In this document: one piece after another, positions 1 through 64,000 of the stretch
How the letters are laid out: each line of letters starts with the position of its first letter
How positions within the stretch are numbered: the stretch's first letter is position 1
NCBI GenBank assembly: GCA_977020255.1
Contig: CDROCS010000586.1
Span: forward strand, 124,001 to 188,000
Direction: 5' to 3'
Length of the DNA: 64,000 nucleotides
Origin: Obrimoposthia wandeli
Lineage: Eukaryota
The notes under the pieces: generated by a model
The model's input: only the letters and a program-made list of their open reading frames with translations
What the model was told of the DNA's origin: nothing
Databases searched by the model: none
Position numbers and translations under genes: made by a program

Positions 1-1636
1 CTTTCAACAATTTAAAACGAAGTCATCAGAATTATATTCAAATTAAAATAGAGTGTTAGTGCAAGTGAACATTATATCATTAACAATTTATTGTATCTTT
101 TTCTATTTTTACTCATACATTTCCCCCATTCAGAAGCATTTTGGAGGTCTATATAAGGAAGATCATTCCTCCGTATTTGTTCATCAAACGGCCTTCTTTT
201 GAAACATGGTGAGTTGGGAGATATTTCCGTTTTTAGTCACATTAGTGGGCGAGGATATTTCTTGCATAACTATTTTAGTTTATAATTTTAACTTTCACGT
301 TTAATTATAACAAAATTAAAAAATATTAAAAATGTACATGTGTTTAAGTTTTGAACAAAATTCCAAATTATCGATTTTAAGATAATTCATCCGTACATGA
401 GTGATAATTTGTTAGATAAAAAACTCACCGGGGAATTTAATTTAAATATGAAAAGGTCACCTCGATGTTTCACGATTTTTAACCATTCAAACGAATAAGG
501 TATGAATCGTTAAAGAGGGCTCCGATAAACGAAAATGAGTTCAATAACATTAGCTATGTATTATTTGCAGTTGACGAGGAAATGAAAACGATATGGAGAA
601 AGATGATGACCCTGCACCCAATGAGGTTGCCTGGATGATATCAAAATACATAGTAACTAATTAGATAATTAGATAAATACCGAATATTTTCAACTCACTT
701 TTCTGTCTAAAACTCAAGTTGAGAGAATTGACACATGTTATTTGGCTTACAAATGGTACCCCATCTCCGATAAAAGTGGAATCCCGAAATACCATTAGGG
801 ATATAAGGGTGTTTTAAAATTTTCAATTTACATTTAATGAAACTAAAAAAAAAGTCTTAAGTTATAAATATTTCGATAATTTTGTCCAAATTAGCGATTA
901 AACTATAATTCCAAAATAACGATTCTATATATTTAAAAACAATCCCAGATACTGCAATTACACGAGGAAATAATTACACTCTTTCTTTTAGGCATGGAAC
1001 AAGAAGGAAATCATTTAATTCACTTTCGCCCTGGAAATTCTGCTAAACTCGCAAAGATTTATAATAGAAAAATAGCCAGAAATCTTCCAGATTAAACTCA
1101 GTTGAATTTGGGGCCCGAAAATAACCTGCTTGACTTCTACAAAACAAATTGAACCCTTAAGCGTGAATAAAGACAGAATTCTTTCGACCAATATTGTGAG
1201 ATGAGTGAACACATATTCTAGTGTATCCTTTGAAGAAACTATATGTAAGGAGAACCATGCGATTTTGAATCACCCCTCGATCTTCTGCACCTTCCTTTTT
1301 CTTCTAGTATGACACATCGTCAGCGATTTGTTGAAAGGATTCCAATTGATTGACGTTAAGACCATTTCTTGTCTTATGCAGATAACAGACTTTTAACATC
1401 ACGAGAAGAATTTACCAGAGTAGATTTTATTTGGTGCGTTATATAACTTTTTATCCCAAATTCAAATGAAGGATGTTATTTATGTAACTACGCTATTTGA
1501 TTTAAATTTTCGAATATTAGTAATGGATGCTAAAGTATATTTAACAAACAAAAATGATCAATTTAAACCTGAAAAAAGATATAATGCAATTATTAAAACT
1601 CCCTCTCATATTTAGTGGATACAACTAAAATATAAT

Positions 1637-3512
1637 TAGAGCTGTTTTTAGTCATAAATAAATGCCAATTTAGTCGTAAATAAATGCCAATTTAGTCATA
1701 AATAAATGCCAATTTAGTCATAAATAAATCGTATTAAACACAAATCGTATCAAACACATTTATTTAAAATATAAAATCAAAAGTTTTTTCATATTTTCTT
1801 TAGTTTATGATTGTCTTTTATCAGATAGAATGTTCCGATAAATCGAAAATGACCTCTCCACTTCCACAGAATTAATGAGAGCACTTTGGAGAGCAGCTAA
1901 TTCTCTTAAATGACATAATTATATATTAGGATCTACAACCTTTTGAAGTCCACGATTCTTGTTTAGAACATCTTCAAGTTTTTCTAACACATCTAACTCA
2001 AACTTTATTTTCATTTCATAAATGCGCTCAAAAAATATAGTCGGAGTACAGTAATTATTCACCTATAAGGGGTCCCACCTATAAGGGTGTCCTGTCACCG
2101 AAAATTTCACGCTTCACCTATAATAGTACCTTTCCAAGCTTTTAAATAATGCATCTATAAGTGATTCGGTGTCGGTCTCTCTCAAAAACATGTTTTAATG
2201 AATACCCTTACAGGTGAATAATTATTGTAGCATCCCTTCTTTCATACAGTGTAATTAAATCTACAAGTGGAATGTACTTTGTCTTTATATTTAATAAAAC
2301 TTTCTTGGTTGCATCATTACTAAGAATTTCTTGGATCTCAGCAATACTTGAAGCTTCAGAGGGATCATGTTTCATTACAAATAAGGAAATAGCTTCTAGA
2401 TGTTCAACATAATATGACATGGCTTCTAACCACTTTCCCCATCGAGTGGCACACGGTTCAGGCGGCAGTGGTATTCCTTCTTGTTATAATTTATGTCCTC
2501 TCAGAGGAGCCTTGATAAACATTCTTTTGCCATTCTTGACTAGAGCATTCACTTTAGTAAATTTACTTTTGATATATTCAGCAACTCTATTTAAACCATG
2601 TGCTAAACAAGGTACATGAATAATCTTTGGGTCAATTTGGGGTAATAAAAGACTAATCGAGAAATAAATAAGATCTTTGAAAATAAAATTACCTTTTGCA
2701 TATAGGAAGCATTATCCGTGACAATTACTAATATATTTCTCATGTCTAAATTCAAATTTCTCACAGTTTCATTAAGGCATTGTAGTAAAGTTACATTATC
2801 GACTCTTTCTAAATAAACCACATCAACCAAATATCAAAATGCCCAACAAAGAAATTTACAGCATACCGACCCATAACATCGGTACTTTCATCTAAACTTA
2901 CCCATATAAGTTTATTGTTGAGTTTCTCTTTAATTTCTCTTTAATACGTTTATTGAATACTTGAACAACATACTCCTTGCTTATAGTCGTTCTTTAAGAG
3001 GTCTTAATATTTGCGAATTCTTCTAAAAAACCTGAAAAATCGTTTTATTCAAGATTATATAAAGGAATATTACTTTTTGTAAATGCTTCTGCTATTCTTA
3101 AAATATAATAATCTCAATTATAGTCATTTGTTTCATTTCAGTTTGATTTAGTTTGTGAGAGATGGTGTCAATGTGTTGTTCTACAAACTGTTTCTTATCT
3201 GAATTGATAATAGTTCCGCACAATTCACAAATAAATCATTCGATAATATTTCTAAGCAGCCTTCCATTGCTATATGACTTCGACTTATCACTTATATTTT
3301 TGGTAATTTTAATAATTTTGGTCGACCATTTTAAATAAAAGGTTATTTTGTAAACATATTAATTATTAGAAATATAGATTCTTTAAAAAATAGAAATATT
3401 TAAGCAACTATTAATAACTGATAAAATACTTTACAATAACATGTTTTTTAACTTTCAGCCAATTTAGTTAAAAACTAAAAAAGTTTAGTTATTAACTAAA
3501 ATCACAGCTCTA
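1637..3512 (-). mobile_element. Degenerate hAT-superfamily DNA transposon
   Basis: TIRs TAGAGCTGT-TTTTAGT (1637) and ACTAAAATCACAGCTCTA (3512). Broken - strand transposase with VTDNASYM, HVPCLAHGL and ATRWGKWL motifs. The 8-bp flanks match only 5/8. Confidence 0.75.
1647..1729. repeat. 22-bp subterminal tandem repeat (~3.8 copies) of the hAT element
   Basis: Unit TTTAGTCATAAATAAATGCCAA at 1647, 1669, 1691, 1713. Confidence 0.85.
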
Positions 3513-3566
3513 TGTATCATTAACACGCACTAAATATTTTACTCAAAAATCACTTATCGATTTCAG

Positions 3567-3632
3567 TACGGAGAAAGTGTTGCGGTCCTACGAAAAATTC
3601 AGCGGAATCAGTTCGGATGAGCTGATGATCAA
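3567..3632 (+). CDS. FRMD4: FRMD4-like exon, FERM F2 helix (TEKVLRSYEKFSGISSDELMI)
   Basis: tttcag| acceptor and |gtgagt donor, phase 2 to 2; resembles EDRVIEHYKKLNGQTRGQAIVN. Confidence 0.75.
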
Positions 3633-6600
3633 GTGAGTATACAGAGTTCTGTGCCGGGGCCCATTTATGAGATCCCTTCGCTTTGCAGGTTCATGCACAC
3701 GATCTCAGAACTACCCTACCAACTTTTTCACTTCTTCCCAGCACGAGTAAGTGCTCCATATCCAGCTACAATTTTACTGTTCTTGTTTATCATTCTGAAA
3801 GACAAATAATTCTCTCACTCACAAACCCACTTTCATTTACTAACCTCTCACCCATTCACTCACTCCTCATTTCGCCACAACTCTCTTTTACCCGATATGC
3901 TTGGCTGACGACCGAATTTCAAACACTATTCGTAATTCCAAATAAATAAATTAAGCCCTCTTGAGGTCTCACTGTACTCTCAGGCGACCTTAGCAATGCT
4001 GAAATTAGTTTATTCTCAAGTTTGCTCATCCATGTCTCTCAATTTTTAGTTTTTCACTCCTGTTTAACGTTTCGTCATTTATCATTATTTTTCTGACAAT
4101 TTTCTGCTTTTACATCTATATCAATCTGCATATAAAATTGCTCATATTGAAATAATGATGAAAATATTATCAAATTATTTATTTTTCTTATTTTAATAAT
4201 GAAATATTTTTAAATTTAATTACAGTTACATAAATTAATTTATTGAAAGATATAGATTCTACAATTGAAACTTTATGTTCTAGTAGTTCAAACACCAAAT
4301 TATAAACTTATATTAAACCTTTTTAAAATTATTAAATGGTTACCTACTGACAATTGTGAGTAAACAATCTTCATCTAATATATCGATTTGTAAATTATTT
4401 AGGACACGTGATCTATGCTTTGAGCATTACTATAATCAATTTTACCTGTTCTACTGAATGTATCTTGCATTTACAATTTTTTAAAACAAGTTGAAATTAA
4501 TTGGTGTCGAAATAATTATGTCATAAGATTTGTGATGTAAATTTTCAGTATATCTCTATTAAACGACATAATATAATCGATGCATTTAATCTATATCGAT
4601 ATTTACAATGCAAATCTCATTCTTGTACGATCGAGTATTTTTAATTCTTTCCATTGCATCCGTAAATTACAGAATACAAATTTTATTCACAAATAGGTTA
4701 CTTATAGTCGTAAGTAATATATATTCTGTAGCTACAGAAATTTCTATTGCATTTCAAAATTTTTTCCTTCTCATTTAAGTTCGTGCCAATATTGATTTCT
4801 TTGTATTGAAATAAAATTTCAACACAAATAAAACGATTAAAAATTCCACCCGCTCAATTTAACTTTTGTGTTCCTATTTTAACAATACAGCAAAGAATCA
4901 GTACATACATCGTCCTCGATAAGCATATATATCGATCACAACTTATTGGCTGCTGAAAGTGCAATGTCGACTGTGTAGTACACATTAAATCAACCACTTC
5001 AGTCAGTTGACGTTTCTCCATCTCACAACAATAGTCTTGTTTGTAATCGGGTGATCTTGACTGCAGCAGCATCAGCATTGACAATAACACACATGCACCT
5101 CACACACATTCACACACAGAGACCTAGACAACAAACAAATCAAATCAATTGGAGTTATCAAATCTTTATTCATTACAATAATAAATATATAATTTCTGGG
5201 CCAAATGCTAATTAAATTGATATTGAATATTGAATATTGATTTTTCACATTTAAATTATATATTGTTGACAAATTTCCGACTCCAATCAAGGATTTCAAC
5301 TCTGTTCCTGTTCTCATTGGATTTGGTCGCTGTGGAATTATTGAGTGTGATAGACAGTCAAAAACTCGAATCAGATTAGTACGTGAATCCTATAATTTAT
5401 TATGTAATGTTTAAAAATATTTTTTGATTATATTTAACTAATTGAACAAGGTTTAAAGTGCAATTTGTATTCAATTACGATTTCCTATGTCTGATTACAA
5501 ATGACATGAATAAGTATTACTAATTCTTTGCAACAATATTTTTGAGCGCCTAAATGTGTAAATTTGTGTTAGATTATTGATTAAATTGTTGACACATTCG
5601 TCAATTATTTCTGTAAATTGGAATTGACTGTCAGTCTTCACTTTTGTTCGGATTTCGTCAGTTTTCCTGTGAAATTGTAATTTTTGTAATGTAGACAAAT
5701 GATCTAAACCGACGCAGATATTGAAGAGCTTACAAAACTATGGAAATTCTATGAAATTTAAGATAGGAAGAAAACGGATATATTTGGTAACAGTAATTTT
5801 TTAGATTGTTTTTTCAAATATCCGGATTTTAATTTTTTTGATAACGTATCGTTACAAAATAGTTTGTTGCGATTGACATTGAATATAATTCGTGTATCTA
5901 AACATAACGTTGTTTTATTAAAAAAACAAAAACAAGTATGACAACAATGTATTCAACTAGCACTGTTATCTTGTAACTTTTTGATATAATTCTCAAAGCT
6001 GCTTCCTGTTTTCCAAGATAGACATTATTCGTAATATTTCCTGAATAGCTGATTCTTGAGTTATGTTACAGTTTCTTTTATACACCAGTAAATCGTTGTG
6101 AAGACGTTGGTTAATTATTGACAAATTCTTTTATCGTGATGCATTTTATTGCAGTTCCGAACAAAACTGAATACAAGTTAACTGAATTTGTTTCGGGATG
6201 TTAAAATGAAATTTCCAATTCGTTGCTTACAATTTTGTCAACACCTGTTTTACAGGGATCTACTTTCTTTAAGTTTATATTTCGTGAAAGTGCAAATAAG
6301 ATCTATCGACCTATAATTGAGAATTTTATTCCGGTACCTTTTTTCGAGAAAGAAGCTCTAAATGCACGGTATAGAAATTGTACTAAATGTCAACATTTCC
6401 TCATCTCTCCTGCTTATTGTTTATCAGTTCATCGACACGGCAGCTAATGTAGGCTCAATACACAATGGCTAAATAATCAATACCTCACATCGCTAGATAC
6501 ACCAAAAACAAACGTTTCCACGACTAGCTGATGCTTTTGTTGTGAAGACTACTCGGTGTACAGCCTATTTCGTAGCAATATACAAAGTGTGTCAATTAGT

Positions 6601-9600
6601 AGAATGGAATTGCATGCCCACTTTACGTTGATTGTCCCAGGCTAATTGTCTTTTTAGTCAAACTTGTTGGTGTTAAGTTTGCTTGTGTTATACATAGATA
6701 AGAGTACTGAGAGTGTAGTTAGAGCGTAGTAAAACCGGGACATTCTTCATTAAAGAGCTCTTTTAAGAAATGCATCCAAAACATGACTAGAAATTCTACC
6801 CTGTACGTTCCAGGTCACGCTGAGTTGCACGAAGAAGATTATACACTTCTATACACTTCACATGGGGAAATGTTATCAGAAACAATTACGACGAACTTAA
6901 TTTTCCCGATAAAACTGTCAAATCCTTGGCATCGAAAAACCAATGGAGACATACCAGAAGTTAACGTGTGAATGGCAATATCGAGCACATTGGTTTTATT
7001 CCAACATTGACTAACCCAACCATCAATTGTGCTGTTTCCAACGAGATGGGGTAGCTGCACATTTCGTACTTGTAGTGAGAGATTTCTTAATCATGAACCT
7101 TCTTGAACGATGGTTTGGGCTGCAAGGTCGCTTTGAACTTGTCTTCTTTGAACTGTTTTGTGAGGGTCATCTTGAGACATTTGTTTACCCGACATATACC
7201 GACCACCATTGAATACTTTTAAGATATCATTTCATTTAAAGCAGAAAACATAATAGAAAAAGTGTGCACAAATGCCACTTGATTTTCAAGAACTTATGCT
7301 TAGTTAGTACAAGTGTTGATATTAAAGATATTTCATTCAGAGGTTCAGTAAATTCTTGGAAACCGGCGTTTACTGAATAATCAAATACATTTTAAATTCA
7401 ATTCTAGCTTTAATCGACAACCACTTCATTTTTATAAGACATCAGTTGAAATTCGTAGATGCAGCTTTATTCAGACTCAGTTATTCATTTAGTAAATTAC
7501 AGATAAATGTTTTGTGATTCTCAATTTCTATTACAACTGTAACATAAGTGTTGTGTTGCGGTGTTGGCACTGACCACAGAAGCATTTGATTGTCAGCAAC
7601 GATGGATACTAAGTGCCTGTCTTATATCGATTAAGCGGTGCAAAAATGCACTCTGTAATGTGTTGACTCATGTGTGGAGGTGTGTCGTAATGGAATAGTA
7701 ATGCTCACTGATGACAGCAGTCGTCATATTTAAACCTTTGTAAACACAAATACCGATATATGTTGTCAATTCCAACTCTGCTGGCCAGACTATTAATCGG
7801 GTGATCTGTGCTGCCGATTGATTCATCCCATTGGTTCAACCATCCCTGCTTACCAAAAAATGGTCCACTAAACATTTTTATTAAATCGTGCTACTTCAAT
7901 GAAGAAATCCACACATCAAACTCATTTGAAGGTTTAAAATAAGTTATGCACGTTACATCCTGTACTTCTAATAATAACCCGGATATTACTGGGTTAATTC
8001 AGTTTTATTTTAAGGCGTCTGGCATTTTTAATCAAATGAGTAGTGATTCTTTAATCGAATATTTCATCATCATGCCTGCAGAATTATTGTCAAATTGGTA
8101 ATTGTAGAGAAGTTGTTAGATTATTTGAGGCACCTCATGGACACTCAGTTGATATCAAGTCAATACCATCACTGATAAGGAGATTCAAGGAGACTGGGAG
8201 TGTTGATGAGGTAGAGCATAGCAAACCTGAAGAAGAAGATTGTAATGTAATAAATAGGACGGCTTTTGTTGAAGCAATGAAGTTGTAGGTGAAAATGCTT
8301 CTATACAAAATTTTGCATATAAAAGTCGCCTGTTCATTGCATTTTGAAATTAAAGTTGGGTCTCAAAAACTATCATAACTTATTACAATATGATTTGAAT
8401 AAAGGTGATCCTGACAGAAGACTCAACTTTTGTGAAAATTTTATTGAAATATTTGAGAATGACCCACAATTACTTGATATAAATTTATTATACCTTTTAC
8501 AGTTGAGAGCTATTCGCTGTAGGACGCCCGGGATTTTCCTGGTTGTTTAAATTGTATTTAATCTCGTCAGAATTGAAATATACACAAATAACTATTTTAC
8601 ATATAGCGTCCAAATTCATGTGTTTCGAGAAATCAAATTCCAATATAATGGCATCTTACTTTTTCGTAGCATAATCCTGCTAATAACTTTTGATAATTTT
8701 ATAAAACTTAGTTTTTCATTTAAAAATTCATTAATTTGGACTTCATGGTCACATTCAAAATCGATATTTATTTTATAAAAAACATTTCTCACTATATAGT
8801 TCATGGGGTACGGTAAAAATGGCAATGGAAAAATGGCAATATGCAAAATATGGAAGAAATGGCAAACTTATTTTATTTTATAAAAAATAAAATAAATTAA
8901 TAAGTAAAACCAACAAATTATTATAAACAAAGATACATTTGTTGTTCTCACATTTATTTACATTAAAATATTGTACAGTTATGCCATTTTATTTACACAT
9001 TATATATAACCAAATGCACATGTTTAATATTATTCACACATGAACATTAATATTACTATGCAGTCTTCGAGAACATCCTTTCAACATGTAGATAGCATTT
9101 AGGCAAATAGTTCACTCATCAACCACTTGGTTACAATTTGAGATAGCCTACATTTGAGATTTGAGAGAAGCCACTCTTTCAGAAGTGCAATTAGTTATTG
9201 TTGGTGCATTTGTTATCTAAATTTACTGTGATTATGACTTCATGGCTTCATGTTTTTTAAATTGGTTTTTTGTTGCAAATTCCTCACATGTTAAAATATT
9301 TGTATCAAAACTATTGAAATGTAATGTATAATTAAAAAATTAAAACAAGTCGATATATTTGAAACAGTTTATTTAGTTATAATCATTAATTATTAAGTAC
9401 GATATGTTACAAAAATATGAGATGAATGTATTGGTTTCTAATATACTCCATTGTTGTAAACGTGAACCGAGTATTTCAAAAATGAAAAAATAAAATGTGA
9501 CAATAACAGGTTTAACTTTACTTTTAGCCTCACACACATGAATTTCTTTAGGTTTCTTTAGTGTGTATATGTTGATGGCCAAAATTTTCTGTTTGTATTA

Positions 9601-12600
9601 TATTTTTTACCTTGTATATTTCGCTGTAACTTGGAGAAAGTTTCTATTTCACAGGATGCTGCCGCTAGGAAGCCAGTCTAGTTTCCCATTTAGCACTTAT
9701 AACAAAATTATTGCGTAAAAGTTCGGGATCATTTGTATCTGAGGGCAATCCTAATGAGGTTTATTTTCCCACCAAGTTGGAGGTCATCGAAGTTGTGTTT
9801 ACGTTTCACCAAATGTTATTATGGGCTGAAGGAAGTGGGCTACTAGTGAACTGGTGTGGTCAATTAAATTGAAGGGAGTAAATAGAATTACAAGTTCCAT
9901 TTTCCAGCTTATTGTCTAAATCGCTTAAAGATATTTTTATACAAAGCTGTAAAAATTAAATTCATATTAAAGTGAACATATTATGAAGCTCCATTAACTG
10001 GTGATTAATGCCATAATTGAATTGAAAATCCTTAATATTATTAAATGTTTTCTCATACAAAAGCCGAAATATTTATATGATCTTCTCGTGTCTAATGCAG
10101 CGAGCATGTATATGCATCTTAGGAGCAACTATGACTCGTTGATAAATAGACTAAAAAAGACTGCAGAATGGTAAAAAAATTTATAAATAATAAACAGAAA
10201 AATGCTCTTGAAAGAGATTGAGAAAATCTAGTTGTGTGAAATATTAAAATTATGTGTTTAGAAAGTTGTCGCTGAATATATCATTATTCCGTTTCAGAGA
10301 TACACGTGGGCCGAAATCTTTAATATCAGACACAACAAGAACCGCCTAAACATCGATATTCAAGACCTCAGCCACAAGTGAGTCCATGACATTTGATTTG
10401 TTGTTTTGCTTCTGCTCTCAATAGTATGAGCGCCAACAACGTCATACTTTCAACTGCTGCATATTTTTCAATCTGAGGATCTGACAGATTTTTATGTGTT
10501 CATTCTTCAAATCATAATAATAGCGCCAATCCACCAAGAAAGGAAATATATATTAAAAAAATATGAAGTAAATCAAACATAGTTTTTCAATTATTTACAC
10601 TCTAAGAACTCCTGTGGCTCAAGTATAAAAGATATAGTCAAACATTTTTATAGAGGGAAACAAGAACCTTCTCAGACGAAGATACGTTTGAAATGTATGT
10701 CAAACTCTGATAGAAAAGAAGTATGTCGTGTACTTGGTTACCCAAACCTTTTGTTCAAGATTCTCAACAAAATATTAAGACGAGAATTTGAAAAATACTG
10801 ATTTTAAGTATTGTCGTTTTTTCTCATTTACTCTACATTTATTATTATTATCGTTTAAGTTTTCCGGTTAAATTATCCTTACTTAGGTAATGACTTACTT
10901 CATTGTAATAGCCGTTTTAGCATTAAAAAAAATCTGGACAACTTGATTTGTGGGAAACGTTGCAGTAATAAGGTTGAATTAAATTATTTTGCTACATGAT
11001 TTAATCTAGCTGAAAACTAAAATAGTTAATTGTGTTTTATTTTAACAATCTATGGCTAGACATAAACAATTATATTTTGTCGTATTAATTTAGTTATATT
11101 TGTTATAGTGTATAACTTAAAATAGATATGAATATGCGAATTCAAATTATACTTTATTGGTTACATTTGACTCTGTACCTTTAGTAAGAAACCATTCATA
11201 GTCACAAATGTTAACATATTTATTAATTCAATAGTAATTTGTGTTTGATAAAGTATAAAAATAAGACCGAGGATACTGATAATTTGTAAGTAGTATATAT
11301 AGGGAATTTCTATTCACTTGTTTATAATTAATTTGAGTGTATCTGTGAACTTAGCGCACCAAAATGAAACACAAATTACCCTGTAGGCTGAGATGGATCC
11401 CAGGGGAACAAAACACAAATTACTATTTCAATAACATCATAGGTAGTAATCTCAAAATAGAAGTGGGGTATCAATAATAAGACTAAATCGATGTTGGAGA
11501 CACGAACCGACATCAGAATGATTAGAGGAGATAAATTTGTCGGTACACTTTGCTATTGTAACTGTATCCAAGACGACACAAATATTCCCAATTTCTCCTC
11601 AACACTACATATTTCAACATAACAGGCTTTTTCAACAAGTTTCAACATATGTTTATATTTAATTACTATATCTAATGAAGTTCACGAAAAACATAAAGTG
11701 CATAACTTTTCAAACCTTAAATATGAATGATAATTTTAATAAATATTTTCTGACTTTTTTCATTTTAAATGTTAATCAAACAATTTGTATTTACAATAAA
11801 AGGTAATATCCACTATACTATTAGTTAGAAATCACAAAACACTGAATGTGCAAAACATAAATTTATTCACTCCTCCAAATCCGGACGTTCCTCAATTGAC
11901 GATGAGCGAAACAAAAATTAAAGAACTCTTCCTGATGACCTAAAGTTGTTCAGACTGTTTTTAGGTCATTAGGAAGAGCTTCAGCGTAGTTTTATTCCAA
12001 CATGTCATCAACTGTGCGGTTTTTCAACAATATGGGAGCACAATGGTGAGGGAGAAGTGAACCAATGGTTTGTTCTGTAAGGTTTTCGGACTATTTGGTC
12101 GGCAAAGAACGAAATCCACCCGAGAACTTAAAGATATCATTTCATTTGAAGCACGGAACATCACACCTTATGTTTGCTCAAGTGTATCTTTGGTTTTTAC
12201 GAACGTCTTAAGAAATCTGTATTAATAGATGATAAAATATATGTTGAAAATAAATCATTTAGCTGCATCCATTACTTTCTTATTTGTTGATATATGAAAC
12301 TTCACAACTTCTTTTTATTGTATCCTATTTTGAAGTGTTTCTAAAATTGCGAAATACCAAATTATACAAATTTCCATTAAATCAGTGAAAATAATATATT
12401 TGTTCAGTCCGATTCTTTACATTTATTTAGCATATTTTATTTTATCATAAACAATGCAATTATTAAATCTGCCTCTAAACTATCGGTTGGATTGGGAGTT
12501 CGACTAATAATGCGTCAGCTCCATCCAGACGGCCATTGGGGGTGTTTGCTGATATGGGAAGATAAATGGATCATATCACACCCAAAGTGACTAAATTAGT

Positions 12601-15600
12601 CTAGAAACGGAATTTGTGGAGAGAAAATTGAATTTCAACTCAGTTTTGGGACAATAGATGATGAATTACTGTGAATTCCTGACCAAAGTCTCCATAACAA
12701 ACTGTGGCATTCAAAATTGAGTCTGTTCGAACTAGAACTTGATGGATGATTTCATATTTACAGATAGGCAAACTCAACTTTGATAGTCAGAACGAGCAAA
12801 TTGTGGTAAGGAGTGCTACTAAGAACCTTTTGCATTGTATAATTTAATTTTATTCACGTTTGTCGGCGTGTGTTTTTTAAATAGTAAATTTCACTGCTGA
12901 TATTATTGAAATAGTAATTTGTGTTTTGTTCCCCTGGGATCCTTCTCAGCTAACAGGGTAATTTGGGTTTCATTTTGGTGCGCTAAGTTCACAGATACAC
13001 TCAAATTAATTATAAAAAGGTGAATAGAAATTCTCAATATCTACTACTTACAAATGATCAGTATCATCAGTCTCATTTTCACTTTTTTACTTTATCAAAC
13101 ACAAATTAAAATTGAATTATTAAAGTGATAATTTACTTTATTTCCCACAATAAACGATGACTAAAATTTCTAAAGAAACTTATTATCAAAAAAACATAAG
13201 TTGGTAAAAATGAAAGATGGATATCTGTAAGTAAAATTTTAAACTCAAATGTTGCATTTCCACTTTGATATTTTTGTAACAAGGTAAATATTCAAACTTG
13301 AGTTCTCTGATTTCGAGAAAAATATGAATAATGAAAATGTTAAAGGGGTTTCTGTGCTCGATTACTGGATGTCCCGTTAATATCCAGTTGTATTATAATT
13401 TATTTGGATGTTCGACAATGCAGAAGCAAAACTCGAACTCCATTCACCTTTACATACACCGTGCTGGAACATTTCAACGAATTTCACGTCCAAATTTCAA
13501 CTCAATCCGAGTATCCAGTTTATTTTGAGAAGAGTCAATGTACTAAATGAGGCGCCATGCAAATTTTATGTACCCCTATATTTAATGTGCAATTTAATAC
13601 TTCACTACATTCGGTATTTTCCATTAACTTTATATATCTAATTCGATCTCACATTCAACTTTCAGGTTTCTTCAAAATATACAAATTTTCATTTCTAACT
13701 ACAAACATTTGTTACTGAAAGTACGGAGAACTGTTTGAGTAACATTTGTGGCTTAACACCGCAAGGTCATATGGTAGACTTCAGTTTTCATTCGTGACAG
13801 AGGATGTTCACATATGATGGTTTTGGTGATGCAATATCTGGGAACCCTTGTTTGGGTCACAGAACCTTTGCTTTAATATGGACTCATGGAAGTCCCCTTA
13901 CCTCCATCTGAAGGTAGTGCAGTAGTATGCAATATCTGGGAACCCTTGTTTGGGTCACAGAACCTTTGCTTTAATATGGACTCATGGAAGTCCCCTTACC
14001 TCCATCTGAAGGTAGTGCAGTAGTATGCAATATCTGGGAACCCTTGTTTGGGTCACAGAACCTTTGCTTTAATATGGACTCATGGAAGTCCCCTTACCTC
14101 CATCTGAAGGTAGTGCAGTAGTATGCAATATCTGGGAACCCTTGTTTGGGTCACAGAACCTTTGCTTTAATATGGACTCATGGAAGTCCCCTTACCTCCA
14201 TCTGAAGGTAGTGCAGTAGTATGCAATATCTGGGAACCCTTGTTTGGGTCACAGAACCTTTGCTTTAATATGGACTCATGGAAGTTCCCTTACCTCCATC
14301 TGAAGGTAGTGCAGTAGTACTGTAATGTCCACATTAATCGGTGACTGTTAATTATTAATCAATCAATGTAAATTAAATCGCTCTTGCATATTATGTACAA
14401 TATAATTCCAGATATGTTAGGCGAGGTACCCTAGTAGACAGTTACTGTTGTTTTAAATAGTTTGATACCACAATTTTATTACAATGTTAAAATATGTCAG
14501 AACATCTCCTATAATTTCGTGTGGTCGATTCGTACATTTGTATAAGTAATAAATTAAATGTTGCCTCTTTACAGATCAAGTATACGCCGAAAAAGCTCCG
14601 CTCTCGGTCTCTGTTATGAACTCGCCTTCCCTCAATTGGCAAAGGCGGTTGTAAATTTAGTCAAGGATCTTGTTGTCATCTTCACAGAGGTTAGTAGCCC
14701 AAACATAAGGCCGTATATAATTTGTCTGGAGCTAAGTATCTGCCGTTTAGTAAAATATACGAAAATTAAAAGCAATCGGAATAATTCCAAAAGAAAGAAA
14801 TTAGCTACAATATGATTGATAAGAAATAATCGTTGAAAGGCACTCAAGCAGGTGAGTTTTTTTACTTCAAAGACAAACGGAAGTAATTTTAGCATCGAAT
14901 TGTTATTGTGACAAAATTGAATTTATTACGATATCCCAAAGAATATAAAAGCATGGGAGAAACTAGGCAATCCTACAACATCAATGCCCAAACGGAATCC
15001 TCTTGCAATTAACGTTATATTGCCTTTTGTATCACGAGCTGCTGAATCCGTCTGAAACTATCGCTGGTGATTTCTACCTAGAACAATTAGTCGACTTGAG
15101 TCAGGAACTTAATTAAAAACGCCAAGATATTATGAATATGATATCTTATTTTAAAAACGGATGACACTTATTCGAGTACTCAGTGCAAGTTCAGGTAAAT
15201 ACCATCAGGTTGAAACTGAAATATTATTATGGCATAATGGCGTCATAATAAAAATCATAATTTGACTTATTTGATATGGCGTGCAAACATTCTAGCTCCT
15301 ACAATTCATGTGATCCCAAGAGTTTCATTTGCTCAGTTCTATTAATACTTTCATTGATCTGTGCCAGACAACATTAGTTGAATACCAAACATAAGAGGTT
15401 GGTTTACTTAAGAAAATAAGTTCTTACAATGCAAGAACATTTTTTTTTCTCTGTGTACCATTTGTCGGGGGAAAACGTGTGTTTGTCTGGGCCTGTGATA
15501 TTGATTGATCAGAGTTGGGGTTATCTCGAAAAAAGCTGTGACAAATGTCTACCCGGACTATTTGCTCGCCGTTTGGAATTCTCCCAAATATCCCACCACA

Positions 15601-18600
15601 CACACAATTTCCCAACAAGGAGGCTCAATTATCAAGTTGACTGTTTGCTGACTTTATTAGGCCATTTGTCGGATTAGACATTTCCATTGAGTCGGGAAAC
15701 TCGCCTTTTAGAAACTTACTGCGTCACAATTGATCAACATTTTTACATTAAACGTTACAAAACTTTACTATATCTTGTCGAAATCTTTCACCGAAGCCTG
15801 TTTTTTATCGAAATTATTATATAGTTTCAATTGTCCTAAAAAAGTATCCCTAGTGATATTATTTACAAATTTCTTTATATTGATATTGATTATAAATAAT
15901 ATGATCTATAAAGTCTGTTTAATAATAAATGTTTGGAGAAAGAAGCATGTTGAGAAATGAAGAAATTATAAAAATGTATGGAAAAGGAAATACCCCAAAT
16001 ACGATTATTTAAATTGATCAAAGGATACTCTAAAACATTCTTTTTGTGCAAAATAATTAGGCAAAAGATCGGTAAAAGTGAACATAAGGAAAAAATGAAT
16101 GAAATACAAAAGCGATGTATTGTTTTCTATTTTATCTTGCTTATATATCTTGGCTGCTTCTGGACTTTAATAATATAGAAAATGTTTGGGGAATATTATC
16201 AAATATAATTTACATGAATACTATAATTATAAAAGTATTGAACACATCTAAAAATGACAAAAGAGCTATAGGAAAGCTTTACAGAAATATAATTGAGGGG
16301 AATTAAAAAGATTTAATAAATGTATCTTATAAAAGTTTTAATATTTTGGGGTCAACTAAATTTGGAAATTTAATATTTATCAATATAGCTAAACTGGCCC
16401 TTAATGAAATGGATATTTCAATAAAAATTGCATTTATATTATCATTAAGGCCTTGTGAAGTTTCATAGAAAATGTAGGTAAATCTTTTCGATATAAATCA
16501 TATAATTTATTTGATATTACAATATTTAAAAGTAACATTAAAATATTTTCCCCGCCAGATTCCTCCGCTAAATCCCGTTTGAGATAATTGGTAAATGCAT
16601 AGCGAACTTGTCAGCACCCAGAAATTAGATTGTTATCACAACTATCTTCAATCCATCAACAATTTTTTTGAGGGTTTAAATTTCGAAAACCTTTTTAAAT
16701 AAAAAATAGATTAAATTATCACGTTAGGATCTTAAAAATTTCCACTGAGCTCATTTTATCTTCCATTTCTCATCCACCTTTCATATTTTATTCAGCAATA
16801 TTTCCCTCTAGACGTTTGTGACAAGATACAAGAAAACAAATCCACAGAGTTGAGCAATTAAGATTTATTAAAAATCAATCGTAATTTTTGCACCTTTAGA
16901 TTCTGATATTTTTCATAAGATTTTAAAACTGCATAGATATTATTTTGAAATCATAATTTAACTTATAAATTGGCCAAATTTTCCATTTTTGGATTAAGAA
17001 AATCTCTAAAATGAAATTAGTACATTGAGATTTTTAATATGTAATTAATGAATTCTAAAAAATTTCAGGATATAAATACTGTATTTAACCACAGATAGGG
17101 TTATGTAATTTTCAACAAAAATCGTTTATGAACAAAAATTAAATAACAGTCAGTAATATATATTGTAAATAACTATAACAAAGAAACATAGATAATGAAT
17201 GATAAAAAGTATGTTTGCGCTAGTGACCTCCCTTAGGTAAGGTATTTAACTTAATCAATTTCACTCTCATATTACGAATTCAGCAAAATAGATTTTTAAA
17301 GTATATTTATAAAATACCCGCGATTAGTATGCACTCCAAATTTTGAATTTGATAAATCAATGTTTCGGTTCGTCTTGTCTGTATCTAAACACGGTAGTCA
17401 TTATTTCAATCCTTTTATTAAATATAAGATTATATTTGTGCAGCTATGATTCTTTATTCGTGTTTTGTGTCTTTGCCAGAACCCGTCCACTCCCAAAAAA
17501 CTCGGATCCGGTCAGCCTGCCGAGTCCCATCGCTACGAGAAGCGAAACTTGTCGAGTCTGAAAAAGTACAACTGCAACAGCATCACTTCAAACTCGCGCT
17601 ACAGCATAGAGCAGCACCAGAACCCTGCCGGGAGTAATTCTCCCGGTAACGTCAGCACTTCCTCCCACCGCCGAAAATCCCTCAACAACAACAACAACAT
17701 CTTCAGCATGTCTGGAGGCCACAGCGACACTCCTAGTGTATCTGGTAGCGCGGGAGCAGACATATCCCGATCCCCGTCACGCGTGTCCGTCTCCTCATCT
17801 ACCATCAATGGCAGTAAGTCTGCTACAACTCTTTTTATTTGTCCATACTCTCTCTATATATATTCATTATAGCGTCAATTTTCAATAAATATTTGATTTA
17901 TAATACAATAGTGCTTCCTGTTTTCCAATGTAGATATTATCTTCCGTAATGTTTTCCGCTTCTTGATTTTTTAATACTGTTATAGTTGCGGTGAATTGTA
18001 GTAAATTTTCGAAGAATAAATTTCAAATATTCTATCGCTCTGTTTGTTATTTGATAATTGTTGCAGTCATCATCCTTACTCCTAATATACATATACAAAT
18101 TGAGTGCATCAGGGTCGAGAAAATCATATAAATATGCGTGATTTTGAGAGAGAACACATTTTTGATAATAAGTATGATCTTGAATTCAATTCTGGAATTG
18201 ATCGATAACCAATGAAATTTCATTAAATGTTCACCTTTCTGACAACTATTTCTAGTTTTTTAATAGTATTTTCATCTTATACGTATTTTAGATATATTTA
18301 TTTGGTGCAAACAATTACTAGGTGGGAACAGAGGTTTACTAAATCTGCCATACAACTAAGATCATATCCAAGTACTGTCAACCCTGTTGTCAATGAAAAT
18401 CAATGGTAAAGAAGTATTTATCTTATGTTTATTAATAAAATCAATTAGAATTATTAATATTGTCACTACATTTACACAAATTTTGTGATTTTCAATGGTC
18501 GACCTTATCTGTTTACCTTCACTGTATCCTGAGGTGAACCGTCTCAGCACCAGTTTTATTCACATAAAATAGCCGCGAATCAAAAATATAAAACATTGTT

Positions 18601-21600
18601 TGTTCACTTTTGTGCACTTACAACACAAGCCAAAGCCAGTCTGCTTATATAGCATTAATATCGATCCTGTTGAGTGTCACTGAAAAAGCTTTTAAAAATA
18701 TCCATTGTCAAAAAATCACATTTTTATGCAAAAAGATATCGATTTGAAAAGTATATGGCTCAGTAGTTATATTTAGTTATACCAATAAATTACACATTAG
18801 TGTACGTTTTTTAAATGACCAAAATAAAATTAGACATTTTTGGACGTAATGGTGCATTACAATTATTTCTCTCGTAATCAGTATGAAAACTATCTTTTAG
18901 AAACGTATTTTTGTTAGGGGAGAAATTTTGTGTGTTTGCTTTACCACGACGGTTTGTTTGATTCACGTTTATGGTTTAAACCTTAACTCAAAATTTCCCT
19001 AAAAATAATGTTCATTCAGTTTACCAGAATATTGATTTTTTGTCGAGCTTTAATTACACAAAAACATTATTTCTGGGTTTTTTCCAGTTATTTGCAACAA
19101 AAAATTTAAGGAAATTAACAAATATCCGCATTTTTAAATTCTTTATAAGTAACATCAACGTTTATCCACAACATTATAATACACTTTTCAAATGAGTTGC
19201 TGCTGTGTTTATTTCGGTAAAAAGCTCCCTACAATGTGTTTGTGCCGGTCTGCTGGGAAGCTAAAAGGACAAGAATCGGAGTTGGGTAAATTGATTTATT
19301 TGATAAGAAAACCCTCTAGATAACATCGATCCACTAACTTTAAATCAAAGACAAATTAGAAATAAAAAATACCAAGAGAAAGTTCACTTGTACAATTTTT
19401 CCGAGTTTTTGGTGCTGGCGTTCTGTAGTGAGACTGAGACTGAAGTTGTGTTTAATTATCTGTATTTTGTTAACAGTAGCATGGATTTTTTAAAAAATAG
19501 CTTAACGACTTTTAATTGGAATAAAAAATGCTATTTTTAGAAATTTGCGTACGGTTTTTGTAGAAAAGCGATAAATTAAGCGATTGTTAGTATGGTATGG
19601 CTCACATATACCAATATATCCTGTATCTACATTGTAGTAAACAGCGGACACTGCATTGTATTCTTGTTTGACTTGACTACGTAACAGTAGCTCCCTTGTT
19701 CTTCGGGCCTGACTAGGTTATAAATTAAATGTCACAACTTCAATGGCCCGCAATTCGCAAAATACAGTTCGTACGCATGCAAAGAGAGAAAATATTGATT
19801 GCTATTTTATTATTTTCTTACTCTCATTCTGGTACAGGTTACCTAACCAATGACAGTGGATCCTCTCAACCGGAACGAGTATCCGTCATCAACTCGAAAC
19901 CGGTGCCTGAGCAACAGCAGCTGTTCGAGGAAGTCAATTCTAAACGTGTGGACGTCATTAATCGGATCCGTCAAATGACAGAAGAAGCTCTGGTTTTGTG
20001 CAAAGAAGAAAGTGTAAGTATTTTAATTTGATTATGCGACGTGATTGGCCAGCTCATTTTTGCCGGACTCTCACAATTACAGTTTTAATTAGATTATGCA
20101 GGGCAATTCAAATACTGTAGCCCAAATTTAGTAATCCATAGTGGGGCACGTCTCATTTAAAGATGGGGAAATGTTTATTATAGCTCCGAAACCCACCCTT
20201 TGCTGTCGAGTATTTGAATTTGGCTTTCTTCGTTTCAGAGCATAACCGGTCAAATGCCAGATGACTACTACAAGCTGAATCCCAGGAAGCAGTTCAAACT
20301 GACGCAATTCACTGTCCCCCTCAAATTTCTCGATAACAAAAGCAACGTGAGTTTCTTTTTAACTTTTTCCGTTTACGTTCCTTTTTTCTAGGATTATTTC
20401 GAAGACAAAAAGAGATTCATTCTTCTGGAGATCGAGACCCTGAAAAACATAAAGCGGAATTTGGGGCGCAACAATAAAAAAGAGTGTAAAGAAAAAGACA
20501 AAACGGTTGGTTATACTTTTTTAATCTTTCAAAATTTCCCCCCACTAATTTGACAACATATACACTTTTGGCACTGATGAGTAAACTGTGAATGAAAATA
20601 AATCCCTGCTGACAAACGATACCACAACAAACATGAAAAATTAAATATTTTTAAATTTCTTTACCGAAAGGTACCAATTTCAATTCAAATTAACTAAAAT
20701 ATACTCACCTCAAAACAGTTTTTCATTTTTTAGTCTGGAACCATTAATTCTTATTAACTCTAATTCGTGATGTTATTATTAAATATTAAACTTTTGTATT
20801 CAGTCAGGTTCAGACATCTCTTCTATGAAGTATCGAAGAGTTTCACTGGCATTTAGTTGTAGTGGTTCCATCCGAGTTAATAGTACCATTAAAAGTCAGA
20901 CATGACACTGTACATTTTTAAATAATTTTATACTTGCAAGTTTACATCAACTTTGAACAAATAAAATACAATTCGAATGGGTCTCCCAAACTGTGTATAT
21001 AAATACAAATTGAAGATATTTGAACAATTATTATGAACAAATAAGTTTATTATAATCGATATTGAAATTCGATTTGTCATTTGTAACAAAATGAAACGAT
21101 GTACTGCTCCCTGTTGTGCAGTAAACTGACTGATGTTTCTATTTGCAGATATGCGTGCTGACAGACAGTCTACGACAGCTGGAGTTTGACCACGCGCACA
21201 GCACTCGTCAACCAGCGACTCGATCCAGCAGTCTCGGCAATCTTCATATGCTCAGCGAGGAGGAGGTCGACAACAACCATGTCAGCGAGCAGACTGTCCC
21301 GGTCCCGGATTCTCCAGAACACGTTGTCCAAGGATATAGCACCCTGTCGGGTCGAGTACACACTAGAACTCTGCCAGATACTGTCCAGGACCCCTGTACA
21401 GGTGACGATGCACTGCTGTAGATCGATGTAGTTGGGTATACCACATTACACTTTTGACACAACCACTTTGTTTTGCGTTTTTTTCTTTCTCACTGACAAT
21501 GCACCGATATATTTGACGTTTTATAAACCTACTTATACTTTTTAATGTGAGAAATTTTATTTCTGGTATGTTTCATATTGATCAATTTCCAAATAATTGC

Positions 21601-24600
21601 TAGGCGACTTCCACAACTCATTACTGCACAGCCCCCACAATTTGATCTAAACATTTTACAAGCAATTATGAACAAGCAGAGGTCATCTGATATTGATACT
21701 TATTGCAGCACTGAGATGAACTTTTGTGCGTGTAGCCCATCATTGATATAGTGAGAAAATATGGTTGGGTGAATTTATAATTCTTAAAGGAAGGATGTGA
21801 AAATTAGTGCCGTAAAGGCGCAGCATATCCATGTCTTTATAAGGAGTCAATGGACTGTGAATAAATCATTGTAACTATACCAATTTATTTATATTACAAT
21901 TTCTTTGTGTGCATTTTGTGTAACGATATGTGTTTGTTTGTATATTACATATGTATATTTAATTATAATTCTGTGTTGGGGTTAATAAAAATAGTAATGT
22001 GATACAAAAATTAGTTACATTTTGGAATTATGTGTAGGAAAAAAATCACTGTTTGATGTTTCATAAACATAACTAAATTTTTGTGTATCAGGTTGACTGA
22101 AGAACTTTACATTTGACTACATTTGCTTCAATTAATTTGAGAAGAAATTACAAAAAATAGAAGACAGACAATTCAAAAAATAAAGGTACATGGATACAAG
22201 CTTTACAATATTTTGCAGTTAGCATTAGAAGGTATAATAATAAAGAATCAAGAATACACATCAAGATGTTCCTATTTAGAAGATGCTGCAGTTCACTACT
22301 CAAAGGTGCTGATTTGTGGAGTGTCTTTGAATATAAACTCCCACAATTATCGATAAATTGGCGCTGTATTAAAGATGTTCCAGTTTAGAAGATGCTGAAG
22401 TTAACTACTCAAAGGTGCTAATTTGTGGAGCGTCTTTGAATATAAACTCCCACAACTATAGATAAATTGACGCTGTATTAAAGATGTTCCAGTTTAGAAG
22501 ATGCTGCAGTTCACTACTCAAAGGTGCTGATTTGTGGAGTGTCTTTGAATATAAACTCCCACAATTATCGATAAATTGACGCTGTGTTAAAGATGTTTCA
22601 GTTTAGAAGATGCTGCAGTTAATTACTCAAAAGAGCGTCTTTGAATATTATTTCCCACAATTATCGATAAATTTTTGCTGTATTAAATTTTAAATAAATG
22701 TCACTATTAAATAGTATTTTACTACCTAAACATATTCTATATTTCTATATTCTGTAATTAAATTGGTCATTTTCATTTAAATTAGTTTAGTTTGTTCTTG
22801 TGGGTGGTGATGAAAAACATTTCAAATTGAGTATATCGGAAATTTTCACAAATTCAGAGATATACCTCCATTTGAAATAACGAAACATATTAATTGTTTT
22901 GACTCGTGCTGATTGGCCCTGATTATCGTAGTTGACCTGGCCAACGTACCCAGGTGCCCAATTAGCCCCGTTCGCGACTGCTCCTCTCAGCAGACGCAAC
23001 CGCAATCCTCCTGCGTCGATGCCGCCCTCCTCAGTTGCGACTGCTGTCAGTCATTCTAGCCTGCACCCAGCCACGGACTCTACAAGCTCCAACACACGCG
23101 TCAACTCCCCTGAGCCATCTGCCATTCACGACTGTCCGCAGCATTTCTCCCTCAACGATCAGCAGCATCAATTATCCGACCTGACTGCAGCCATCAACGA
23201 TTTGGTAGGACATCCTGCAGTCGAGTTTCCCTGATACATCTTGGTGCCTCTTTTTTCACATTATTTGGAATACCTAATCAATAACTCAATCAATATCTCA
23301 TTCAATAACACACCTGACTCATCTCATTGGCGATGTCAACCAAGTCAACTGTGATACATCATCAGAATTACATTGTAATAATATTTGTATTTTTTGTATG
23401 TGATTTTGTGTTAACATGATAACATATGATACAAAAGTAAAAATTAGATTTTCTCCGAAAGTTATTGGTTTAGAAAGAAAAAGTAAGAAATATATAATTA
23501 ATTTATTTTATACCGAATAATTTGCTGTTGAAGCATATTTTGTCATAAATAACAGCATTTTCAGGATTTCTTTCATCATTATTATCGAAATTATCATATT
23601 TTTCATAATTTTCATACAACAAATTTTACAAGTTAGAGTGTTAACTGTTAAGACTAAATACACAGTTTTATATCTATGTAAAATCGTTATTTAGTTCGTA
23701 AACTAGTGCCTTTCCTGACAGTTTCAATGTCTCATTTTAAATAACATTTTCACAATAACCTAAAACATTTAGACTAGAAATATAAATTTCTTAATATGAA
23801 AAGTAGTAAATGATTATCGAAAAGTCATAAAGAAATAAACACAAAAATCTCTACAACTCAAAACTTCTGTAATGCAGTTGAAACATTTCAAAATCCAAAT
23901 TATCAACTGTCTCGATTTAAGACATTAATTAAACTAGTGTCGAGTTGTGTGAACCGAATGACCCGACTATTTTCGTCCAGGACAGTAGGTGGACTTATCG
24001 GTGTAAGGTTTCATCTGTATGTGAACTGCATAAGAAACGATGCTCGGTTGATTTTGTTTGCATCAGCATTTAAATCATCAGTACCATTACTACTGCAGCA
24101 TCTCTGATTTTTTTTTCTAATTTATACTACTAATAATTACAAGTAGTATGAAATTAGTAATTATAATTCTAAAAGATATCAGAAAATAGTCTTTCTATTG
24201 ATTCACATTTCACACACTGTTAAGGATAATGATCGCAATTATTTCCATTCCTCGCTACTTTCCAGGTAAGCGGAATGTATGTTAGATTGCGTGTATGTGT
24301 ATGTGAGACTTGGTGGTTGTTTGAAGATCTCTGTAGCATGTGAAAACCCTTCATTGTGGTTATAGTTTTTACGAATCAGTAAGCAGGGTTTTATCTTTTT
24401 TACAAGTTCGTTTCTGATATTTTTATATTTTTGTAATTTTATTATTTATCCCATATGAGTGGGTGTTGTATATATAGTCAATGTATATAGCGAAATTGGG
24501 GGTCGACAAACTATTTTTCAATAATTATAATGTCGCCGTGTCATACTGGGTAAAAATAGTTTTTCTTATCGCATCGTTTTTGCATAACCCTGATTCTATA

Positions 24601-27600
24601 CCCACTTTTCCGTGTACATCTGAATAAATTCTTGAAACGCTATTATCAGATGTTAAGATGTCATTGGTTACGGGTGAGAAATGTGAATGGCTCAAAGTAC
24701 AAAATGGAGATAGAACAAATTTTAGGCTGATTCCAAACATCTCATTTATATCGAAACTTCTTTAAATAATGGAACATGAGAACTTATGAAACTGATAGAC
24801 TTATCTGTCGCATTTGACACTGTTACTCATGAAATATTATTAAAATATTTGGAAAATATTACAAGCGCTGTTTTAGTTTAAAAGTTATTTATTGTACCAG
24901 ATGCTAAATACTTAATATGCAGTGTTCCTCAGGGTACGATTTTGGTCCAATCCCATTTTCGATTGGTTAAGAAATACGATATTCATTTTCACCGTTATGC
25001 CGATGGTACACAACGTTATATTGATTTTGATTCTAATGACAATGACATCAAGTCAATTAAGTAATAAATGAAAATAAAACGGAAGTTAAATTATTTGGAT
25101 CAAATAATAATGTAAATCGTATTAAACAAAAGAGATATTTCAAACATGTCGGTGAAAATAGTATAATTAACTGTCAAATTAATAAAGAGATAAGAACGTG
25201 TCTACTCAGATAACTACAATGATAACGCATGTGATTCTCGCACCAAGAATTGATTTTCAAACTACTTTAGTGTTTAATATTCCAGCTTAACATTTAAATT
25301 GTTTGCAAAAACTTTAACCAATGCGGTCATAATCATATTTAAATTTAAAAAAATAAAATAGATGGTACAATTTAACAATTAATTCGATTTTTATAAAGAA
25401 TTCTCTCATGAAAGCCCAAATATGTATATGATCTTCTCGAGCCTGATGCAGTGAGTATGCATATGCATCTTAAGATAAACAATAATGTCTGCAGATTGGT
25501 GAAGAAACAGAAACGATTCTGAAAATTCAAGAATCAGCTGAAGGTTCAGTAAATATTACGAAGAATGAAGCAATTCGGAAAACACTATTGAGTATTAAAT
25601 CTTAGATTCATTAGATATTAACGCTCTATTAAAGATATTATTCTTATATTTGTCTATTTTTTAATATTTTGAATCTAGATAGAAAATAAAATTTTAGTAG
25701 ATTTCATTTTACTGAACTACATTATAGAAACGTTGCAATGTTTAGAATAAAAGAAGACTTTTCGAGTACAAAATAAATGATTGTCCATGCAAAGAAATTG
25801 ACGCCTGTGGATTCAAAATATTTACACTTTTTATTTATTTACCAAAATAAAATTGTATCAATAAAAATGGATTTTTTGTGATATTTTTGTTAGTAAAAAA
25901 AAAAAAATTATGTAACCTTTGGAAAAATTGCCAAACTATTTCTTAAAATGTGTCACAAAAAAGTTCTATTCATCTCGTGTCAAATAGTGAAAGTAATGCG
26001 GAAAAATCATTTCGACATTGCCGGAATAAATTGGTATTTGCGTCGTTACAATTTTCCATGTGAATCTACACAAAATAAGTAACAGTTTGCATGTGCATGG
26101 TCATTCTTTGATACACATATTATCGATTTTTCACTGTTTGGCTTATGTTTTACCGGGGTTTGAAATTCTCCCTCATTGACTTGGTCCTTTGCTAAATACT
26201 ACAGCTTTCCACTGATGGTGGGGCTAAATCTTTACCCGGTTTGTACATTTAATAAGAACACGGGTATAAAATCAGCATTCAACATAAATCAATGATGTCA
26301 TTAAAACTGTTTGATTACCTACCACAGGATGCATACACACATGAAAACATGAAGCTGAAAATTAGGAGTGTTTGTATTGACCTTCATTTTTGACTTTTAC
26401 TTACATTTAGGGTTAACTTTTTTGAATCTTTTAGTCTGATCTTTTGAGTTATATTTGAAATTCTAAAGTTAGAAATGGACATTGTTAATATTTGCTTATA
26501 TAATATGAAAGTAAAATTTCCGACAATGATTTCCGAACAAGGAGAAATGGTCACTGATGAATCAGAAACAGAAGATGACGATATATTTGATGAGAGATTT
26601 TGATTTAACGATAGGATTGACCATTATTTCTCCAATTAATTCGCAAAAGCGCAGCCAACATTATTCTAAAAAGCCGTTCAAAGATTTACTGATGATTTTT
26701 CTGAGTTTAGATTATTTATAAGCCCTAAGAAGATATATAAAATTTTAATGAAATATTCCAATAAAGAGGGTAAAAGAGTATATAATGCTGAGTTGTAATT
26801 ACCTCGGTCTTGCAGCCTCATCCTCGAATAAAACCGGTCCTCTCTTCACGCCGACTCGCCGCCTCTCCGAGTGCTCTAATCAGCAGCGACATCGTTGCTC
26901 ACGGCCGCTCAGTCTATCCCTTTAATAAGACCGGCGGGGGCAGCGCTCGACAGGCAAACTCAACGACACAACCCCACTTTTTCCAGAGATTCGCTTCCAC
27001 CCGCACTCATGTTGAGCGCAGTTCCATCAGCCCCCTCTTCAGCAAACAATCCTCCAATCATAGCAGTGCGCTCAGGTGAATGCAGAACCGTCTCTGACAA
27101 TATCTACTAGTTATTTTCCCATGTTAAGAAAAAGTTATCCTTTTCCTTACGTAAAAATGTTTATTTTTAAAATATTGTAGAAGAAAATGTAATTTTTCTG
27201 TTACTTTCCATTACAATTTTGAAAAATAGTTAAAAATGCTTTTGTAAGGCATTTTTATAAATTGTCGGGATGTGCATTTAATTTGTAGTATGTGTATTTT
27301 AAAGAAGTCTAAAATTTTTCCATAAAGAAACTAATATTTATACCCTCCCCTCCCATGCGTTCCCTTTTTGGGAACATTCTAAAAATTAGGAAAACACAAT
27401 TGAGAAAAAATGCAGGTTTATATATCAAATGTTTCGATGTCCGGTCATTAATGCCATGACCGTCAAATTTTATTTACATCGAGAACAACCGTGCGATTCA
27501 ATCAACTCGTAACAGCTTTAAATGTAAACTTTTATTATCAATACTCATATACATTATTTACGAATGGACTGAAAAATAAGGGTTAAAAACAAAAATGTAT

Positions 27601-29464
27601 TTAATCATTTAAAATATATCAAAAATTCTATTGAGAACAACATTAACCTGAGCGCATCATTTTCGTTTTATCCTTTTACATTGACGACGAGTTACTCTAA
27701 AGTTTTTTGTGGTTTTGAATTATATAACTGAATATTTTTTTTAAAGTTTCAATTCATAGGCTTCTCACATAGACTCTTTGCTAGGAATATTGACAAAGTA
27801 CAAATATCCACGGTTAAGAAAAATTTCCGCATTTCACTAGGTTTATCAACTCCTATTTTGGTTTGATTATAAGAATCAAAAAGTCAGAAATTCAATTTCT
27901 TTTTGTTTCTAGAATTTTAACTTTTACGTGATAATTTTTTGACTGGGTTTAAGGATATTAAAACATGGCTGGAAGAATAAAAGAAGATGTATGAAAGCGT
28001 AAGATATTAAATTTTTTTAGCATCAATGACACCACATTTGAAACTACACATGTGTCAAGAAATATTCAGGTGTCTAGCTAAAGCAATGATAAGATTATAA
28101 CTTCTATATATTTCTAATTCCATTTTACATTTTCTAGGCAGTAAATGAGAAACAAAAATAATTTGTGTAATATTTTGGAACTGTACAGCATCACAAAAAT
28201 ATTTCCCAACCCCATTTTCGTATGAATCTTTACAAGGGAGTTCGGGAGTTCTTTCTGGGTTGTTTTAGCCTAACTCCGAACAAATATTTTCAAATTGTTA
28301 TTTCTTATAGTACATTATCGAATTGTACGACATATTGGCGACCGTCCTTCATATTGCAGCAGAAGCAGCGCGGGGACCAGTAACAGCAGCATCGACAGCA
28401 GCTCCCACATCGACAGCAGCTCCCACATCGACTTGAACGAGACCCAGAGTTCTGACATCTCGGACTACATCGGCGTCGAACAATCCGCCAATGAGGTTAA
28501 TATCATTAGTATAGCACCAATCTCCCAATAGACAGCGGCAAATTTATCCTCGAGGTAATCCAATAATTCTAACTTACGGGTTTTCTGTTTCGGTGTTCAG
28601 TCAGAGAATTGCGGCCATTCTCGACTATTTTACCTTTACTCCAGCTCGTTGTAACGTTTCCTCACTCACGGTTTCTTCATTCAATCTTCCGATTTTGTAC
28701 TCTTTTGTTATTCTTTCTAATTTTATTTTAATTCAATTTTCATCATTTTCATCGTGCTGCTATTTTTTAATATTTTATCATTAACATTTTGTTTCTTGGA
28801 TATTTCAGGAGACACAGACTTTAATTTTGGCATATTCTTTTCATTTTTTCTTCCTTCTCTTTTTTGTGAAATCTTCTGCCCATAAATAATATCCCTTTAT
28901 TCATTTTTATGAGTAATTTCTTCTGCAGTTACTTATATAATTTCCCTCTACTTCACTGCTTTTAATATATTTATTTATTTCTTCATCGTTTTATTCTCCC
29001 ATTTCGTGTTTCCTTGTCATATTTACTTCTTCTAACAGAATGCGGTCAACTCAAGCCCGGTCGTGCGGCCCCGAATATCACCGCAAACCTCAGAAGCGGA
29101 GGGGGGTGTGCACTATCGGGACAGTCGCGAGATCACTGCCTCCCGTCTTCCGCAATCTTCTGGTGCTCGAACAGGCACTCATGTTATGCTGCTGCGTCAC
29201 CGACGTTGCTACGATCCGGCACTTAGGCGCTCCCAGTCGCTGGAGGACTTGCCGGAAGATAACACATTCATCAGCCGCCACCGCCTTAAGCAGCAGGCTC
29301 TACAGTCACCCACTGCCTCTGTCATCAACCCCTACACGTCGCCTTCCACCAAGCTCACCCTCAGACCCTCCAAGAAGGACGTCAAACCATCCAATCTCAC
29401 CAGGGGCCGACAGCCCTCCATCATCATCAAGCAGGCCCGCCCACAAGCACCATCCATCATTTGA
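3567..29464 (+). CDS. FRMD4: FRMD4-like gene (FERM domain + CUPID/DUF3338 domain), multi-exon; 5' exons not resolved
   Basis: Exons 3567-3632, 3689-3746, 10298-10377, 14575-14689, 17480-17813, 19838-20013, 20239-20346, 20392-20505, 21149-21401, 22954-23204, 26816-27075, 28360-28495, 29039-29464(stop). All have AG/GT ends and matching phases. TEKVLRSYEKFSGISSDELMIK-FMHTISELPYQLFHFFPAR and RYTWAEIFNIRHNKNRLNIDIQD resemble FERM F2/F3 of FRMD4A. LCKEESSITGQMPDDY matches the CUPID motif LCLREAELTGKLPVEY. Confidence 0.8.
3689..3746 (+). CDS. FRMD4: FRMD4-like exon, FERM F2/F3 boundary (FMHTISELPYQLFHFFPAR)
   Basis: 56-nt intron upstream; ctttgcag| and |gtaagt; phase 2 to 0; 19 codons, same length as YMSIVESLPTYGVHYYAVK. 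Confidence 0.75.
6783..7212 (+). pseudogene. Tc1/mariner-type transposase relic
   Basis: ELHEEDY and CFQRDGVAAHFVLVVRDFL...RWFG resemble WFQQDGAPPHFA..VRDFL...RWIG. Confidence 0.6.
8130..8480 (+). pseudogene. Tc1/mariner-type transposase relic (N-terminal part)
   Basis: RRFKETGSVDE and LQYDLNKGDPDRRLNFCE patterns. Confidence 0.55.
10298..10377 (+). CDS. FRMD4: FRMD4-like exon, FERM F3 (RYTWAEIFNIRHNKNRLNIDIQDLSH)
   Basis: gtttcag| and |gtgagt; F/Y-x-W-x2-I pattern of the FERM C-lobe; phase 0 to 2. Confidence 0.75.
11222..11434. mobile_element. ~210-bp MITE, copy 1
   Basis: Bounded by its own inverted ATAGTAATTTGTGTTT / AAACACAAATTACTAT; an inverted copy lies at 12902-13121. Confidence 0.65.
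12902..13121. mobile_element. ~210-bp MITE, copy 2 (inverted relative to copy 1)
   Basis: Reverse complement aligns along the whole of 11222-11434 with scattered mismatches. Confidence 0.65.
13830..14319. repeat. 98-bp tandem repeat, exactly 5 near-identical copies
   Basis: Units start at 13830, 13928, 14026, 14124, 14222 (TGCAATATCTGGGAACCC...GCAGTAGTA); I saw one substitution, in copy 5. Confidence 0.95.
14575..14689 (+). CDS. FRMD4: FRMD4-like exon, end of FERM F3 (SSIRRKSSALGLCYELAFPQLAKAVVNLVKDLVVIFTE)
   Basis: ctttacag| and |gttagt; phase 2 to 0, linking the exons at 10377 and 17480. Confidence 0.7.
15978..16306 (+). pseudogene. Tc1-type transposase relic with internal deletion
   Basis: LDFNNIENVWGILSNIIY resembles PDLNPIENVW..L...VY. 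Confidence 0.5.
17480..17813 (+). CDS. FRMD4: FRMD4-like exon, Ser/Asn-rich linker
   Basis: ctttgccag| and |gtaagt; GC-rich island; phase 0 to 1. Confidence 0.75.
19838..20505 (+). CDS. FRMD4: FRMD4-like exons 19838-20013, 20239-20346, 20392-20505 encoding the CUPID (DUF3338) domain
   Basis: Canonical splice sites including a 45-nt intron (20347-20391); EEALVLCKEES|SITGQMPDDYYKL...|DYFEDKKRFILLEIE. Confidence 0.8.
21149..21401 (+). CDS. FRMD4: FRMD4-like exon (ICVLTDSLRQLE..., end of CUPID coil and start of tail)
   Basis: atttgcag| acceptor; donor cag|gtgacg gives phase 1 (an alternative phase-1 donor lies near 21350). Confidence 0.65.
22263..22685. repeat. 109-bp tandem repeat, ~3.7 copies
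   Basis: AAGATGTTCC anchors at 22263, 22372, 22481, 22590; the last copy is internally deleted. Confidence 0.9.
22954..23204 (+). CDS. FRMD4: FRMD4-like exon, low-complexity tail
   Basis: GC-rich open frame; acceptor cccag| is in phase 1 (the upstream acceptor at 22931 is phase 0); donor ttg|gtagga. Confidence 0.6.
24795..25020 (+). mobile_element. L2/CR1-like LINE reverse transcriptase relic
   Basis: IDLSVAFDTVTHEILLKYL, VPQGTIL and HFHRYADGTQ (YADD-like), with frameshifts. Confidence 0.7.
26520..26800 (+). pseudogene. piggyBac-like transposase N-terminal relic
   Basis: Acidic VTDESETEDDDIFDE followed by ILMKYSNKEGKRVY (TN.EG.RV-like). Confidence 0.4.
26816..27075 (+). CDS. FRMD4: FRMD4-like exon, low-complexity tail
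   Basis: tcttgcag| and ctcag|gtgaat; phase 0 to 2. Confidence 0.7.
28360..28495 (+). CDS. FRMD4: FRMD4-like exon, Ser-rich
   Basis: atattgcag| and gag|gttaat; phase 2 to 0. Confidence 0.7.
29039..29464 (+). CDS. FRMD4: FRMD4-like terminal coding exon (NAVNSSPVVRPR...QAPSII*)
   Basis: Long pyrimidine tract with ctaacag| acceptor, phase 0, TGA at 29462-29464; GC-rich 3' UTR follows. Confidence 0.7.
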   Translation, partial: NAVNSSPVVRPRISPQTSEAEGGVHYRDSREITASRLPQSSGARTGTHVMLLRHRRCYDPALRRSQSLEDLPEDNTFISRHRLKQQALQSPTASVINPYTSPSTKLTLRPSKKDVKPSNLTRGRQPSIIIKQARPQAPSII

Positions 29465-30063
29465 CACCAATTCTCGCCTCCCACACGCACATGCAAACCA
29501 TCTGCATACTCTCTTTCCTCCGACACGTACCGTCAAGCCCCTTCATCAATTGACATCGTTTTTCACGACAAAGAGCAACTGCCATGGTATACGCTTGCCC
29601 GATGCCTAGAAACTTTGGGCTTTGTTGAGTTAGCATCTTCATCTGAAATGACAGCTTCTTGATGTGCTTCTAGAGCTCGCAGAGGTTTTGCCTCTTCTTG
29701 GTCGTTGTCGCCTCTGTACATAGGTTGTGACTCCATCGTGCCGTGTAAATAGACTTTGATGCTTCTCTGTGATGTAATGCCCGTCTACACATGCCCGCAC
29801 TCGCGCCCGCAGTCGCCTGCTGTCCGTATTTCTGTCCCCAGTCGGTCGACCTGGCCCCACATTGCCACCTGGTCTGCACTGCCATGTCATACTGTCTACC
29901 GCCTGAGACTTGCTAACCTGACCGAGCTAGCCTGTATTTGTGACTGCTCCCCCTCCCCATCTCCCCAGACTGCGTTGTCAGATTTCCGATTGGGGTTCCG
30001 ATATATGACCAATATCAAAAGTCGACTTGAGTGCTTTCTAATTTGACGCGCATCGTTTAGATT

Positions 30064-30069
30064 AATAAA
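30064..30069 (+). terminator. Polyadenylation signal AATAAA of the FRMD4-like gene
   Basis: AATAAA sits exactly where the GC-rich 3' UTR gives way to AT-rich DNA. Confidence 0.55.
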
Positions 30070-31799
30070 TGACTGTTTTTATATACACTTATTTTTGACA
30101 CCAGTACAAGAATTTGCAAAGTACTGCCATATCAACATTTGTGAAATATTTAAAATCGCCCCTAAATTTAACAGGCAAAAGGTCCCCTAAAGTATTTCTC
30201 AACTTTCCATGCCCAACTATCTAAAAAATCATAATTATCAAAAGTCAAAAATTTAATATTTCCAAAATATATTTTTATTTCGAATTGAATATCTCCGATT
30301 TCCGATTGCGAATAACTCGAAAAATACTAAACCAATTTGGAAAGTACTGCCATATCAACATTTGTGAAATATTTAAAATTTCCAAAACATTTATTATATA
30401 ATTACTGTAATTGGGTCTACTGACAATAGTAAATAATCGACTCCCTGTAAAAAGATCCGTAAGAAGTTATTTACAAGTACTTTACATTAACAGCTTTTCA
30501 TGCTTTTTATGGGATTTAATGTGTATTCTCAACGATCATACATTTAGACATAAGTTATTTCCTGTTTAAAGAACACGTACATATATAAAATTAAGTATTG
30601 AACTTTAATTCATTAAAAAATTACTATTTGACAAAATTCAGCTCCTCACAATTAGTAAATGCAGGTTCTTATTCAGAATTTTTATTGGTTGTGCGACTTG
30701 TGATAAGGGAGTAATTTTATAAACCTATTTACAAAATAAATAAGCAGAGTTCATTTTTTATTACATTTCAAATATTTCAATCCAAAAGGATTTTTTGTAT
30801 ATTTTGTATATAATTTTCTTTTTTCTATCTGAAATAAAATGAATTTTTCATGATGCTTTTCTTAATGGGAAATTAAAAAATGTAAATTTTCAACAACCTA
30901 AAATATCACTGAAATAATAATTGATATTTATTATTAGAAACCTTCATAATTAAAGTTACTTAGATGTCGCGGTTGTTGTGTCTAAGGTAACTTCAGAATT
31001 TAACAACATTCAAGTATGAATAGATCCTGATTTCGTGTAATATCAAACATTTCCTATGCAATTTTGCCTTGTTAAAAGTTATTGAAATTTTGTTTCCATC
31101 AGATATGTATTTAGATTATTTGTAAAATCTTGTAAATTGATAAATCTTGAAATTTGTCTCGGCAAGTTCAAGTCACTTTTCTTAAGGAGCGTGCTAATTT
31201 TTTACTTGAATTTAACCTATTATAGTTTAAAATGAGTGGAGATATCATAAGACAAGGGCAATTTAATCAAACTCTGAAGAAAGAATGACCAGCATGAAAA
31301 TTTCCAGATATTGATTTATATTAACTAAATTTGATTTAAATATTAGTGACTTTCCCATTCGAATAAATTTATTTGACCTTTCAGAATAAAAAATTATCAC
31401 AACCTTTATTATTTAAAAATATTGCAGTTAAAATAATTTTTAAGGGGAACAAAATTTCCAATAATTCTAAGTAAAAAGAGTTGAAAAAAAAGAGAAAGGA
31501 AATTGTGCCAAAACATTAAATCTTTACAGCTGATATTATTTTGATAAAATTTAAACTTCAAAAATGGAAAATATATTCAAAAAAAATCTAAATTGAACAT
31601 TTGTTAATCATATTTAAACATACAATATGTAACTTTTGACCTTAAAGCTTCTTTATTATCTGTCAGTTTACAAATGTCGGTTAATTTGCTTTCCATATGG
31701 CAGGAGCTCACAGCTCAATTATTTTTCAGATTTCTAATACATCAAAACATATTGTCAGGTTACTTTCTTTTTAGTTGCTATTAGAATAGCTGTAACAGC

Positions 31800-32520
31800 A
31801 GACTTATCGTCATCGTTCTTGCAATTTTCCAACTAATAAATCCCAACTTTTTACAAATCTGTCATCATCACCTTCAACATCTTCACATATATATTGATCT
31901 TCTAAACGCTCTTCCTGTATGTGAACAACATTATTTTTCTAGATTTTTTGAGCTTTATCCAACACGGTCTGATTTAATATATTTATTCACTCATTTCACT
32001 GTTCTCTTCTATTTCTTCAAAGTTCAAAATACAATAGTATCTTATACCTAACCTTAAAAGCTTTTATTATTTCTTGATCCAACGGTTGTAGCTTGTATGG
32101 GGTATTTGGCTCATAAAAATAAAGTTCCACATTTAACAGATCAATATTTAAGGATGTATGGGAGCATTATTTAATAATAACAGATTTCTATTAACATATT
32201 ACGAGTATGATATAAGACGTTTTCCATACTATTAATCTGTCTTCTGTGACTTGGATTTCGTTCAAAATTAACAGAATTATTACTGTGTTTTTGGACGTTT
32301 TCTCTAAATTTTGTTTTCATGTTCCACGTTTAGAATTCTGTTTCAAAAATGTTTTATAGATTTTTAAGTAGAAATTTAATGAAGTTATAGAAAGTTTCTG
32401 TTTGTTTCATTTTAAATAATTTTTGCTTAACTAGTCCAATGATTACATTTATCATACGCATTCGAACATAAACAATTCTAGAATGAAGTGTTGTTCAAAG
32501 CTAGTTGTAACAGACGTTGT
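31800..32520 (-). pseudogene. pogo/Tigger-like transposase relic
   Basis: PNTPYKLQPLDQEIIKAFKVRYK at ~32040-32110 on the - strand (PPNTTS.LQPLDQGII..FK..Y pattern). Confidence 0.65.
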
Positions 32521-32790
32521 TTGTGAAGTAGAGCATAGGATAATTTTTTCATTCGTTGCCTTGTTTTAGTTTTGATATTATAAGTTTATAATCCCATTCA
32601 GAAATTTTTAATTGAGTTATCTTACTATTAGTGTGATCTGTAATTCAATTCACGGTCGTTAGAAATATATAAAAATAAATGGTTATCGAATTATTCCGGG
32701 AAAATTAAGGGGGAACATTGTAAGAAATAAAAAAATACAAGTTTTCTCTGATTTGAGCCAATAATTGGAGATTATACAAGGCATTCACAC

Positions 32791-32914
32791 GAATTCGATT
32801 GTTGGTTTTTTTACACCTTTACTCAAGGCAAATTTCAAAACGAAGGTAGTGAAGAACTCGTCTTTGTCATGTAGCTGGACGAGATGGATCTGATTCTCCA
32901 TTGTCAGTTCTGAC
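32791..32914 (-). CDS. Candidate exon of an unidentified - strand gene (SELTMENQIHLVQLHDKDEFFTTFVLKFALSK)
   Basis: aaattcag| acceptor and GC3-rich codons like the real exons; donor uncertain. Confidence 0.35.
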
Positions 32915-34675
32915 CTGAATTTATTGGGAAATATAATTAACCTTAAAGTCGTATAAAAAATCAATATTGGACGAAGACAAAAATAACGTCTAAAATAACG
33001 TCTAAAATGAAAAGTAATCATAGATTGTTTTTTATTTGACAGTAAATAAAATTGAATTATTTAAGATAACTTTATGATAAAAAAGAAAATGTCTGTAATA
33101 TGTTGACAATAGCAATGCACAACATCCAAAATTGGTGACATTATTTTCAATCGTTTTAGACCATCCTTTTGTATACATAATGAAGGACTGTTTTCTTTTA
33201 CGAACTCATCAGTGAAATAGGCTTACCGTACTCCAATAAATACCCCTAACGTTATTATTAAAAATAAAATAGTTTGTATATTTTTAGATAAACAAAAACT
33301 ACCTTCAACATTAAAATAATTAATAATAATTTGAAAATAGGTGGTAAAGGAAAAATTTATTAAATAAAAAAAACCTTATGTTGTAATTTAAATTGCATTA
33401 AAATAATTAATAGATTTTAAAATTTAAGTTTAGTGAAGAATTTGTTTTTTATGCATTTGTTTTAATGCATCAAAAACACCTACAAAAATAAAGAAAGTCT
33501 GCCTTGTCTAAATAGACAAGGCAAACATTGTTTTGTCCCAATTACCAATTCAATTTTTGTTTGCCACAATGTTTGAAGTCAAGGTTTGAAACAAGATTTG
33601 AATAAATGGTTGAAGCTTTAGTCAATTTTGAATTTATGAATCCCAACGATGAAAATGGCACAGAAACACTTTCAATTACTTAATGAGGCAATTGAAAGAA
33701 ATTGAAGCTAAAATCAGTTGAAAGGAAAAATAATCAGCGCTGCTGGAATCTATACCACAGTAAAATGAATCAACTCCGACAAAACAGGTTAGTAGGAAAA
33801 ATTCGAAAACTCCGCGCAGCTACTGTTCCCCCGTTTCCATACGACCTGAATATCATTAGCCCCACAGGGATAGATGAAAAGAAGCCCAGTATTGAGTAAC
33901 ATTTTTGTATTATAACATTGATGGTCATTTATAAAAGTTTTAAGATATTTTTAATATAGCAGCGTGCGAGGCTTTGTGTATATAAAAACAGTCCTAAATT
34001 AAAAATGCAAATTAAATGCCTAACGCTTCTTAAAATACTAGATATTATGAGATAATTTCGCTAATGTCTGGATGTTGCGCAGTCTTAGTGACATTTATTT
34101 TCAGTTATACAACAACGGATGGTGGGTTTTCATACACAAAACAAGTATACGATAAAGATTTTGTTTCAAAATTTAGGAGTGCAAAAGAAAGAAGATCAGT
34201 CTACAGAGTGTAAAAGAAGAAATATGTGATGGAAATTTTATAATTGAAGGAATCGATAAAATTATTTAAAACTTTCAGTTTTCCTTCTGTCATTATTAAA
34301 TGCATGGAAATGATATGCTTAAAATTTTAGAAGTGCTTCCTCCACTTGCTAATAATTACTAAAATATATTTCTTTATTCATTTATAATATTTTTCACATT
34401 AAAATTCTACGAAAAAATTCGAATATTTATATTGTTAATCATTTGAAGTCAAAATGAAAAAATAATTGTCGTTACCATCAGATAGTGATTTACAAAAGAT
34501 TAATTGACAAAAGATGTCTACTTATAAGTAAAGGTAATATATCTTCATATTAATTTAACAAACATAATAACACAATAAAAGATATTTTAGCATTTCACAT
34601 GTATATTTTTTAAGAATATATAAATAGTTAATGTAAGAAAATGACATTGTCAATTATTAAGCAAAAACAACTTAC

Positions 34676-34773
34676 TTTGGCATCAAAGCACAGCAGACCG
34701 AAATTATGATGATGAAGACAAAACCAACAATTATCAGGATTGGAATTAGTATTGATAGTTCCTTGGAAGTGGT
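34676..34773 (-). CDS. Candidate exon encoding a TM helix (LSILIPILIIVGFVFIIIISVCCALMP)
   Basis: gctgtttag| and |gtaagt; the phase-2 end fits the phase-2 start at 32914. A second frame is also open. Confidence 0.35.
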
Positions 34774-35739
34774 CTAAACAGCATTGAATACTCATTAGTC
34801 AACATTAACAGGAAAAGTAAACCTTTCCGCCATAGACAAGTTATTCTAACTGGGTCAAATGTTGGTTAAAGATGATATTTAATAAACAACATTTGAAATG
34901 AAGAACTATGTAGAGTTTTTAATATTCATTCACAGTTATTTATCAGAGTTTATACCACAGTTAGAAAAAGAAACATTTGAGAAGTGGACCGACGTCTGGA
35001 ACCATGGGCAGATTTTAGACCCGGGCTCCAGTTTCTGCGAGCTTCTTACTTAAACGTCCTACTACTAAAAGTAAATAGTATAAATACCACTTTTAATTTC
35101 TTTGTAATTGGGTTATGATAATATAGTAACAATATTCCTAAATCCGATATTTGGGAAAACTGTGTGTCCTAAGCTTTACTATACAACTACTTATTTTGTA
35201 TATTATGTCAAATAATACATGTTGTTATTAAATTATAACGTACGAGGAGTTTTCTTCTGTTTACAGTAACAGGAAATTTAATCCACTCTTAACAACAATA
35301 TATATCTAATACAATCTTTTACCGGACATACTTTGACTTTAATATTTCAAATTATATTGAATAATCTGAAAGTGTAATACAATTTTAATAAAAGCATAAA
35401 AAATTATAAGTAGGTAAGTAAAGTATAATTCACATTTTTTCTTTCTGCAATTTATTACTAACAAATGTTTGCAAAATGCAGATTCAACACTTTTTTCTGC
35501 AACGGTTATTATTTTTCTTTACTCTTTTTTCGAGGACCCCCAAAACGCCGTGCCTGAAACTTTGGCAAATTTTCAGATTGCATAGCCTCATTCGTCGTTT
35601 TGAAACATTTTCTCGTGAACTGTAAGTCTTATTTACATAGTACAACGCAGTAAATTCACTACGCCAATTTTACTAAACAACAAAAAAATTTTAGAATAAT
35701 AAAATATAAATAAATCAAGAAATGAATTGAATTCAAGAT

Positions 35740-36100
35740 TGTACTTATTCACAAAAAATGCATTCTCTCACAAAAGCCCAAATATGTTTAGTATCTTCTC
35801 GCTGTCTGGTGCAGTGAGCGTGTATATGCATCTTAGGAGTAACAATGATGATAGCAGATTGGGTAAGAAAGTCTCAAATAACAGACAGAGTAAGGGAATA
35901 TTTGACATTAATGCTTCGAAACTTTACAACAATCTACCGATGAATATAAGAAATTATCCAACTGTTTATAAATTCAAGAAGCAGCTGAAGATTTTACAAT
36001 TCAGAAAATATTACGAAGAATAATTGAAAACAGGAAGTGATGTTGAGTAACAAACTTTAGATTCATTAGATATGAGCGCTACATTAAATATATTATTGTT
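35740..36100 (+). mobile_element. L2-like LINE 3' end; related fragments at ~10050-10170 and ~25410-25660
   Basis: FDINASKLYNNLPMNIRNYPTVYKFKKQLK matches the L2 C-terminal pattern; the shared nucleotide core aaagcccaaatatg...atgcatcttag occurs at three loci. Confidence 0.65.
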
Positions 36101-37229
36101 ATTTTATTGTAAATATTTATTTCGAATGTTTTCATTCTTAGAAAATATCACTTAAAATGATATTTGATTAGAAGCGTTACTTGATTAAAAGTTAAATATT
36201 TAAGTGGTAGTTTTAGAAGGTCACTTACTCTAGTCACATCAGAAGTGGTTGAGACTGTAATGGTTCTGACCGTAGATATCTGCAAAATAATAATATGAAA
36301 TAAAGATCATAGGGACCGGACTTTTGAAGATTCTCATTTATATGCTAGTGTGGTACTTAAGTTGTGGGTGGATTTCAAGTGATACATATAGACATAATGA
36401 ACTGTTTCATTTTGATACAACTGTTTGAGAGCTTTTAAAAATATCATTAGAAAGAGCATGAAAATTGCATAAGATAGATGGAAACAAATATTTATTTACT
36501 GAATTTCGAAGTGGAAATTTTAAAAAATAATCTAAAAAATCAAAATTCCTTTTCAAATGTTTCATTCAAAGGATAAAGTAAGATTAGTATAAAGAAAGTG
36601 AGGCATCGTTGTTTCTTCCCTTTACAAAGTAATCACGACTATTGGCAACATTTTCTCTCCTACAATCGGGCAATTTGAACAGTCTGTGTGTGTGAACCGC
36701 ATTTTCACAACTACTTGCTTGAATCGTATTCTTCGTTGGTTAAAATAGATTGCAAATCCGAGGGTCCAGAGAGTAGAAGGAGACAGAAGTTATAAACCGC
36801 TGATTTTAGCAATCTTGAGATGAGCTGCTTGAGGATGGGCTTTGTCTTGGAAAATGCAGATCCTGCCGAGGTCTGTTCTTCTGGTTTCTACCATCTACAT
36901 TCATCTCATCTACTAATTCCCAACTCATTGTGGGTCAGTTCGTACTTCACAGCAATTCTATTTCATCTCCAACTTCTAGTGAGGCACTGTTTGCTATTTA
37001 CATCAAAATGTCCTCCTTTAAGCTGCTGGGTCCAGCTTTGGCTGTTCGATTATTAAATCCGTCTTTTCAACAAAAGTAGACTAATTTTCTTAATTCTTCT
37101 TAACAGAAATTCATCGAGTAAACTGAGAATGTTTAAATGTAAATTTTCGGTGTAAAGAAAATATTAGGGTTTGTCATGAGTATTTTCGTTTTTGTTAGAA
37201 AAACATTTGAAATAAAAAGTCCATCATGA

Positions 37230-37947
37230 TCTGTGGTTTGCTGCATCTTTCTGCTAATTGTCTGATTCCGCGAAAATACCAATCCTTGGACTTAGAATCG
37301 AAAAGCTCCCGACACTCCTTTTCGATATCATCAAGATTTCCACCTGTCTTTCAGAAAAGATGCCATCGATATAAACAGGTAGTAAACTGAAGGAGATAAG
37401 TCTGGCTTATAAGCTGGATGTGATAACAATTCGATGTCATCAAAACCTTGTTGCTTTTCAGACGTTTTTTAGATGTGTAGTACTACTTTCTTTCGGTTAA
37501 CTAAATAAGGATATTTATATTTCAAATCTAATAGAGATCAGAGTTTATTGTTTCACCCTCATGAAGCAGCCGAAAGTGAATTATTTGTACGAAATTCCAT
37601 CAAACACAATTTATCTGAGTTACGTAAATAAAACTATTTTTCATCTCAAACAATAATTTGTTTAACAAATCTATCATTCAATGGATATTTTAACTACTCT
37701 TTTCATTGTTTAATTTTTTATACTTTCCATAAAAGCCAAAGTGTATGGTATCTTTAGAAAGCCCTAAATTAGGACCTAAATCTCTCGCAGACGTTCTTGG
37801 AACCGCTTCAACTATATTACGAAAATCTTTATAATCGTACGACAAAGACTTTCCAAATCTAGGTTTAACTTTAAGGCTTAAATCTCCAGATTTAAATTTC
37901 TTGTATAGATTTTTAATGAAAGTACATTGTTCCCTTCGTATTGGCAT
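37230..37947 (-). pseudogene. mariner transposase relic (N- and C-terminal pieces)
   Basis: KKFKSGDLSLKVKPRFGK...VEAVPRTSARDLG and ELFDSKSKDWYFRGIRQLAER. Confidence 0.7.
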
Positions 37948-38178
37948 ATAAATCTTGTAGATGCATAACCGTTCACGCTTGTTTGAACTAATGTCTTAAA
38001 ATGGACAAAATTTCAATGCTTGTATCTCTCATTATAATAAAGCTCAAATACATTATGTTACATAAAAATTAAATACTTTTATAATTTAAAATTTTTGCGC
38101 GTTTGAATATGTAGATATTCAGTTTGAATATATGTTAACAAACGTCTCTCAGTATAATAGATTTAAAGAATGGTCATG

Positions 38179-38946
38179 AGTAGGTGGATGTGTCCGGTCT
38201 AATCCACCCCCCTCTCCCGGGGAGCTACCACTGTCCTTTAAAACCGTGCATGTGTGTGGAGTGAAATTTTCTATCCCGGCCCCACCCAACACCCTAAAAA
38301 CTAATTAACCCCATTTAACACCCTTTAAAATTGAAAATCTCATAGTGCTCACACAGAGTGAGGAAGTGCCTGAGAGGTCATCGAAGGGCCAACGCGAGCC
38401 CTTCGGGCCCGCGGTAGCCTGACGAGCAATACATATATACAGCCTCAATGGATATTTTGCTGATGACGGGAAAATGCAGCCTCTTTGGACTTTGAGTGAA
38501 GCCACTATGGTGTTTTATGTTTGATTTAATAAATGTTTTGAAAATAATTTTGACTCGTATTTTGTTTTTCTCCTCTAAATTATATAGATCTATTTTTTCT
38601 CCTATAAATCTGACCTAGATATTTAAAAAACATGTAGTTATCTAAAATCTTTCTTAAAAATAGTAGTAATATATTCACATAAACATATTATTTGAAATCT
38701 CGTCTGCGATAAGCCGCCGGGGTCAAAATGAATTCACGTAGTCTTCTCTAATCACCTTTGAGATTAGCGGTAAATTTCAAAGTAAAATTTGTGCCCCCCT
38801 TCGGGTGAAATGGACACACATGCACAAAATTTCACTCCACACACATGCACGAAATTTCACTCCACATACATGCACGGTTTTAAAGGACAGTGGTAGCTCC
38901 CGGGAGAGGGGGAGGGGATGGATTAGACCGGACACATCCACCTACT
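38179..38946. mobile_element. Non-autonomous TIR element (~770 bp)
   Basis: ~90-bp terminal inverted repeats AGTAGGTGGATGTGTCCGGTCTAATCC... / ...GGATTAGACCGGACACATCCACCTACT; no TSD recognised. Confidence 0.75.
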
Positions 38947-39409
38947 GTCTAGAATAAAAAACGAAAATGCTTATCAAACACCTTAATAGATATATGGAAC
39001 AAAATAATGTTAAAAATGCTAAATTTTAAAAAGGTTAAATAAAATAAATTATAAAAGTTTTTACAACCAATTGTATTTTTTTTTCATGCACTAACTGTAT
39101 AAATTATTAAAAATGAGTTATTATTTCTCTTCGCAGTTTAGTCTATGAATTTGAGTGGATACAATTGTACGACTGCTCAATGTGTGGCTTGTTAAACAGC
39201 AACTTTCCCTAACACAACATTTGAAGGAAGGTGTTCCTGTGTGATCCTTCCTATTAGTAATAGTGGTAGGGAAATGGGTAAATGATAATGGTGGTTTCTG
39301 TGGTTAGTGAGCAGTATGCGAGTTTGTCATTTGGGCTATTTTGAAAGTAGAATCAATGTCTTAAGTTGTGACAATCTATTTGATCTAGACAGGGAATATT
39401 TGGTCAATT

Positions 39410-39790
39410 CAAACAGAGTATGGCTTCCACCTCTCCATATCAAACTTGGTATAACGAAGCTGTTTGTGAACTCTTTAAACAAAGACGGAATTGTTCTAAA
39501 CATCTTCTGGAATATTTTACCTTCAAAAAAGGCTGGGTGGGCTCTTGCACAAGTTATAATAATTTTTTTGATAAATGTTGGAACACGTTATTTTGATGAA
39601 GCTTTTATGAATTTTGTGAATTTAGACTGTTTTCCTAGAGCATTTAATGAGGAGCAGAGGGAAGAGTTCCACCAATATATAAAAGTATGGAGAGGTCCGT
39701 GGAACACGAATATGACGGTAGATTATTGTTTATGTATACAACGAGACCTTACAGTGAATAACTACTCACGAAAATCATTAAAAAATAAAA
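39410..39790 (+). pseudogene. Chapaev3 (CMC)-like transposase relic, internally deleted
   Basis: LPPLHIKLGITKLFV, EEQREEFHQYI and MTVDYC.CIQRD motifs; family assignment from memory. Confidence 0.55.
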
Positions 39791-42700
39791 ATATGTACCG
39801 TCATAAATTCGCTTTTACTAATTTTTTTTCTTCTTTTTTGAAGCATATAATTTATATGTTGTGATCAAAAGTAATTATTTACATGTCATGTAGGAAATAT
39901 CAATTATCTCGAAAACTAGAGTTCTTGAAGATACGTTTTAAACCCATTTAAAATCTGTGTAAGATTTTGTTCATGAAAAGTACATTTATATTTAATTAGC
40001 AAAAAAGGTTTTAAATTTGTCGGGCTGTGTAATACATCGTTTAGATTGGGATTTATGTGAACGGCTTGAATAAGAGCTTGTCGAGAAGATGATGCGGATA
40101 TTTTGAACACATTCGTTAACTTTAATATGTTCATAATCGAAATACAATTGGGTTCCATAAATCCGAATTTTTATTTCCCCGTAGTATGCGTAAAATATCC
40201 ACCAATGATTAATGCATCACCCTGTAAAATATTTTGATATTGTTGGAAATGGGAATAAAAAACCAAATATCTTTAGATTAATCACAATGGATAAAAATTT
40301 CCCAAAATGACTTTAACCTTACATCGCCATCCCCAATCTCTTTGATAAGGACTGTTGGTGTGAACAAGGTTGAATTAGGTCAAGCTCATATGTCATAGCA
40401 TTTTAAGTTGACACAATGTTGAAATACTTACTTATTTACCGGCACTCAAGAACTACACATCACACAATGCTACATTGGAGATAACAACCACATTAACAGG
40501 TCAATGCAGATTGCGGCAAATACAACTCTTCACTTGAAATATCAGAGCATCAGAGGGGACGCAGGTCTCGATCTCAGACGCTTTTTCCAAAGTAGAAGTT
40601 CACTCGGCCATTTGCACTTCTCTGTGTTTGGAATACAACAGAGACATATTCCAGAAGTACATATCATGATATCTTGATTGATAATTGAAGAACTCTATTT
40701 CGAAATGTTTGTGTCAAGATTATTGAGAGTAGTTGAAATGAATGGATCATTTTGATTATAATATTTTGACATTTTATTTTATTTATTTTGTGTTAAAATG
40801 TGCCGTAGTGATATCTTTATGGGACAATTTTTGAAAATTTCTAATACTTTTTACTAAAATAGTTAAACAAAACCTTGATGAAATGTATTTCAAACCCATT
40901 AAATTTCAAATCATTACATTATAATTTGTTATGTCTCATACAAAAAATTAGGTTTTTAAAATGTTGCAACCTCAACTTTTTCGCGAACTTTTATGGGCCT
41001 CTGTCTTGGAAAAACTATATGCAGGTTTTTTCCATCGGCTCTAGCAAGTCGATTAAGTAGGGATCTCTTTTCTGCTGTAGTTGTCAATCGTGTTAATTCT
41101 AAAGTGATAATATTGGAAATACTGAAGCAATTCCATGCCCCTACGTTTATTAAATAGTAACTCTTTTAGACGTGGCGTCTAATAGAGAATATACAATAAT
41201 ACAAGTGCTTTTTATTATTCTAAATTCTTCTTGGATTATTTTTCTTAAAAGAATGCGTGAAACATGACATCTTTCTCAACAATCGGAATAATGAATTTTA
41301 AATCTTTCTTTTTATTTACATTTATTTAACCTATCAATTTACGATGTATTATGTAATGATTTTTTGTTTAATATTCTTTTTCATAGCTTTTTCGGTAACA
41401 TGTCAGTCAGCAAAACGTCGTCCAGACGAGGATTCGGACAGTATATATATACATATTTTGATGTTTTAAAAATCTTTTAATCATGGCTATCTCAATTTAT
41501 GTAATGTAAGTTGCTAAAATCACTCCAATATACTATTGGGTTTAACATCCTAAATAGAGAGTACAATGAAAGGTTGAAACATTGACTTCTTTGAATTTAT
41601 CTTAGAATGATTTTTTGATTTACAGTGTATATATAAAATGTATCTTACCGTACTTAACATTTACATACCCATGATATAAAATATTTAACTAAAAATAACA
41701 AAATTTTAAAAAGTTATAATTTAATTAAAAAAGTTACACTTCATTTAACTTTGGCTTCCCTAATAAATTATGTCAAATAAATGGAATGCGTAAAATAAGC
41801 CTTAGAGAACTGTGTCAGTTGTCAAATATTAAAGAACGTACCAAAAAGACTTCATTGCATTTTAGACCCCCAAGTCTCATAATTTCCTAGAATATAAAAA
41901 GAAAGTGTAAAAATGTATACTTTGTTTCAAAAGAATTTAATAAGTAAAGTAGATATTGAAAATATTTTATTGAATATTTTTCCACAAACCCTTACAATAA
42001 ATAAAATTTTAAAAATGTTATTTTTATTTAGAAAATATTTCGTTACAGATTAGAAGAAGTTTGCCGTTTATCATGAATGATTAGAACTCAAAAAATCTGT
42101 TTACAGTTTGAAAAAGAAAATAATGTTATTATTTTATAACACAATTAAATAATTTTCTTTTTAAAATAAAACTACCCATAAATATTTGTAGACTTTTACG
42201 GTATCTCAGAGATATATTGATGACCAGAGAGCGGAATGAAAATTTCTACATGCTACTTAACAAAATTCTGCTTTTTAAACAGCTATTTAATCAATAAGCT
42301 AAATGAGAAAATTTTAAATCCAAAACACACAAAGATACTTAACACATATGACGTAATACTTATAAATAGAATGGCCAAACGTATGGAAACATGCACAATT
42401 ATTTAAGAAAACAAAACAACATTTAAACTATATTTGAAGATTTTCTTTATACATTTATTAATTGATCAGTAAAAAAGATGTTTCGTCAGAGAATCTTCTG
42501 TGAATCAGCATTGACGAAAAGTCAGTATTTCTCGATACCTGCTGAAATTTCGTTCTACAGTCGTAAATTATATCAAATATTTTAAGTTGTAAAGTCAGTA
42601 AGCAGTAAATGGAATTTATCAAAATAATAACTGTAGCTTGAGAAACACTTTCACATGTACACACCTTTTCCAAGAGTACAGATGTCACGAGGTAAGGTGA

Positions 42701-44751
42701 TTTACAGCTGATAATTTACCAACCATTGTAATTTGAGTATCGAGTTTAACATTTATAAATGTTATCCATATCTTTTAGGGTCAGTTGCTTCGTTGGGAGG
42801 TTGGAATTATGTCACCTCTTTTGTAAAATGTCTAACTTCGGCTCTATCTAATTAATGCAAAGGAATAATTGCAGCTAATATGTTTATGTAGTACGTTTTT
42901 GAAAATATTCTGATTTATCTACATGCAAAGATGTTGCTATTTATGATTTTATGCTAAATTATATGTTTATTTTTCATATCAGGTGGCAATTTATGGCCTT
43001 TGAGAGTAGATTTTTTGCAAATTTATAATGATAACAAGGCAGACAACATAATGAATTTTTCTTGATCATAATCCTTTCAATTTGGGTGTGTAATTTTTTA
43101 AGATTCACCTATGTTCAAAAAATATAGGCACTAAATTAAACTGACTCTTAAATTAATTTAAAAATCTTAGATTATTTAAACAATTTTATTAATAATTAGT
43201 TTTAGATTTTATTTTATTCTGTTAAGTCGGCTTTTAGACGAAAAATTCTGCATTTACAGAAAATATTTGACCTGTTTATTACATTAAAAAGTTTTGGATG
43301 TTTAATTTTTTAATTCCACAGAACATCTTTGAACATAATTATAGCAATATTTTTCATTTAGGTATGTGTAAAAAGCCAACAATATTTCACTTTTCGCTTT
43401 TTGTGACACTTTTTAATAAAACTTTCTTAAAATCAGGAATAAAAGTTCTGAGCGACAGATTTAAAGAATTTAACATTAAATAGGTGGAATGTTAAAATTT
43501 TAAAATTTAACCAAATAATGTACATGGTTGATTGGCATTTTTAAAGAAGATAAACAACAAAATTGATTCTTGACTTTTAGTAATTCGGAAAATTTCGAAG
43601 TTTATGTACAACATTATTATTTGATTTCATGCGTTTTTGCAGTTACAGAATTTTACAAATTTAAAAAGTTTAACTTTTCGCATTGTCATTTATCAAAAAA
43701 AAATCTAATAATTAGTAATTCTTATAAAATTTTTCATTGGAATATATATCGTAGTTTGAAATCTATTATGTGTATTCGATATTCATATCAGTTAGAGTTT
43801 GGTTTTGTTTGTTTCGGACCGCATATTTAACTGAACAGTAACTAAAGAAACATTACGATACGAAACAAATCTGAACATATTATTCTATGGAAAGGGTAAT
43901 GCAATATCGTGCACCTCCTCATTGGGGTTTGGATATTCACCAGTTGCTTAATGATACATCTGACTCCCTTTAGCCGCCAATATAATCAAACATGATTCTT
44001 TGTGAATTTTAGTTATTAGCTACTTAAAGCGAGGATATATTACATTTTAAAAATAGATAAAAATAGTTGTAACAAATACAAGAAAACATTTTTTTCAATG
44101 ATTCATTAATATAGAGTTGATTTTAATAAATAATGTATTATCATTTTTTTATTGTTTAGGGTGTTCCCCTAAAATTTTAAAAGAAATAATAGTGAAATGA
44201 ATCATAGATTCTAATTTTTTGGTGTTGGAATTTGTTAAATGCATACTATTTATTTAAAATATTGTATAACATTTTGAAACACTCTATATTTATATTTATA
44301 GGACCATACAACTTTTGTCTTTTGAGTGAGAAATATCTATTGGAATAAGGAAAGAGTCTTGAGATAACTCAATTTATCAATCGCATTAATTTTCAGAATC
44401 AAATCTACAAAGTTTATGAAACAAACTAAATGGAATTTAAGAATACATAGCTCCGGAACATGTTCAAGAAGGTGGACTACAAATGTAAGTGGAAGACGTA
44501 GTTAGTCTCCAGTGTGGACATTGGTGGATACCAACATTTGGATGGGGAGGCGATTGTGGTGGCATTAAGTAAGATGATGAACATCGAAACAATAACAGAG
44601 AATGAAGAAGAGTGGGCATCTAATGCTGAAAAGTTTTAAGGAATAACTAACGTCGAAGCTTTGAAATGCTTCAGTACATGTATTCGTTGGCTTAAACAGC
44701 CAAATAAACCCCCTATTGGACAGTTGTAGAGGTGCAACTAAAATTCAACAG

Positions 44752-44950
44752 CTACTCCGTGTGAAGCTCTAGCCTTTGAGTGAATGGTTGAGCGGCTAGG
44801 ATGGTCGGTTGCACGTCAGTCTTTCTTCCGCAGCTTTGATTTTGCACAAAGTGCGACAAAGACTCCCAGAAATTGAGTTCATACAAATTGTTTGTTATCT
44901 GGATGGCCATGAAGATGAAGCTGTCGAACAAGTTGTGGGTAATTTGGTAG
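44752..44950 (-). CDS. Candidate exon of an unidentified - strand gene (YQITHNLFDSFIFMAIQITNNLYELNFWESL...)
   Basis: aatttcag| acceptor; GC-rich island open in one frame only. Confidence 0.35.
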
Positions 44951-46519
44951 CTGAAATTTTTACAACAGTAGCCTAACCTCAATATTTTGTACAATTTAAA
45001 AAAAACTTTAATATTTTTTATCGTGGAATTGACATATTTAGAGTCAGTTTTGAGAATGCAAATAGCGTAAATATGAACGAGTTAAAATTTAATTTTGTAC
45101 CATATTTTCAATCATTTACTTATCCAATTAATTTCAAAAATGTTCCTAATTGATCAGCAAAATCGACCGATAGTTTAAAAATATTAATTATTCTTATGCA
45201 ATTCTTTAATTTGTGAATAAATTTTAGACGATGATCTTATCTGGCAATCTGAACTATACTAGAATGCAAGGCTGAGTACATTTCTATGGTAATTTAAATG
45301 TCAATTCATTAAACTTCAGATATATTTATATGCACTAAAAAGTTGTACGCTGATGAACTAAAAATAACTTTAAGGTATATATGAGTTCCAATTGAATAAG
45401 GTAAATTTTTAAAAATCGCACTAAATGGATATTTGCTCTTGAACAAATATAAATGTAAGAAGCTTTGTCGAGTATCAAAGTATCTCTTGAGAAATAAAAA
45501 GCTGTGACGGACTACCCCAAGATTTGAAAGAAAATATGAACAAGCTTTTGCAGTGACTTTCATAATGTGGTGAGGTGAAGATGTGTCAGCTCAAGTGGAT
45601 TCATAAACCTTATTTGGTCCGCCAACCTGATGAACCTTTAGGTCATTTGATTAAACCAGAAAAAAGACGGTCAATGACAGATGTCCACTGGTTAGTAAGG
45701 CTAATTGACTACCGACTGAGCTAGCATAAGTTATATCTATTTTGACTAACTCCTTTTCCAATTAAATATTTTTTATTGTATGTACTTTTAAAGATTATTC
45801 AGGTTTTATCCGGGAAAATAAGTTTTTGTACTTCACCGGGATTAGCCGTCCCAGTCATAGTCCTCGTTCTTGTCAAAATACATTTGCTGCACTCGATTAT
45901 AGAGTACGATTAAAAGGTGAGGTATTGAAGCATATCAAAATTAGTGATTTTTCCCGATTTTTTCTCTCTCTGTTTTAAATGTAAAATTAAGCAAAGTGAA
46001 ATCGGTGACTTTATCAAAAAGTAAAACACGTTAAAAATATATTTTGGGTAAGTTGACCCTTTGTAACACACAAAAGGAATAATAGGAACATTACAACGAG
46101 AGTAAATTTTTGTGGATTTAGTGTGGATTAATTGAAAAGTTAATTTGGTTTAATTTAAATAAAAGTAACGAATAAAACATTTTTCACAAACTTTTATTAT
46201 GCATAATTTTATCTTGATTTTTAATGCTGTTGTTTACTTGATGAACTTGTTCGGCCCATTGCCTTTGGGGAATTTTATTTCCTTAATATATTTCACAATT
46301 TTTATTTATCTGAAATTGTCGGAATATTCTTTTTTTCATCTCATGGTTTTATTTATTACACTTTATGATATTTAAACATATTTATTGATAATTCAAGAAA
46401 TATTAAAAATTGTTAGGTTAATTTTAAACAAATATGATTCAAAAAATTTCATATAATATTGGTATTTACATTATAGAGGTACTGCTGTATTACACTAACC
46501 AAGATGGAAGTAATATATA

Positions 46520-47817
46520 CAGGGTGCGGAGAAAGTTCCCGATCGAATTTTGAAAATTGAATTAAAGATATTATTATTTAACTAAATTTATCCATTTTTG
46601 GCTTATTTTGTTTGTAGATACATATATTTATATGTTTCAGATCCAAATTTCCAAAAATTTAATTTGCATTTGTTTAAAATGAGTAAACGTGAGGCCATTA
46701 TCCAACTTCATTGCATGGGAAAGACGAACCCATAGATTGTTAAGATCTTAAAAGCTCCAAAATCAACAGTTCGGGATGCAGTAAACCGATACAAAGAACT
46801 TGGGACATCAGACGATCGTCCCAGAAGTGGACGCCCCGAACTGCTCGCACCTCAGCCAAAATAAAGGCCGTTAGGGAGCGAATAAGGAGGAACCCCAAAC
46901 GAAGAATGAAGAAAATGGCCAAGGACTTCAAAGTTGACGAAAAAACTGTCAGAACAATTGTCAAAGATGATCTCAAGTTATCCCCTTTCAAGATGACTAA
47001 CAGACAACAACTGACGGAATTGCAAAAACAGAAGAGGGTCGAAAGAGTCAAGATTCTCCTGAACCGAAAGAAGGATGGCACGGATGCTGGGGTAATTGTC
47101 TTTTCTGATGAAAAAATGTTCACTGTTGAGGCTCAGTTCAACTCGCAGAACGACAGAATTTTAGCTAAGAGTGCTGATAGCATTCCCAGTTCGGTAAAAT
47201 CCGTTTACCGTCGCCAAAAACCTAGCTCGGTAATGGTATGGGCAGCCATCTCTGAGAATTGGAGATCCTCTCTCATTTTTGTTAAAGATGGTGCTAAAGT
47301 TAACGCAAACTCGTACATCCAGGATATTTTGACTCCAGCCCATGTTGAAATGAAGAAACATTTCAAAAATGACCCTTTCACATTCCAACAGGACGGTGCG
47401 CCATCTCACACTGCGAACAAAACTCAGGACTGGTGTGAGAATCACCTTCCAGCTTTCTGGAGGAAGGAATTGTGGCCTCCTTCATCACCTGACTTGAACC
47501 CTCTGGACTTTTGTGTCTGGTCCATCTTGGAGAGAGAGGCCTGTGCTACAGCCCATGATAATACAGAAGCTTTGAAGAAGTCTCTTAAGCGGGAATGGGC
47601 CAAAATTCCCCAGGAATCCTTTCGTGCCGCAGTGAAGAGCTTCAGGGGGAGACTTGAGCGTGTAATTGAAGCCAAAGGCGGCCACATTGAAAAATAGATA
47701 GTATAAATGTTAAATAGAGCTCTAACAAATTGTGTGTGTTATTTTTTGTTTAATTTCAACCTTTATTAGTTGTTAAATTTAACGTTTTATGAGATCGGGG
47801 ACTTTCTCCGCACCCTG
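46520..47817 (+). mobile_element. Full-length Tc1/mariner maT (DD37D) transposon
   Basis: 25-bp TIRs CAGGGTGCGGAGAAAGT(T/C)CCCGATC with one mismatch; TA TSDs at 46518-19 and 47818-19. Confidence 0.93.
46679..47697 (+). pseudogene. maT transposase, disrupted at the 5' end
   Basis: ATG at 46679, TAG at 46733 and a frameshift near 46838. Intact FSDEK, QQDGAPSH and SSPDLNPLD, with 37 residues between the 2nd and 3rd Asp. Confidence 0.88.
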
Positions 47818-50214
47818 TATATATATAAGCTGATTTATGTGTTTTGAGAAGTCAAAATTTCAATAAATAGCATCTTATTTTTTGTAGTATAATCCTGCTA
47901 ATAAATTTTGATAATTTTATTAAACATGTTAAGTTAAAAATATATTAAGTTGGTCTATGAGAAGGTCTAAACAAATTCACTATATAGTTTATATGTGTTT
48001 TGATGAGAAAGGTTGACTTGTACGAAATAAATGAGCCACTAACCTGATTCAACTATAATGAAAACAGCTCCAACGTGTAATTAAAAGTAGTTTTTGAGCA
48101 TAATTTTAAAGGATTCGCGCACAAAAGTGACATGTTAGGCTGACATTTTCTTCAATTATCTACAATTATTTATTGATACAAAGACAGTCAAAAAGCTTGT
48201 CAAATATAAATTTTAGTTATCTCATATTTTGTTGCAAATTCCTCACATTTTAAATTATTATGTTAAATCTATTGAAATGTAATGATTAATTAAAATAGAA
48301 CAGTCATTTATAAAAACGGAATAATTTTTACTGATTCTGTATCTAGTCGGTTTTACACAGATTCGCGGATATTACTAGTTTAATCTGGATTCTGAATTAC
48401 ATGCTTTGAAGAGAACGATGTTTAATAGCTTTTTATTCGAATTATTTCGATTTTAACTATTTTCTGTACATTTTACATACATTTTATCCCTGTGTTAGAG
48501 GCCAATCAATGGAATCAAAAAAGAATTCCGAGGAAAAACCATTCCACAGAATGCTATATTTCAGCTAAGGAAAGAAATCTAAACAAACTTTCAACTTGAT
48601 CAGTACATCTTATAAAGCTCACCATCCCAATTAATCTAATAATAAAAACTTGAGCAACATTTTAGTTTTTCAAAGTGATATCGGATATTCTGGAAAAAGG
48701 TTTTTGTTACAGAATTGTCCAAATTTCTGGTCGTGTTAACTCGTGTAGAAATATCTCTCTACGTACTACGCCTATTTTGTATAACTTTAAAATACATGTC
48801 AAGGAAGGCCGTAACAACTTATTTGCAAAGTTTCATTTAAACCTCACAGTTATGTTTTGAGAAAAATCTTCTTTTAAATCCTGTCTGTATATCGGCGTTC
48901 ATATGAAATTTCATTATGTATTAGAGATTTACAGTTTTTTATGAAAACTTTTTTCGCAATAAATGACATTTTTAATATTACAAAATATTTTTAAAAAAAA
49001 CATAGATTTTAGTACACATTTAAAAGTTAAAAGACATTTAACAATTTTGTAATAGAAATGTGAAGTTTCAATTTAGGATAAGTAATATAAAGTCAAAAAA
49101 CTTACTTTAAAAATTCTAATTCCTAATTCTTGATAGTCCTTGTCTAAGGCAAAATTTCGAAATAAACCAAATCTAAATAAGTTTTTTAACTAACCGAATT
49201 CGATAATTAAAAAGTGTTACGTAATTCATTTCAATTATTGTCTGTGTTGTATCTTATCTGAATTGTAAAAATAAAATGAGTCAAGATCAATATTATCAAA
49301 TTTCAGTTATTAATAATTTTAACTTTGACATTAAACCATGACTTCAACATAAAATAAATGCAAACTTTCGGTTTTTGTATTTAGTTTCAGGCACTTTATG
49401 TTAATTTAGCTGTTTGGTAAAAAAAGTAATCTGAGAAAATGAAGAAAATTAGCAATTGAATAAATTTTCAATTGTACAGTCAGTTTCACTTAAAAATGTA
49501 AAGTATTCCTTAAAATAATTACTTTAAATTTATTTATTATCTCATATTTTGTTTGTAATTTCTACATTAATAGACTGACAAAGGAACATTCCGAAATGCT
49601 CATCTCTGAATCATGTTAATATTATTTTAAATACATTATGAGCCATTAAAATAGTAAAAGGAAGGTTTCAAAAAATCTGCTAAGATTTTTAATACATTAT
49701 TCTTATTTAAAATATTATTTCTTCTTTCTTCAAGTAAATTATAAAATCTAATAAACGTTTTTTAACGACATTTTAAATATTATACCTCGTCATAAATTGA
49801 AAAATAAACAAAAAAGATATCAAAACTGCAAAAATAATTTTTTATTCACATCTTCTGTCAAAGCAGCAGATTGCTTCATAATGTCTATTTTAGATCACAC
49901 GTTGAATTAAATTGATGGCCATATTTGTGAACATGGTTTTGACACATGGTGGTACATTATTTGAGCAAATAACTCGTTTTCATTCACTGATTTTAATGCC
50001 TCCATCTGCAACAAATTCAGATTATTTTCACTATTTAGCCGGTTGCTTTCGATGAATTGCGGCTCTGATTTTTTACTGCCACATGTCGCACCCATATCAT
50101 TAATGAACCTCCAGCAGATTGACGTCGACTTCTAGTTAGTGGCTCTTTCCTAAGATCGTTACATCACACCTTCAAGCTATTTTGTGAACACAACTCCTTG
50201 AACACACCACAAAA

Positions 50215-50372
50215 ACAATAAGACACAAAACCTTCAGATTGAGACTAGAATTAAGTATGACACAAACAGGTAGGCCACATCCATCTGTAAGCCCTATCGC
50301 TACAGAATTCACGTTGGGGGCCTCGATACGAGGATCTACTTAATTAAAGAGTTTCAAATAGAAACCCCAACA
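50215..50372 (+). mobile_element. U5 end of the 5' LTR of a decayed Ty3/gypsy-type element (element H); LTR start not resolved
   Basis: Ends ...TAGAAACCCCAACA and is followed by a PBS. Homologous to the ends of the two inserted LTRs (ACCTTCAGAT, TAGGCCAC, CACGTTGGGG, GAGGATCT blocks). Confidence 0.75.
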
Positions 50373-50380
50373 TATTAAAT

Positions 50381-50398
50381 TGGTGCCCCGAGTGAGGA
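50381..50398 (+). promoter_or_regulatory. Primer binding site, 18 nt, probably tRNA-Thr
   Basis: TGGTGCCCCGAGTGAGGA is the complement of TC-CTCAC-TCGGGGC-A-CCA, i.e. tRNA positions 59-76 with the invariant C61. A GTGAG/CTCAC T-stem is typical of tRNA-Thr as I recall. It sits 8 nt after the LTR end. Confidence 0.8.
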
Positions 50399-50529
50399 AA
50401 GCTCGTCGGACACAGCGAATTCACATAGAATAAAACAGCGAATTGAGAATAAGTTATAGAAGAAGAATAAGAAAAGATAAGTTAATTGAGATTAATAATT
50501 TTAATAAGTAAGTAAATCGAATAAATTTG

Positions 50530-50805
50530 TAAATCGAGTTGATAAGTTTCTCGAAGTAATTAATTTAAATAAGTGTTTAAATCGAGTTGATCCTCGAAGT
50601 AAGTAATTTGAATAAGTTTGTAAATCGAGTTGATCCGTTCCTCGAAGTAAGTAATTTGAATAAGTTTATAAATCGAGTTGATAAGTTCCCCAAAGTAAGT
50701 AATTTGAATAAATTTCGTAAATCATGTTGTTAAGTTCCTCAAAGAGATAAATTGAATAAGTTTAATAAATCGAGTAGATAAGTTCTCCAAAGAGATAAAT
50801 TGAGA
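50530..50805. repeat. ~48-bp tandem repeat (~6 diverged copies) in the 5' leader of element H
   Basis: AAATCG anchors at 50531, 50579, 50622, 50670, 50719, 50767. Confidence 0.8.
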
Positions 50806-52157
50806 GAGAAATTCATAAAATAATAGTTGAGAAATAAGAGATAAAAGTAATAAATAAATAGAAGTCGTAAGAAGTAAGCAATTACATACTTGATAAGACG
50901 ACGGTTAGTCAAATAGAACTCACGTTTAAATTTGAATTAGTTTTGAATTTTAGTTTTGAATTGACTGACTTGTTTGGTGAAGTAAACCAAGAAGAAATTG
51001 AAGTTATTGAAGTTGCGAATCAAGGAGATATTGAAATTGCAAATTCAGAGAAAATTAAGGAAATTGATTTGAAGAATTTTGAAGAAATAGTTGAAAATAT
51101 GGCTAACGCAAATAATAATGCAGAAAATAATGTAGATAATATTAATACAGAACAGTTGGCACAAGTTTTGAATGCGACGTTTAAACCCAACTTTACCGGA
51201 TCTCTGCAGATCGCAAAGTTTAAAGGAGACGAGGAAAGTATTTTGTGACTTCCTGGCGGAATATTCGAGTTGCGCAGATGTGCAAGGATAGAACGAAAGA
51301 GAAAAATGTGTCCGCGTACATGCGCATTTGACAGGATTAGCACTTAAAGTGTATAAACACATAATAAAAGCAGAACGTGAAGATTAGGAAACATTGGAAA
51401 AATGCTTTTATAGGAAAATTGGTGTTGTAAGATTTAGCAAACGTGAATAAACGAATTTTGAGAGAACATAAATAGAAACATAACAAGAGAGTGAATGAAT
51501 ACATGAATGCATCTGTTGGGGTTTCTATACGAAACTTGGTATAGATCCTCTTGAATGCGGAGGGCCCCAACGTGAGTTCGATTAGAAGCAGGTCTTAAAG
51601 TTGGTCGTGGCCTACTTAGTTTTATGGTTGCCTAATCTCTTGTACTATCTGAAGGTATTTGATTTGATGTCTCTTATTCTGAAGGGTGCAAAAACAACTT
51701 GTTCTAATGTAGGAAATTGTTTATTTGTAATTCACGAACTAAAACACAACAATACGTTTATGTACGTATTTTCTAAAAAGTATAGTAAAAATTCCTAAGA
51801 CTTCTGTAAGTCTCTACAACAAGTGGGGATGAACCACGTATCGATTTTATGTTAAGGGTGATCGAGTTTTTAGAGTCGTTCCTCTAACTCGCGAATAAGC
51901 TCAAGTTAAGATTTTCAATTTAATGTGACTCTTATGTCAAACTCTAACTTTAATTCCCAATTTAACTTTAATGGCAAACTTTTATCTTTATACCAAAACT
52001 ATGGCAATTTAGACAAAACTTCTCTTCAAACTTTTATGTCAATTTAGACAAAAACTTCTCTTCAAACTTTTATGTCAATTTAGACAAAAACTTCTCTTCA
52101 AACTTTTATGTCAATTTAGACAAATTAGACAAATTGTAATGTCAACTTTATGACAAT

Positions 52158-52408
52158 TTTAAAGGAAAAAACTTCTTTTATTTACTTCAAATTCTGTCCA
52201 ACTTTATAATGACTTTAAGGGAAAAAACTTCTTTTATTTACTTCAAATTCTGTCCAACTTTATGATAACTTTAAGGGAAAAAACTTCTTTTATTTACTTC
52301 AAATTCTGTCCAACTTTATGATAACTTTAAGGGAAAAAACTTCTTTTATTTACTTCAAATTCTGTCCAACTTTATGATAACTTTAAGGGAAAAAACTTCT
52401 TTTATTTA
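52158..52408. repeat. 56-bp tandem array (~4.5 copies) inside the solo LTR; preceded by ~3 copies of the 35/36-bp unit (52009-52125)
   Basis: TTTAAGGGAAAAAACTTC anchors at 52158, 52214, 52270, 52326, 52382. Confidence 0.9.
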
Positions 52409-52705
52409 TCTTCGTCGCGTCTCACCTATTTGAACCGATGGATATATGTTGGATTGTCTGCGCGAGCACGAGTTGTCCGGAGAATCACGGTCTGAGCGAG
52501 TACGATTTGTCTGCTAGCGATCTCTCCTTAGCTGGTTAGGTTCCTCGCTGTAGCTCGGCGGGGATAAATTTGATCGTCTCGCTGTGGCTCGGTGGGGATT
52601 CCTGATTCGATCCGCTGTGTGGATTGTAGAGTTGGCTGGAGATACTGCTCACTGTATAATAGTTTGCTCTATCTGATTAGAGACTGCTCGTCTAGCTTGG
52701 GTTTT

Positions 52706-52915
52706 GAGAGCGATCTGATTAGAGAGTTGCCGATTTCTAGCTTGTGTTTTGAGAGCGATCTGATTAGAGAGTTGCCGATTTTAGCTTGTGTTTTGAGAGC
52801 GATCTGATTAGAGAGTTGCCGATTTCTAGCTTGTGTTTTGAGAGCGATCTGATTAGAGAGTTGCCGATTTCTAGCTTGTGTTTTGAGAGCGATCTGATTA
52901 GAGAGTTGCCGATTG
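52706..52915. repeat. 45-bp tandem array (~5 copies) inside the solo LTR
   Basis: Unit GAGAGCGATCTGATTAGAGAGTTGCCGATTTCTAGCTTGTGTTTT. Confidence 0.9.
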
Positions 52916-53879
52916 CTTTTTTCCCGTTCTGTTGCTGGATTATCAATTATTACTCAATTGTATGAGTTCTTACCGGAGTTTCTTCTTTGCTCGGATATGC
53001 GTCTGTCGCAACAATGATTTCCCTTTTCTTTTTTGTGTAGTCGGTGTGTTGGTGACTTATATAGTCAATTTCCAATCAGCAATGTCGGGCAGCTGAAATA
53101 TATTTCCTGAGCCCTGAGCGTAATTCCTGACAGCTGAAAAATTCAATTAATTCACGGCACGAAAATGTGCTTACCGTTTCCTTGATTGACGTTTTTCTTT
53201 CTGCTGACGTTAGCAGATTCTAAATTATTCCCGTTTTGCTTTTGCTTAGTTAGTTTGTTGCACTTTTGGGTTAATTAATTTAACTTATATATATCTTACA
53301 CTATACACGACCTTCGTGGTCCTCCTAATTTTTACCCTAAATTCCACTAATTTCAATTCTAAAACTAAAATTATTATTTTAATTTAATTTTCAACCTTGC
53401 TTTCAAGGATTTTTTATTTTAGTATTTAATCGAAAAAATATTTAAATTTCTTAATTCTCAAACCTAACACATCCAAGAAAAATATTGAGAACTCCTGCTG
53501 GCGAACCTGTAGCAGCAGCTGTACAATTAATAGAAGATAATCTGAATCAAGGCGAAATGGCAGAGGTACTGTTAGATATATTTAGAGGTGAACTGTAAAA
53601 AGATACTAAAGTATTATTGTCAGTATCAAATATAAATGGTTTTGACAACACCGTGCGAAAGGCGAGAGAAATTGAGTAGAATATAAAGAATAATGTAGCG
53701 TTAGCAATTTACGTAGTGATGACAAATGATGATGATAAGACAAAGGTTTTTGTAAATAAGACAGAACCAAGTAATTTTCAAAATCAGAATTATGGACAAA
53801 AAGAGTCTAGAGACATAAATAAGTTCGAGAAAAGAAATGAATTTAGTAATGAAAATAAAGGTAGAAATAGCGACGATTT

Positions 53880-54700
53880 GAGAAATAAGGAAATCATAAG
53901 AACTAAGTTGGCATTAGCTATTACGAATCCAGACATGGTGGCACCACTATTGCTTCTAGACGAAGAAATATTTGCTAAATCAATGGGATAAGTAATGTAT
54001 ACGTACAGGGATAAAAAAGTACTGGTAAAATTGAGAGAAACAACTCGATGTACAAGTGAATTACCAGTAACATATAACTTAAAACCACTTTTTGTAGAAC
54101 CAATATCAAGGATGATACTTCCTATTGACACTCCATCTAAGGAGATAAGTTGCTCTAATATAATGGCACCTGAATATAGATTATTGAGAGACTTATGGAT
54201 AATATTACCTGACCGTAAGCGAACAGGAACTCCAGAGAGAATAAAAATGACGACACCCTAAGAAAAATGGAGTTCAAAGCTGTAACGAATATTGAAAGTG
54301 CAGGTTTATATAATTAGAAAAATCTAAAAGCGGCCTGGAATGAAATAATGTTTCCAGTAAGAAGGGCCAGAGTACTAACGGAAATGGTACATCGTGCATT
54401 ACCACCAAGAGCTACATATGCGAATTTTGATATGATATTGTCGGCAAGTCATTTCAAGGAAGTGGCACATCAGACACTTAGGAAAATGTGGGGAAAATTC
54501 TTTGTATTAAGACAATTTTTAAAGTATAATAGGAATTTTTGATATAATTATATTTGTACAGGTAATTATAGCTCAGGTGTTGTCCACATATAGTTTGTAC
54601 AGGATAACTGGAATCACCTGGCAGCTTATAATTGGATATTTTTTCTATTTCTAGCAAAATATCTAATGCACCATCGTCACGAAAATGAATTGCGAGCTCT
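53880..54700 (+). pseudogene. env: C-terminal half of a chuvirus-like (class III, gB-like) envelope glycoprotein
   Basis: KLALAITNPD...G*VMY...VKLRETTRCTSELPVTYN...FVEPISRMI...EISCS..APEY...IMFPVRRARVL...MWGKF, then hydrophobic IGIFDIIIFVQVIIAQVLSTYSLYRITGITWQL. Motif order matches chuvirus-type G from memory; stops and frameshifts present. Confidence 0.7.
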
Positions 54701-55033
54701 CAAGAAGGAGCAACATCAAACTAGAACTAGAACCGTCGAGACGACAATGACGACGATAATGATAGTTTGGGAGACTATGCGAAGATACCAAAAACAGGGC
54801 ATCCAAAAATTCCACTGTAAAACAAGGAAGAACCAGTACCAAATCTTTATCCAATGAAGAAACTAAAGGAAGAAAAAGAAAAGTTCAAAAGAGGAATTTT
54901 AATGATAAGATGGCCTAGAGTGAACTATAATAAGCTTCTATAGGAAAAAGAGAAAAAAGATAATTCCAGAAGAATTCTGAAGTCTAGGATATCTAATGAG
55001 AATCCGAATGCTCCACCACAAGTAGCAGTAACA

Positions 55034-55330
55034 ATGAACGGAAGAGAATATATTTCCGAGGTCGATACTGGATCTGCAGTATCAGTACTGAGTAAAGAAA
55101 TCTTGTCATCAAAAGAACTAGAAAAAGTGTGTCATAGGAAAAAAACATTTGTCAACGTAAATAGAACATATGTAGTATCAGAAGGAATACTGAAATGTAA
55201 ATTAACTATTGATGGAAGAGAACTGCTGCTAAATGCAAGAATATTCACCTATTGTGGTAGTCCAGTCATGATTGGAATGGATGTGATACGAATGTTCGAA
55301 GGAATAATAATATTAATAAACAACAAGAGT
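55034..55330 (+). pseudogene. Retropepsin (A2 aspartic protease) of element H
   Basis: VTMNGREYISEVDTGSAVSVLS and VMIGMDVI motifs. Confidence 0.85.
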
Positions 55331-56619
55331 ACTAAGAACAACAATTCAGTGAGAGAGATAAAGATGCTGGGAAGACCTATGAATGAAGGAAAAGACATAA
55401 CTAGTTTCAAGATAGAAAACTCGTACCGAAACAAGACATAGGAAGTGCTAGTGAATTCGATACTTCACTACAAAGGAGTAAATAGCGGACACAAGTGATC
55501 TTTATTGATTGCTTCTTTTTAGAGAGGTTGGATAAAAGGAAGAGAGAAACTAGTCCACAGAAAAGGAAAATTACTCAGTTGTTGTTGGTTGTAAAATCGT
55601 CAAGCGTGAAAAGAATCCCAGTCGACACAAATATTCAGAAGTAAATCTAGGTAAGAACCCCTTAGTTAAGTAGCGTCTATTTAATGTCTACTTTCTAAAA
55701 AAATTAGAGAAGAAGAAAAGGTGGTGAATTATCTATTATCGAGAAAATCGTATAAAAGGAAAATTATACAAGAAGAAATTGACTGACTCTTTCTAGGAAA
55801 TTATAGAAGAAAATTGCTTGACTCTAAAATTCGAAACAAGCAAACATCTCTCTAAAAAGGTAAGCAAAGGACGCAAACCAAAACCACTAAAATAATCAAG
55901 AAACTTTCACAGAATACTCATTGCGACAGAAGGCAATCGGATCGGCCAAATTTGAGGAGGAGTCGTGACAAGGATATCTAGACGCCGGAATCTCAACGGA
56001 AGAGAATCCTGGACTCTGTAGACCTACCGGAAAGTTAATCATCATATTTAGAGAGATGTGAGTTGTTGTGGAAAAGATATCTTTAGAATTGTTGTTCACA
56101 CAAGTGATTTGTAATTTTTATCATTTTGTTGGGGTTTCTATACGAAACTTGGTACAGATCCTCTTGAGTGCGGAGGGCCCCAACGTGAGTTCGATTAGAA
56201 GCAGGTCTTAAAGTTGGTCGTGGCCTACTTAGTGTTATGGTTGCCTATCTCTTGTACTATCTGAAGGTATTTGATTTGATGTCTCTTATTCTGAAGGGTG
56301 CAAAAACAACTTGTTCTAATGTAGGAAATTGTTTATTTGTAATTCACGAAACTAAAACACAACAATACGTTTATGTACGTATTTTCTAAAAAGTATAGTA
56401 AAAATTCCTAAGACTTCTGTAAGTCTCTACAACAAGTGGGGATGAACCACGTATCGATTTTATGTTAAGGGTGATCGAGTTTTTAGAGTCGTTCCTCTAA
56501 CTCGCGAATAAGCTCAAGTTATAGATTTTCAAATTACTGTGACTTTTATGTCAAACTCTAACTTTAATTCCCAATTTAACTTTAATGGTAAACTTTTATC
56601 TTTATACCAAAACTATGGC

Positions 56620-57365
56620 AATTTAGACAAAACTTCTCTTCAAACTTTTATGGCAATTTAGACAAAAACTTCTCTTCAAACTTTTATGGCAATTTAGACA
56701 AAAACTTCTCTTCAAACTTTTATGGCAATTTAGACAAAAACTTCTCTTCAAACTTTTATGGCAATTTAGACAAAAACTTCTCTTCAAACTTTTATGGCAA
56801 TTTAGACAAAAACTTCTCTTCAAACTTTTATGGCAATTTAGACAAAAACTTCTCTTCAAACTTTTATGGCAATTTAGACAAAAACTTCTCTTCAAACTTT
56901 TATGGCAATTTTAGACAAAACTTCTCTTCAAACTTTTATGGCAATTTAGACAAAAACTTCTCTTCAAACTTTTATGTCAATTTAGACAAAACTTCTCTTC
57001 AAACTTTTATGGCAATTTAGACAAAAACTTCTCTTCAAACTTTTATGTCAATTTAGACAAAACTTCTCTTCAAACTTTTATGGCAATTTAGACAAAAACT
57101 TCTCTTCAAACTTTTATGGCAATTTAGACAAAAACTTCTCTTCAAACTTTTATGGCAATTTAGACAAAAACTTCTCTTCAAACTTTTATGGCAATTTAGA
57201 CAAAAACTTCTCTTCAAACTTTTATGTCAATTTAGACAAAACTTCTCTTCAAACTTTTATGGCAATTTAGACAAAAACTTCTCTTCAAACTTTTATGGCA
57301 ATTTAGACAAAAACTTCTCTTCAAACTTTTATGGCAATTTAGACAAAAACTTCTCTTCAAACTTT
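56620..57365. repeat. 35/36-bp tandem array (~21 copies) inside the 3' LTR
   Basis: Unit TTTAGACAAAA(A)CTTCTCTTCAAACTTTTATG(G/T)CAA. Confidence 0.95.
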
Positions 57366-57366
57366 A

Positions 57367-57620
57367 TGACAACTTTAGGACAATTTAGACAATTTTAGTG
57401 TCAAACTTTATGACAACTTTAGGACAATTTAGACAATTTTAGTGTCAAACTTTATGACAACTTTAGGACAATTTAGACAATTTTAGTGTCAAACTTTATG
57501 ACAACTTTAGGACAATTTAGACAATTTTAGTGTCAAACTTTATGACAACTTTAGGACAATTTAGACAATTTTAGTGTCAAACTTTATGACAACTTTAGGA
57601 CAATTGAGACAAATTTTAGT
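57367..57620. repeat. 44-bp tandem array (~5.6 copies) inside the 3' LTR
   Basis: TGACAACTTTAGGACAATTTAGACAATTTTAGTGTCAAACTTTA at 57367, 57411, 57455, 57499, 57543, 57587. Confidence 0.95.
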
Positions 57621-58755
57621 AATCTCTCTTACGTTTTTTGTCTCGAGGTTGAGATATCCTGAAGCGTTCCGGAATATACTGAGATCGAACACAAAAACCG
57701 ATCGGCTGACTGAATTTGAATTGCCGAATGAAAATTCGCTGATATAGTGCTGACTGGAACAACAATTGAACTGGTTCACAAGCTCTGCTCCGTGATAGAT
57801 CGAGTTCGGTTGAATAGAATCGATTTGTATGTCGCTGTTACGACGTTGCCCAAATCCGTGATAGATTGATCTTTAAGTCTTGTGTGACGAAACGTGAGAA
57901 TTTCCCAATCAGTTAGTTTGCTAAATCAATAATTAAATCTCCAAGTCTATCACAAAACCACCTGGTTGCTGCTAGGGACAATGTTGGTTTTCCTTGGTTT
58001 TTTGTGGTCTATTTCTCGGTAGATTGGGATATTGCTTTTTCCGGTTGTGTATTTCGTTTTCTTGTCGACGACTTTTATAGTCGATTCTGCAACTCCTGTC
58101 TGTCAGTCAGCAATGTCGACAGCGGTTTCAACTGGAGTCTTTTGCGGCAGCTGAAAATTAAGTTTAAACACTCCAATTTAACTGCACGAAAATGTGCTTA
58201 CCTTGATTGACGTTCGATTTTGATTGACGTTCGATATTGTTCCCTTTTTTCTTCTTTGCTTAGTTAATGTGTCTTTTTGTTGCACTTTTGGGTTAATTAA
58301 TCTAACTTTTATACATTTCACATTATACACGACCTTCGTGGTCCTCCTAATTTTTACCCTAAATTCCACTAATTTCAATTCTAAAACTAAAATTAATATT
58401 TAATTTAATTTTCAACCTTGCCCTCAAGGATTTTCATTTTAGTATTTAATCGACTAAAATATTTAAATTTCTTAATTCTCAAACCTAACATACCTCGGGG
58501 GTTCCAAAAAAGTTACGTCCCCGGAACGTATCGATTTTACTTAAACAAGCCTCTGGCTGTTGATTTTAGGTTCATCCCTACAAAATCAATCATTCAACTT
58601 CAACAAACATGCCCAAAACAAAATTTCTCAAAATCCCGGTTTTTAGTGGGAAACATAATGTATAATTTGGAGCAAGTCTCAGACTATACATTATTATCTA
58701 TACACAAAACTACATGCATAACCAAGGATTAGGAAGGAAAGAAGGGAGGAAAGGG

Positions 58756-59286
58756 TCAATTGTCATAAGTTAGGTCAATTGTAATTGTCGGCTGGTTCCG
58801 ACTGGCCAGGTAGCGCAGAACCTGCTCCAGGGGTAGGTCGGGAAAGGACGGACTGTCCCCGTTGTACAGGTGTAGTTGTTGGCTCCGGGTTAGGTGTGGG
58901 CTCTCGACAAACAGGTCGAAATACTGCCCGTTCATCGCGTGATTTTCTATCCAGAGACGTCTGGCCTGGAACCACGAGTGGCAGTCTCGACTAGACCGCC
59001 ATCTCTCGCGGATGCCCAGTTGTGTGTCGCGCCGGCGTGCGAGACATACGTAGCATTGGCAATGTATGCCACCAATGCAGCTGGCAGGCGATCGGGTGCC
59101 CTTGTGCCTTCCACGGCTCTGGAGCGTCCATTTGCCAAAGGGTGTCCGGCACAGTGGACATGTGATATGGCCGGGGGGTCGAGCCTTGGCCCACAAATAG
59201 AGGCACTCCTCGTGGAATTTGTGACGGCAGCCGACAGGGGATGCTGATACCGCCCAAATCTTCTCCATGCATACAGAGCACTTCAT
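58756..59286 (-). CDS. RING-H2 E3 ligase-like ORF C (RING + C-x5-CxC-x2-C + C-terminal SIM-like ITIDLT)
   Basis: CSVC-x13-CRHKFHEEC-LYLW...CPLC; acceptor ttattttcttatgcag directly abuts the ATG at 59286. Confidence 0.88.
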   Translation of the reverse strand: MKCSVCMEKIWAVSASPVGCRHKFHEECLYLWAKARPPGHITCPLCRTPFGKWTLQSRGRHKGTRSPASCIGGIHCQCYVCLARRRDTQLGIRERWRSSRDCHSWFQARRLWIENHAMNGQYFDLFVESPHLTRSQQLHLYNGDSPSFPDLPLEQVLRYLASRNQPTITIDLTYDN

Positions 59287-59626
59287 CTGCATAAGAAAAT
59301 AACTCCTTTCAATTTGGGGTTCACCGTTCTCATCGTTAATTTAAATTTTATTTCAAAACGAATCCTTAGTTATCTAATCCTACCGAGTTTTGTTTCGATT
59401 TTAGGCATGTTTACGCATTCACACTAAGCATAAAAAATTGTCTTTTTAGAAATTCAGTATAATAATTACAATTTCAGTTAAACATCATACATAAAAATGG
59501 TAATGGTCAATTTACAGTTCACAAGATTATATAATTATGATTACAATTATGGTAGCTAATTTATCGCGGTATGCGATACACAGGGTAGTTCATGATGTCA
59601 CGTTCAAGTCAGAAAGTTACCTTCGA

Positions 59627-59932
59627 TTATTGTTGGGAATTGGGCTGGCCTGTGCTTCGCTCCTCCACGCAGAACGAGCACCAGCAATCGCAGATGGTTT
59701 TCCAGCAGTGTACGATGGGTACCACTGCTTGGAGGCTGTCTTGGTTGTACACGTAGTGTACTGAGAAGGTCGCTCTGCACATCGGGCAGGTTGGGAAGTC
59801 GAGGGGATTGTTGCTGTTTGCGATGGGGATCCACGTCTCGAGGCATTCGACGTGGAAAAGGTGGTCGCAGTTGTTGGGCTTGGTGTAGAAGTCCACGATG
59901 CCCTCGTAGCAGATGGAACATTCTCCAGACAT
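59627..59932 (-). CDS. RING-H2 E3 ligase-like ORF B (RING + C-x6-CWC-x2-C)
   Basis: CSIC-x13-CDHLFHVEC-LETW...CPMC; acceptor ccctcccacag 2 nt before the ATG. Confidence 0.88.
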   Translation of the reverse strand: MSGECSICYEGIVDFYTKPNNCDHLFHVECLETWIPIANSNNPLDFPTCPMCRATFSVHYVYNQDSLQAVVPIVHCWKTICDCWCSFCVEERSTGQPNSQQ

Positions 59933-59992
59933 TACTGTGGGAGGGTTGATGTTGAATTTGGGCTCGATTGAGGACTGGTGGTTGTGTGATGT

Positions 59993-60292
59993 TTACACAA
60001 AAGTGGTCTGATTTTGTCGATCTGACAAACAGTAATAACACCAACACTCTCCGAAATTCTTCCAACAGAATACCACCTGTACATATACATCTTCTTGGTT
60101 GGTTTCTAACATGATGAATCTTGCGAATTGTCTTCTGCATACAGGGCAACAAGGGTATGTTGGATGTCCGAACTGTCCATAAGTTCTGATCCATGTCGAT
60201 AAACATTCCTCGTGGTGTAAATGGTTGCAGGTTTCGGGTCTTGTTCTTCGTTCGGTTAGATCTTCCAAACATATTGGGCATTCTTCGGACAT
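59993..60292 (-). CDS. RING-H2 E3 ligase-like ORF A (RING + C-x6-CWC-x2-C)
   Basis: MSEECPIC-x13-CNHLHHEEC-LSTW...CPVC; acceptor tgtatttag 1 nt before the ATG at 60292. Confidence 0.88.
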   Translation of the reverse strand: MSEECPICLEDLTERRTRPETCNHLHHEECLSTWIRTYGQFGHPTYPCCPVCRRQFARFIMLETNQEDVYVQVVFCWKNFGECWCYYCLSDRQNQTTFV

Positions 60293-60415
60293 TCTAAATA
60301 CATGATGATGATTAATTTCTACATGAGTTTTATATATTTCTACTATTTGTACAATCACTTCTAGATATTTCTACATATTTCACACACTAATTTATCTACA
60401 ACCTCCTCTGACTCA

Positions 60416-63400
60416 TCATATCTTGATGGGAGGCGGAGGTAAGGGTCGCAATTCCACTTCCTCCATGGTGGGTGTGTCACAGCATCGCAATCCTTCGCAT
60501 TTTCGTCGTATTCCTGGGCATACTTGACTGCCTTTTACGCACACGATTGTCAATAAAACCACTGCTGTTGACACTACGGCCATTCCAATTAGGGCATTGA
60601 CCGCTGTTATTCCGCTGTCTGATGATTTATAATCGTACTTCATTTTGTTGTTTGTCGGTTCGAATGACATTTCCATGGGTTTTGATCGGTTTCCATGTAT
60701 TATGTCCGATTTTCTAAAAATTCGGGGATTTGGGTGTTTTGTTTCTGATGGAACAGGTATTATTATTTTGGATTGGAAATGATGTTTGGGATCTAGTGGG
60801 ATCGTTCCCTGCACTCTTGTCCTCTTATTAATTGTACTTTTGTTTCTGGGATTTAGCTCTTTTTCTTTCGCTTCTGTCTTTGTTCTGATCACTGTCTGGT
60901 TTTTGGAATGGCGTTTACTTTCGATTACCTTTGCCTTCTTTTTGACTAGGATTGGTCTTTTGGGAATGATTTTCCTGGGTTTGATACTTATACCGGATTT
61001 ACGAAATCGACGGTTCTGGTATCTTAGAGTTATGTAGAATATTTCACCTGTTATTATCATGATTATGGTCGAGGTCTCTGTAGTATTACTGGCAATTCGA
61101 TTACACAGACATTCTGTGTTAAAATGTGGTACTAACATTTGGCTTTGGATTTCGAATCTGATTCCGCCATCTGGGTTGGGACACATTACTGTCACCCTGT
61201 CAGTTTCTAACAATCTGAAAAATATTCTAACGGAATTCCATACGGTTTTACGTCGTCTGCCTGTGATCATAATCCTGTCGACAATTTTCCAGATGCGCTC
61301 ATCTCTAGGCAATATTAATGACTTTGTTCGGATACTTTGGATAATCCGCTTCCTCTTTGATATTGTTATCCGTAGGTATAACACTCTTTCATGATACAAT
61401 AATATTAAATTGTAAACGGGTGTATTTTGGTCGATTTTTATTCTGACCTGTCGGATGACATACAATTTCTGATCGATATTGTCAGTTGCTGACGTCTGTA
61501 GATGAATGTCTACTACGTGATTTGTTTTTAGTAGGGGGATTTCTATGTATACTGCCCGTATTACGTCTTGTCTCCATTTACTGATCATGATCTCATAACT
61601 AGCCTTGGTAGTGGTGATTTGTATGATCAGCATGATTCCTATGATCGTTCGATTCCTAAACTCAGGAACTTCAATGAAACAAGTCAAATTACTCATATAG
61701 TACGGTCTTTCCTCGATGTGTTCATATATCGTTGGCTGGTATTCTGGTGCTGGTTCATCTAGAAATGGTGGACTTGGTATAATTGTGTTGAAATTTTGTA
61801 AGTTCATTTGACCTGTTCGTCTTGCGAGATCATGCCGTTTCTTTTTTGATCTCAACTCTAACTTTGTACAACAAAACAAGATGAGCAATATTAATATTAT
61901 AAATCCAATGATCAGTGCGAGTATTGGATTAACCAATTCTAGAATACCGTAACGTACTGCTGGTATTCCTTTACTCTTGATGGTTAATATTTTAAATTTG
62001 TGTGCACTTTGGTTGGACATGTCACTGAGAAGCACTATTTTAGTTTGTCCAAATATGTAGTCTTCACATGTGACAACACTAACTCCATAATGTCCATTAA
62101 GTGTTATCATTTCGGTCGCTGGGACTATACACATTCGTCCTGGACATCCTTTTACACACATGATCATCACGGCTCTACTGTGGGATGTCTTGATTATTTC
62201 TAGGGTGTTGTCTAGATTTCTCAAATGTAAATTATATTCGGATAGTGTCATCAATTCGGCTTTACTGGTTGGCATGGCTTGCAGTACCAATCCAATTACT
62301 ACTCCATAGATCAATCCTTGTACAACGGTGCACAGGGCCTTGACCGACCTTTTGCAAAGGGTTTTAATTATCAATCGTTTGAGAGATATCTGTTTCTGAT
62401 TGGATCGTTTTGTTGTCTGTCGTTGTTTTGACATCTCCTCGATTCCATCTCTTCCGATAATCAACTGTACCGGTTTACCTTGTATCATCAACTTTCCGAA
62501 TCCATTTTTGGCGGACAAGCATGTTTTATGTCCTTCCATCGTTTCAATTATCACTCTCTTACTTCCATACTCACGTGTTTTGATGACATCGCCGTCGAAT
62601 ATATACGTTGGTCCTTTTGTATCAGCATCTTTTTGTATTTCCTTTACAACTCGTTTTCTTCGCTTGCATCCGGCGAATGTTGTTGATATTTGGTCAAGTG
62701 TGCGTTGTCGGTCAGCTTCGTAATCTATCCGAAATTGATTCAGTATTCTGTTTTGTGGGTAAAATATCGCTTCATTTACTATGTTGTCTTCGATCCTTTC
62801 GTCTAGATACACAAGCACTTTGTTCGTTGGTCCATTTGGTCTTTTCATCTTTACAAACTGAAATCTTTTACTGTCGGTTCTCATAGATCGAAGACATTTT
62901 CGGATGATCCACACATCAATTAGTCCTAACAATACTAATAACATCATCAGTGCCGGCGTATGGTACTGTATGGTGTAGTTGTGGATTTCGTTGAACCAGG
63001 AACTATTTCCGTGGTTGGAGCCTATCTCCTGTGCTCCCGTTATCGGCATTAAACAACTTAACAAGCCTATCGCTAGCAATCTTTGGTATTGAAAGCTGGG
63101 CACTGTTGTTGTAGCTTCATTTGTTTCTCGTTGTTGTTTCCTCTTTTCGGTGTATTTCTCTATTTCTCGAACGAGTAACGGTTTGAATTCCGTATTTGGT
63201 CTATTCTGTTTGATGTAGACCATCGCTTCCTCTGGCGTGTGACCATGGTACTCTACCAACAAGGATACACCTATGGTAGGCGCTAACATTGTACCTTTTT
63301 TCTGATATATCAGAACGCCGTTTCCTTCTGTGACTTCGGCTTGGATGGTTTGAGTCAATTTCGTCAGATGTTGTTGTGCATCGTTTATTTCTCGATTGGA

Positions 63401-64000
63401 AGCATGTATGTATCGAGTGGTGTCATCTTCAGTATTTTGACACAGACTAATTATCTCGTTTCCGACTTCAACAATGTTGATTACTCGGTTGATACTGTGG
63501 AACTTTAATCCAGCAGTATCTATATCTCCTGGATGACATAAAAATACTTTTGGCATTATCTGTGTAATTTTATCGACTCCGGCTAAAAATAACCCGGTTA
63601 ATGATAATGCTTGGAGGAAATTCTTTTCCTTTGGGTCCTCAGGAATGTCGTCCATCCGTCTTTGTTCTTGCAACAGAAGTTGGTAATTTGCCAACTGTCC
63701 CAAAAAATTAAGATTTGGGTTTGCAATACTTCTTCTCTCCTGTAGGTATTTTAGCGCTTCTAGTACCTGCATTCGTCTAGTCTTTATTAGGTATGCTAAT
63801 ACTAGAGTTGCTGATCGAGAAATTCCTTTCTGACAATGTACCAACACTTTTCCTCGGTTCCGGAGTTCTCTGTGAAGTATTTCGTTTGTTTCTACGAACC
63901 ATTCGAGAAGATTAGCGTCCATTGAGTCTTTTACTCTTAATGTCATAGCTCTGATTGTCTGATATTGTGATTTGTGATTCATTGTAACGTTGATCACGTA
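60416..64000 (-). CDS. C-terminal >1193 aa of a retroelement-borne polyprotein: dual-specificity phosphatase, pseudo-phosphatase, three signal peptide/TM modules; open past the window edge
   Basis: Uninterrupted frame (TAC at 64000-63998 is in frame). VHCQKGISRSATLVLAYL at 63838-63812; a second DSP fold at aa ~144-283; alternating signal-like and TM segments. Lies between the window edge and the 3' LTR. Confidence 0.9.
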   Translation of the reverse strand, partial: YVINVTMNHKSQYQTIRAMTLRVKDSMDANLLEWFVETNEILHRELRNRGKVLVHCQKGISRSATLVLAYLIKTRRMQVLEALKYLQERRSIANPNLNFLGQLANYQLLLQEQRRMDDIPEDPKEKNFLQALSLTGLFLAGVDKITQIMPKVFLCHPGDIDTAGLKFHSINRVINIVEVGNEIISLCQNTEDDTTRYIHASNREINDAQQHLTKLTQTIQAEVTEGNGVLIYQKKGTMLAPTIGVSLLVEYHGHTPEEAMVYIKQNRPNTEFKPLLVREIEKYTEKRKQQRETNEATTTVPSFQYQRLLAIGLLSCLMPITGAQEIGSNHGNSSWFNEIHNYTIQYHTPALMMLLVLLGLIDVWIIRKCLRSMRTDSKRFQFVKMKRPNGPTNKVLVYLDERIEDNIVNEAIFYPQNRILNQFRIDYEADRQRTLDQISTTFAGCKRRKRVVKEIQKDADTKGPTYIFDGDVIKTREYGSKRVIIETMEGHKTCLSAKNGFGKLMIQGKPVQLIIGRDGIEEMSKQRQTTKRSNQKQISLKRLIIKTLCKRSVKALCTVVQGLIYGVVIGLVLQAMPTSKAELMTLSEYNLHLRNLDNTLEIIKTSHSRAVMIMCVKGCPGRMCIVPATEMITLNGHYGVSVVTCEDYIFGQTKIVLLSDMSNQSAHKFKILTIKSKGIPAVRYGILELVNPILALIIGFIILILLILFCCTKLELRSKKKRHDLARRTGQMNLQNFNTIIPSPPFLDEPAPEYQPTIYEHIEERPYYMSNLTCFIEVPEFRNRTIIGIMLIIQITTTKASYEIMISKWRQDVIRAVYIEIPLLKTNHVVDIHLQTSATDNIDQKLYVIRQVRIKIDQNTPVYNLILLYHERVLYLRITISKRKRIIQSIRTKSLILPRDERIWKIVDRIMITGRRRKTVWNSVRIFFRLLETDRVTVMCPNPDGGIRFEIQSQMLVPHFNTECLCNRIASNTTETSTIIMIITGEIFYITLRYQNRRFRKSGISIKPRKIIPKRPILVKKKAKVIESKRHSKNQTVIRTKTEAKEKELNPRNKSTINKRTRVQGTIPLDPKHHFQSKIIIPVPSETKHPNPRIFRKSDIIHGNRSKPMEMSFEPTNNKMKYDYKSSDSGITAVNALIGMAVVSTAVVLLTIVCVKGSQVCPGIRRKCEGLRCCDTPTMEEVELRPLPPPPIKI

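Follow-up and report, generated by a model that had tools for sequence, protein, structure and literature searches.

The order gag, C-terminal half of a PF24664 glycoprotein (G) and retropepsin, found at positions 50169-56126 of the 64,000-nt stretch analysed here (the window), belongs to a giant Ty3/gypsy LTR element, in a copy that is dead and has undergone two deletions. In the reading that we favor with high confidence, intact relatives of this copy encode a class III G between the gag and pol parts of a single polyprotein, and a signal peptide and the family's first protease (PR-A) likely separate Gag, Env and Pol. Judged from alignments with other copies, the direct joining of gag to the middle of G is a deletion private to the studied copy.

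Anatomy of the copy in the window

The copy and its insertions consist of the following parts (window coordinates, strand, feature).

50169..50375, +, 3' remnant of the 5' LTR with the end GAAACCCCAACA; 77-85% identity to LTR ends of other copies
50381..50398, +, primer binding site (PBS) TGGTGCCCCGAGTGAGGA; 18/18 complementary to the 3' end of tRNA-Met(CAT)
50952..51502, +, N-terminal and capsid part of gag with stops and frame changes; tblastn, L064 aa 76-256, 52-71% identity
51514..53469, -, solo LTR of the younger subfamily within gag, 1,956 bp, target duplication CATC
53470..53889, +, C-terminal part of the gag capsid, stopping short of the CCHC knuckle, 2 stops; L064 aa 268-405, 64% identity
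53883..53899, +, deletion junction 1, an imperfect ~17-nt overlap of the gag-side and G-side alignments
53884..54719, +, C-terminal half of a class III chuvirus/gB-type glycoprotein with membrane anchor, broken; PF24664, tblastn
54944..55441, +, retropepsin with EVDTGS, the family's PR-A and not the RT-proximal protease (PR-B); 85% to PR-A, 28% to PR-B
55493..56126, +, probable interior of the copy's own 3' LTR, older subfamily; resumes past the inserted neighbour at G000:C586:204696-205363
56127..58490, -, 3' LTR of the neighbour element, inserted into the LTR of the studied copy; unique LTR parts 430/430 and 870/870 identical
58759..64000, -, 3' coding part of the neighbour, with a dual-specificity phosphatase (DSP) ORF and three RING ORFs

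With CCA added at its 3' end, a tRNA-Met(CAT) gene that is arrayed in the same genome accounts for all 18 bases of the PBS, and tRNA-Trp was dropped as the primer in favor of this full match. The priming tRNA-Met is presumably of the elongator type. Its genes form a tandem array with a unit of ~284 bp (G000:C2252:1-12000; 39 pattern matches on that contig). In both subfamilies, the PBS begins ~5 bases past the LTR end (window 50375-50381; L022:4265). The rest of the 5' LTR beyond the remnant was not found, and no target duplication was recoverable for the studied copy itself. Its two LTR ends, the 5' remnant and the far side of the inserted neighbour, are 85% identical.

The gag frame continues into G at ~53884 in the same frame. 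The pieces of G matched PF24664 (Monjiviricetes_fusion) at profile positions 341-460 (E 1.1e-16) and 462-546 (E 1.1e-9), and both matches exceed the curated cut-off. The transmembrane (TM) piece at 54490-54750 was assigned by tblastn to a natural ORF; a Pfam search of this piece gave no match of its own. The Pfam matches of the retropepsin fall below the cut-off in this decayed copy (E 4e-4). The first-pass annotation had described a PBS, gag, an in-frame C-terminal half of G with its TM region and a retropepsin, and this order was confirmed by the PBS, PF24664 and tblastn matches. Its suggestion that the protease is a second, accessory one within a giant polyprotein also proved correct, given the identities to PR-A and PR-B.

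No coding match above the cut-off was found at 55440-55960; an integrase tail and a PPT were considered there and rejected, and the sequence is LTR-like. Stop codons occur in every segment (gag 2+2+2, G 1+3, G-tail/protease part 3), together with several frame changes. The copy is predicted to be inert and to make nothing functional because it lacks the signal peptide, the N-terminal half of G and pol.

The neighbour is a young element of 24.6 kb on the minus strand (G000:C586:180127-204695), flanked by the target duplication ATTT and ~80% identical to the G-protease region of the studied copy. It reads, in broken frames, gag-CCHC, G, protease, BIR, RING, protease, RT, RNase H, integrase, DSP and three RINGs. 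Its coding region is split into ~10 frames despite the identical unique LTR parts, which reflects decay or assembly indels. Sequencing runs matching its G region comprised five rows from two studies, none of which is listed as RNA; one row, labelled marine metagenome, contained 0.30 of the query words.

The family polyprotein and its glycoprotein

A natural single frame of 4,645 aa is located at G000:C6901:56283-70217. Read piecewise, its order is Gag-CCHC-(Ubl)-(Bcl-2)-signal peptide-G-TM-PR-A-BIR-RING-PR-B-RT-RNase H-integrase-DSP-DSP. The BIR and RING domains of the relatives give Pfam matches above the cut-off, and the Ubl (E 0.009) and Bcl-2-like (E 0.097) segments between CCHC and G fall below it. 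Pfam gave no match at E 0.01 for the Bcl-2-like and dUTPase-like pieces of L064/L065; by eye, the segment between PR and RT, where Burro carries a dUTPase-like one, may resemble a dUTPase. Past the two DSP domains (window 60416-64000, minus strand, compared with L065:8218), the frame continues with several hydrophobic signal-like segments and no Pfam family. This part differs by copy, running on in some (a 3,057-aa piece in L071) and ending after the second DSP in others.

The same order is found in broken frames in the neighbour element and on contigs C693 and C76, and the local order Ubl, Bcl-2, N-terminal half of G, C-terminal half of G, PR-A and BIR is present in 12/12 loci with an intact G. 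A search of the genome with PF24664 gave at least 89 matches (68 of 20252 candidates scored), many of them in long open frames. When the G half and the protease were used together as a DNA query, 41 other matches with 83-87% identity were obtained (40 of 5011 candidates scored), and 28 of these 41 cover the query from position 87 or before to position 1514 or beyond. Therefore, the G-to-protease join is a family trait. In these sequences, the family places G between gag and pol. The domain order that the first-pass annotation proposed to read from other copies thus retains G between gag and pol, and the direct contact of gag with the middle of G is local to the studied copy.

The element type follows from the relatives, since pol is lost in the studied copy. 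Their pol order, PR-RT-RH-INT, is that of Ty3/gypsy (Metaviridae), and the named RT matches carry gypsy-type labels such as 17.6, 297, 412 and Ty3-G. The TG...CA LTRs, the target duplications of the neighbour and the solo LTR, and the tRNA-Met PBS agree with this assignment. A Pao-type backbone was not found: the relatives have the RVT_1/RT_RNaseH/rve set with YIDD, and no Pfam match to the Pao family was obtained in their polyproteins. The relatives also have the GAG-ENV-POL order and the class III env of the gB-type Platyhelminthes errantiviruses.

We used the G of an intact family member for structure prediction, not the broken copy in the window. Its ectodomain (535 aa, 14 cysteines) was modeled from a 120-row alignment with a mean pLDDT of 90.6 and a pTM of 0.75. 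The best matches of the model in BFVD were glycoproteins of chu-like viruses (E 1.6e-38, TM up to 0.76), and every listed match in the PDB was a herpesvirus gB (best E 2e-12, TM ~0.4). A profile search of PDB sequences likewise gave herpes gB in 31/31 matches, each of them weak (E 0.013-0.9), over the region equivalent to where the G piece in the window begins. By prediction, the family G is a class III fusogen of the chuvirus/gB type. The resemblance to chuvirus and herpesvirus fusogens suspected from the window is thus confirmed by PF24664, BFVD and the PDB.

Of the 14 polyproteins examined, 13 have a signal-peptide-like segment ahead of G, and the fourteenth begins inside G. Two hydrophobic stretches lie in the anchor region, one long and the other weaker, and PR-A is located 196 aa from the start of this region. 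The following model applies the general biology of polyproteins. Signal peptidase would cut ahead of the conserved x-[YF]-D-C motif that opens G, freeing the Gag part, and G would then enter the ER lumen. The anchor of G would tether the C-terminal part, from PR-A onward, in the cytosol. PR-A would release the IAP-pol part from the anchored G, and PR-B would serve as the usual pol protease. Intact members could form enveloped particles. The cleavages, the particles and fusion by G are all predicted, and the topology may differ if both hydrophobic stretches of the anchor region cross the membrane.

Relatives, precedents and the origin of the glycoprotein

Among 1.84 billion representatives searched, 1339 matches were obtained at E 0.001. 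The top G matches were polyproteins with 29-43% identity, and the remainder were mostly stand-alone proteins of ~650 aa with 22-28% identity. Several relatives contain CCHC, G, protease, RT and integrase within one chain. The bacterial MAG label on one relative is probably due to contamination. In the G tree (FastTree, 61 rows, including 45 stand-alone rows picked by length and rank), 15/15 polyprotein-type G rows lie on one branch (99), and the 14 ectodomain cysteines are in register across the 13 polyprotein-type G's that were checked. In the RT tree (36 rows), 8/10 G-bearing rows fall in one strongly supported clade and 2/10 in another. The G-bearing rows do not form one labelled group there and imply 5 changes among the 36 rows, in a tree where both clades include unlabelled fragments and the interleaved rows are short. 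The split of P0143 and P0144 from the other rows recurs in both trees. These sequence comparisons suggest a single origin of the G-bearing elements.

The relatives differ in size and content. P0144, P0136 and P0143 are compact, with G, one protease, RT and integrase within a single chain; the first two also carry CCHC upstream of G. The earliest branches of the G tree are those of P0143 and P0144. P0005 (ENA, 4,844 aa) is a polyprotein with seven Pfam aspartyl-protease stretches, ankyrin and C2H2. Protease motifs are also located past the integrase in P0005 and P0132.

A gag-env-pol layout with a class III env is already in print for flatworm elements. In the part of PMC6431247 (2019) available to us, Burro is described with Gag-CCHC, Ubi2-like, BCL2 and BIR segments in an ORF of 4,873-5,140 aa. 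Its env, located between BCL2 and PR, matches mononegavirus fusion proteins, and the authors call Burro the first case of an in-frame env between gag and pol. Chary and Hayashi (PMC13524379), in the part of their paper at hand, report gypsy elements in GAG-ENV-POL order, with a gB-type env, from Platyhelminthes, Nematoda and Bryozoa. Nine flatworm elements from Schmidtea, Macrostomum and Prostheceraeus are listed in the accessible supplement, and six of these are S. mediterranea elements spanning 14.5-18 kb. The name Burro does not occur in the main text of that paper as available. In the portion at hand, PMC13465017 credits Burro1, by citation, with a BIR-RING function and also cites an expansion among freshwater and land planarians.

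Burro / GYPSM1, known to us by description, shares with the present family one polyprotein of ~4,600-5,100 aa, Gag with CCHC, an in-frame env upstream of the protease that matches mononegavirus-type fusion proteins, BIR and RING, PR-RT-RH-IN and kilobase LTRs with tandem repeats. The putative Ubl-like and Bcl-2-like segments, with Pfam scores below threshold, stand ahead of env in the position and order known from Burro. However, the family is 24.6 kb long, whereas Burro exceeds 30 kb, and it has one CCHC instead of the 2-3 given for Burro1. The 4,645-aa polyprotein gave no matches to the MATH and ankyrin domains of Burro1. Unlike Burro as described, the family carries, downstream of integrase, a pair of DSP domains together with three RING ORFs, and two proteases flank its BIR-RING part, whereas the Burro description names one PR. 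Because the size and some of the cargo differ and a reference tree is lacking, the family is filed as Burro-like and not as Burro1. A search for RT homologues gave no named Burro sequence among the matches.

The gB-type Platyhelminthes errantiviruses described in the available text of PMC13524379 share with the family the gypsy pol, the HSV/gB-type env, the GAG-ENV-POL order and a likely flatworm host; the accessory domains and repeated proteases of the family are without discussion there. Three short motifs of an S. mediterranea ENV row gave one match in one protein (P0133), which is insufficient as an anchor for a tree. Anakin, a BEL/Pao element of mosquitoes with a chuvirus G (PMC7642597, as far as available), is likewise an LTR element with a chuvirus-type class III glycoprotein. 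It has a Pao backbone and insect hosts, whereas the family has a gypsy-type RT and carries G inside the Gag-Pol polyprotein. The comparison with Anakin made in the first-pass annotation therefore holds for the fold of G and fails for the backbone. According to the accessible parts of PMC7642597 and PMC10084718, capture of a chuvirus G by gypsy elements had not been found in arthropods at that time.

The first-pass annotation had also considered an independent capture of a chuvirus G by a gypsy lineage, which would be unrelated to Burro and to the known flatworm GAG-ENV-POL elements. We regard this as improbable. The nearest polyprotein G's are only 29-43% identical, the G-bearing RTs do not form one labelled group, and the single CCHC, the lack of a MATH or ankyrin match and the DSP domains are unlike Burro1 as described. 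However, the single branch of 15/15 polyprotein-type G rows, the shared cysteines and the recurrence of the P0143/P0144 split in the G and RT trees argue against it. In addition, the order Gag-Ubl-Bcl2-env-PR with BIR fits Burro as presented in PMC6431247, and an S. mediterranea ENV row in the accessible supplement of PMC13524379 is by eye in register with the family G. Capture of G is not unique to this lineage, given the precedents in the available parts of these two papers. The proposed gag-env-PR layout stands in that G is located upstream of the proteases and pol in the family, but by the same sources it is not new.

Two features may be less familiar: a protease directly follows the env anchor, and the number of proteases separating G from RT varies from one to several among the relatives. 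The literature on Burro and env gave no report of repeated proteases, in searches not aimed at that term. A broader proposal is doubtful: in flatworm gag-env-pol elements, a dedicated second retropepsin behind the env anchor might handle a luminal fusogen in the middle of the polyprotein. Protease duplication (from a single protease in the compact relatives and two here to as many as seven Pfam stretches in one relative) might then have let the lineage gain IAP, Bcl-2-like and phosphatase cargo, and the present family would be a young, IAP-carrying one in a triclad-like host outside Geoplanidae in the COX1 tree. The named COX1 matches did not include Dugesiidae, so the host may belong there.

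The host is likely a triclad or a close relative, provided that the COX1 considered here and contig C586 come from the same animal. In the multi-copy COX1 of the assembly, AAA is best read as Asn (table 9), and its best named matches are triclads with 68-73% identity. It groups with triclads (SH-aLRT 92), outside the geoplanid group. This likely host COX1 is present in at least eight near-full copies in large contigs, which are probably nuclear insertions. Also in the assembly are many contigs of bacterial origin and at least one further animal COX1 type (C5352).

The deletions and the other readings of the window

The overlap at junction 1 was measured against one copy of the same subfamily, in which ~3.2 kb lies between the two alignments. 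Relative to a natural ORF, the loss comprises aa 405-1655, or ~3.2-3.75 kb overall, and includes CCHC, Ubl, the Bcl-2-like segment, the signal peptide and the N-terminal half of G. Among the other matches, 0/39 pass query position 300 (window 53899; 40 of 2851 candidates scored). In close relatives, the N-terminal half of G lies directly upstream of the C-terminal half in 17/19 cases, and capsid is found there in 0/19. At junction 2, located at ~55493, the protease is joined to sequence ~270 bp inside the LTR-like repeat. This deletion took nearly all of pol from the studied copy, and its junction is spanned by 0/41 other matches (40 of 1633 candidates scored); as each junction search scored 40 candidates, either junction might still occur in a rare further copy. 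The studied copy is thus an old one that first lost ~3.5 kb and later nearly all of pol, and other old copies of the family have different deletions. The idea that the window holds a rearranged copy, in which a deletion fused gag to env, is thus borne out at junction 1.

The compact arrangement of gag, half G and protease could also represent a non-autonomous subfamily kept by selection, or else a domesticated gene for a membrane-anchored Gag-G fusion, as the in-frame gag-G join might indicate. However, a third of random joins would keep the frame by chance, and the stops in all segments, the solo LTR inside gag, the LTR ends of only 85% identity, the junctions confined to this copy among the matches scored and the different deletions in other old copies make this very unlikely. 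An assembly artefact, or chance nesting of an endogenous chuvirus fragment in a gypsy element, deserves the least credence despite the heavily nested, repeat-rich region, and for the family it is refuted by the G-protease join, which natural ORFs read through in one open frame and which recurs at dozens of loci and in unrelated assemblies.

As a dead, twice-deleted gypsy copy, the studied locus itself is decayed and of little weight. The family is a further flatworm gypsy example with a class III fusogen inside a Gag-Pol polyprotein, and it has young copies, with identical unique LTR parts and open frames of >4,000 aa. Processing by two proteases, if true, would explain how capsid, envelope and enzymes arise from one ORF and would help to test whether Burro-like elements are true infectious retroviruses.

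The window also contains other mobile DNA. A 317-aa open frame with a DDE_3 match at 46744-47697 (plus strand) is a Tc1/mariner-type transposase. Pairs of inverted repeats at 11219-13124 (182 bp, 92%) and 38070-39063 (68 bp, 88%) resemble non-autonomous DNA transposons.

Follow-up and report, generated by a model that had tools for sequence, protein, structure and literature searches.

A phosphatase, membrane-protein and RING gene block beside a long terminal repeat: a possible 3' end of an endogenous-retrovirus-like element in a planarian-type genome

Complex retroviruses and fish foamy-like endogenous retroviruses carry accessory ORFs near their 3' LTR. In planarians, the sources for the elements named Burro and GYPSM1 are reportedly Jurka 2007 and Grohme et al. 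2018. These are giant Ty3/gypsy elements of dugesiid planarians, and Burro elements are equipped with accessory ORFs and with host-derived domains of ubiquitin and apoptosis pathways (PMC6431247). The domain set described for Burro comprises Smc, MATH_TRAF, BIR, ankyrin, BCL2-like, Ubi/SUMO, dUTPase and env, all located between gag and pol, and in the published architecture env stands ahead of PR within the same interval (PMC6431247). It has already been suspected that giant LTR elements of planarians are "tinkering" with the apoptosis and ubiquitin pathways of their hosts (PMC6431247).

The locus considered here lies at the right end of the window, i.e. the whole 64,000-nt stretch of DNA that was analysed, and all coordinates are window positions. 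Between 58491 and 64000, on the minus strand, there is an intact, intron-free gene block in which a phosphatase joined in one frame to an orphan membrane protein is followed by three small RING ORFs and then by an LTR; the genome itself is AT-rich, with a GC content of about 30%. To the reading of this right end as the 3'-terminal part (at least 7.9 kb) of a minus-strand, endogenous-retrovirus-like LTR element in a planarian-type, Burro-bearing genome, we give about an even chance.

The gene block and its predicted products

The original prediction had placed here a dual-specificity phosphatase (DSP), a dead DSP, three membrane modules and three RING-H2 ORFs, all on the minus strand, and each of these parts was recovered at its position by Pfam, alignment and hydropathy. 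It had also described 5.5 kb of stop-free coding DNA; the ORFs are indeed intact and co-oriented, but they do not form one stretch, as stops separate all four of them; 123, 60 and about 335 nt lie between successive ORFs and a further 265 nt ahead of the LTR. The GC3 is strongly uneven inside the block (0.35–0.41 versus 0.65–0.76), which hints at a mosaic origin. Internal comparison found no second copy of the cassette within the window, and searches of IMG/VR, the JGI metagenomes (by protein and by DNA pattern) and protein collections returned no other copy, the IMG/VR and JGI scans giving nothing beyond a generic RING. Exact-sequence look-ups intended to extend the contig had no match either. 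Elsewhere in the window, 147 ORF pieces scanned with Pfam gave one DDE_3 domain and otherwise nothing, and neither the Rfam nor the tRNA scan of the window produced a match.

The long ORF (60416–64000) consists of 1194 codons and a stop (60416–60418), and its 5' end is beyond the window edge. Its coding frame holds no stop between 60419 and 64000, against 34–119 in each of the five other frames, and the longest ORF in 500 shuffles had 192 codons, against the 1194 observed; a chance ORF was ruled out by this shuffle test. A word-indexed search with the whole long ORF gave no match. The product starts with an MKP-like dual-specificity phosphatase, continues with a dead copy of it, and ends with about 900 residues containing hydrophobic segments. 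Two stretches of the ORF match the Pfam DSPc profile (PF00782; 1.2e-35, 122.7 bits versus a cut-off of 33.5). DSP domain 1 (residues 1–125; 63626–64000) covers positions 21–131 of the 133 in the profile, the N-terminal 20 or so profile positions being beyond the window. It keeps the catalytic D25, H55, C56 and R62, with both the C-X5-R signature and the general-acid Asp present, and is proposed, as predicted from these intact residues, to be an active MKP-type dual-specificity phosphatase. In DSP domain 2 (residues 126–290; 63131–63625), alignment to DUSP28 and 2hcm (E 8e-4) puts Q233 at the position of the catalytic Cys and L239 at that of the Arg, and because both are replaced this domain is regarded as a pseudo-phosphatase. 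An AF2 model of the tandem (pLDDT 80.4) contains two DSP domains, the second part also folding as a DSP. The closest PDB matches of the phosphatase are cellular MKPs, namely DUSP10 (2.5e-19) and DUSP4 (4e-19), at roughly 40% identity. The viral phosphatases of BFVD are more distant (E about 1e-6, 22–32% identity), the matches at probability 1.0 being phosphatases of nucleocytoviricota, entomopoxvirus and baculovirus. As judged by sequence comparison, the phosphatase is nearer to cellular than to viral enzymes.

By hydropathy, the membrane part has six hydrophobic segments. Four TM segments are strong, and three hydrophobic stretches are signal-like, each of these three ending in small-x-Ala. 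Module 1 (residues 291–550; 62351–63130) is formed by a signal-like stretch (309–325), a short loop that bears two NxS/T sites, a TM segment (348–366) and a basic tail. Module 2 (residues 551–775; 61676–62350) opens with a signal-like or TM stretch (555–573) and a Cys-containing loop of about 120 aa, after which a TM segment (693–711) precedes CC, KKKR and a Pro/Tyr-rich tail. Module 3 (residues 776–1194; 60419–61675) has a signal-like stretch (781–797), a beta-rich loop that spans about 340 aa and is rich in K/R at its end, and a final TM segment (1137–1155) with a tail rich in Cys and Pro. Hydropathy and the small-x-Ala sites are compatible with three putative signal / ectodomain / TM-anchor modules; internal comparison detected no similarity of the three to one another. 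An exhaustive HMMER search of the 904-aa membrane part against 1.84e9 representative proteins gave no match, the PDB gave chance matches only, and no relative was present in Pfam, IMG/VR or metagenome proteins. Likewise, no match to known fusion or attachment glycoproteins came up in Pfam, PDB, the representative library, IMG/VR or metagenomes. The single-sequence AF2 model of this part (pLDDT 36) is usable for secondary structure only. Two candidate motifs were set aside: a PY-motif or WBP-1 likeness in module 2 remained sub-threshold (E 0.044), and KRRKR as a furin site was rejected, the stretch being predicted to be cytosolic.

Downstream of the long ORF are RING1 (59993–60292; 99 aa), RING2 (59627–59932; 101 aa) and RING3 (58756–59292; 178 aa, or 176 from the second ATG). 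Their zf-RING_2 scores in Pfam are 36.8, 36.6 and 31.2 bits, respectively, versus a cut-off of 27.3, and the eight ligands of the C3H2C3 pattern are invariant across the three paralogues. In total, all 12 Zn-ligand columns are invariant among proteins of only 28–38% identity, and by sequence the ORFs are putative RING-H2 E3 ligases. RING1 bears its RING-H2 domain at the extreme N-terminus and a four-Cys cluster at the C-terminus, RING2 is a paralogue of RING1 (38% identity; GC3 0.76), and RING3 combines a RING-H2 domain with a four-Cys cluster and an 85-aa tail (GC3 0.65). The composition of RING2 and RING3 is alien to the genome. The best PDB matches of the RING domains are generic cellular RING-H2 ligases, with an equine herpesvirus RING ranked 14th (E 7.6e-4), and the RING profile retrieved nothing in a word-indexed search. 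The cassette had been called 'virus-style', a description that did not survive these comparisons, because both the phosphatase (about 1e-19 in PDB versus about 1e-6 in BFVD) and the RINGs are nearest to cellular proteins.

The starts of the RING ORFs share a further property. The ATG of RING1 lies 1 nt past a pyrimidine tract and AG, that of RING2 lies 2 nt past CCCTCCCACAG, and the second ATG of RING3 directly follows TTCTTATGCAG, so that a pyrimidine tract with AG is found 0–2 nt ahead of all three starts, against a background of 3.4% of the ATGs in the window and 1 of the 36 in-frame ATGs of the long ORF. A splice-acceptor-like site is thus predicted directly ahead of each RING start. The spacer between RING2 and RING3 (59293–59626) is AT-rich (30% GC) and includes one AATAAA on the cassette strand; the 265 untranslated nt from the RING3 stop to the LTR (58491–58755) contain neither an AATAAA nor a polypurine tract.

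The LTR and the surrounding insertions

The 2.4-kb LTR that had been postulated next to the cassette is a 2364-bp repeat with TG...CA ends (copy B; 56127–58490, minus strand), and a second copy was found in the same orientation (copy A; 51514–53469, 1956 bp). Both copies start with TGTTGGGG and end with CCTAACA; they are 98% identical in the left 610 bp and 84% identical in the right 320 bp, and their tandem arrays differ, those of copy B being built from a 36-mer (x21.5) and a 44-mer (x6). Copy A is flanked by a 4-bp target-site duplication, CATC, at 51510–51513 and 53470–53473, and with this duplication of its own and its TG...CA ends it is a solo LTR, which makes the repeat a genuine LTR. 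The flanks of copy B (ATTT and TACC) do not match each other and share no duplication with the flank of copy A either; copy B is therefore regarded as the terminal LTR of a longer element, and we infer that it is the 3' LTR of the element bearing the cassette. In both copies, AATAAA and TATA-like motifs are present on the cassette strand only (in copy B, AATAAA at 56337 and TATA-like motifs at 58313 and 58079). This argument from orientation is statistically weak, since chance would place about three AATAAA on each strand of an LTR with this size and composition. Ahead of copy B there is no polypurine tract, the 34 nt on the cassette strand being about 50% purine with no purine run. The earlier proposal of an LTR element is partly supported: the genuine terminal LTR and the motifs on the cassette strand speak for it, and the polypurine tract is missing at the LTR.

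The neighbouring transposon ORFs had been described as decayed, and this is borne out by an env-PR remnant with frameshifts and stops and by the DDE_3 remnant; together with the solo LTR, these insertions are clustered in the region. The env-PR remnant (53992–55438, plus strand), older and broken, is 0.7 kb from copy B; it opens with an env-like piece, related to a Monjiviricetes fusion glycoprotein, and a retropepsin-like piece comes next. Its matches are env PF24664 (1.3e-11), a further one at 4e-4, gag-asp_proteas (4e-4) and Peptidase_A3 (4e-4). It is spread over three reading frames, with at least two frameshifts in addition to stops, and is cut at both ends: the N-terminal part of env is missing, and RT, RNase H and integrase are absent. 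The remnant is called Burro-like because the order of env and then PR on one strand matches the published Burro layout.

Readings of the locus

Copies A and B are direct repeats 4.6 kb apart with the plus-strand env-PR remnant in between, and they could be the LTR pair of a small plus-strand element (51514–58490), leaving the cassette outside and on the opposite strand. This is very improbable: copy A has its own perfect CATC/CATC, the outer flanks (CATC and TACC) differ, and the pair was rejected on this duplication evidence. Moreover, no primer-binding-site-like TGG lies beside A and no purine tract ahead of B, both copies carry their AATAAA and TATA-like motifs on the minus strand, antisense to env-PR, and the right 320 bp reach only 84% identity where the left 610 bp reach 98%. 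An origin from host genes, i.e. an intronless, possibly retro-copied or domesticated gene for a membrane-anchored phosphatase and a tandem RING family beside transposon debris, would suit the proximity of the phosphatase and RING domains to cellular families, the integrity of the ORFs amid decayed transposon ORFs and the conservation of the Zn ligands in the three RING paralogues. In intron-rich animal genomes, however, long intron-free ORFs and tightly spaced co-oriented ORFs are atypical, and here a 3.6-kb intron-free ORF belongs to four co-oriented ORFs spaced by 60–335 nt. The annotated proteomes searched yielded no orthologue, and the block ends 265 nt from the LTR without a polyadenylation signal of its own; such an origin is improbable.

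Another proposal is that the cassette is unrelated DNA (another mobile element, an integrated DNA virus or a recently imported block) abutting a truncated or rearranged LTR, copy B then being the remainder of an element broken by deletion or recombination. We hold this to be unlikely, though the likeliest of the three alternatives. It would account for an LTR that lacks an adjoining polypurine tract, for gag and pol being out of view, and for the foreign composition of RING2 and RING3; the region is a nest of insertions, and the tight gene spacing and AT-rich spacers would also fit a DNA-virus-like organization. Against a viral source, no cassette protein has a standout viral relative, viral phosphatases are further away than cellular ones, and the membrane part is unmatched in IMG/VR, in BFVD-related searches and among the 1.84e9 proteins. 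The orientation signals of the LTR, furthermore, agree with the cassette strand, and the splice-acceptor pattern fits a retroviral or flatworm mRNA strategy.

The reading of the right end as the 3' part of an LTR retroelement, in which we infer that LTR and cassette form one element, draws on the cassette being the only coherent gene content on the far side of copy B, and on its being compact, intron-free and intact next to a broken env-PR remnant, whose Burro-like layout also favours this reading. Within the visible 5.5 kb, a Pfam scan picked up neither gag nor PR, RT, RNase H or integrase, as the original prediction had said of gag/pol motifs. In such an element gag and pol would presumably lie upstream of the cargo block, and these, the 5' LTR and the predicted ATTT duplication would be beyond the window. 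The first product would have a cytosolic N-terminus with the active phosphatase and its dead copy, anchored to, or cleaved from, about 900 residues crossing the membrane six times, from which signal-peptidase-like sites could free three type-I membrane proteins. For each RING, a separate subgenomic mRNA made by cis- or trans-splicing would probably be the template of translation, because each RING start sits behind a splice-acceptor-like site, and transcripts would end at the AATAAA within the 3' LTR. Any function, including the counter-defence role of the original prediction, is hypothetical: at membranes, the phosphatase may damp MAPK or stress signalling of the host, and ubiquitination of host factors by the RING proteins may benefit the element.

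A more specific version can be offered only tentatively: a planarian endogenous-retrovirus lineage with a separately spliced accessory block in the style of complex retroviruses, which would encode the first protein phosphatase of any retroelement and would also carry three RING-H2 paralogues. No account of an LTR element with a phosphatase came up in literature searches. In this version, the phosphatase would be of the MKP type, accompanied by a pseudo-phosphatase and attached to an orphan membrane polyprotein of six spans, and the GC3 of RING2 and RING3, foreign to the host, would suggest that both were recently acquired from some other host or element.

If the block belongs to a giant planarian LTR element, the known cargo is widened to MAP-kinase-type phosphatase signalling, and also gains membrane proteins without relatives and separately expressed RING ligases. 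A spliced, complex-retrovirus-like expression strategy would then be suggested for an invertebrate element, and there would be sequence-defined candidates for the dealings of an abundant retroelement with the stem-cell-rich, PIWI-guarded tissues of planarians. Should block and LTR turn out to be unrelated, there would remain an intact cluster of orphan genes with a foreign composition, worth placing.

Comparison with known systems

Plant Ogre elements resemble the present locus in their large LTRs and extra ORFs of unknown function, but they belong to another kingdom and carry no related cargo, and the likeness is conceptual only. With the phosphatases of large DNA viruses (poxvirus H1-type, baculovirus PTP) there is a common fold; matches to large-DNA-virus proteins, including the herpesvirus ICP0-type RING, are nevertheless weaker than those to cellular proteins, and no top named match is viral. 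Cellular MKPs (DUSP10, DUSP4, DUSP1) provide the best sequence matches, domain 1 keeping both C-X5-R and the general-acid Asp, while the dead second domain recalls STYX-type pseudo-phosphatases and tandem proteins of the DUSP13/27 type. The cassette protein differs from cellular MKPs in that identity is only about 40% over the core and in the fused polytopic membrane region of about 900 aa, which has no counterpart in them; any MAPK-docking region would lie outside the window.

Complex retroviruses and fish foamy-like endogenous retroviruses share with the block the small accessory ORFs between main genes and 3' LTR, the splice-acceptor-like site before each of these ORFs and a polyadenylation that would take place in the LTR. 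Their gene content is different, and the flatworm setting of the block also permits spliced-leader trans-splicing. As in Burro, an LTR element in an AT-rich genome would combine kilobase-sized LTRs and tandem repeats with accessory ORFs and regulatory domains of host origin tied to ubiquitination or apoptosis. None of the Burro accessory domains was detected by Pfam in the visible 5.5 kb; in Burro they precede pol, so this is compatible with membership. Unlike in the described Burro set, a DSP, a membrane polyprotein and separate 3' RING-H2 ORFs occur here, and most likely the cassette extends the cargo of a type of element in which host-derived genes are already documented.

Coding content of the cassette

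The cassette opens with a stop-free ORF of 1194 codons on the minus strand (60419-64000; stop at 60416-60418), which runs past the right edge of the window; the remaining five frames of this interval contain 34-119 stops. The longest ORF obtained by shuffling (n = 500) had 192 codons, so the long ORF is not a chance product of a T-poor strand. Three ORFs follow in the same orientation, RING1 (59993-60292), RING2 (59627-59932) and RING3 (58756-59292), all on the minus strand, with spacers of 123, 60 and ~335 nt, and the RING3 stop lies 265 nt from a 2364-bp repeat (56127-58490). The parts listed in the original prediction were correct, since ORFs, domains and flanking repeat were all located; the 5.5 kb described as stop-free consists of four co-oriented ORFs and not of one open stretch. 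A further minus-strand ORF of 225 aa in another frame (59604-60281) overlaps RING1 and RING2; nothing in it is recognisable, and the T-poor, GC-richer strand probably produced it incidentally. The long ORF and RING1 have a third-position GC content (GC3) of 0.35-0.41 (RING1 0.39), RING2 has 0.76 and RING3 0.65, compared with 0.32 in the surrounding genome, and the break at RING2 and RING3 (58756-59932) may mark recent import.

The long ORF matches Pfam DSPc in two stretches (1.2e-35; 122.7 bits, cut-off 33.5 bits). DSP domain 1 matches the profile from position 21 onward, and its beginning therefore lies outside the window; in residues counted from the window edge, it retains D25 as the general-acid Asp, together with the signature H55-C56-X5-R62. 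Its nearest solved structures are MAP-kinase phosphatases (MKPs; DUSP10, 2.5e-19; DUSP4, 4e-19), and the top database proteins for the phosphatase part are metazoan DUSPs with ~40% identity over the core, some of them tandem DUSP13/27-type proteins covering 89% of the query. When DSP domain 2 is aligned with DUSP28, Q233 occupies the catalytic Cys position and L239 that of the Arg; with Gln and Leu in place of these residues, domain 2 is a pseudo-phosphatase. AlphaFold2, run on a 22-sequence alignment, modelled both domains as folded (mean pLDDT 80.4). Among predicted viral structures, the model matched giant-virus, iridovirus, entomopoxvirus and baculovirus phosphatases (E ~1e-6, 22-32% identity). 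These matches are weaker than those to DUSP10 and DUSP4, and no viral phosphatase is as close to the enzyme as the cellular MKPs are; the proposed likeness to vaccinia H1-type and baculovirus PTP enzymes extends to the fold only.

Hydropathy of the membrane part (residues 291-1194) reveals four strong hydrophobic segments (348-366, 555-573, 693-711 and 1137-1155) and two more signal-like stretches (309-325 and 781-797); on reading the sequence, a small-x-Ala site terminates each of 309-325, 555-573 and 781-797. NxS/T sites fall in the predicted lumenal loops, and basic residues follow every predicted return to the cytosol. From hydropathy alone, the six segments suggest a self-consistent topology with the phosphatases on the cytosolic side, and the membrane part could be one six-span protein or, upon signal-peptidase cleavage, three type-I proteins. 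It had no match among 1.84 billion representative proteins and no relative in Pfam, PDB, IMG/VR or JGI metagenomes, and its three modules showed no similarity when compared with one another. A single-sequence structure model was unusable (pLDDT 36).

All three RING ORFs pass the Pfam zf-RING_2 cut-off and are paralogues (pairwise identities 38, 28 and 30%) with the RING-H2 at the extreme N-terminus. The eight ligands and four C-terminal cysteines are invariant, together with only 11 other columns; at 28-38% identity, this invariance argues for constraint on the genes since their duplications. Against PDB, the RING profile pointed only to generic cellular RING-H2 ligases (EL5, RNF126, RNF38, synoviolin), with an equine herpesvirus RING at rank 14 (7.6e-4), and the profile search gave no full-length relative. 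A 121-aa protein encoded on an IMG/VR contig (L001, 10001-10366, plus strand) has an N-terminal RING and agrees with RING1 at its first nine residues; the match was picked by that same nine-residue pattern and hence indicates generic RING likeness only.

Each of the three RING ATGs lies 0-2 nt after a pyrimidine tract plus AG, a context shared by 3.4% of the ATGs in the window and by just one of the 36 ATGs that are in frame within the long ORF. These sites are read as putative splice acceptors, which would fit retrovirus-style subgenomic mRNAs or the spliced-leader trans-splicing that occurs in flatworms. The patterns used were generic textbook ones: AATAAA, TATA, a pyrimidine tract followed by AG, TGG as the opening of a primer-binding site, the tRNA T-loop consensus, example polypurine tracts and the C-X5-R phosphatase signature.

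LTR copies and neighbouring DNA

The repeat is present twice in direct orientation, as copy A (51514-53469, 1956 bp) and as copy B beside the cassette (56127-58490), both with TG...CA ends. The copies are 98% identical across the left 610 bp and 84% across the right 320 bp, and their internal tandem arrays differ, copy A having 36-, 56- and 45-mers. Copy A is a solo LTR bounded by its own perfect 4-bp CATC target-site duplication (51510-53473 with duplications), which identifies the repeat as a true LTR inserted by an integrase.

Between the copies lies a plus-strand remnant (53992-55438), env-like (Pfam Monjiviricetes fusion glycoprotein, 1.3e-11 and 4e-4) and then retropepsin-like (4e-4). 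The remnant is truncated at both ends, and its pieces are spread over all three frames, which implies at least two frameshifts, besides the stops present. The order env upstream of PR is a peculiarity of planarian Burro elements (PMC6431247), which makes a dugesiid planarian, or some genome harbouring Burro-like elements, the probable source of the window. The remnant is older DNA that was hit by two insertions of the LTR family.

Further left, a DDE_3 (Tc1/mariner-type) transposase remnant of 317 stop-free codons (46744-47694, plus strand; E 7.7e-7) is the only recognisable protein domain in 1-47.7 kb. A GC-rich island at 28000-30000 (GC 0.445 vs ~0.31, GC skew -0.22) includes a Pro/Ser-rich stop-free frame of 222 codons with no Pfam match (28941-29606, plus strand). 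Inverted repeats of 182 nt at 11258-11439 and 12898-13079 (92% complementary, 1458 nt between arms) may delimit a small DNA transposon. Tandem arrays occupy 13731-14416, 22263-22643 and 50506-50785, with units of 98, 109 and 48 nt, respectively, those of the first being 99-100% identical.

Relation of the cassette to the adjacent LTR

That copies A and B form the LTR pair of one element is very improbable, since the flanks of B (ATTT and TACC) differ from one another and from the outer flank of A. Copy B thus ends a longer element, and needs a partner on its right or else is rearranged. There is about an even chance that the cassette belongs to that element. It is the sole coherent content to the right of B; in both copies, AATAAA and TATA-like motifs are confined to the minus strand, which is also that of the cassette, and the AATAAA of B is at 56337, ~210 nt short of the LTR end. 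The 265 nt from the RING3 stop to the LTR contain no AATAAA, and the cassette is compact, undamaged and without introns.

Against a single element stand the mosaic composition of the cassette, the lack of a polypurine tract next to B, and the absence of gag/pol from the right end of the window, the upstream part lying beyond base 64000; no second cassette copy was found in any collection searched. An unrelated fragment that merely abuts copy B is a less probable, though still sizeable, alternative, and a host gene cluster is unlikely.

Possible function and comparison with planarian elements

As part of an LTR element, a membrane-tethered MKP-type phosphatase would lower MAPK or stress signalling at its site of residence, with the dead DSP domain as its substrate-trapping partner; the RING-H2 proteins would tag host factors for ubiquitination, and the orphan lumenal domains could be the element's surface or secretory-pathway proteins.

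The cargo-bearing LTR element is an established concept, and the core-gene link for the cassette lies beyond the window. Burro/GYPSM1, giant Ty3/gypsy elements of planarians, have accessory ORFs, an internal env, and a cargo of Smc, MATH_TRAF, BIR, ankyrin, BCL2-like, Ubi/SUMO and dUTPase (PMC6431247). A phosphatase, a membrane polyprotein and 3' RING ORFs are undescribed for Burro/GYPSM1 (PMC6431247) or in the literature searched, Repbase and Grohme et al. 2018 being outside the comparison.

Follow-up and report, generated by a model that had tools for sequence, protein, structure and literature searches.

Three diverged RING-H2 open reading frames with a shared four-cysteine tail inside an LTR retroelement

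INTRODUCTION

Genetic parasites, DNA viruses especially, are already known to encode RING E3 ubiquitin ligases, and the planarian LTR element Burro1 is reported to encode a RING+BIR protein, B-IAP, with a reported role in stem-cell survival (PMC13465017). Burro elements, giant Ty3/gypsy elements of planarians, are described as placing env, a mononegavirus-like fusion protein, before the protease and as carrying a SUMO-like domain in their polyproteins (PMC6431247); gag-env-pol elements with the same order are reported from flatworms, nematodes and bryozoans (PMC13524379), and Burro expression is reported to be under PIWI control (PMC8532177). Among the viral ligases, ICP0 is described as dependent on SUMO-interacting motifs (SIMs) (PMC3174244, PMC8430037), and both ICP0 and ORF61 are described as combining an N-terminal RING with SIMs (PMC3174244, PMC8430037, 10.64898/2026.03.11.710994). 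Known SUMO-targeted ubiquitin ligases (STUbLs) are described as using several SIMs (PMC8430037).

A second group of viral proteins is relevant here through a short zinc motif, CxCxxC. In SV40 small t, CxCxxC plus one further cysteine makes up a solved zinc site (Cys103 and Cys111-116), and the second zinc motif of the protein is reported to form a PP2A-binding surface (PMC1945078). In RCMV E27, zinc is bound by C273, C275, C278 and H332; this site is reported to be needed for DDB1 binding and to be structural, anchoring a protrusion (PMC9975947). CxCxxC is likewise reported to be needed for co-precipitation of DDB1 by MCMV pM27, and it is also present in SV5 V (PMC3116810).

Here we analyse three minus-strand open reading frames, A, B and C, that pair a RING-H2 domain with a C-x5/6-C-x-C-x2-C tail and that lie in a 64-kb stretch of DNA, hereafter the window.

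RESULTS

An LTR element harbours ORFs A, B and C, which are flanked by a long phosphatase/membrane ORF on one side and by the 3′ LTR on the other (Table 1). The ends of the LTR are defined by a solo copy that has a target-site duplication and shares both ends with it (98% identity over 613 nt at one end and 84% over 330 nt at the other); on their U3 side the two LTRs are mosaic. Since a third LTR, on the plus strand and ending at 50372, has the same terminal sequence followed by a PBS-like TGG motif, we place the RING-bearing element on the minus strand, with 56127-58490 as its 3′ LTR. Between 58491 and 58800 the minus strand has no purine run of at least 10 nt, and hence no recognisable polypurine tract, so the orientation rests on the end shared with the PBS-bearing third LTR and on the AATAAA. 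Both LTRs were inserted into a decayed plus-strand element that has an LTR end related to that of the RING-bearing element. The window holds one copy of the RING-bearing element, of which 7.9 kb is visible; no tRNA or Rfam match was found, and the GC content of the window, 32.7%, is compatible with a planarian host.

Table 1. Positions of the RING-bearing element, its candidate expression signals and neighbouring features in the window
Feature	Position	Strand	Remarks
Long ORF	60416..64000	-	1194 codons, open at window edge
Splice-acceptor-like YAG, ORF A	60294..60296	-	ends 1 nt before ATG
ORF A	59993..60292	-	99 aa; RING-H2 60137-60280, post-RING hairpin region, C-x6-C-x-C-x2-C tail 60029-60067
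225-codon frame	59604..60281	-	overlaps A, spacer and B
Splice-acceptor-like YAG with pyrimidine tract, ORF B	59935..59937	-	ends 2 nt before ATG
ORF B	59627..59932	-	101 aa; RING-H2 59777-59920; C-x6-C-x-C-x2-C tail 59669-59707
Predicted beta-hairpin of ORF B	59717-59761	-	residues 58-72, from the model
AATAAA, B-C spacer	59347..59352	-	only one between 58491 and 60500; possible internal polyadenylation signal
Splice-acceptor-like YAG with pyrimidine tract, ORF C	59287..59289	-	directly before second ATG
ORF C	58756..59292	-	178 aa; RING-H2 59149-59280; C-x5-C-x-C-x2-C tail 59044-59079
SIM-like motif ITIDLT	58768..58785	-	residues 170-175, C-terminus of ORF C (ITIDLTYDN)
3′ LTR	56127..58490	-	2364 bp, TG...CA, internal 36- and 44-nt tandem arrays
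AATAAA in 3′ LTR	56332-56337	-	about 210 nt from LTR end
Aspartyl protease	54944-55438	+	neighbouring element, after fusion protein
Monjiviricetes-type fusion protein	53992-54258	+	neighbouring element; PF24664, E 1e-11
Solo LTR, sister subfamily	51514..53469	-	TG...CA, 4-bp target-site duplication

The long ORF encodes a dual-specificity phosphatase (DSP) with an intact HCxxGxxR, a second DSP-like domain that lacks the catalytic Cys, and seven hydrophobic segments. Its DSP matches are animal proteins, and its residues 300-1194 had no match among proteins of 2091-5000 aa. An earlier sequence-only reading of the window had called this frame a polyprotein; it is open at the window edge, and any linkage to gag-pol lies beyond view.

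The same reading had reported three strongly diverged RING-H2 ORFs, and both parts of that statement hold. All three are present, intact and intronless, and score above the Pfam zf-RING_2 cut-off of 27.3 bits (A 37.5, B 36.6 and C 31.2); no further RING copy was found within the 64-kb window. Pairwise identity is 38% over 93 aa for A-B, 28% over 94 for A-C and 30% over 96 for B-C, with no significant similarity at the DNA level, and yet the C3H2C3 ligand pattern of RING-H2 is found in each ORF, and the eight RING ligands and four tail cysteines are invariant across the alignment. That 12 metal ligands are kept at 28-38% identity and without DNA similarity, in intact ORFs, indicates long purifying selection. 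The RING spacing had been described as identical, which is true of the ligands but not of the stretch between ligands 6 and 7 (18 residues in A and B, 14 in C); nor can the x13 loop serve as a diagnostic spacing, being the commonest one among RING-H2 matches (85 of 201 domains). The Pro after C7, which we take to be an E2-contact residue, is kept in all three ORFs, as are the loop-1 I/V and helix Trp, likewise expected E2 contacts, and the linchpin Arg. Corresponding E2-contact and linchpin roles are described for the RING of VZV ORF61 (bioRxiv 10.64898/2026.03.11.710994). On these sequence features, A, B and C are very probably RING E3 ligases with activity. ORF C would be 176 aa long if started at its second ATG (59286), and its 95-aa extension matched no known Pfam family.

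In base composition, B and C are GC-richer than the long ORF, as had been noted earlier, and mostly at third positions: GC is 54% in B, 57% in C, 41% in A and 39% in the long ORF, and GC3 is 75%, 65%, 39% and 38%, respectively. The spacers are AT-rich except for that between A and B. These two ORFs share a frame and are separated by the stop codon of A and 20 open codons with B-like GC3.

We then turn to the tail. Six-frame translation of all 64 kb gave exactly three occurrences of C-x5/6-C-x-C-x2-C, one in each ORF, and the motif arises in shuffles of the post-RING tails at frequencies of 3.5e-4 (A), 1.8e-3 (B) and 1.4e-4 (C). The tail, only 13 residues in length, lies at a constant distance of 23 residues past the last RING Cys in every ORF and comprises CxCxxC plus a conserved fourth ligand. 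A HMMER search with a three-sequence profile against 1.84 billion representative proteins returned 3918 matches at E<=0.001; none of the best 150, which were inspected, combined the RING with such a tail (C-x4-7-C-x-C-x2-C, or CxCxxC within 60 aa after the RING), and a tail-only profile scored at most 6.6 bits against the same 150. Queried alone (28-47 residues), the tail had no match in Pfam or NCBIfam and none in the PDB by phmmer; against PHROGs it gave only hits of E>=0.023, and its best similarity in a protein atlas, 0.82, is at lead level only. A PDB profile search suggested the thyroglobulin type-1 repeat (1icf, C-x6-CWC), a candidate that we discarded both for its non-significant E of 0.24 and since that repeat is a disulfide-bonded extracellular fold. 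The sequence-only reading had found the RING + CxCxxC architecture unrecognised and had proposed a profile search with the C-terminal motif; the architecture is indeed without a match in Pfam, NCBIfam, PHROGs, the PDB and the best 150 of the 3918 protein matches, and no known family came back from that search in the same collections. The motif itself is less novel than was thought: its combination with a RING is unmatched in those collections, but viral proteins already provide examples of CxCxxC by itself as a zinc motif. As CxCxxC plus a fourth ligand binds zinc in small t and E27, a zinc site in the tails is likely, and by this analogy the four tail cysteines probably bind the metal; it would be the third zinc of each protein, not the second as previously counted, the RING already holding two.

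Structure prediction supports a RING fold. From three sequences alone the prediction reached a pLDDT of just 52 and gave no usable fold matches; with 32 RING matches added to the alignment, AlphaFold returned a model of ORF B with a pLDDT of 86 that contains the RING reported by the sequence-only reading. The RING is followed by a predicted beta-hairpin with strands at 58-63 and 66-72, and RING plus hairpin exceed a pLDDT of 90 up to residue 70. The tail reaches only about 59, and its conformation varies by model (helix in model 2, strands in poor model 1). Prediction of an ORF B homodimer with zinc scored 0.02, which is evidence neither way.

When the ORF B model was compared with predicted viral proteins in BFVD, 14 matches were obtained at E<=0.001. 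Baculovirus PE38 ranked top (E 7e-5, TM 0.66, 96 columns), and the others included CG30, IE2, iridovirus and giant-virus RINGs and one ICP0-family protein, with further ICP0s and poxvirus p28 just under that level. The alignments covered 73-100 columns at 15-37% identity and Foldseek E-values of 7e-5 or weaker. In the PDB no match fell under 1e-3; the chains aligned there were generic RING/U-box domains over residues 1-68, with the tail outside (Z up to 7.0-7.5; for 4ap4, Z 6.6, rmsd 1.7 and 55 aligned residues). The nearest neighbours of ORF B in the language-model atlas were small viral RINGs (0.94). Given the weak BFVD E-values, the low identity and the lack of a PDB match under 1e-3, the likeness to ICP0 and PE38 may be merely a shared RING plus hairpin. 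The RINGs of ICP0 and IE2 are C3HC4, a pattern from which A, B and C depart, their fifth ligand being His in all three.

What the tail contributes can be read in two ways, and we consider substrate contact and structural support about equally likely. The proposal that the tail or the hairpin chooses the substrate, put forward for the zinc site in the sequence-only reading, is one that we hold tentatively. In the other reading, which is a real possibility if a somewhat doubtful one, the C4 tail does not choose substrates but packs against the RING as an activating or structural add-on, so stabilising either the RING itself or the E2~Ub complex. PDB titles from the fold search offer precedents in 5dka, where a C2HC finger of RNF125 is essential for activity, and in 5h7r, with the flanking fingers of LNX1; the CxCxxC site of E27 is reported to be structural (PMC9975947), and a module of only 13 residues at a constant 23-residue distance past the RING in A, B and C fits such a role. 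Against this, A and B, at 99-101 aa, offer hardly any other part that could bind a substrate, the second zinc motif of small t is reported to be itself a binding surface, for PP2A (PMC1945078), and RING plus hairpin are modelled at a pLDDT of >90 to residue 70 without the tail.

The sequence-only reading had explained the three ORFs by old tandem duplication; our comparisons support paralogy strongly for A and B and weakly for C. In leave-one-out profile searches A and B each ranked first of 151 whether the full length, the RING alone or the post-RING part alone was used, and they align without gaps; at the level of sequence they are clearly paralogues. ORF C ranked 31 (full length), 44 (RING alone) and 2 (post-RING, 4.3 bits) of 151, which argues weakly for its paralogy with the other two. 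The competitors in this test were the top matches of 1.8 billion proteins, picked with a profile that contained all three ORFs. A 44-row maximum-likelihood (ML) tree did not join A, B and C, nor did any of 200 bootstrap trees (0%), and a single clade of the three is nevertheless compatible with the data (p-AU 0.29). RING trees are poorly resolved.

The genes may, however, have been acquired serially and not duplicated where they stand, a course with which the GC3 contrast is compatible: related RING genes of other elements or viruses would have entered by template switching, with a donor rich in GC supplying B and C. We regard this origin as rather unlikely. The third-position contrast itself (75%/65% in B/C against 39%/38% in A and the long ORF) and the AT-rich spacers, that between A and B excepted, speak for it, as do the absence of an A+B+C clade from the ML tree and its bootstraps, the rank of C (31 of 151) against the A+B profile, and the mosaic U3 side of the LTRs. 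However, GC3 does not track relatedness here, since A and B are best mutual matches, aligned without gaps, despite their different GC3; a single clade retains a p-AU of 0.29, and no outside tail-bearing protein appears among the best 150 of 3918 matches. Duplication and acquisition are both compatible with a single ancestral RING+C4 gene. A word-index search with ORF B yielded no candidate, exact look-up of A, B and C in a collection of 15 billion proteins found them absent, and phage genomes contained no match. The absence of near-identical copies suggests that the element family is missing from the protein library, and such blanks are therefore weak evidence. The family may be specific to transposable elements, as the sequence-only reading had proposed, but searches of protein, family, structure and phage collections say little on that point.

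ORF C differs from A and B in ending on a SIM-like motif. The [VI]DLT at this end, which presumably belongs to a recognised class of SIM, is found in 0.3% of shuffles of the ORF C tail, in none of the best 150 RING matches and three times in 127,996 six-frame residues. V-x-V/I-V cores at residues 71-74 of A and B overlap or adjoin the predicted hairpin strand, and such cores are common, with 16 matches in the long ORF. ORF C, and perhaps A and B too, might thus be a STUbL that, as an analogue of ICP0, clears SUMOylated silencing proteins from the chromatin of the element. The position of ITIDLT at the extreme C-terminus, followed by an acidic residue, and its rarity in shuffles and matches favour this; ICP0 and ORF61, which are reported to pair a RING with SIMs, also rank among the fold matches, and Burro polyproteins are reported to contain a SUMO-like domain (PMC6431247). 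The case is nonetheless improbable, as it depends on one short motif noticed post hoc, whereas known STUbLs are described as having several SIMs (PMC8430037), and the cores of A and B are of the common, strand-associated kind.

Similar RING plus hairpin units are found in host-type proteins: cellular RINGs of cestodes (VUZ49783.1 and KAM7536193.1) and of a beetle (CAG9762977.1) have a similar P-x-x-C and hairpin, the cestode relatives being double-RING proteins. These P-x-x-C3 RING proteins are candidate ancestors of the RING part. One could go further and regard A, B and C as fragments of such host genes, carried passively and with no role in the element, but this is very improbable: no tail-bearing host protein is among the best 150 of 3918 matches, and the three copies are intact, intronless, deeply diverged and preceded by acceptor-like sites, while the neighbouring element decayed. 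Also very improbable is a tail that, in the manner of paramyxovirus V, MCMV pM27 or small t, serves as an adaptor for a host complex such as DDB1/CRL4 or PP2A and not as a substrate hook. Although CxCxxC is reported as needed for pM27-DDB1 co-precipitation and as present in SV5 V (PMC3116810), sequence similarity to V, pM27 and small t ends with the motif, which recurs in unrelated folds, and those proteins lack the RING that A, B and C have of their own.

Each ORF is preceded by a splice-acceptor-like YAG (Table 1). A YAG ends 0-2 nt before the ATG in all three ORFs, for C before its second ATG; across the window 153 of 2235 ATGs are preceded in this way, and within the element 10 of 119. The joint chance of three such pairs is about 6e-4 with the choice of ATG allowed for, for a pattern noticed post hoc. 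Of the 166 YAGs that the element contains, moreover, only four have 8 of 10 pyrimidines, and the sites of B and C are two of these. These sites explain how the downstream ORFs could be translated, through alternative cis-splicing or spliced-leader (SL) trans-splicing, the latter of which is reported to resolve operons in flatworms including relatives of S. mediterranea (PMC12582326). We lean towards A, B and C each being expressed from a separately spliced RNA.

A, the spacer and B are also overlapped by a frame of 225 codons. When any of the five alternative frames is counted, one stays open in 5e-4 of synonymous shuffles, and the frame contains no stop where 6.7 are expected. Stops are not depleted in this way in the long ORF or in a Tc1 transposase, and only partly so in C (3 against 5.8). 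The frame matched no family; it is a possible overprinted gene.

DISCUSSION

Taken as a whole, we favour, with some reserve, a reading in which A, B and C are accessory E3 ligases, made from their own processed RNAs and acting on host proteins. Placed between the end of the long ORF and the 3′ LTR, they would occupy the position of accessory genes in a complex retrovirus, and each would be translated from its own RNA, cis-spliced or SL trans-spliced at the acceptor before its ATG. The RING, with its two zincs, would bind the host E2~ubiquitin through the loop-1 I/V, the helix W, the P and the linchpin R, and the post-RING beta-hairpin would resemble that of viral RINGs of the ICP0/IE2/PE38 type. 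The four tail cysteines would hold a third zinc to form a small knuckle for protein contact, and the divergent surfaces (the hairpin, the knuckle and the long SIM-like tail of C) may steer each ligase to different host proteins. That the targets are host silencing, defence or cell-death factors is plausible, at slightly less than even odds. An extended version, in which three separately spliced RING-hairpin-C4 ligases, one of them a STUbL, act with an overprinted gene to degrade SUMO- or PIWI-linked silencing factors in an ICP0-like escape, is speculative and on balance improbable.

In the literature searched, the primary Burro papers aside, we found neither a RING-H2 protein with a C-x5/6-C-x-C-x2-C tail nor an LTR element with a cassette of three RING genes described; Grohme 2018 and Lee 2026 may already annotate the ORFs. 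The YAG-ATG pairs, the SIM-like end of C and the 225-codon overlapping frame are new here. ORFs A, B and C may be the tools with which the element removes host proteins that silence it. If so, an array of such small ligases, each expressed separately from a retroelement, would open a direct way into the conflict between transposons and silencing in animals; proteins of about 100 aa are easily expressed, and host restriction factors could be named from their substrates. With the C4 tail, the RING repertoire would likewise gain a new compact zinc module. Should the tail be only structural and the element belong to a Burro family that has been annotated before, what remains is a new domain variant.

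The closest comparison for the element is with Burro, with which it has in common LTRs with tandem repeats, accessory ORFs and ubiquitination-related cargo; the env-before-protease order of Burro is matched in the neighbouring plus-strand element, whose LTR end is related. Both also encode RING proteins, the one of Burro1 with a reported host function. The differences lie in the cargo. B-IAP of Burro1 is a RING+BIR protein, whereas here three free RING-H2 genes without a BIR stand beside a DSP/membrane ORF, and Pfam detected no BIR, ankyrin, MATH or BCL2 domain in the visible 5.5 kb of internal sequence. The Burro type exceeds 25 kb and has a single gag-env-pol polyprotein of about 5000 aa, against the 7.9 kb that fall within the window; the context of the RING-bearing element is Burro-like, and it may belong to that type.

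For the proteins, the stand-alone RINGs of viruses (PE38/IE2/CG30, ICP0/ORF61, p28/N1R and those of iridoviruses and NCLDV) are likewise parasite-encoded and have an N-terminal RING followed by a beta-hairpin, as predicted for ORF B. The C4 tail was not seen in any of the matches inspected at sequence level, and A, B and C measure only 99-178 aa and reside in an LTR retroelement. Where ICP0 and ORF61 have SIMs, ORF C has a single SIM-like motif. The cestode and beetle proteins share the P-x-x-C3 and the pattern of post-RING strands with A, B and C, but not the C4 tail. In the RNF125 family, LNX1 and TRAF6 a RING is also joined to a C-terminal zinc module, but the extra finger has another ligand pattern and spacing. 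With small t, E27, pM27 and paramyxovirus V, finally, A, B and C have in common CxCxxC and one further conserved ligand; the fourth Cys of the first zinc motif in small t is placed 8 residues upstream (x7), compared with x5 or x6 here. Small t, E27 and V have neither a RING nor detectable homology to A, B and C; the likeness is probably convergent.

Long ORF upstream of the RING genes

The long ORF, which lies upstream of the three RING-H2 genes A, B and C, has a layout that resembles a viral polyprotein. It encodes a dual-specificity phosphatase (DSP) domain predicted to be active and, after it, a pseudo-DSP, in which YQKKGTM replaces the catalytic loop. There follow three repeats, each a signal-peptide-like segment (residues 307-321, 559-578 and 785-798) preceding one predicted transmembrane helix (residues 348-367, 688-716 and 1133-1158, respectively). 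Motifs TIYEHI and PAPEY, C-terminal to the second helix, are predicted to be cytoplasmic. Family searches with the long ORF matched the DSP and nothing else.

Positions of the features discussed
Feature	Position	Strand	Remarks
1.9-kb element	11219-13124		182-nt inverted arms
Tandem arrays	13829-14319, 22263-22631		98-nt and 109-nt units
Ser/Pro-rich open frames	17450-23234	+	
Tc1/mariner-type transposon	46513-47824		Apparently intact; 32-nt inverted repeats, 317-codon DDE transposase frame
Decayed LTR element	50084-56126	+	LTR, PBS-like site; gag-like, env and protease sequences
Solo LTR	51514-53469	-	
3' LTR	56127-58490	-	
225-codon frame	59604-60281	-	Leu/Arg/Pro/Gln-rich; overlaps A and B
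A-B junction	59933-59995	-	One frame common to A and B
Long ORF	60416-64000	-	

Frames at A and B

The 225-codon frame starts at an ATG 11 nt downstream of that of A and stays open in 5e-4 of synonymous shuffles; possibly it is an overprinted gene. Within the A-B junction there is a single stop together with 20 open codons that are B-like, which may reflect stop read-through or an older A-B fusion.

LTRs and the decayed element

The solo LTR and the 3' LTR are 98% identical on the R/U5 side and 84% identical at the opposite end, with unrelated middles and differing tandem arrays (36, 44, 45 and 56 nt). Judged by sequence, they are mosaic LTR subfamilies. Both inserted into the decayed plus-strand element, which retains a short LTR (~50084-50372) and a PBS-like site at 50381. 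Also present in that element are a gag-like piece, env fragments of Monjiviricetes type at 53992-54539, and a protease at 54944-55438. A polypurine tract was looked for ahead of the 3' LTR, and none was found. Immediately 3' of the stop of C lies a pure pyrimidine run of 25 nt (58731-58755, minus strand).

Elsewhere in the window, the Ser/Pro-rich frames look like exons of a putative host gene, and a Pfam search of them gave no match. A lone 1-kb island (29000-30000), with a GC content of 50-60% against 30% in its surroundings, contains several open frames; family searches with it were without match, and a second copy was sought and none found.

Similarity of ORF A to a small RING-like protein

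ORF A is 38% identical across 53 aa to P0091, a small RING-like protein of 96 aa from an unnamed cluster with 32 members. While P0091 differs from ORF A in being without the cysteine tail, the two have R-P-E-x-C and the post-RING pattern in common.

Follow-up and report, generated by a model that had tools for sequence, protein, structure and literature searches.

The window examined here, meaning the whole stretch of 64,000 nucleotides that was analysed, holds on its minus strand the 3' part of an LTR retrotransposon with a total length of 24.6 kb. A 4-bp target duplication, ATTT, flanks both LTRs, which differ in length by ~70 bp (Table 1). In the interval from the polyprotein to the 3' LTR there are three tandem small RING-H2 genes (ORFs A, B, and C), the last of which, ORF C, ends ~270 bases from the 3' LTR. 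Beyond the phosphatase domains listed in Table 1, the polyprotein encodes gag, a zinc knuckle, a ubiquitin-like domain (PF00240, E 0.0036, below the cut-off), a mononegavirus-type fusion envelope situated between gag and protease (PF24664, E 5e-66), a protease, a BIR domain (PF00653, E 3e-9), a RING, a protease, RT, RNase H, and integrase; in the window copy it is broken into several pieces. On the basis of its bounding LTRs, its length of >20 kb, its PR-RT-RH-IN order, and its envelope, BIR, and ubiquitin-like domains, we classify the element as a Burro-like, envelope-bearing giant gypsy. The published Burro/GYPSM1 planarian gypsy is likewise a giant LTR element present in very many copies, with ubiquitin and apoptosis cargo and with gag, ubiquitin-like, in-frame fusion envelope, protease, BIR, RT, RNase H, and integrase domains, whereas 3' RING-H2 accessory genes, a SUMO-interacting motif, and phosphatases are unmentioned in the section that describes it (PMC6431247 section 7). 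The family is young and abundant, as judged from its near-identical copies: the best 150 of 18,136 first-look candidates were all 98-100% identical to ORF C, and 149 of these 150 had no internal stop.

Table 1. Positions of the features discussed in the text, numbered within the window unless a contig is named.
Feature	Position	Strand	Basis or remarks
ORF C, 176 aa from the ATG after AG	58756..59286	-	N-terminal RING-H2, then a second Cys cluster, a long helix, a tail helix, and a disordered tail that holds TIDLT
ITIDLT, residues 168-173, predicted SUMO-interacting motif	58768..58785	-	conservation; host PIAS-type match; pLDDT
IDLT core, residues 170-173	58779-58768	-	
RING-H2 of ORF C	59146..59280	-	C3 C6 C20 H22 H25 C28 C43 C46, plus W32, P44, R47
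Second Cys cluster of ORF C, C70, C76, C78, C81	59044..59079	-	similar C..C-x-C-x2-C cluster in ORFs A and B
CAG directly 5' of the ORF C ATG	59287..59289	-	likely 3' splice site of a subgenomic mRNA
ORF B, paralogous RING-H2 gene, no tail	59627..59932	-	
ORF A, paralogous RING-H2 gene, no tail	59993..60292	-	
Polyprotein 3' part, two dual-specificity phosphatase domains	60416..64000	-	extends past the window
3' LTR, TG...CA	56127..58490	-	
5' LTR, TG...CA	G000:C586:202265-204695		
Probable last exon of a PIAS-type gene	L237 3155-3709 (G000:C456)	-	three TIDLTSDDE motifs, two from an internal duplication

Several other features of the element and its surroundings were recorded. Within the LTR, units of 36 bp and 44 bp are arrayed in tandem (window 56558-57660). 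At 51511-55495 of the window lies a partial LTR oriented like the main LTRs, and after it comes a decayed envelope/protease fragment in inverted orientation that shares ~80% identity with the main element; together they are probably an older copy that was hit by the insertion of the young element. The polyprotein tail (window 61700-61800, minus strand) has a predicted membrane segment and then a PPxY-like stretch, which could recruit a NEDD4-type ligase; the WBP-1 match in this region is weak (E 0.044). In the Gag region (L032:1970-2380, minus strand; G000:C586:197970-198380), IEILDSSSESGD follows the ubiquitin-like domain (frame residues ~513-590) and IVDLD comes later, making two further stretches that look like SUMO-binding motifs. 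A DDE transposase fragment (PF13358, E 7.7e-7) at window 46744-47697 is unrelated to ORF C.

ORF C lies in a minus-strand frame (59340-58756) whose translation ends ...RNQPTITIDLTYDN before a TGA stop at 58758-58756. An earlier note on this DNA had reported that the protein ends in ITIDLT and contains a RING, and both statements proved correct: the translated C-terminus reads PTITIDLTYDN, and the N-terminus matches PF13639 above its cut-off (E 3.1e-7; 31 bits compared with 27.3 bits), with no loss of the eight zinc ligands, of the Trp in the helix, or of the Arg that follows the last Cys. H25, C28, and W32 are invariant in all 31 stop-free ORF C copies, while P44 and R47 are presumably E2-binding residues. 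The second Cys cluster probably binds a third zinc. An AlphaFold2 model of ORF C (mean pLDDT 80, pTM 0.48) is confident for the RING and the helices; tail residues 169-176 have a pLDDT <50 and are predicted to be disordered. Residues 53-176 had no Pfam match, fold searches with ORF C returned only RING domains (all E >0.001), and an Atlas comparison placed viral RING clusters at 0.87-0.90, which serve as leads only. A search for ORF C relatives of 96-308 aa found none among 16 candidates, and the best 150 of 211 matches in a representative search were RING-only or spurious, with no full-length relative outside the Obrimoposthia genome. Pfam also gave no PF02891 (SP-RING), SAP, or PINIT match in ORF C. 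Given its eight-ligand RING-H2 and its lack of an SP-RING, ORF C is predicted not to be a SUMO ligase. A SUMO-motif scan with four patterns matched ORF C only once, and the motif scan found no TIDLT-type tail in ORFs A and B. Two other readings of the ORF C sequence were discarded: a PDZ ligand at its end was ruled out, because the residues after IDLT and the position of the stop vary, and the F-box-like look of FPDLPLEQVLRYL had no Pfam support.

GCAG immediately precedes the ORF C ATG in 29 of the 31 stop-free copies, which belong to five subfamilies, and TTTAGA or TGTAGA lies 5' of the ORF A ATG in 23/23 copies. We infer that the accessory-gene mRNAs would be spliced and subgenomic, as are those of retroviral accessory genes.

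To judge the C-terminal motif, its chance frequency has to be considered. The expectation for [IV]DLT is 0.003-0.006 per protein of ORF C length and 0.0002-0.0004 within the last 12 positions; it was found twice in 195,970 six-frame residues from other DNA of the same genome and in 1 of 150 unrelated search matches, mostly RING proteins. However, such odds apply to a motif picked post hoc, and therefore conservation is the real test. ITIDLT was present in 60/60 near-identical loci of the window's subfamily, but these loci were picked by similarity and are thus uninformative on selection. Older subfamilies were reached from a window fragment of 80% identity, which led to 20 regions, five with RING genes; downstream of the older-subfamily matches in the remaining 15, no RING gene match was found. 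Two ORF C sequences from the RING-bearing regions then served as new queries, and 40 more loci were extracted. It should be noted that the SF2/SF3 query ended in DLT, possibly with a slight favouring of motif-bearing matches, whereas the SF4 query stopped short of the motif. Setting aside 2 duplicates, 2 partial copies, and 59 near-identical window-group copies left an alignment of 101 rows, from which 11 rows that were out of frame between the RING and the tail were removed for presence counts. Median identity to ORF C was 50% in SF2, 58% in SF3, 35% in SF4, 61% in SF5, and 67% in SF6.

Among in-frame rows, [IV]DLT was found in 24/29 of SF2, 16/17 of SF3, 18/28 of SF4, and both of SF6. The conservation of IDLT in other copies, which the earlier note had made the check on its proposal, was thus borne out in four of the five diverged groups (60/76 rows) but failed in SF5 (0/13). 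Misses in SF2-SF4 were mostly single changes or frameshifts in decayed copies, and of 20 further loci, 12 had the motif, 4 had a degenerate form of it, and in 4 the frame shifted ahead of the tail. When all 101 rows were compared, IDLT ranked first for identity among 171 four-residue words, ahead of CIGG, being kept in 76% of SF2, 94% of SF3, and 60% of SF4 rows. In comparisons of the window copy with SF2 or SF3, IDLT had a pN of 0.02 or 0.01 and a pS of 0.80 or 0.91, respectively, while the RING had a pN of 0.31 or 0.20 and the motif flanks a pN of 0.44-0.88; these are uncorrected proportions from few sites and related pairs. The corresponding IDLT pN relative to SF4 was 0.16, a value affected by indels. 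All six Leu and all three Ile codons occur within the motif, and since silent sites vary freely, the constraint on IDLT acts at the protein level. The distance separating the motif from the last helix is variable, and in many SF4 copies the stop directly follows DLT, often as IIDLT behind an acidic run. By these measures, IDLT behaves as a short linear motif under protein-level selection, with all of the conservation data coming from one lineage of elements in one genome. The rest of the protein appears constrained as well: pN was below pS in 12/12 group comparisons of the RING, the Cys/basic region, and the tail helix. Many older ORF C copies contain stops.

The exception, SF5, is a single young clade (support 1.0) whose terminal branches are short and which is nested among motif-bearing groups, adjoining the window's own group in the tree. 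Its RING is intact, the frame from RING to tail is unbroken in 11 of the 13 copies, ORF C has pN below pS, and ORFs A and B are adjacent. SF5, of which at least 40 copies share 95-100% DNA identity, is abundant without the motif, and hence the motif is dispensable for multiplication, unless it is supplied in trans by other subfamilies. SF5 copies (L165-L177, L207-L212) use several stop positions, one of them ending in DVDFILP, and three have a window-group-like N-terminus, which suggests recombination between subfamilies.

Whether a conserved TIDLT is a SUMO-binding motif can be addressed from the host genes. The genome contains 13 SP-RING (PF02891) matches, and 9.5 kb was read around six of them; the host PIAS-type controls match PF02891 at E 4e-20 and 3e-21. 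On C611, an in-phase GT-AG intron of 742 nt links an exon with LTIDLTSDNEE to the SP-RING exon, and on C456, a same-strand ORF located 3.6 kb downstream of the SP-RING has SVTIDLTSDDEE twice as well as GTIDLTSDDE, both links being DNA-inferred. These two host PIAS-type loci have four TIDLT motifs in all. The SP-RING exon is present twice on C456, and an extra IDLT there is in a short frame that is probably intronic. TIDLT was absent from the 9.5 kb read at each of the other four PIAS-type loci, and none of 102 candidates was a full-length PIAS relative at 1e-20. The Thr form seen in ORF C, TIDLT, therefore appears to be what host PIAS-type genes use. Subfamilies close to the window's end in TVTIDLTSDN, and the match between ORF C and the host PIAS-type motif extends over eight to nine residues, a likeness for which convergence and capture would account equally well. 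Pieces of the element family also lie a few kb from two host SP-RING loci (L238, L240), as expected by chance given the copy number.

The earlier note had described the motif as the (V/I)DLT type of RNF4 and PIAS proteins. IDLT is indeed present, but the preceding residue is Thr, so that the core is T-I-D-L and not the human V/I-V/I-D-L. SUMO-interacting motifs are described as loose (PMC12751080 section 13), and in the parallel type a hydrophobic fourth residue is essential above all, with other positions looser (PMC12751080 sections 13, 16). VIDLT is given as a high-affinity PIAS core, with acidic flanks and several motifs driving the affinity of RNF4 and PIAS and with RNF4 needing several for SUMO chains (PMC3901395, part of the text). 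The SUMO-binding peptide of human PIAS2 is VDVIDLTIESS (PMC9071424, part of the text), which the SF3 and SF6 tails, TIDLTIDN and TIDLTIEN, resemble; in the window's group, the acidic flank of IDLT amounts to one or two residues. A host SUMO exon is present and is 76-79% identical to other SUMO proteins, its three named nearest relatives being flatworm proteins. When the ORF C tail was modelled in complex with a flatworm SUMO as stand-in, the score was 0.32 (mark, 0.34), which we count neither for nor against binding. Our literature search returned nothing on TIDLT together with SUMO. From the conservation and the host motifs, we consider it quite probable that the IDLT of ORF C is a real SUMO-binding motif.

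Other roles for the motif have to be weighed with these data. IDLT could bind a different partner, such as the element's own ubiquitin-like domain, CtBP (PxDLS type), or Atg8 (LIR type). The polyprotein does include a ubiquitin-like domain, albeit at an E value below the cut-off, published Burro polyproteins are reported to include a SUMO-like domain (PMC6431247 section 7), and one hydrophobic pocket is common to Atg8 and SUMO (PMC12751080 section 16). However, the element's domain has no match to the SUMO family PF11976, whereas the host SUMO exon matches at E 2e-16, and the motif and its flank match host PIAS-type tails. A Pro before the core marks the CtBP type and an aromatic residue the LIR type; among 67 motif-bearing rows (two places counted twice), these precede IDLT in only 2 and 4, respectively. 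A different partner is thus a distinctly unlikely explanation. It is less plausible still that IDLT is not a protein-binding motif at all, being instead a structural strand, a degron, or the by-product of a nucleic-acid signal. The nearness of the ORF C end to the 3' LTR would suit such a signal, and at the low pTM of the model, packing could be missed; against this, silent sites are free, the distance to the helix varies, the tail is predicted to be disordered, and the motif-less clade keeps an otherwise conserved protein. That ORF C is simply an unexpressed passenger of the element is highly improbable: the stops in many older copies would fit, but the uniform excess of pS over pN, the AG directly 5' of the ATG in nearly all stop-free copies, and the near absence of internal stops among the best 150 copies all speak against it.

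If SUMO is the partner, the motif might still bind it without choosing ubiquitination targets, either by placing ORF C at SUMO-rich nuclear sites, through self-SUMOylation, or by competing for the SUMO groove with host PIAS; the substrates of the RING would then be recognised otherwise. Such a role would suit a single motif that was cleanly lost in a successful clade, and the near match to host PIAS-type motifs fits competition. There are also precedents, as the Rad18 motif additionally drives Rad18 SUMOylation, some STUbLs need no SUMO on the substrate (PMC3526273, part of the text), and several motifs of viral proteins function in localisation or self-SUMOylation (PMC12751080 section 32). 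Nevertheless, a RING and the motif occur together in one small protein across groups down to 35% identity, which is the defining layout of a SUMO-targeted ligase, and we regard binding of SUMO without target choice as rather unlikely.

With the gene, its position, an intact RING, the protein-level conservation of IDLT, and a motif form common to host PIAS-type loci established, we propose that ORF C may be a SUMO-assisted, substrate-selective ubiquitin ligase, encoded as a RING-H2 accessory gene of a giant Burro-like element, and we give this proposal an even chance. Its mRNA would be spliced to the AG before the ATG, and the RING of the protein would recruit an E2; a Trp in the RING helix has been tied to activity without dimerisation (PMC8161396, part of the text). 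The flexible tail would engage SUMO, situated at the target or close to it, through a parallel beta-strand, and the middle region, with its Cys cluster and long basic helix, would provide substrate specificity or oligomerisation, possibly together with ORFs A and B. Having a single motif, ORF C would act like the substrate-specific Rad18 and ICP0 and not like the poly-SUMO reader RNF4, and the motif would sharpen targeting without being essential. The earlier note had seen in ORF C the RING-plus-SIM layout that defines STUbLs; a RING and a conserved, accessible, predicted motif are there, but the clustered motifs of the RNF4 type are absent. As the other sequence criteria agree, we refer to ORF C as STUbL-like by layout and would not file it as a STUbL.

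Known ligases offer partial parallels. RNF4 and RNF111/Arkadia also combine a RING with an xIDLT-type motif in a disordered region, but their motifs are multiple and clustered and their RING is C-terminal (PMC3901395, PMC8161396, parts of both texts), whereas ORF C carries its RING-H2 at the N-terminus and a single motif at the C-terminus, and resembles them in sequence only within the RING. HSV-1 ICP0 (PMC12751080 section 32), VZV ORF61, and KSHV K-Rta, as far as the partial sources describe them, are likewise parasite-encoded ligases with one or more SUMO-binding motifs that could counter SUMO-dependent repression, yet they are DNA-virus proteins, are much larger, and target PML bodies. Fold matches of ORF C to ICP0, ORF61, and baculovirus IE2/PE38/CG30 were weak and RING-only (E >0.001), and the likeness to viral ligases is functional, not by descent. 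Yeast Rad18 is a RING ligase in which one described motif boosts activity on a SUMOylated substrate and is not strictly required, but it is a host DNA-repair enzyme, unrelated outside the RING and with another motif type (PMC3526273, part of the text). PIAS/Su(var)2-10 proteins share TIDLT, located downstream of the SP-RING at two host loci, and differ in having an SP-RING where ORF C has a RING-H2 (PF13639). Finally, the anti-silencing factors of plant DNA transposons are similarly element-encoded accessory proteins proposed to counter silencing; they bind DNA sequence-specifically, whereas ORF C, from an animal retroelement, would act via ubiquitin and SUMO (PMC11512509, part of the text).

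The most attractive targets of such a ligase would be SUMO-dependent silencing factors. In flies, SUMO and Su(var)2-10 connect piRNA recognition to silencing (PMC11512509, part of the text), and partial sources list PIAS proteins, KAP1, and SETDB1 among RNF4 substrates. Burro is repressed by nuclear PIWI in planarians, with SUMO not mentioned in the available part of that source (PMC8532177). An anti-silencing role for ORF C is nonetheless a plausible but rather doubtful suggestion, and the other cargo of the element (BIR, phosphatases) would fit apoptosis or stress signalling just as well. In its full form, which is similarly doubtful, a retrotransposon-encoded SUMO-targeted ligase would copy the host PIAS motif, take the PIAS docking site on SUMOylated PIWI-pathway and heterochromatin factors, and have them ubiquitinated, as an ICP0-like counter-defence against piRNA/SUMO silencing, with gain and loss of the motif among subfamilies as the record of an arms race. 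DNA viruses counter SUMO-based repression with SUMO-targeted ligases, and the question is whether animal transposons attack the SUMO step of silencing. A 176-aa protein, a four-residue motif, and a natural motif-less sister clade make this question directly testable. RING-plus-motif ligases of cells and DNA viruses are already known, as are Burro elements; a SUMO-targeted ligase of a retrotransposon was not seen among the listed titles and abstract starts of the library searched.

Ubiquitin-like sequences were also encountered elsewhere in the genome. One locus (L200; G000:C2592:107500-111500) has diverged ubiquitin-like units that repeat in tandem every ~270 bp, each separated from the next by an in-frame stop, and a similar unit spacing was seen on C2050, C1456, C4682, C1351, and C58. 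These arrays are perhaps small exons or a satellite-like Ubl array. At three further loci (L201, L202, L203), long ORFs carry a ubiquitin-like domain fused in frame ahead of retroelement gag-like sequence, which we take to be BEL/Pao-like.

Follow-up and report, generated by a model that had tools for sequence, protein, structure and literature searches.

Three predicted signal-ectodomain-membrane units in the tail of a Burro-like Gypsy polyprotein from Obrimoposthia wandeli

The element and its polyprotein frame

The window (the whole 64,000-nucleotide stretch analysed, G000:C586:124001-188000 of a 1.35-Gb genome) holds on its minus strand the terminal part of a high-copy Burro-like Gypsy LTR retrotransposon which, followed through the neighbouring DNA, measures 24,569 bp (~24.6 kb). 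Its 3' LTR (56127-58490, minus strand) is paired with a 5' LTR beyond the window (G000:C586:202265-204695); the two 2.4-kb TG...CA repeats are 99.3% identical over aligned bases and the target duplication is the 4-bp ATTT. At least 40 copies of the polyprotein tail studied here were present at 98-99% identity (40 scored of 5862 candidates). The LTR contains a tandem array with a unit of ~36 bp (56614-57620), and a primer-binding-site-like TGG... lies 8 bases inside the 5' LTR (G000:C586 202240-202264). Downstream, the element is flanked by part of an LTR from its own family and by an older (80%) fragment of Env and protease (51514-52179 and 53883-55495). Elsewhere in the window, a plus-strand 317-aa ORF (46744-47697) is, judged by eye, what we take to be Tc1/mariner transposase-like.

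In coding direction, the element begins with a Gag-like region, a Zn knuckle and weak ubiquitin-like and Bcl-2-like regions, followed by an internal signal, a Monjiviricetes fusion glycoprotein and a TM. Its middle part comprises protease, BIR, RING, a second protease, RT, RNase H and integrase, with the Ty3/Gypsy PR-RT-RNase H-integrase order present by Pfam, and its last part runs through three copies of a beta-rich domain, a dual-specificity phosphatase (DSP), a pseudo-DSP, the three units studied here, three separate RING ORFs and the LTR. Among the cargo, BIR and RING matched Pfam at E 2.5e-9 and 1.6e-12; the ubiquitin (E 0.008), Bcl-2 (E 0.07) and viral Bcl-2 (E 0.06) matches are located before Env as in Burro, with scores short of the cut-off. 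The ~110-aa beta-rich domain, found three times between integrase and phosphatase just outside the window (G000:C586 about 188470-189600; pairwise z 5-9), had no Pfam match. Env lies upstream of the three units, beyond the window, and is preceded by an internal signal peptide of its own. It is a Monjiviricetes-type fusion protein that matched PF24664 at E 2e-23 and 6e-71, a Chuviridae/Monjiviricetes-like fusion glycoprotein that has signal and TM and precedes Pol. The original prediction had set the three units against a classical single env, an opposition that disappears with a fusion Env upstream in the same polyprotein.

The planarian giant Gypsy element Burro (GYPSM1) is described, in the excerpted text of PMC6431247, as one huge ORF with Gag, a Zn knuckle, ubiquitin-like and Bcl-2-like regions, an in-frame mononegavirus-type Env between Gag and Pol, BIR and PR-RT-RNH-IN, present in thousands of copies of >30 kb. 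The present element resembles it in its giant ORF, the Env in frame between Gag and Pol, the BIR plus RING (IAP) cargo and the overall order. It differs in length (24.6 kb versus >30 kb) and in giving no Pfam match at E 0.05 to MATH, ankyrin or dUTPase, and its DSP and pseudo-DSP, three post-integrase units and three RING ORFs are extras not named for Burro in that excerpt. On account of the short length and the absence of these three domains it is filed as Burro-like and not as one of Burro1-4, a likeness drawn from the described layout. Burro1 expression is treated in PMC8532177, and the consulted portion of a Dugesia genome preprint does not mention Burro.

The three units had been assigned to an ORF starting at 63082. 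This is not a start: the minus-strand frame continues out of the window to G000:C586:189248, through two phosphatase domains. The window copy of the element is split into eight frames, and we assign the tail region (60416-64000, minus strand) to the C-terminal part of one Gag-Env-Pol polyprotein because other copies are open across these breaks. Of 21 near-identical copies, selected by likeness to the tail region in a way that favours unbroken copies, 5 have one uninterrupted frame spanning the integrase core through TM3, and 18 have one that spans SP1 through TM3. Two other copies have natural open frames that overlap: one covers 4645 aa from Gag to SP1, the other 4335 aa from a point before Env to the C-terminus. 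None of the copies examined had a full-length open polyprotein; pieced from overlapping open copies, Gag, Env and Pol lie in one chain of ~5,400 residues.

The in-window part of the first phosphatase (63659-64000, minus strand) is a dual-specificity phosphatase domain with the motif HCQKGISRS at 63838-63812 (Pfam DSPc E 1e-40). It is followed by a second DSPc stretch (63149-63616, minus strand; z 6.0 to the first, dN/dS 0.07) without the catalytic Cys and Arg, likely a pseudophosphatase. Between the polyprotein stop and the LTR, most copies carry three tandem small RING-finger ORFs (58756-60292, minus strand), which in the window copy lie at 59993-60292 (zf-RING_2 E 5e-9), 59627-59932 (E 9e-9) and 58756-59340 (stop to stop; E 3e-7). 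In one older copy, L046, TM2 runs directly into the RING ORFs, without unit 3 (5960-6161).

Layout and conservation of the three units

Three internal signal-like segments, predicted earlier, were found in a single minus-strand frame at 63082-63032, 62314-62258 and 61651-61601, with small residues kept at -3 and -1, and the three TM-like segments were found at 62959-62900, 61933-61865 and 60595-60536. The layout of three signal-ectodomain-TM units therefore stands as described, but the units are not repeats in sequence (no pair above z 2.5; hhalign of ectodomain 2 against ectodomain 3, 0.1%). All coordinates that follow are on the minus strand.

Unit 1 opens with SP1 (63032-63082), a predicted internal signal peptide ending ...PITGA before Q, with -1 Ala in 69/72 and -3 Thr in 68/72. 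It leads into a predicted lumenal loop of ~24 aa with the sequon NSS (62960-63031), TM1 with a conserved Asp (62900-62959; 65/70) and a predicted cytosolic domain of ~185 aa (62339-62899; dN/dS 0.19) that had no family, PDB or Atlas match. Unit 2 begins with SP2 (62258-62338), a long signal/anchor whose hydrophobic run extends from 62338 and which ends ...PTSKA before E (-1 Ala 76/78, -3 Ser or Gly 76/78). Ectodomain 2 (61934-62257) has 108 aa, four conserved Cys and the sequon NQS, is predicted with low confidence to be mostly beta, and had no fold match. TM2 (61865-61933; dN/dS 0.07) has Cys-Cys at its end and a basic run after it, and the predicted cytosolic loop 2 (61652-61864) bears the tyrosine motifs PEYQPTIYEHI...RPY, the three Tyr being present in 74/76, 76/76 and 76/76 copies. 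Unit 3 starts with SP3 (61601-61651), a predicted internal signal peptide ending ...TTTKA before S (-1 Ala 75/76, -3 Thr 74/76, while -2 swaps K/E). It continues with the beta-rich part of ectodomain 3, which has three conserved Cys (61019-61600), a basic, indel-prone stalk with two conserved sequons (60596-61018), TM3 (60536-60595) and a predicted cytosolic tail that is Cys-rich, basic and contains polyproline, with the stop codon (60416-60535).

On the Kyte-Doolittle scale (11-mers), these six segments rank first to sixth among the peaks of the 1610-aa stop-to-stop frame (2.59, 3.17, 2.81, 3.75, 2.55 and 2.89), with the next at 2.05. In 100 other Gypsy polyproteins, peaks of at least 2.7 occurred at 0.02 per 1000 aa; four of the six segments pass this line, as do the relatives' signals. 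SP1 and SP3, whose h-regions are short, fall slightly below it, yet score above the signal of the element's Env (2.15). Every TM is followed within 15 residues by 4-6 K/R. Before the signals there are six K/R at SP2, one at SP1 and two at SP3, giving strong n-region charge in SP2 only. By sequence, SP1-3 follow the signal-peptidase pattern of basic n-region, hydrophobic h-region, polar c-region and small -3/-1 residues. The -1 Ala and small -3 residue are kept across 81 loci while -4, -6, -2 and +1 swap between subfamilies; because copies are 85-89% identical around the sites, this is modest to moderate evidence only. Env offers an internal control: in the element and in its relatives, its conserved AYDC/FDC start comes immediately after an internal signal.

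The same segments could be read as uncleaved signal-anchors, which would make the tail one six-pass membrane protein freed from Pol by the element's protease alone. SP2, with 21-25 uncharged residues, can span a membrane. The 11-residue cores of SP1 and SP3, however, are short for stable anchors, a polar stretch ending in small-X-Ala follows each core and is kept across subfamilies, and the Env signal is of like design. We consider this arrangement unlikely and infer that signal peptidase would cut the three units.

Sequons gave a divided picture. Of those named in the original prediction, NSS (62/67), NQS (76/79) and NRS (70/72, with S/T swap) are kept at the homologous column, as is N1469 (65/70), but NYT (27/71), NTT (34/74) and NQT (0/63, private to the window copy) are poorly kept. 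Since the side predicted to be cytosolic also has two retained sequons (58/76 and 59/76), sequon conservation discriminates weakly.

Homology searches assigned none of the units to a known family. A phmmer search of aa 720-1610 against 1.84 billion representatives returned 0 matches at E 0.001, with no homologue outside the genome, and the ESM Atlas gave nothing usable for ectodomain 3 and cytosolic domain 1. Pfam searches with single modules gave weak matches only (poxvirus 2L E 0.15, WBP-1 E 0.04, orthoreovirus p10 E 0.16). PDB profile matches to thioredoxin (E 0.3) and ARPC3 (E 0.5, over a 45-aa stretch of cytosolic domain 1 at about 62790-62660) were judged to be chance, and ectodomain 3 had none. 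A reading of cytosolic domain 1 as a retroviral-type aspartic (pseudo-)protease was rejected, with no DTG or profile match (z about -0.2, hhalign 0.3%). The original prediction had expected unknown folds and proposed AlphaFold with Foldseek as the check: no known fold was found, but the models were of low confidence (pLDDT 31 for the whole region, 43 for ectodomain 2). Foldseek of both against pdb and viral structures gave nothing at E 0.001 and the best VIA score was Z 3.8, from models too weak for more.

Lack of a homologue outside the genome would suit a captured host sequence that is decaying and functionless. The substitution pattern makes this very improbable. Over aa 715-1610, shared variants in the 21 near-identical copies gave pN/pS 0.16, against 0.88 and 1.08 in shifted frames, and in comparison with older subfamilies at dS 0.3-0.5 twelve modules had dN/dS 0.07-0.34 and the basic stalk, the loosest module, had 0.58. 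The three-unit region is under purifying selection.

A membrane unit after the integrase in related elements

An RT-integrase query listed 120 proteins, from which we took as relatives 20 that were unnamed or env-bearing, at 46-58% identity, and used the other 100 as control. The RT tree took in 19 of the 20 (P0040 was left out) and grouped these, a second family from the same genome and the element in one clade with support 99/97. Two or more post-integrase hydrophobic peaks were present in 15 of the 20 relatives (spacing 103-381 aa), one in 3 and none in 2, one of the peakless relatives ending 96 aa past the integrase. Two such peaks occurred in 1 of the 100 control Gypsy matches, or 1 of the 23 with at least 300 aa after the integrase, which is a rough null because the controls are often fused gene models.

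In P0102 and P0113 an Ig domain starts within 20 residues of the post-integrase signal (Ig_3 E 1.5e-5 and 4e-8). Twelve relatives carry a 90-aa repeat in their ectodomains, in 1-3 copies each and 24 units in total, whose profile matched neogenin best in the PDB (E 3e-4), mainly on the C-terminal strand motif used as seed. We take its PDB matches to be FN3 domains of cell-surface proteins; fn3 itself had no Pfam match. P0074 and P0077 have another ectodomain type, short and Cys-rich. The post-integrase tail ends S/T-x-V, presumably a PDZ-ligand pattern, in 7 of 15 relatives (P0026, P0030, P0036, P0040, P0043, P0045 and P0046), and three more end in V. P0046 has an extra signal-ectodomain-TM unit ahead of the protease (aa 48-225), and in P0036 and P0040 the stretch from integrase to membrane unit holds additional proteases and ankyrin repeats. 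P0073, a clade polyprotein filed under a Flavobacteriaceae MAG, probably represents DNA of a eukaryotic retroelement that was binned with bacterial sequence.

The second high-copy family of the same genome (loci L095 1-6453, L097 (G000:C1810), L056, L096 and L103-L108; at least 124 copies, 124 scored of 7807 candidates) encodes Gag-signal-Env-TM-PR-RT-IN plus one signal-ectodomain-TM unit in a single 2889-aa frame, followed by a small ORF and then a separate DEDD-type exonuclease ORF. Unit 3 did not match this family's unit (0.3%). Against the clade repeat, ectodomain 3 scored 1.8 bits, equalled by 150 of 2000 shuffles (hhalign 0.6% and 3.8%), with the alignment carried by V-x-CP and C-x-C residues. 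Because this weak likeness to the FN3-like repeat is not significant, unit 3 is equated with the clade unit by position and layout. Together these comparisons point to an apparently undescribed clade-wide membrane unit after the integrase, one per polyprotein in most relatives and three in the present element.

The relatives also bear on whether the third domain is lumenal at all. SP3 is the weakest of the six peaks, ectodomain 3 has 20% K+R, and three of its five sequons are poorly kept or private, so that SP3 might be a mere hydrophobic beta-strand, with the basic third domain cytosolic (possibly nucleic-acid binding) and TM3 a tail anchor. Against this, the other strands of the domain reach at most 1.99, the tail after TM3 is basic and Cys-rich, a sign of a cytosolic side, and the two stalk sequons are the well-kept N1469 and NRS. 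The relatives' ectodomains are also basic, at 12-18% K+R, which answers the earlier concern that a K/R stretch is odd for a lumenal region; a basic lumenal stalk appears usual in the clade. We regard a cytosolic third domain as improbable, slightly more so than the six-pass arrangement, and keep unit 3 as a signal-led, lumenal unit.

Predicted products and possible roles

We favour, with reasonable rather than high confidence, a reading in which the region is the tail of a Burro-like Gypsy polyprotein whose three units are threaded through the ER and cut by signal peptidase into extra membrane proteins beside the fusion Env. Alternating topology and release are supported by hydropathy, flanking charge, the -3/-1 residues, Env's internal signal and the Ig/FN3-like domains that relatives have at the corresponding place. 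The chain would start in the cytosol and cross the membrane four times by an internal signal (Env and SP1-3), returning each time via a TM, while the element's own proteases would free the cytosolic enzymes. Signal peptidase would cut on the lumenal side, and every upstream product would retain the signal that follows it as a C-terminal anchor; this path, the lumenal cut and the retained anchors follow from general topology rules. The product before the SP1 cut would be a tail-anchored phosphatase/pseudophosphatase pair. Unit 1 would be a two-pass protein, nearly all cytosolic with ~24 lumenal residues, and unit 2 a two-pass receptor-like protein with a tyrosine-motif loop and the look of a signalling receptor mimic. 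The original prediction of several type I proteins is supported in its alternating topology but would apply to unit 3 alone, with beta domains on a stalk, since the following signal would stay on units 1 and 2 and unit 1 is almost without ectodomain.

Flavivirus, alphavirus and bunyavirus structural polyproteins alternate internal signals with stop-transfer anchors, and their upstream products retain the following signal as a further anchor. Neither sequence nor structure searches found homology of the three units to RNA-virus glycoproteins, and the element differs further in having no RdRp, in being reverse-transcribing and in placing enzymes between two membrane-crossing blocks. The three-unit tail likely works like an RNA-virus structural polyprotein, but is not one.

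Retroelements offer closer comparisons. In Atlas virus, a hookworm belpaovirus, one Gag-Pol-Env polyprotein carries a variable GN-like glycoprotein and a GC-like fusion glycoprotein in tandem behind Pol (excerpts of PMC9094657). This virus is a BEL/Pao element with class II fusion and both glycoproteins adjacent and captured together, whereas here the fusion protein precedes Pol and the additional proteins have no relation to viral glycoproteins. In bdelloid rotifer LTR elements, ORF3 encodes TM segments or a DEDDy exonuclease as separate ORFs that replace env downstream of pol (partial text of PMC5408684). The likeness lies in extra membrane or exonuclease cargo after pol, including the DEDD-type exonuclease ORF of the second family; the units described here differ in being in frame with Pol and additional to Env. 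The gB-type GAG-ENV-POL errantiviruses share the gene order, a Chuviridae-like glycoprotein of HSV-gB type and many near-identical copies (>98% identical), and their entry mechanism is stated to be unknown because herpes gB needs gD, gH and gL (PMC13524379, in part). That study's LTR calling left out LTRs >14 kb apart, and its main text, in the portion available, does not mention a post-integrase membrane protein (fibronectin, immunoglobulin, accessory and phosphatase: 0 occurrences). More broadly, no description of an in-frame membrane unit after the integrase was found in the running text consulted on Burro, errantiviruses, Atlas virus and rotifer elements.

Our preferred candidate role for unit 3 is as attachment or adhesion partner of the gB-type Env, because it sits where the clade has its FN3/Ig-type protein; units 1 and 2 are probably additions specific to this family and would act on host signalling. 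With the same topology and cleavage, the products could also act in the host cell only, as decoy or signalling receptors alongside the phosphatase, IAP, Bcl-2-like and RING cargo, with no part in entry. We hold this to be a substantial though lesser possibility: it suits the BIR, RING and DSP domains of the element, the three invariant tyrosines of loop 2 and the S/T-x-V tail ends of relatives, and the IAP of Burro1 is reported, as cited in PMC13465017, to protect host stem cells. It accounts less well for a unit that is kept over the whole env-bearing RT clade, is nearly absent from other Gypsy matches and is in frame with Env, hence in fixed ratio to it. Domains on a stalk, moreover, would suit an attachment protein.

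Extending the attachment role of unit 3 to the clade, we suggest only tentatively a two-component surface, with a conserved fusion Env before Pol and a fast-changing, host-like (FN3/Ig) attachment protein after the integrase, both cut by signal peptidase. The latter would be the expected partner of a gB-type fusogen, here tripled and coupled to an anchored phosphatase pair. If the polyprotein that carries Env has a conserved place for a second, variable surface protein, that protein would be a candidate for the entry partner. The arrangement would also imply that a capsid, a fusion protein, enzymes and several membrane proteins come from one ~5,400-residue chain with four ER crossings, and that host modulation at the membrane may be added to the anti-apoptotic cargo known for Burro.
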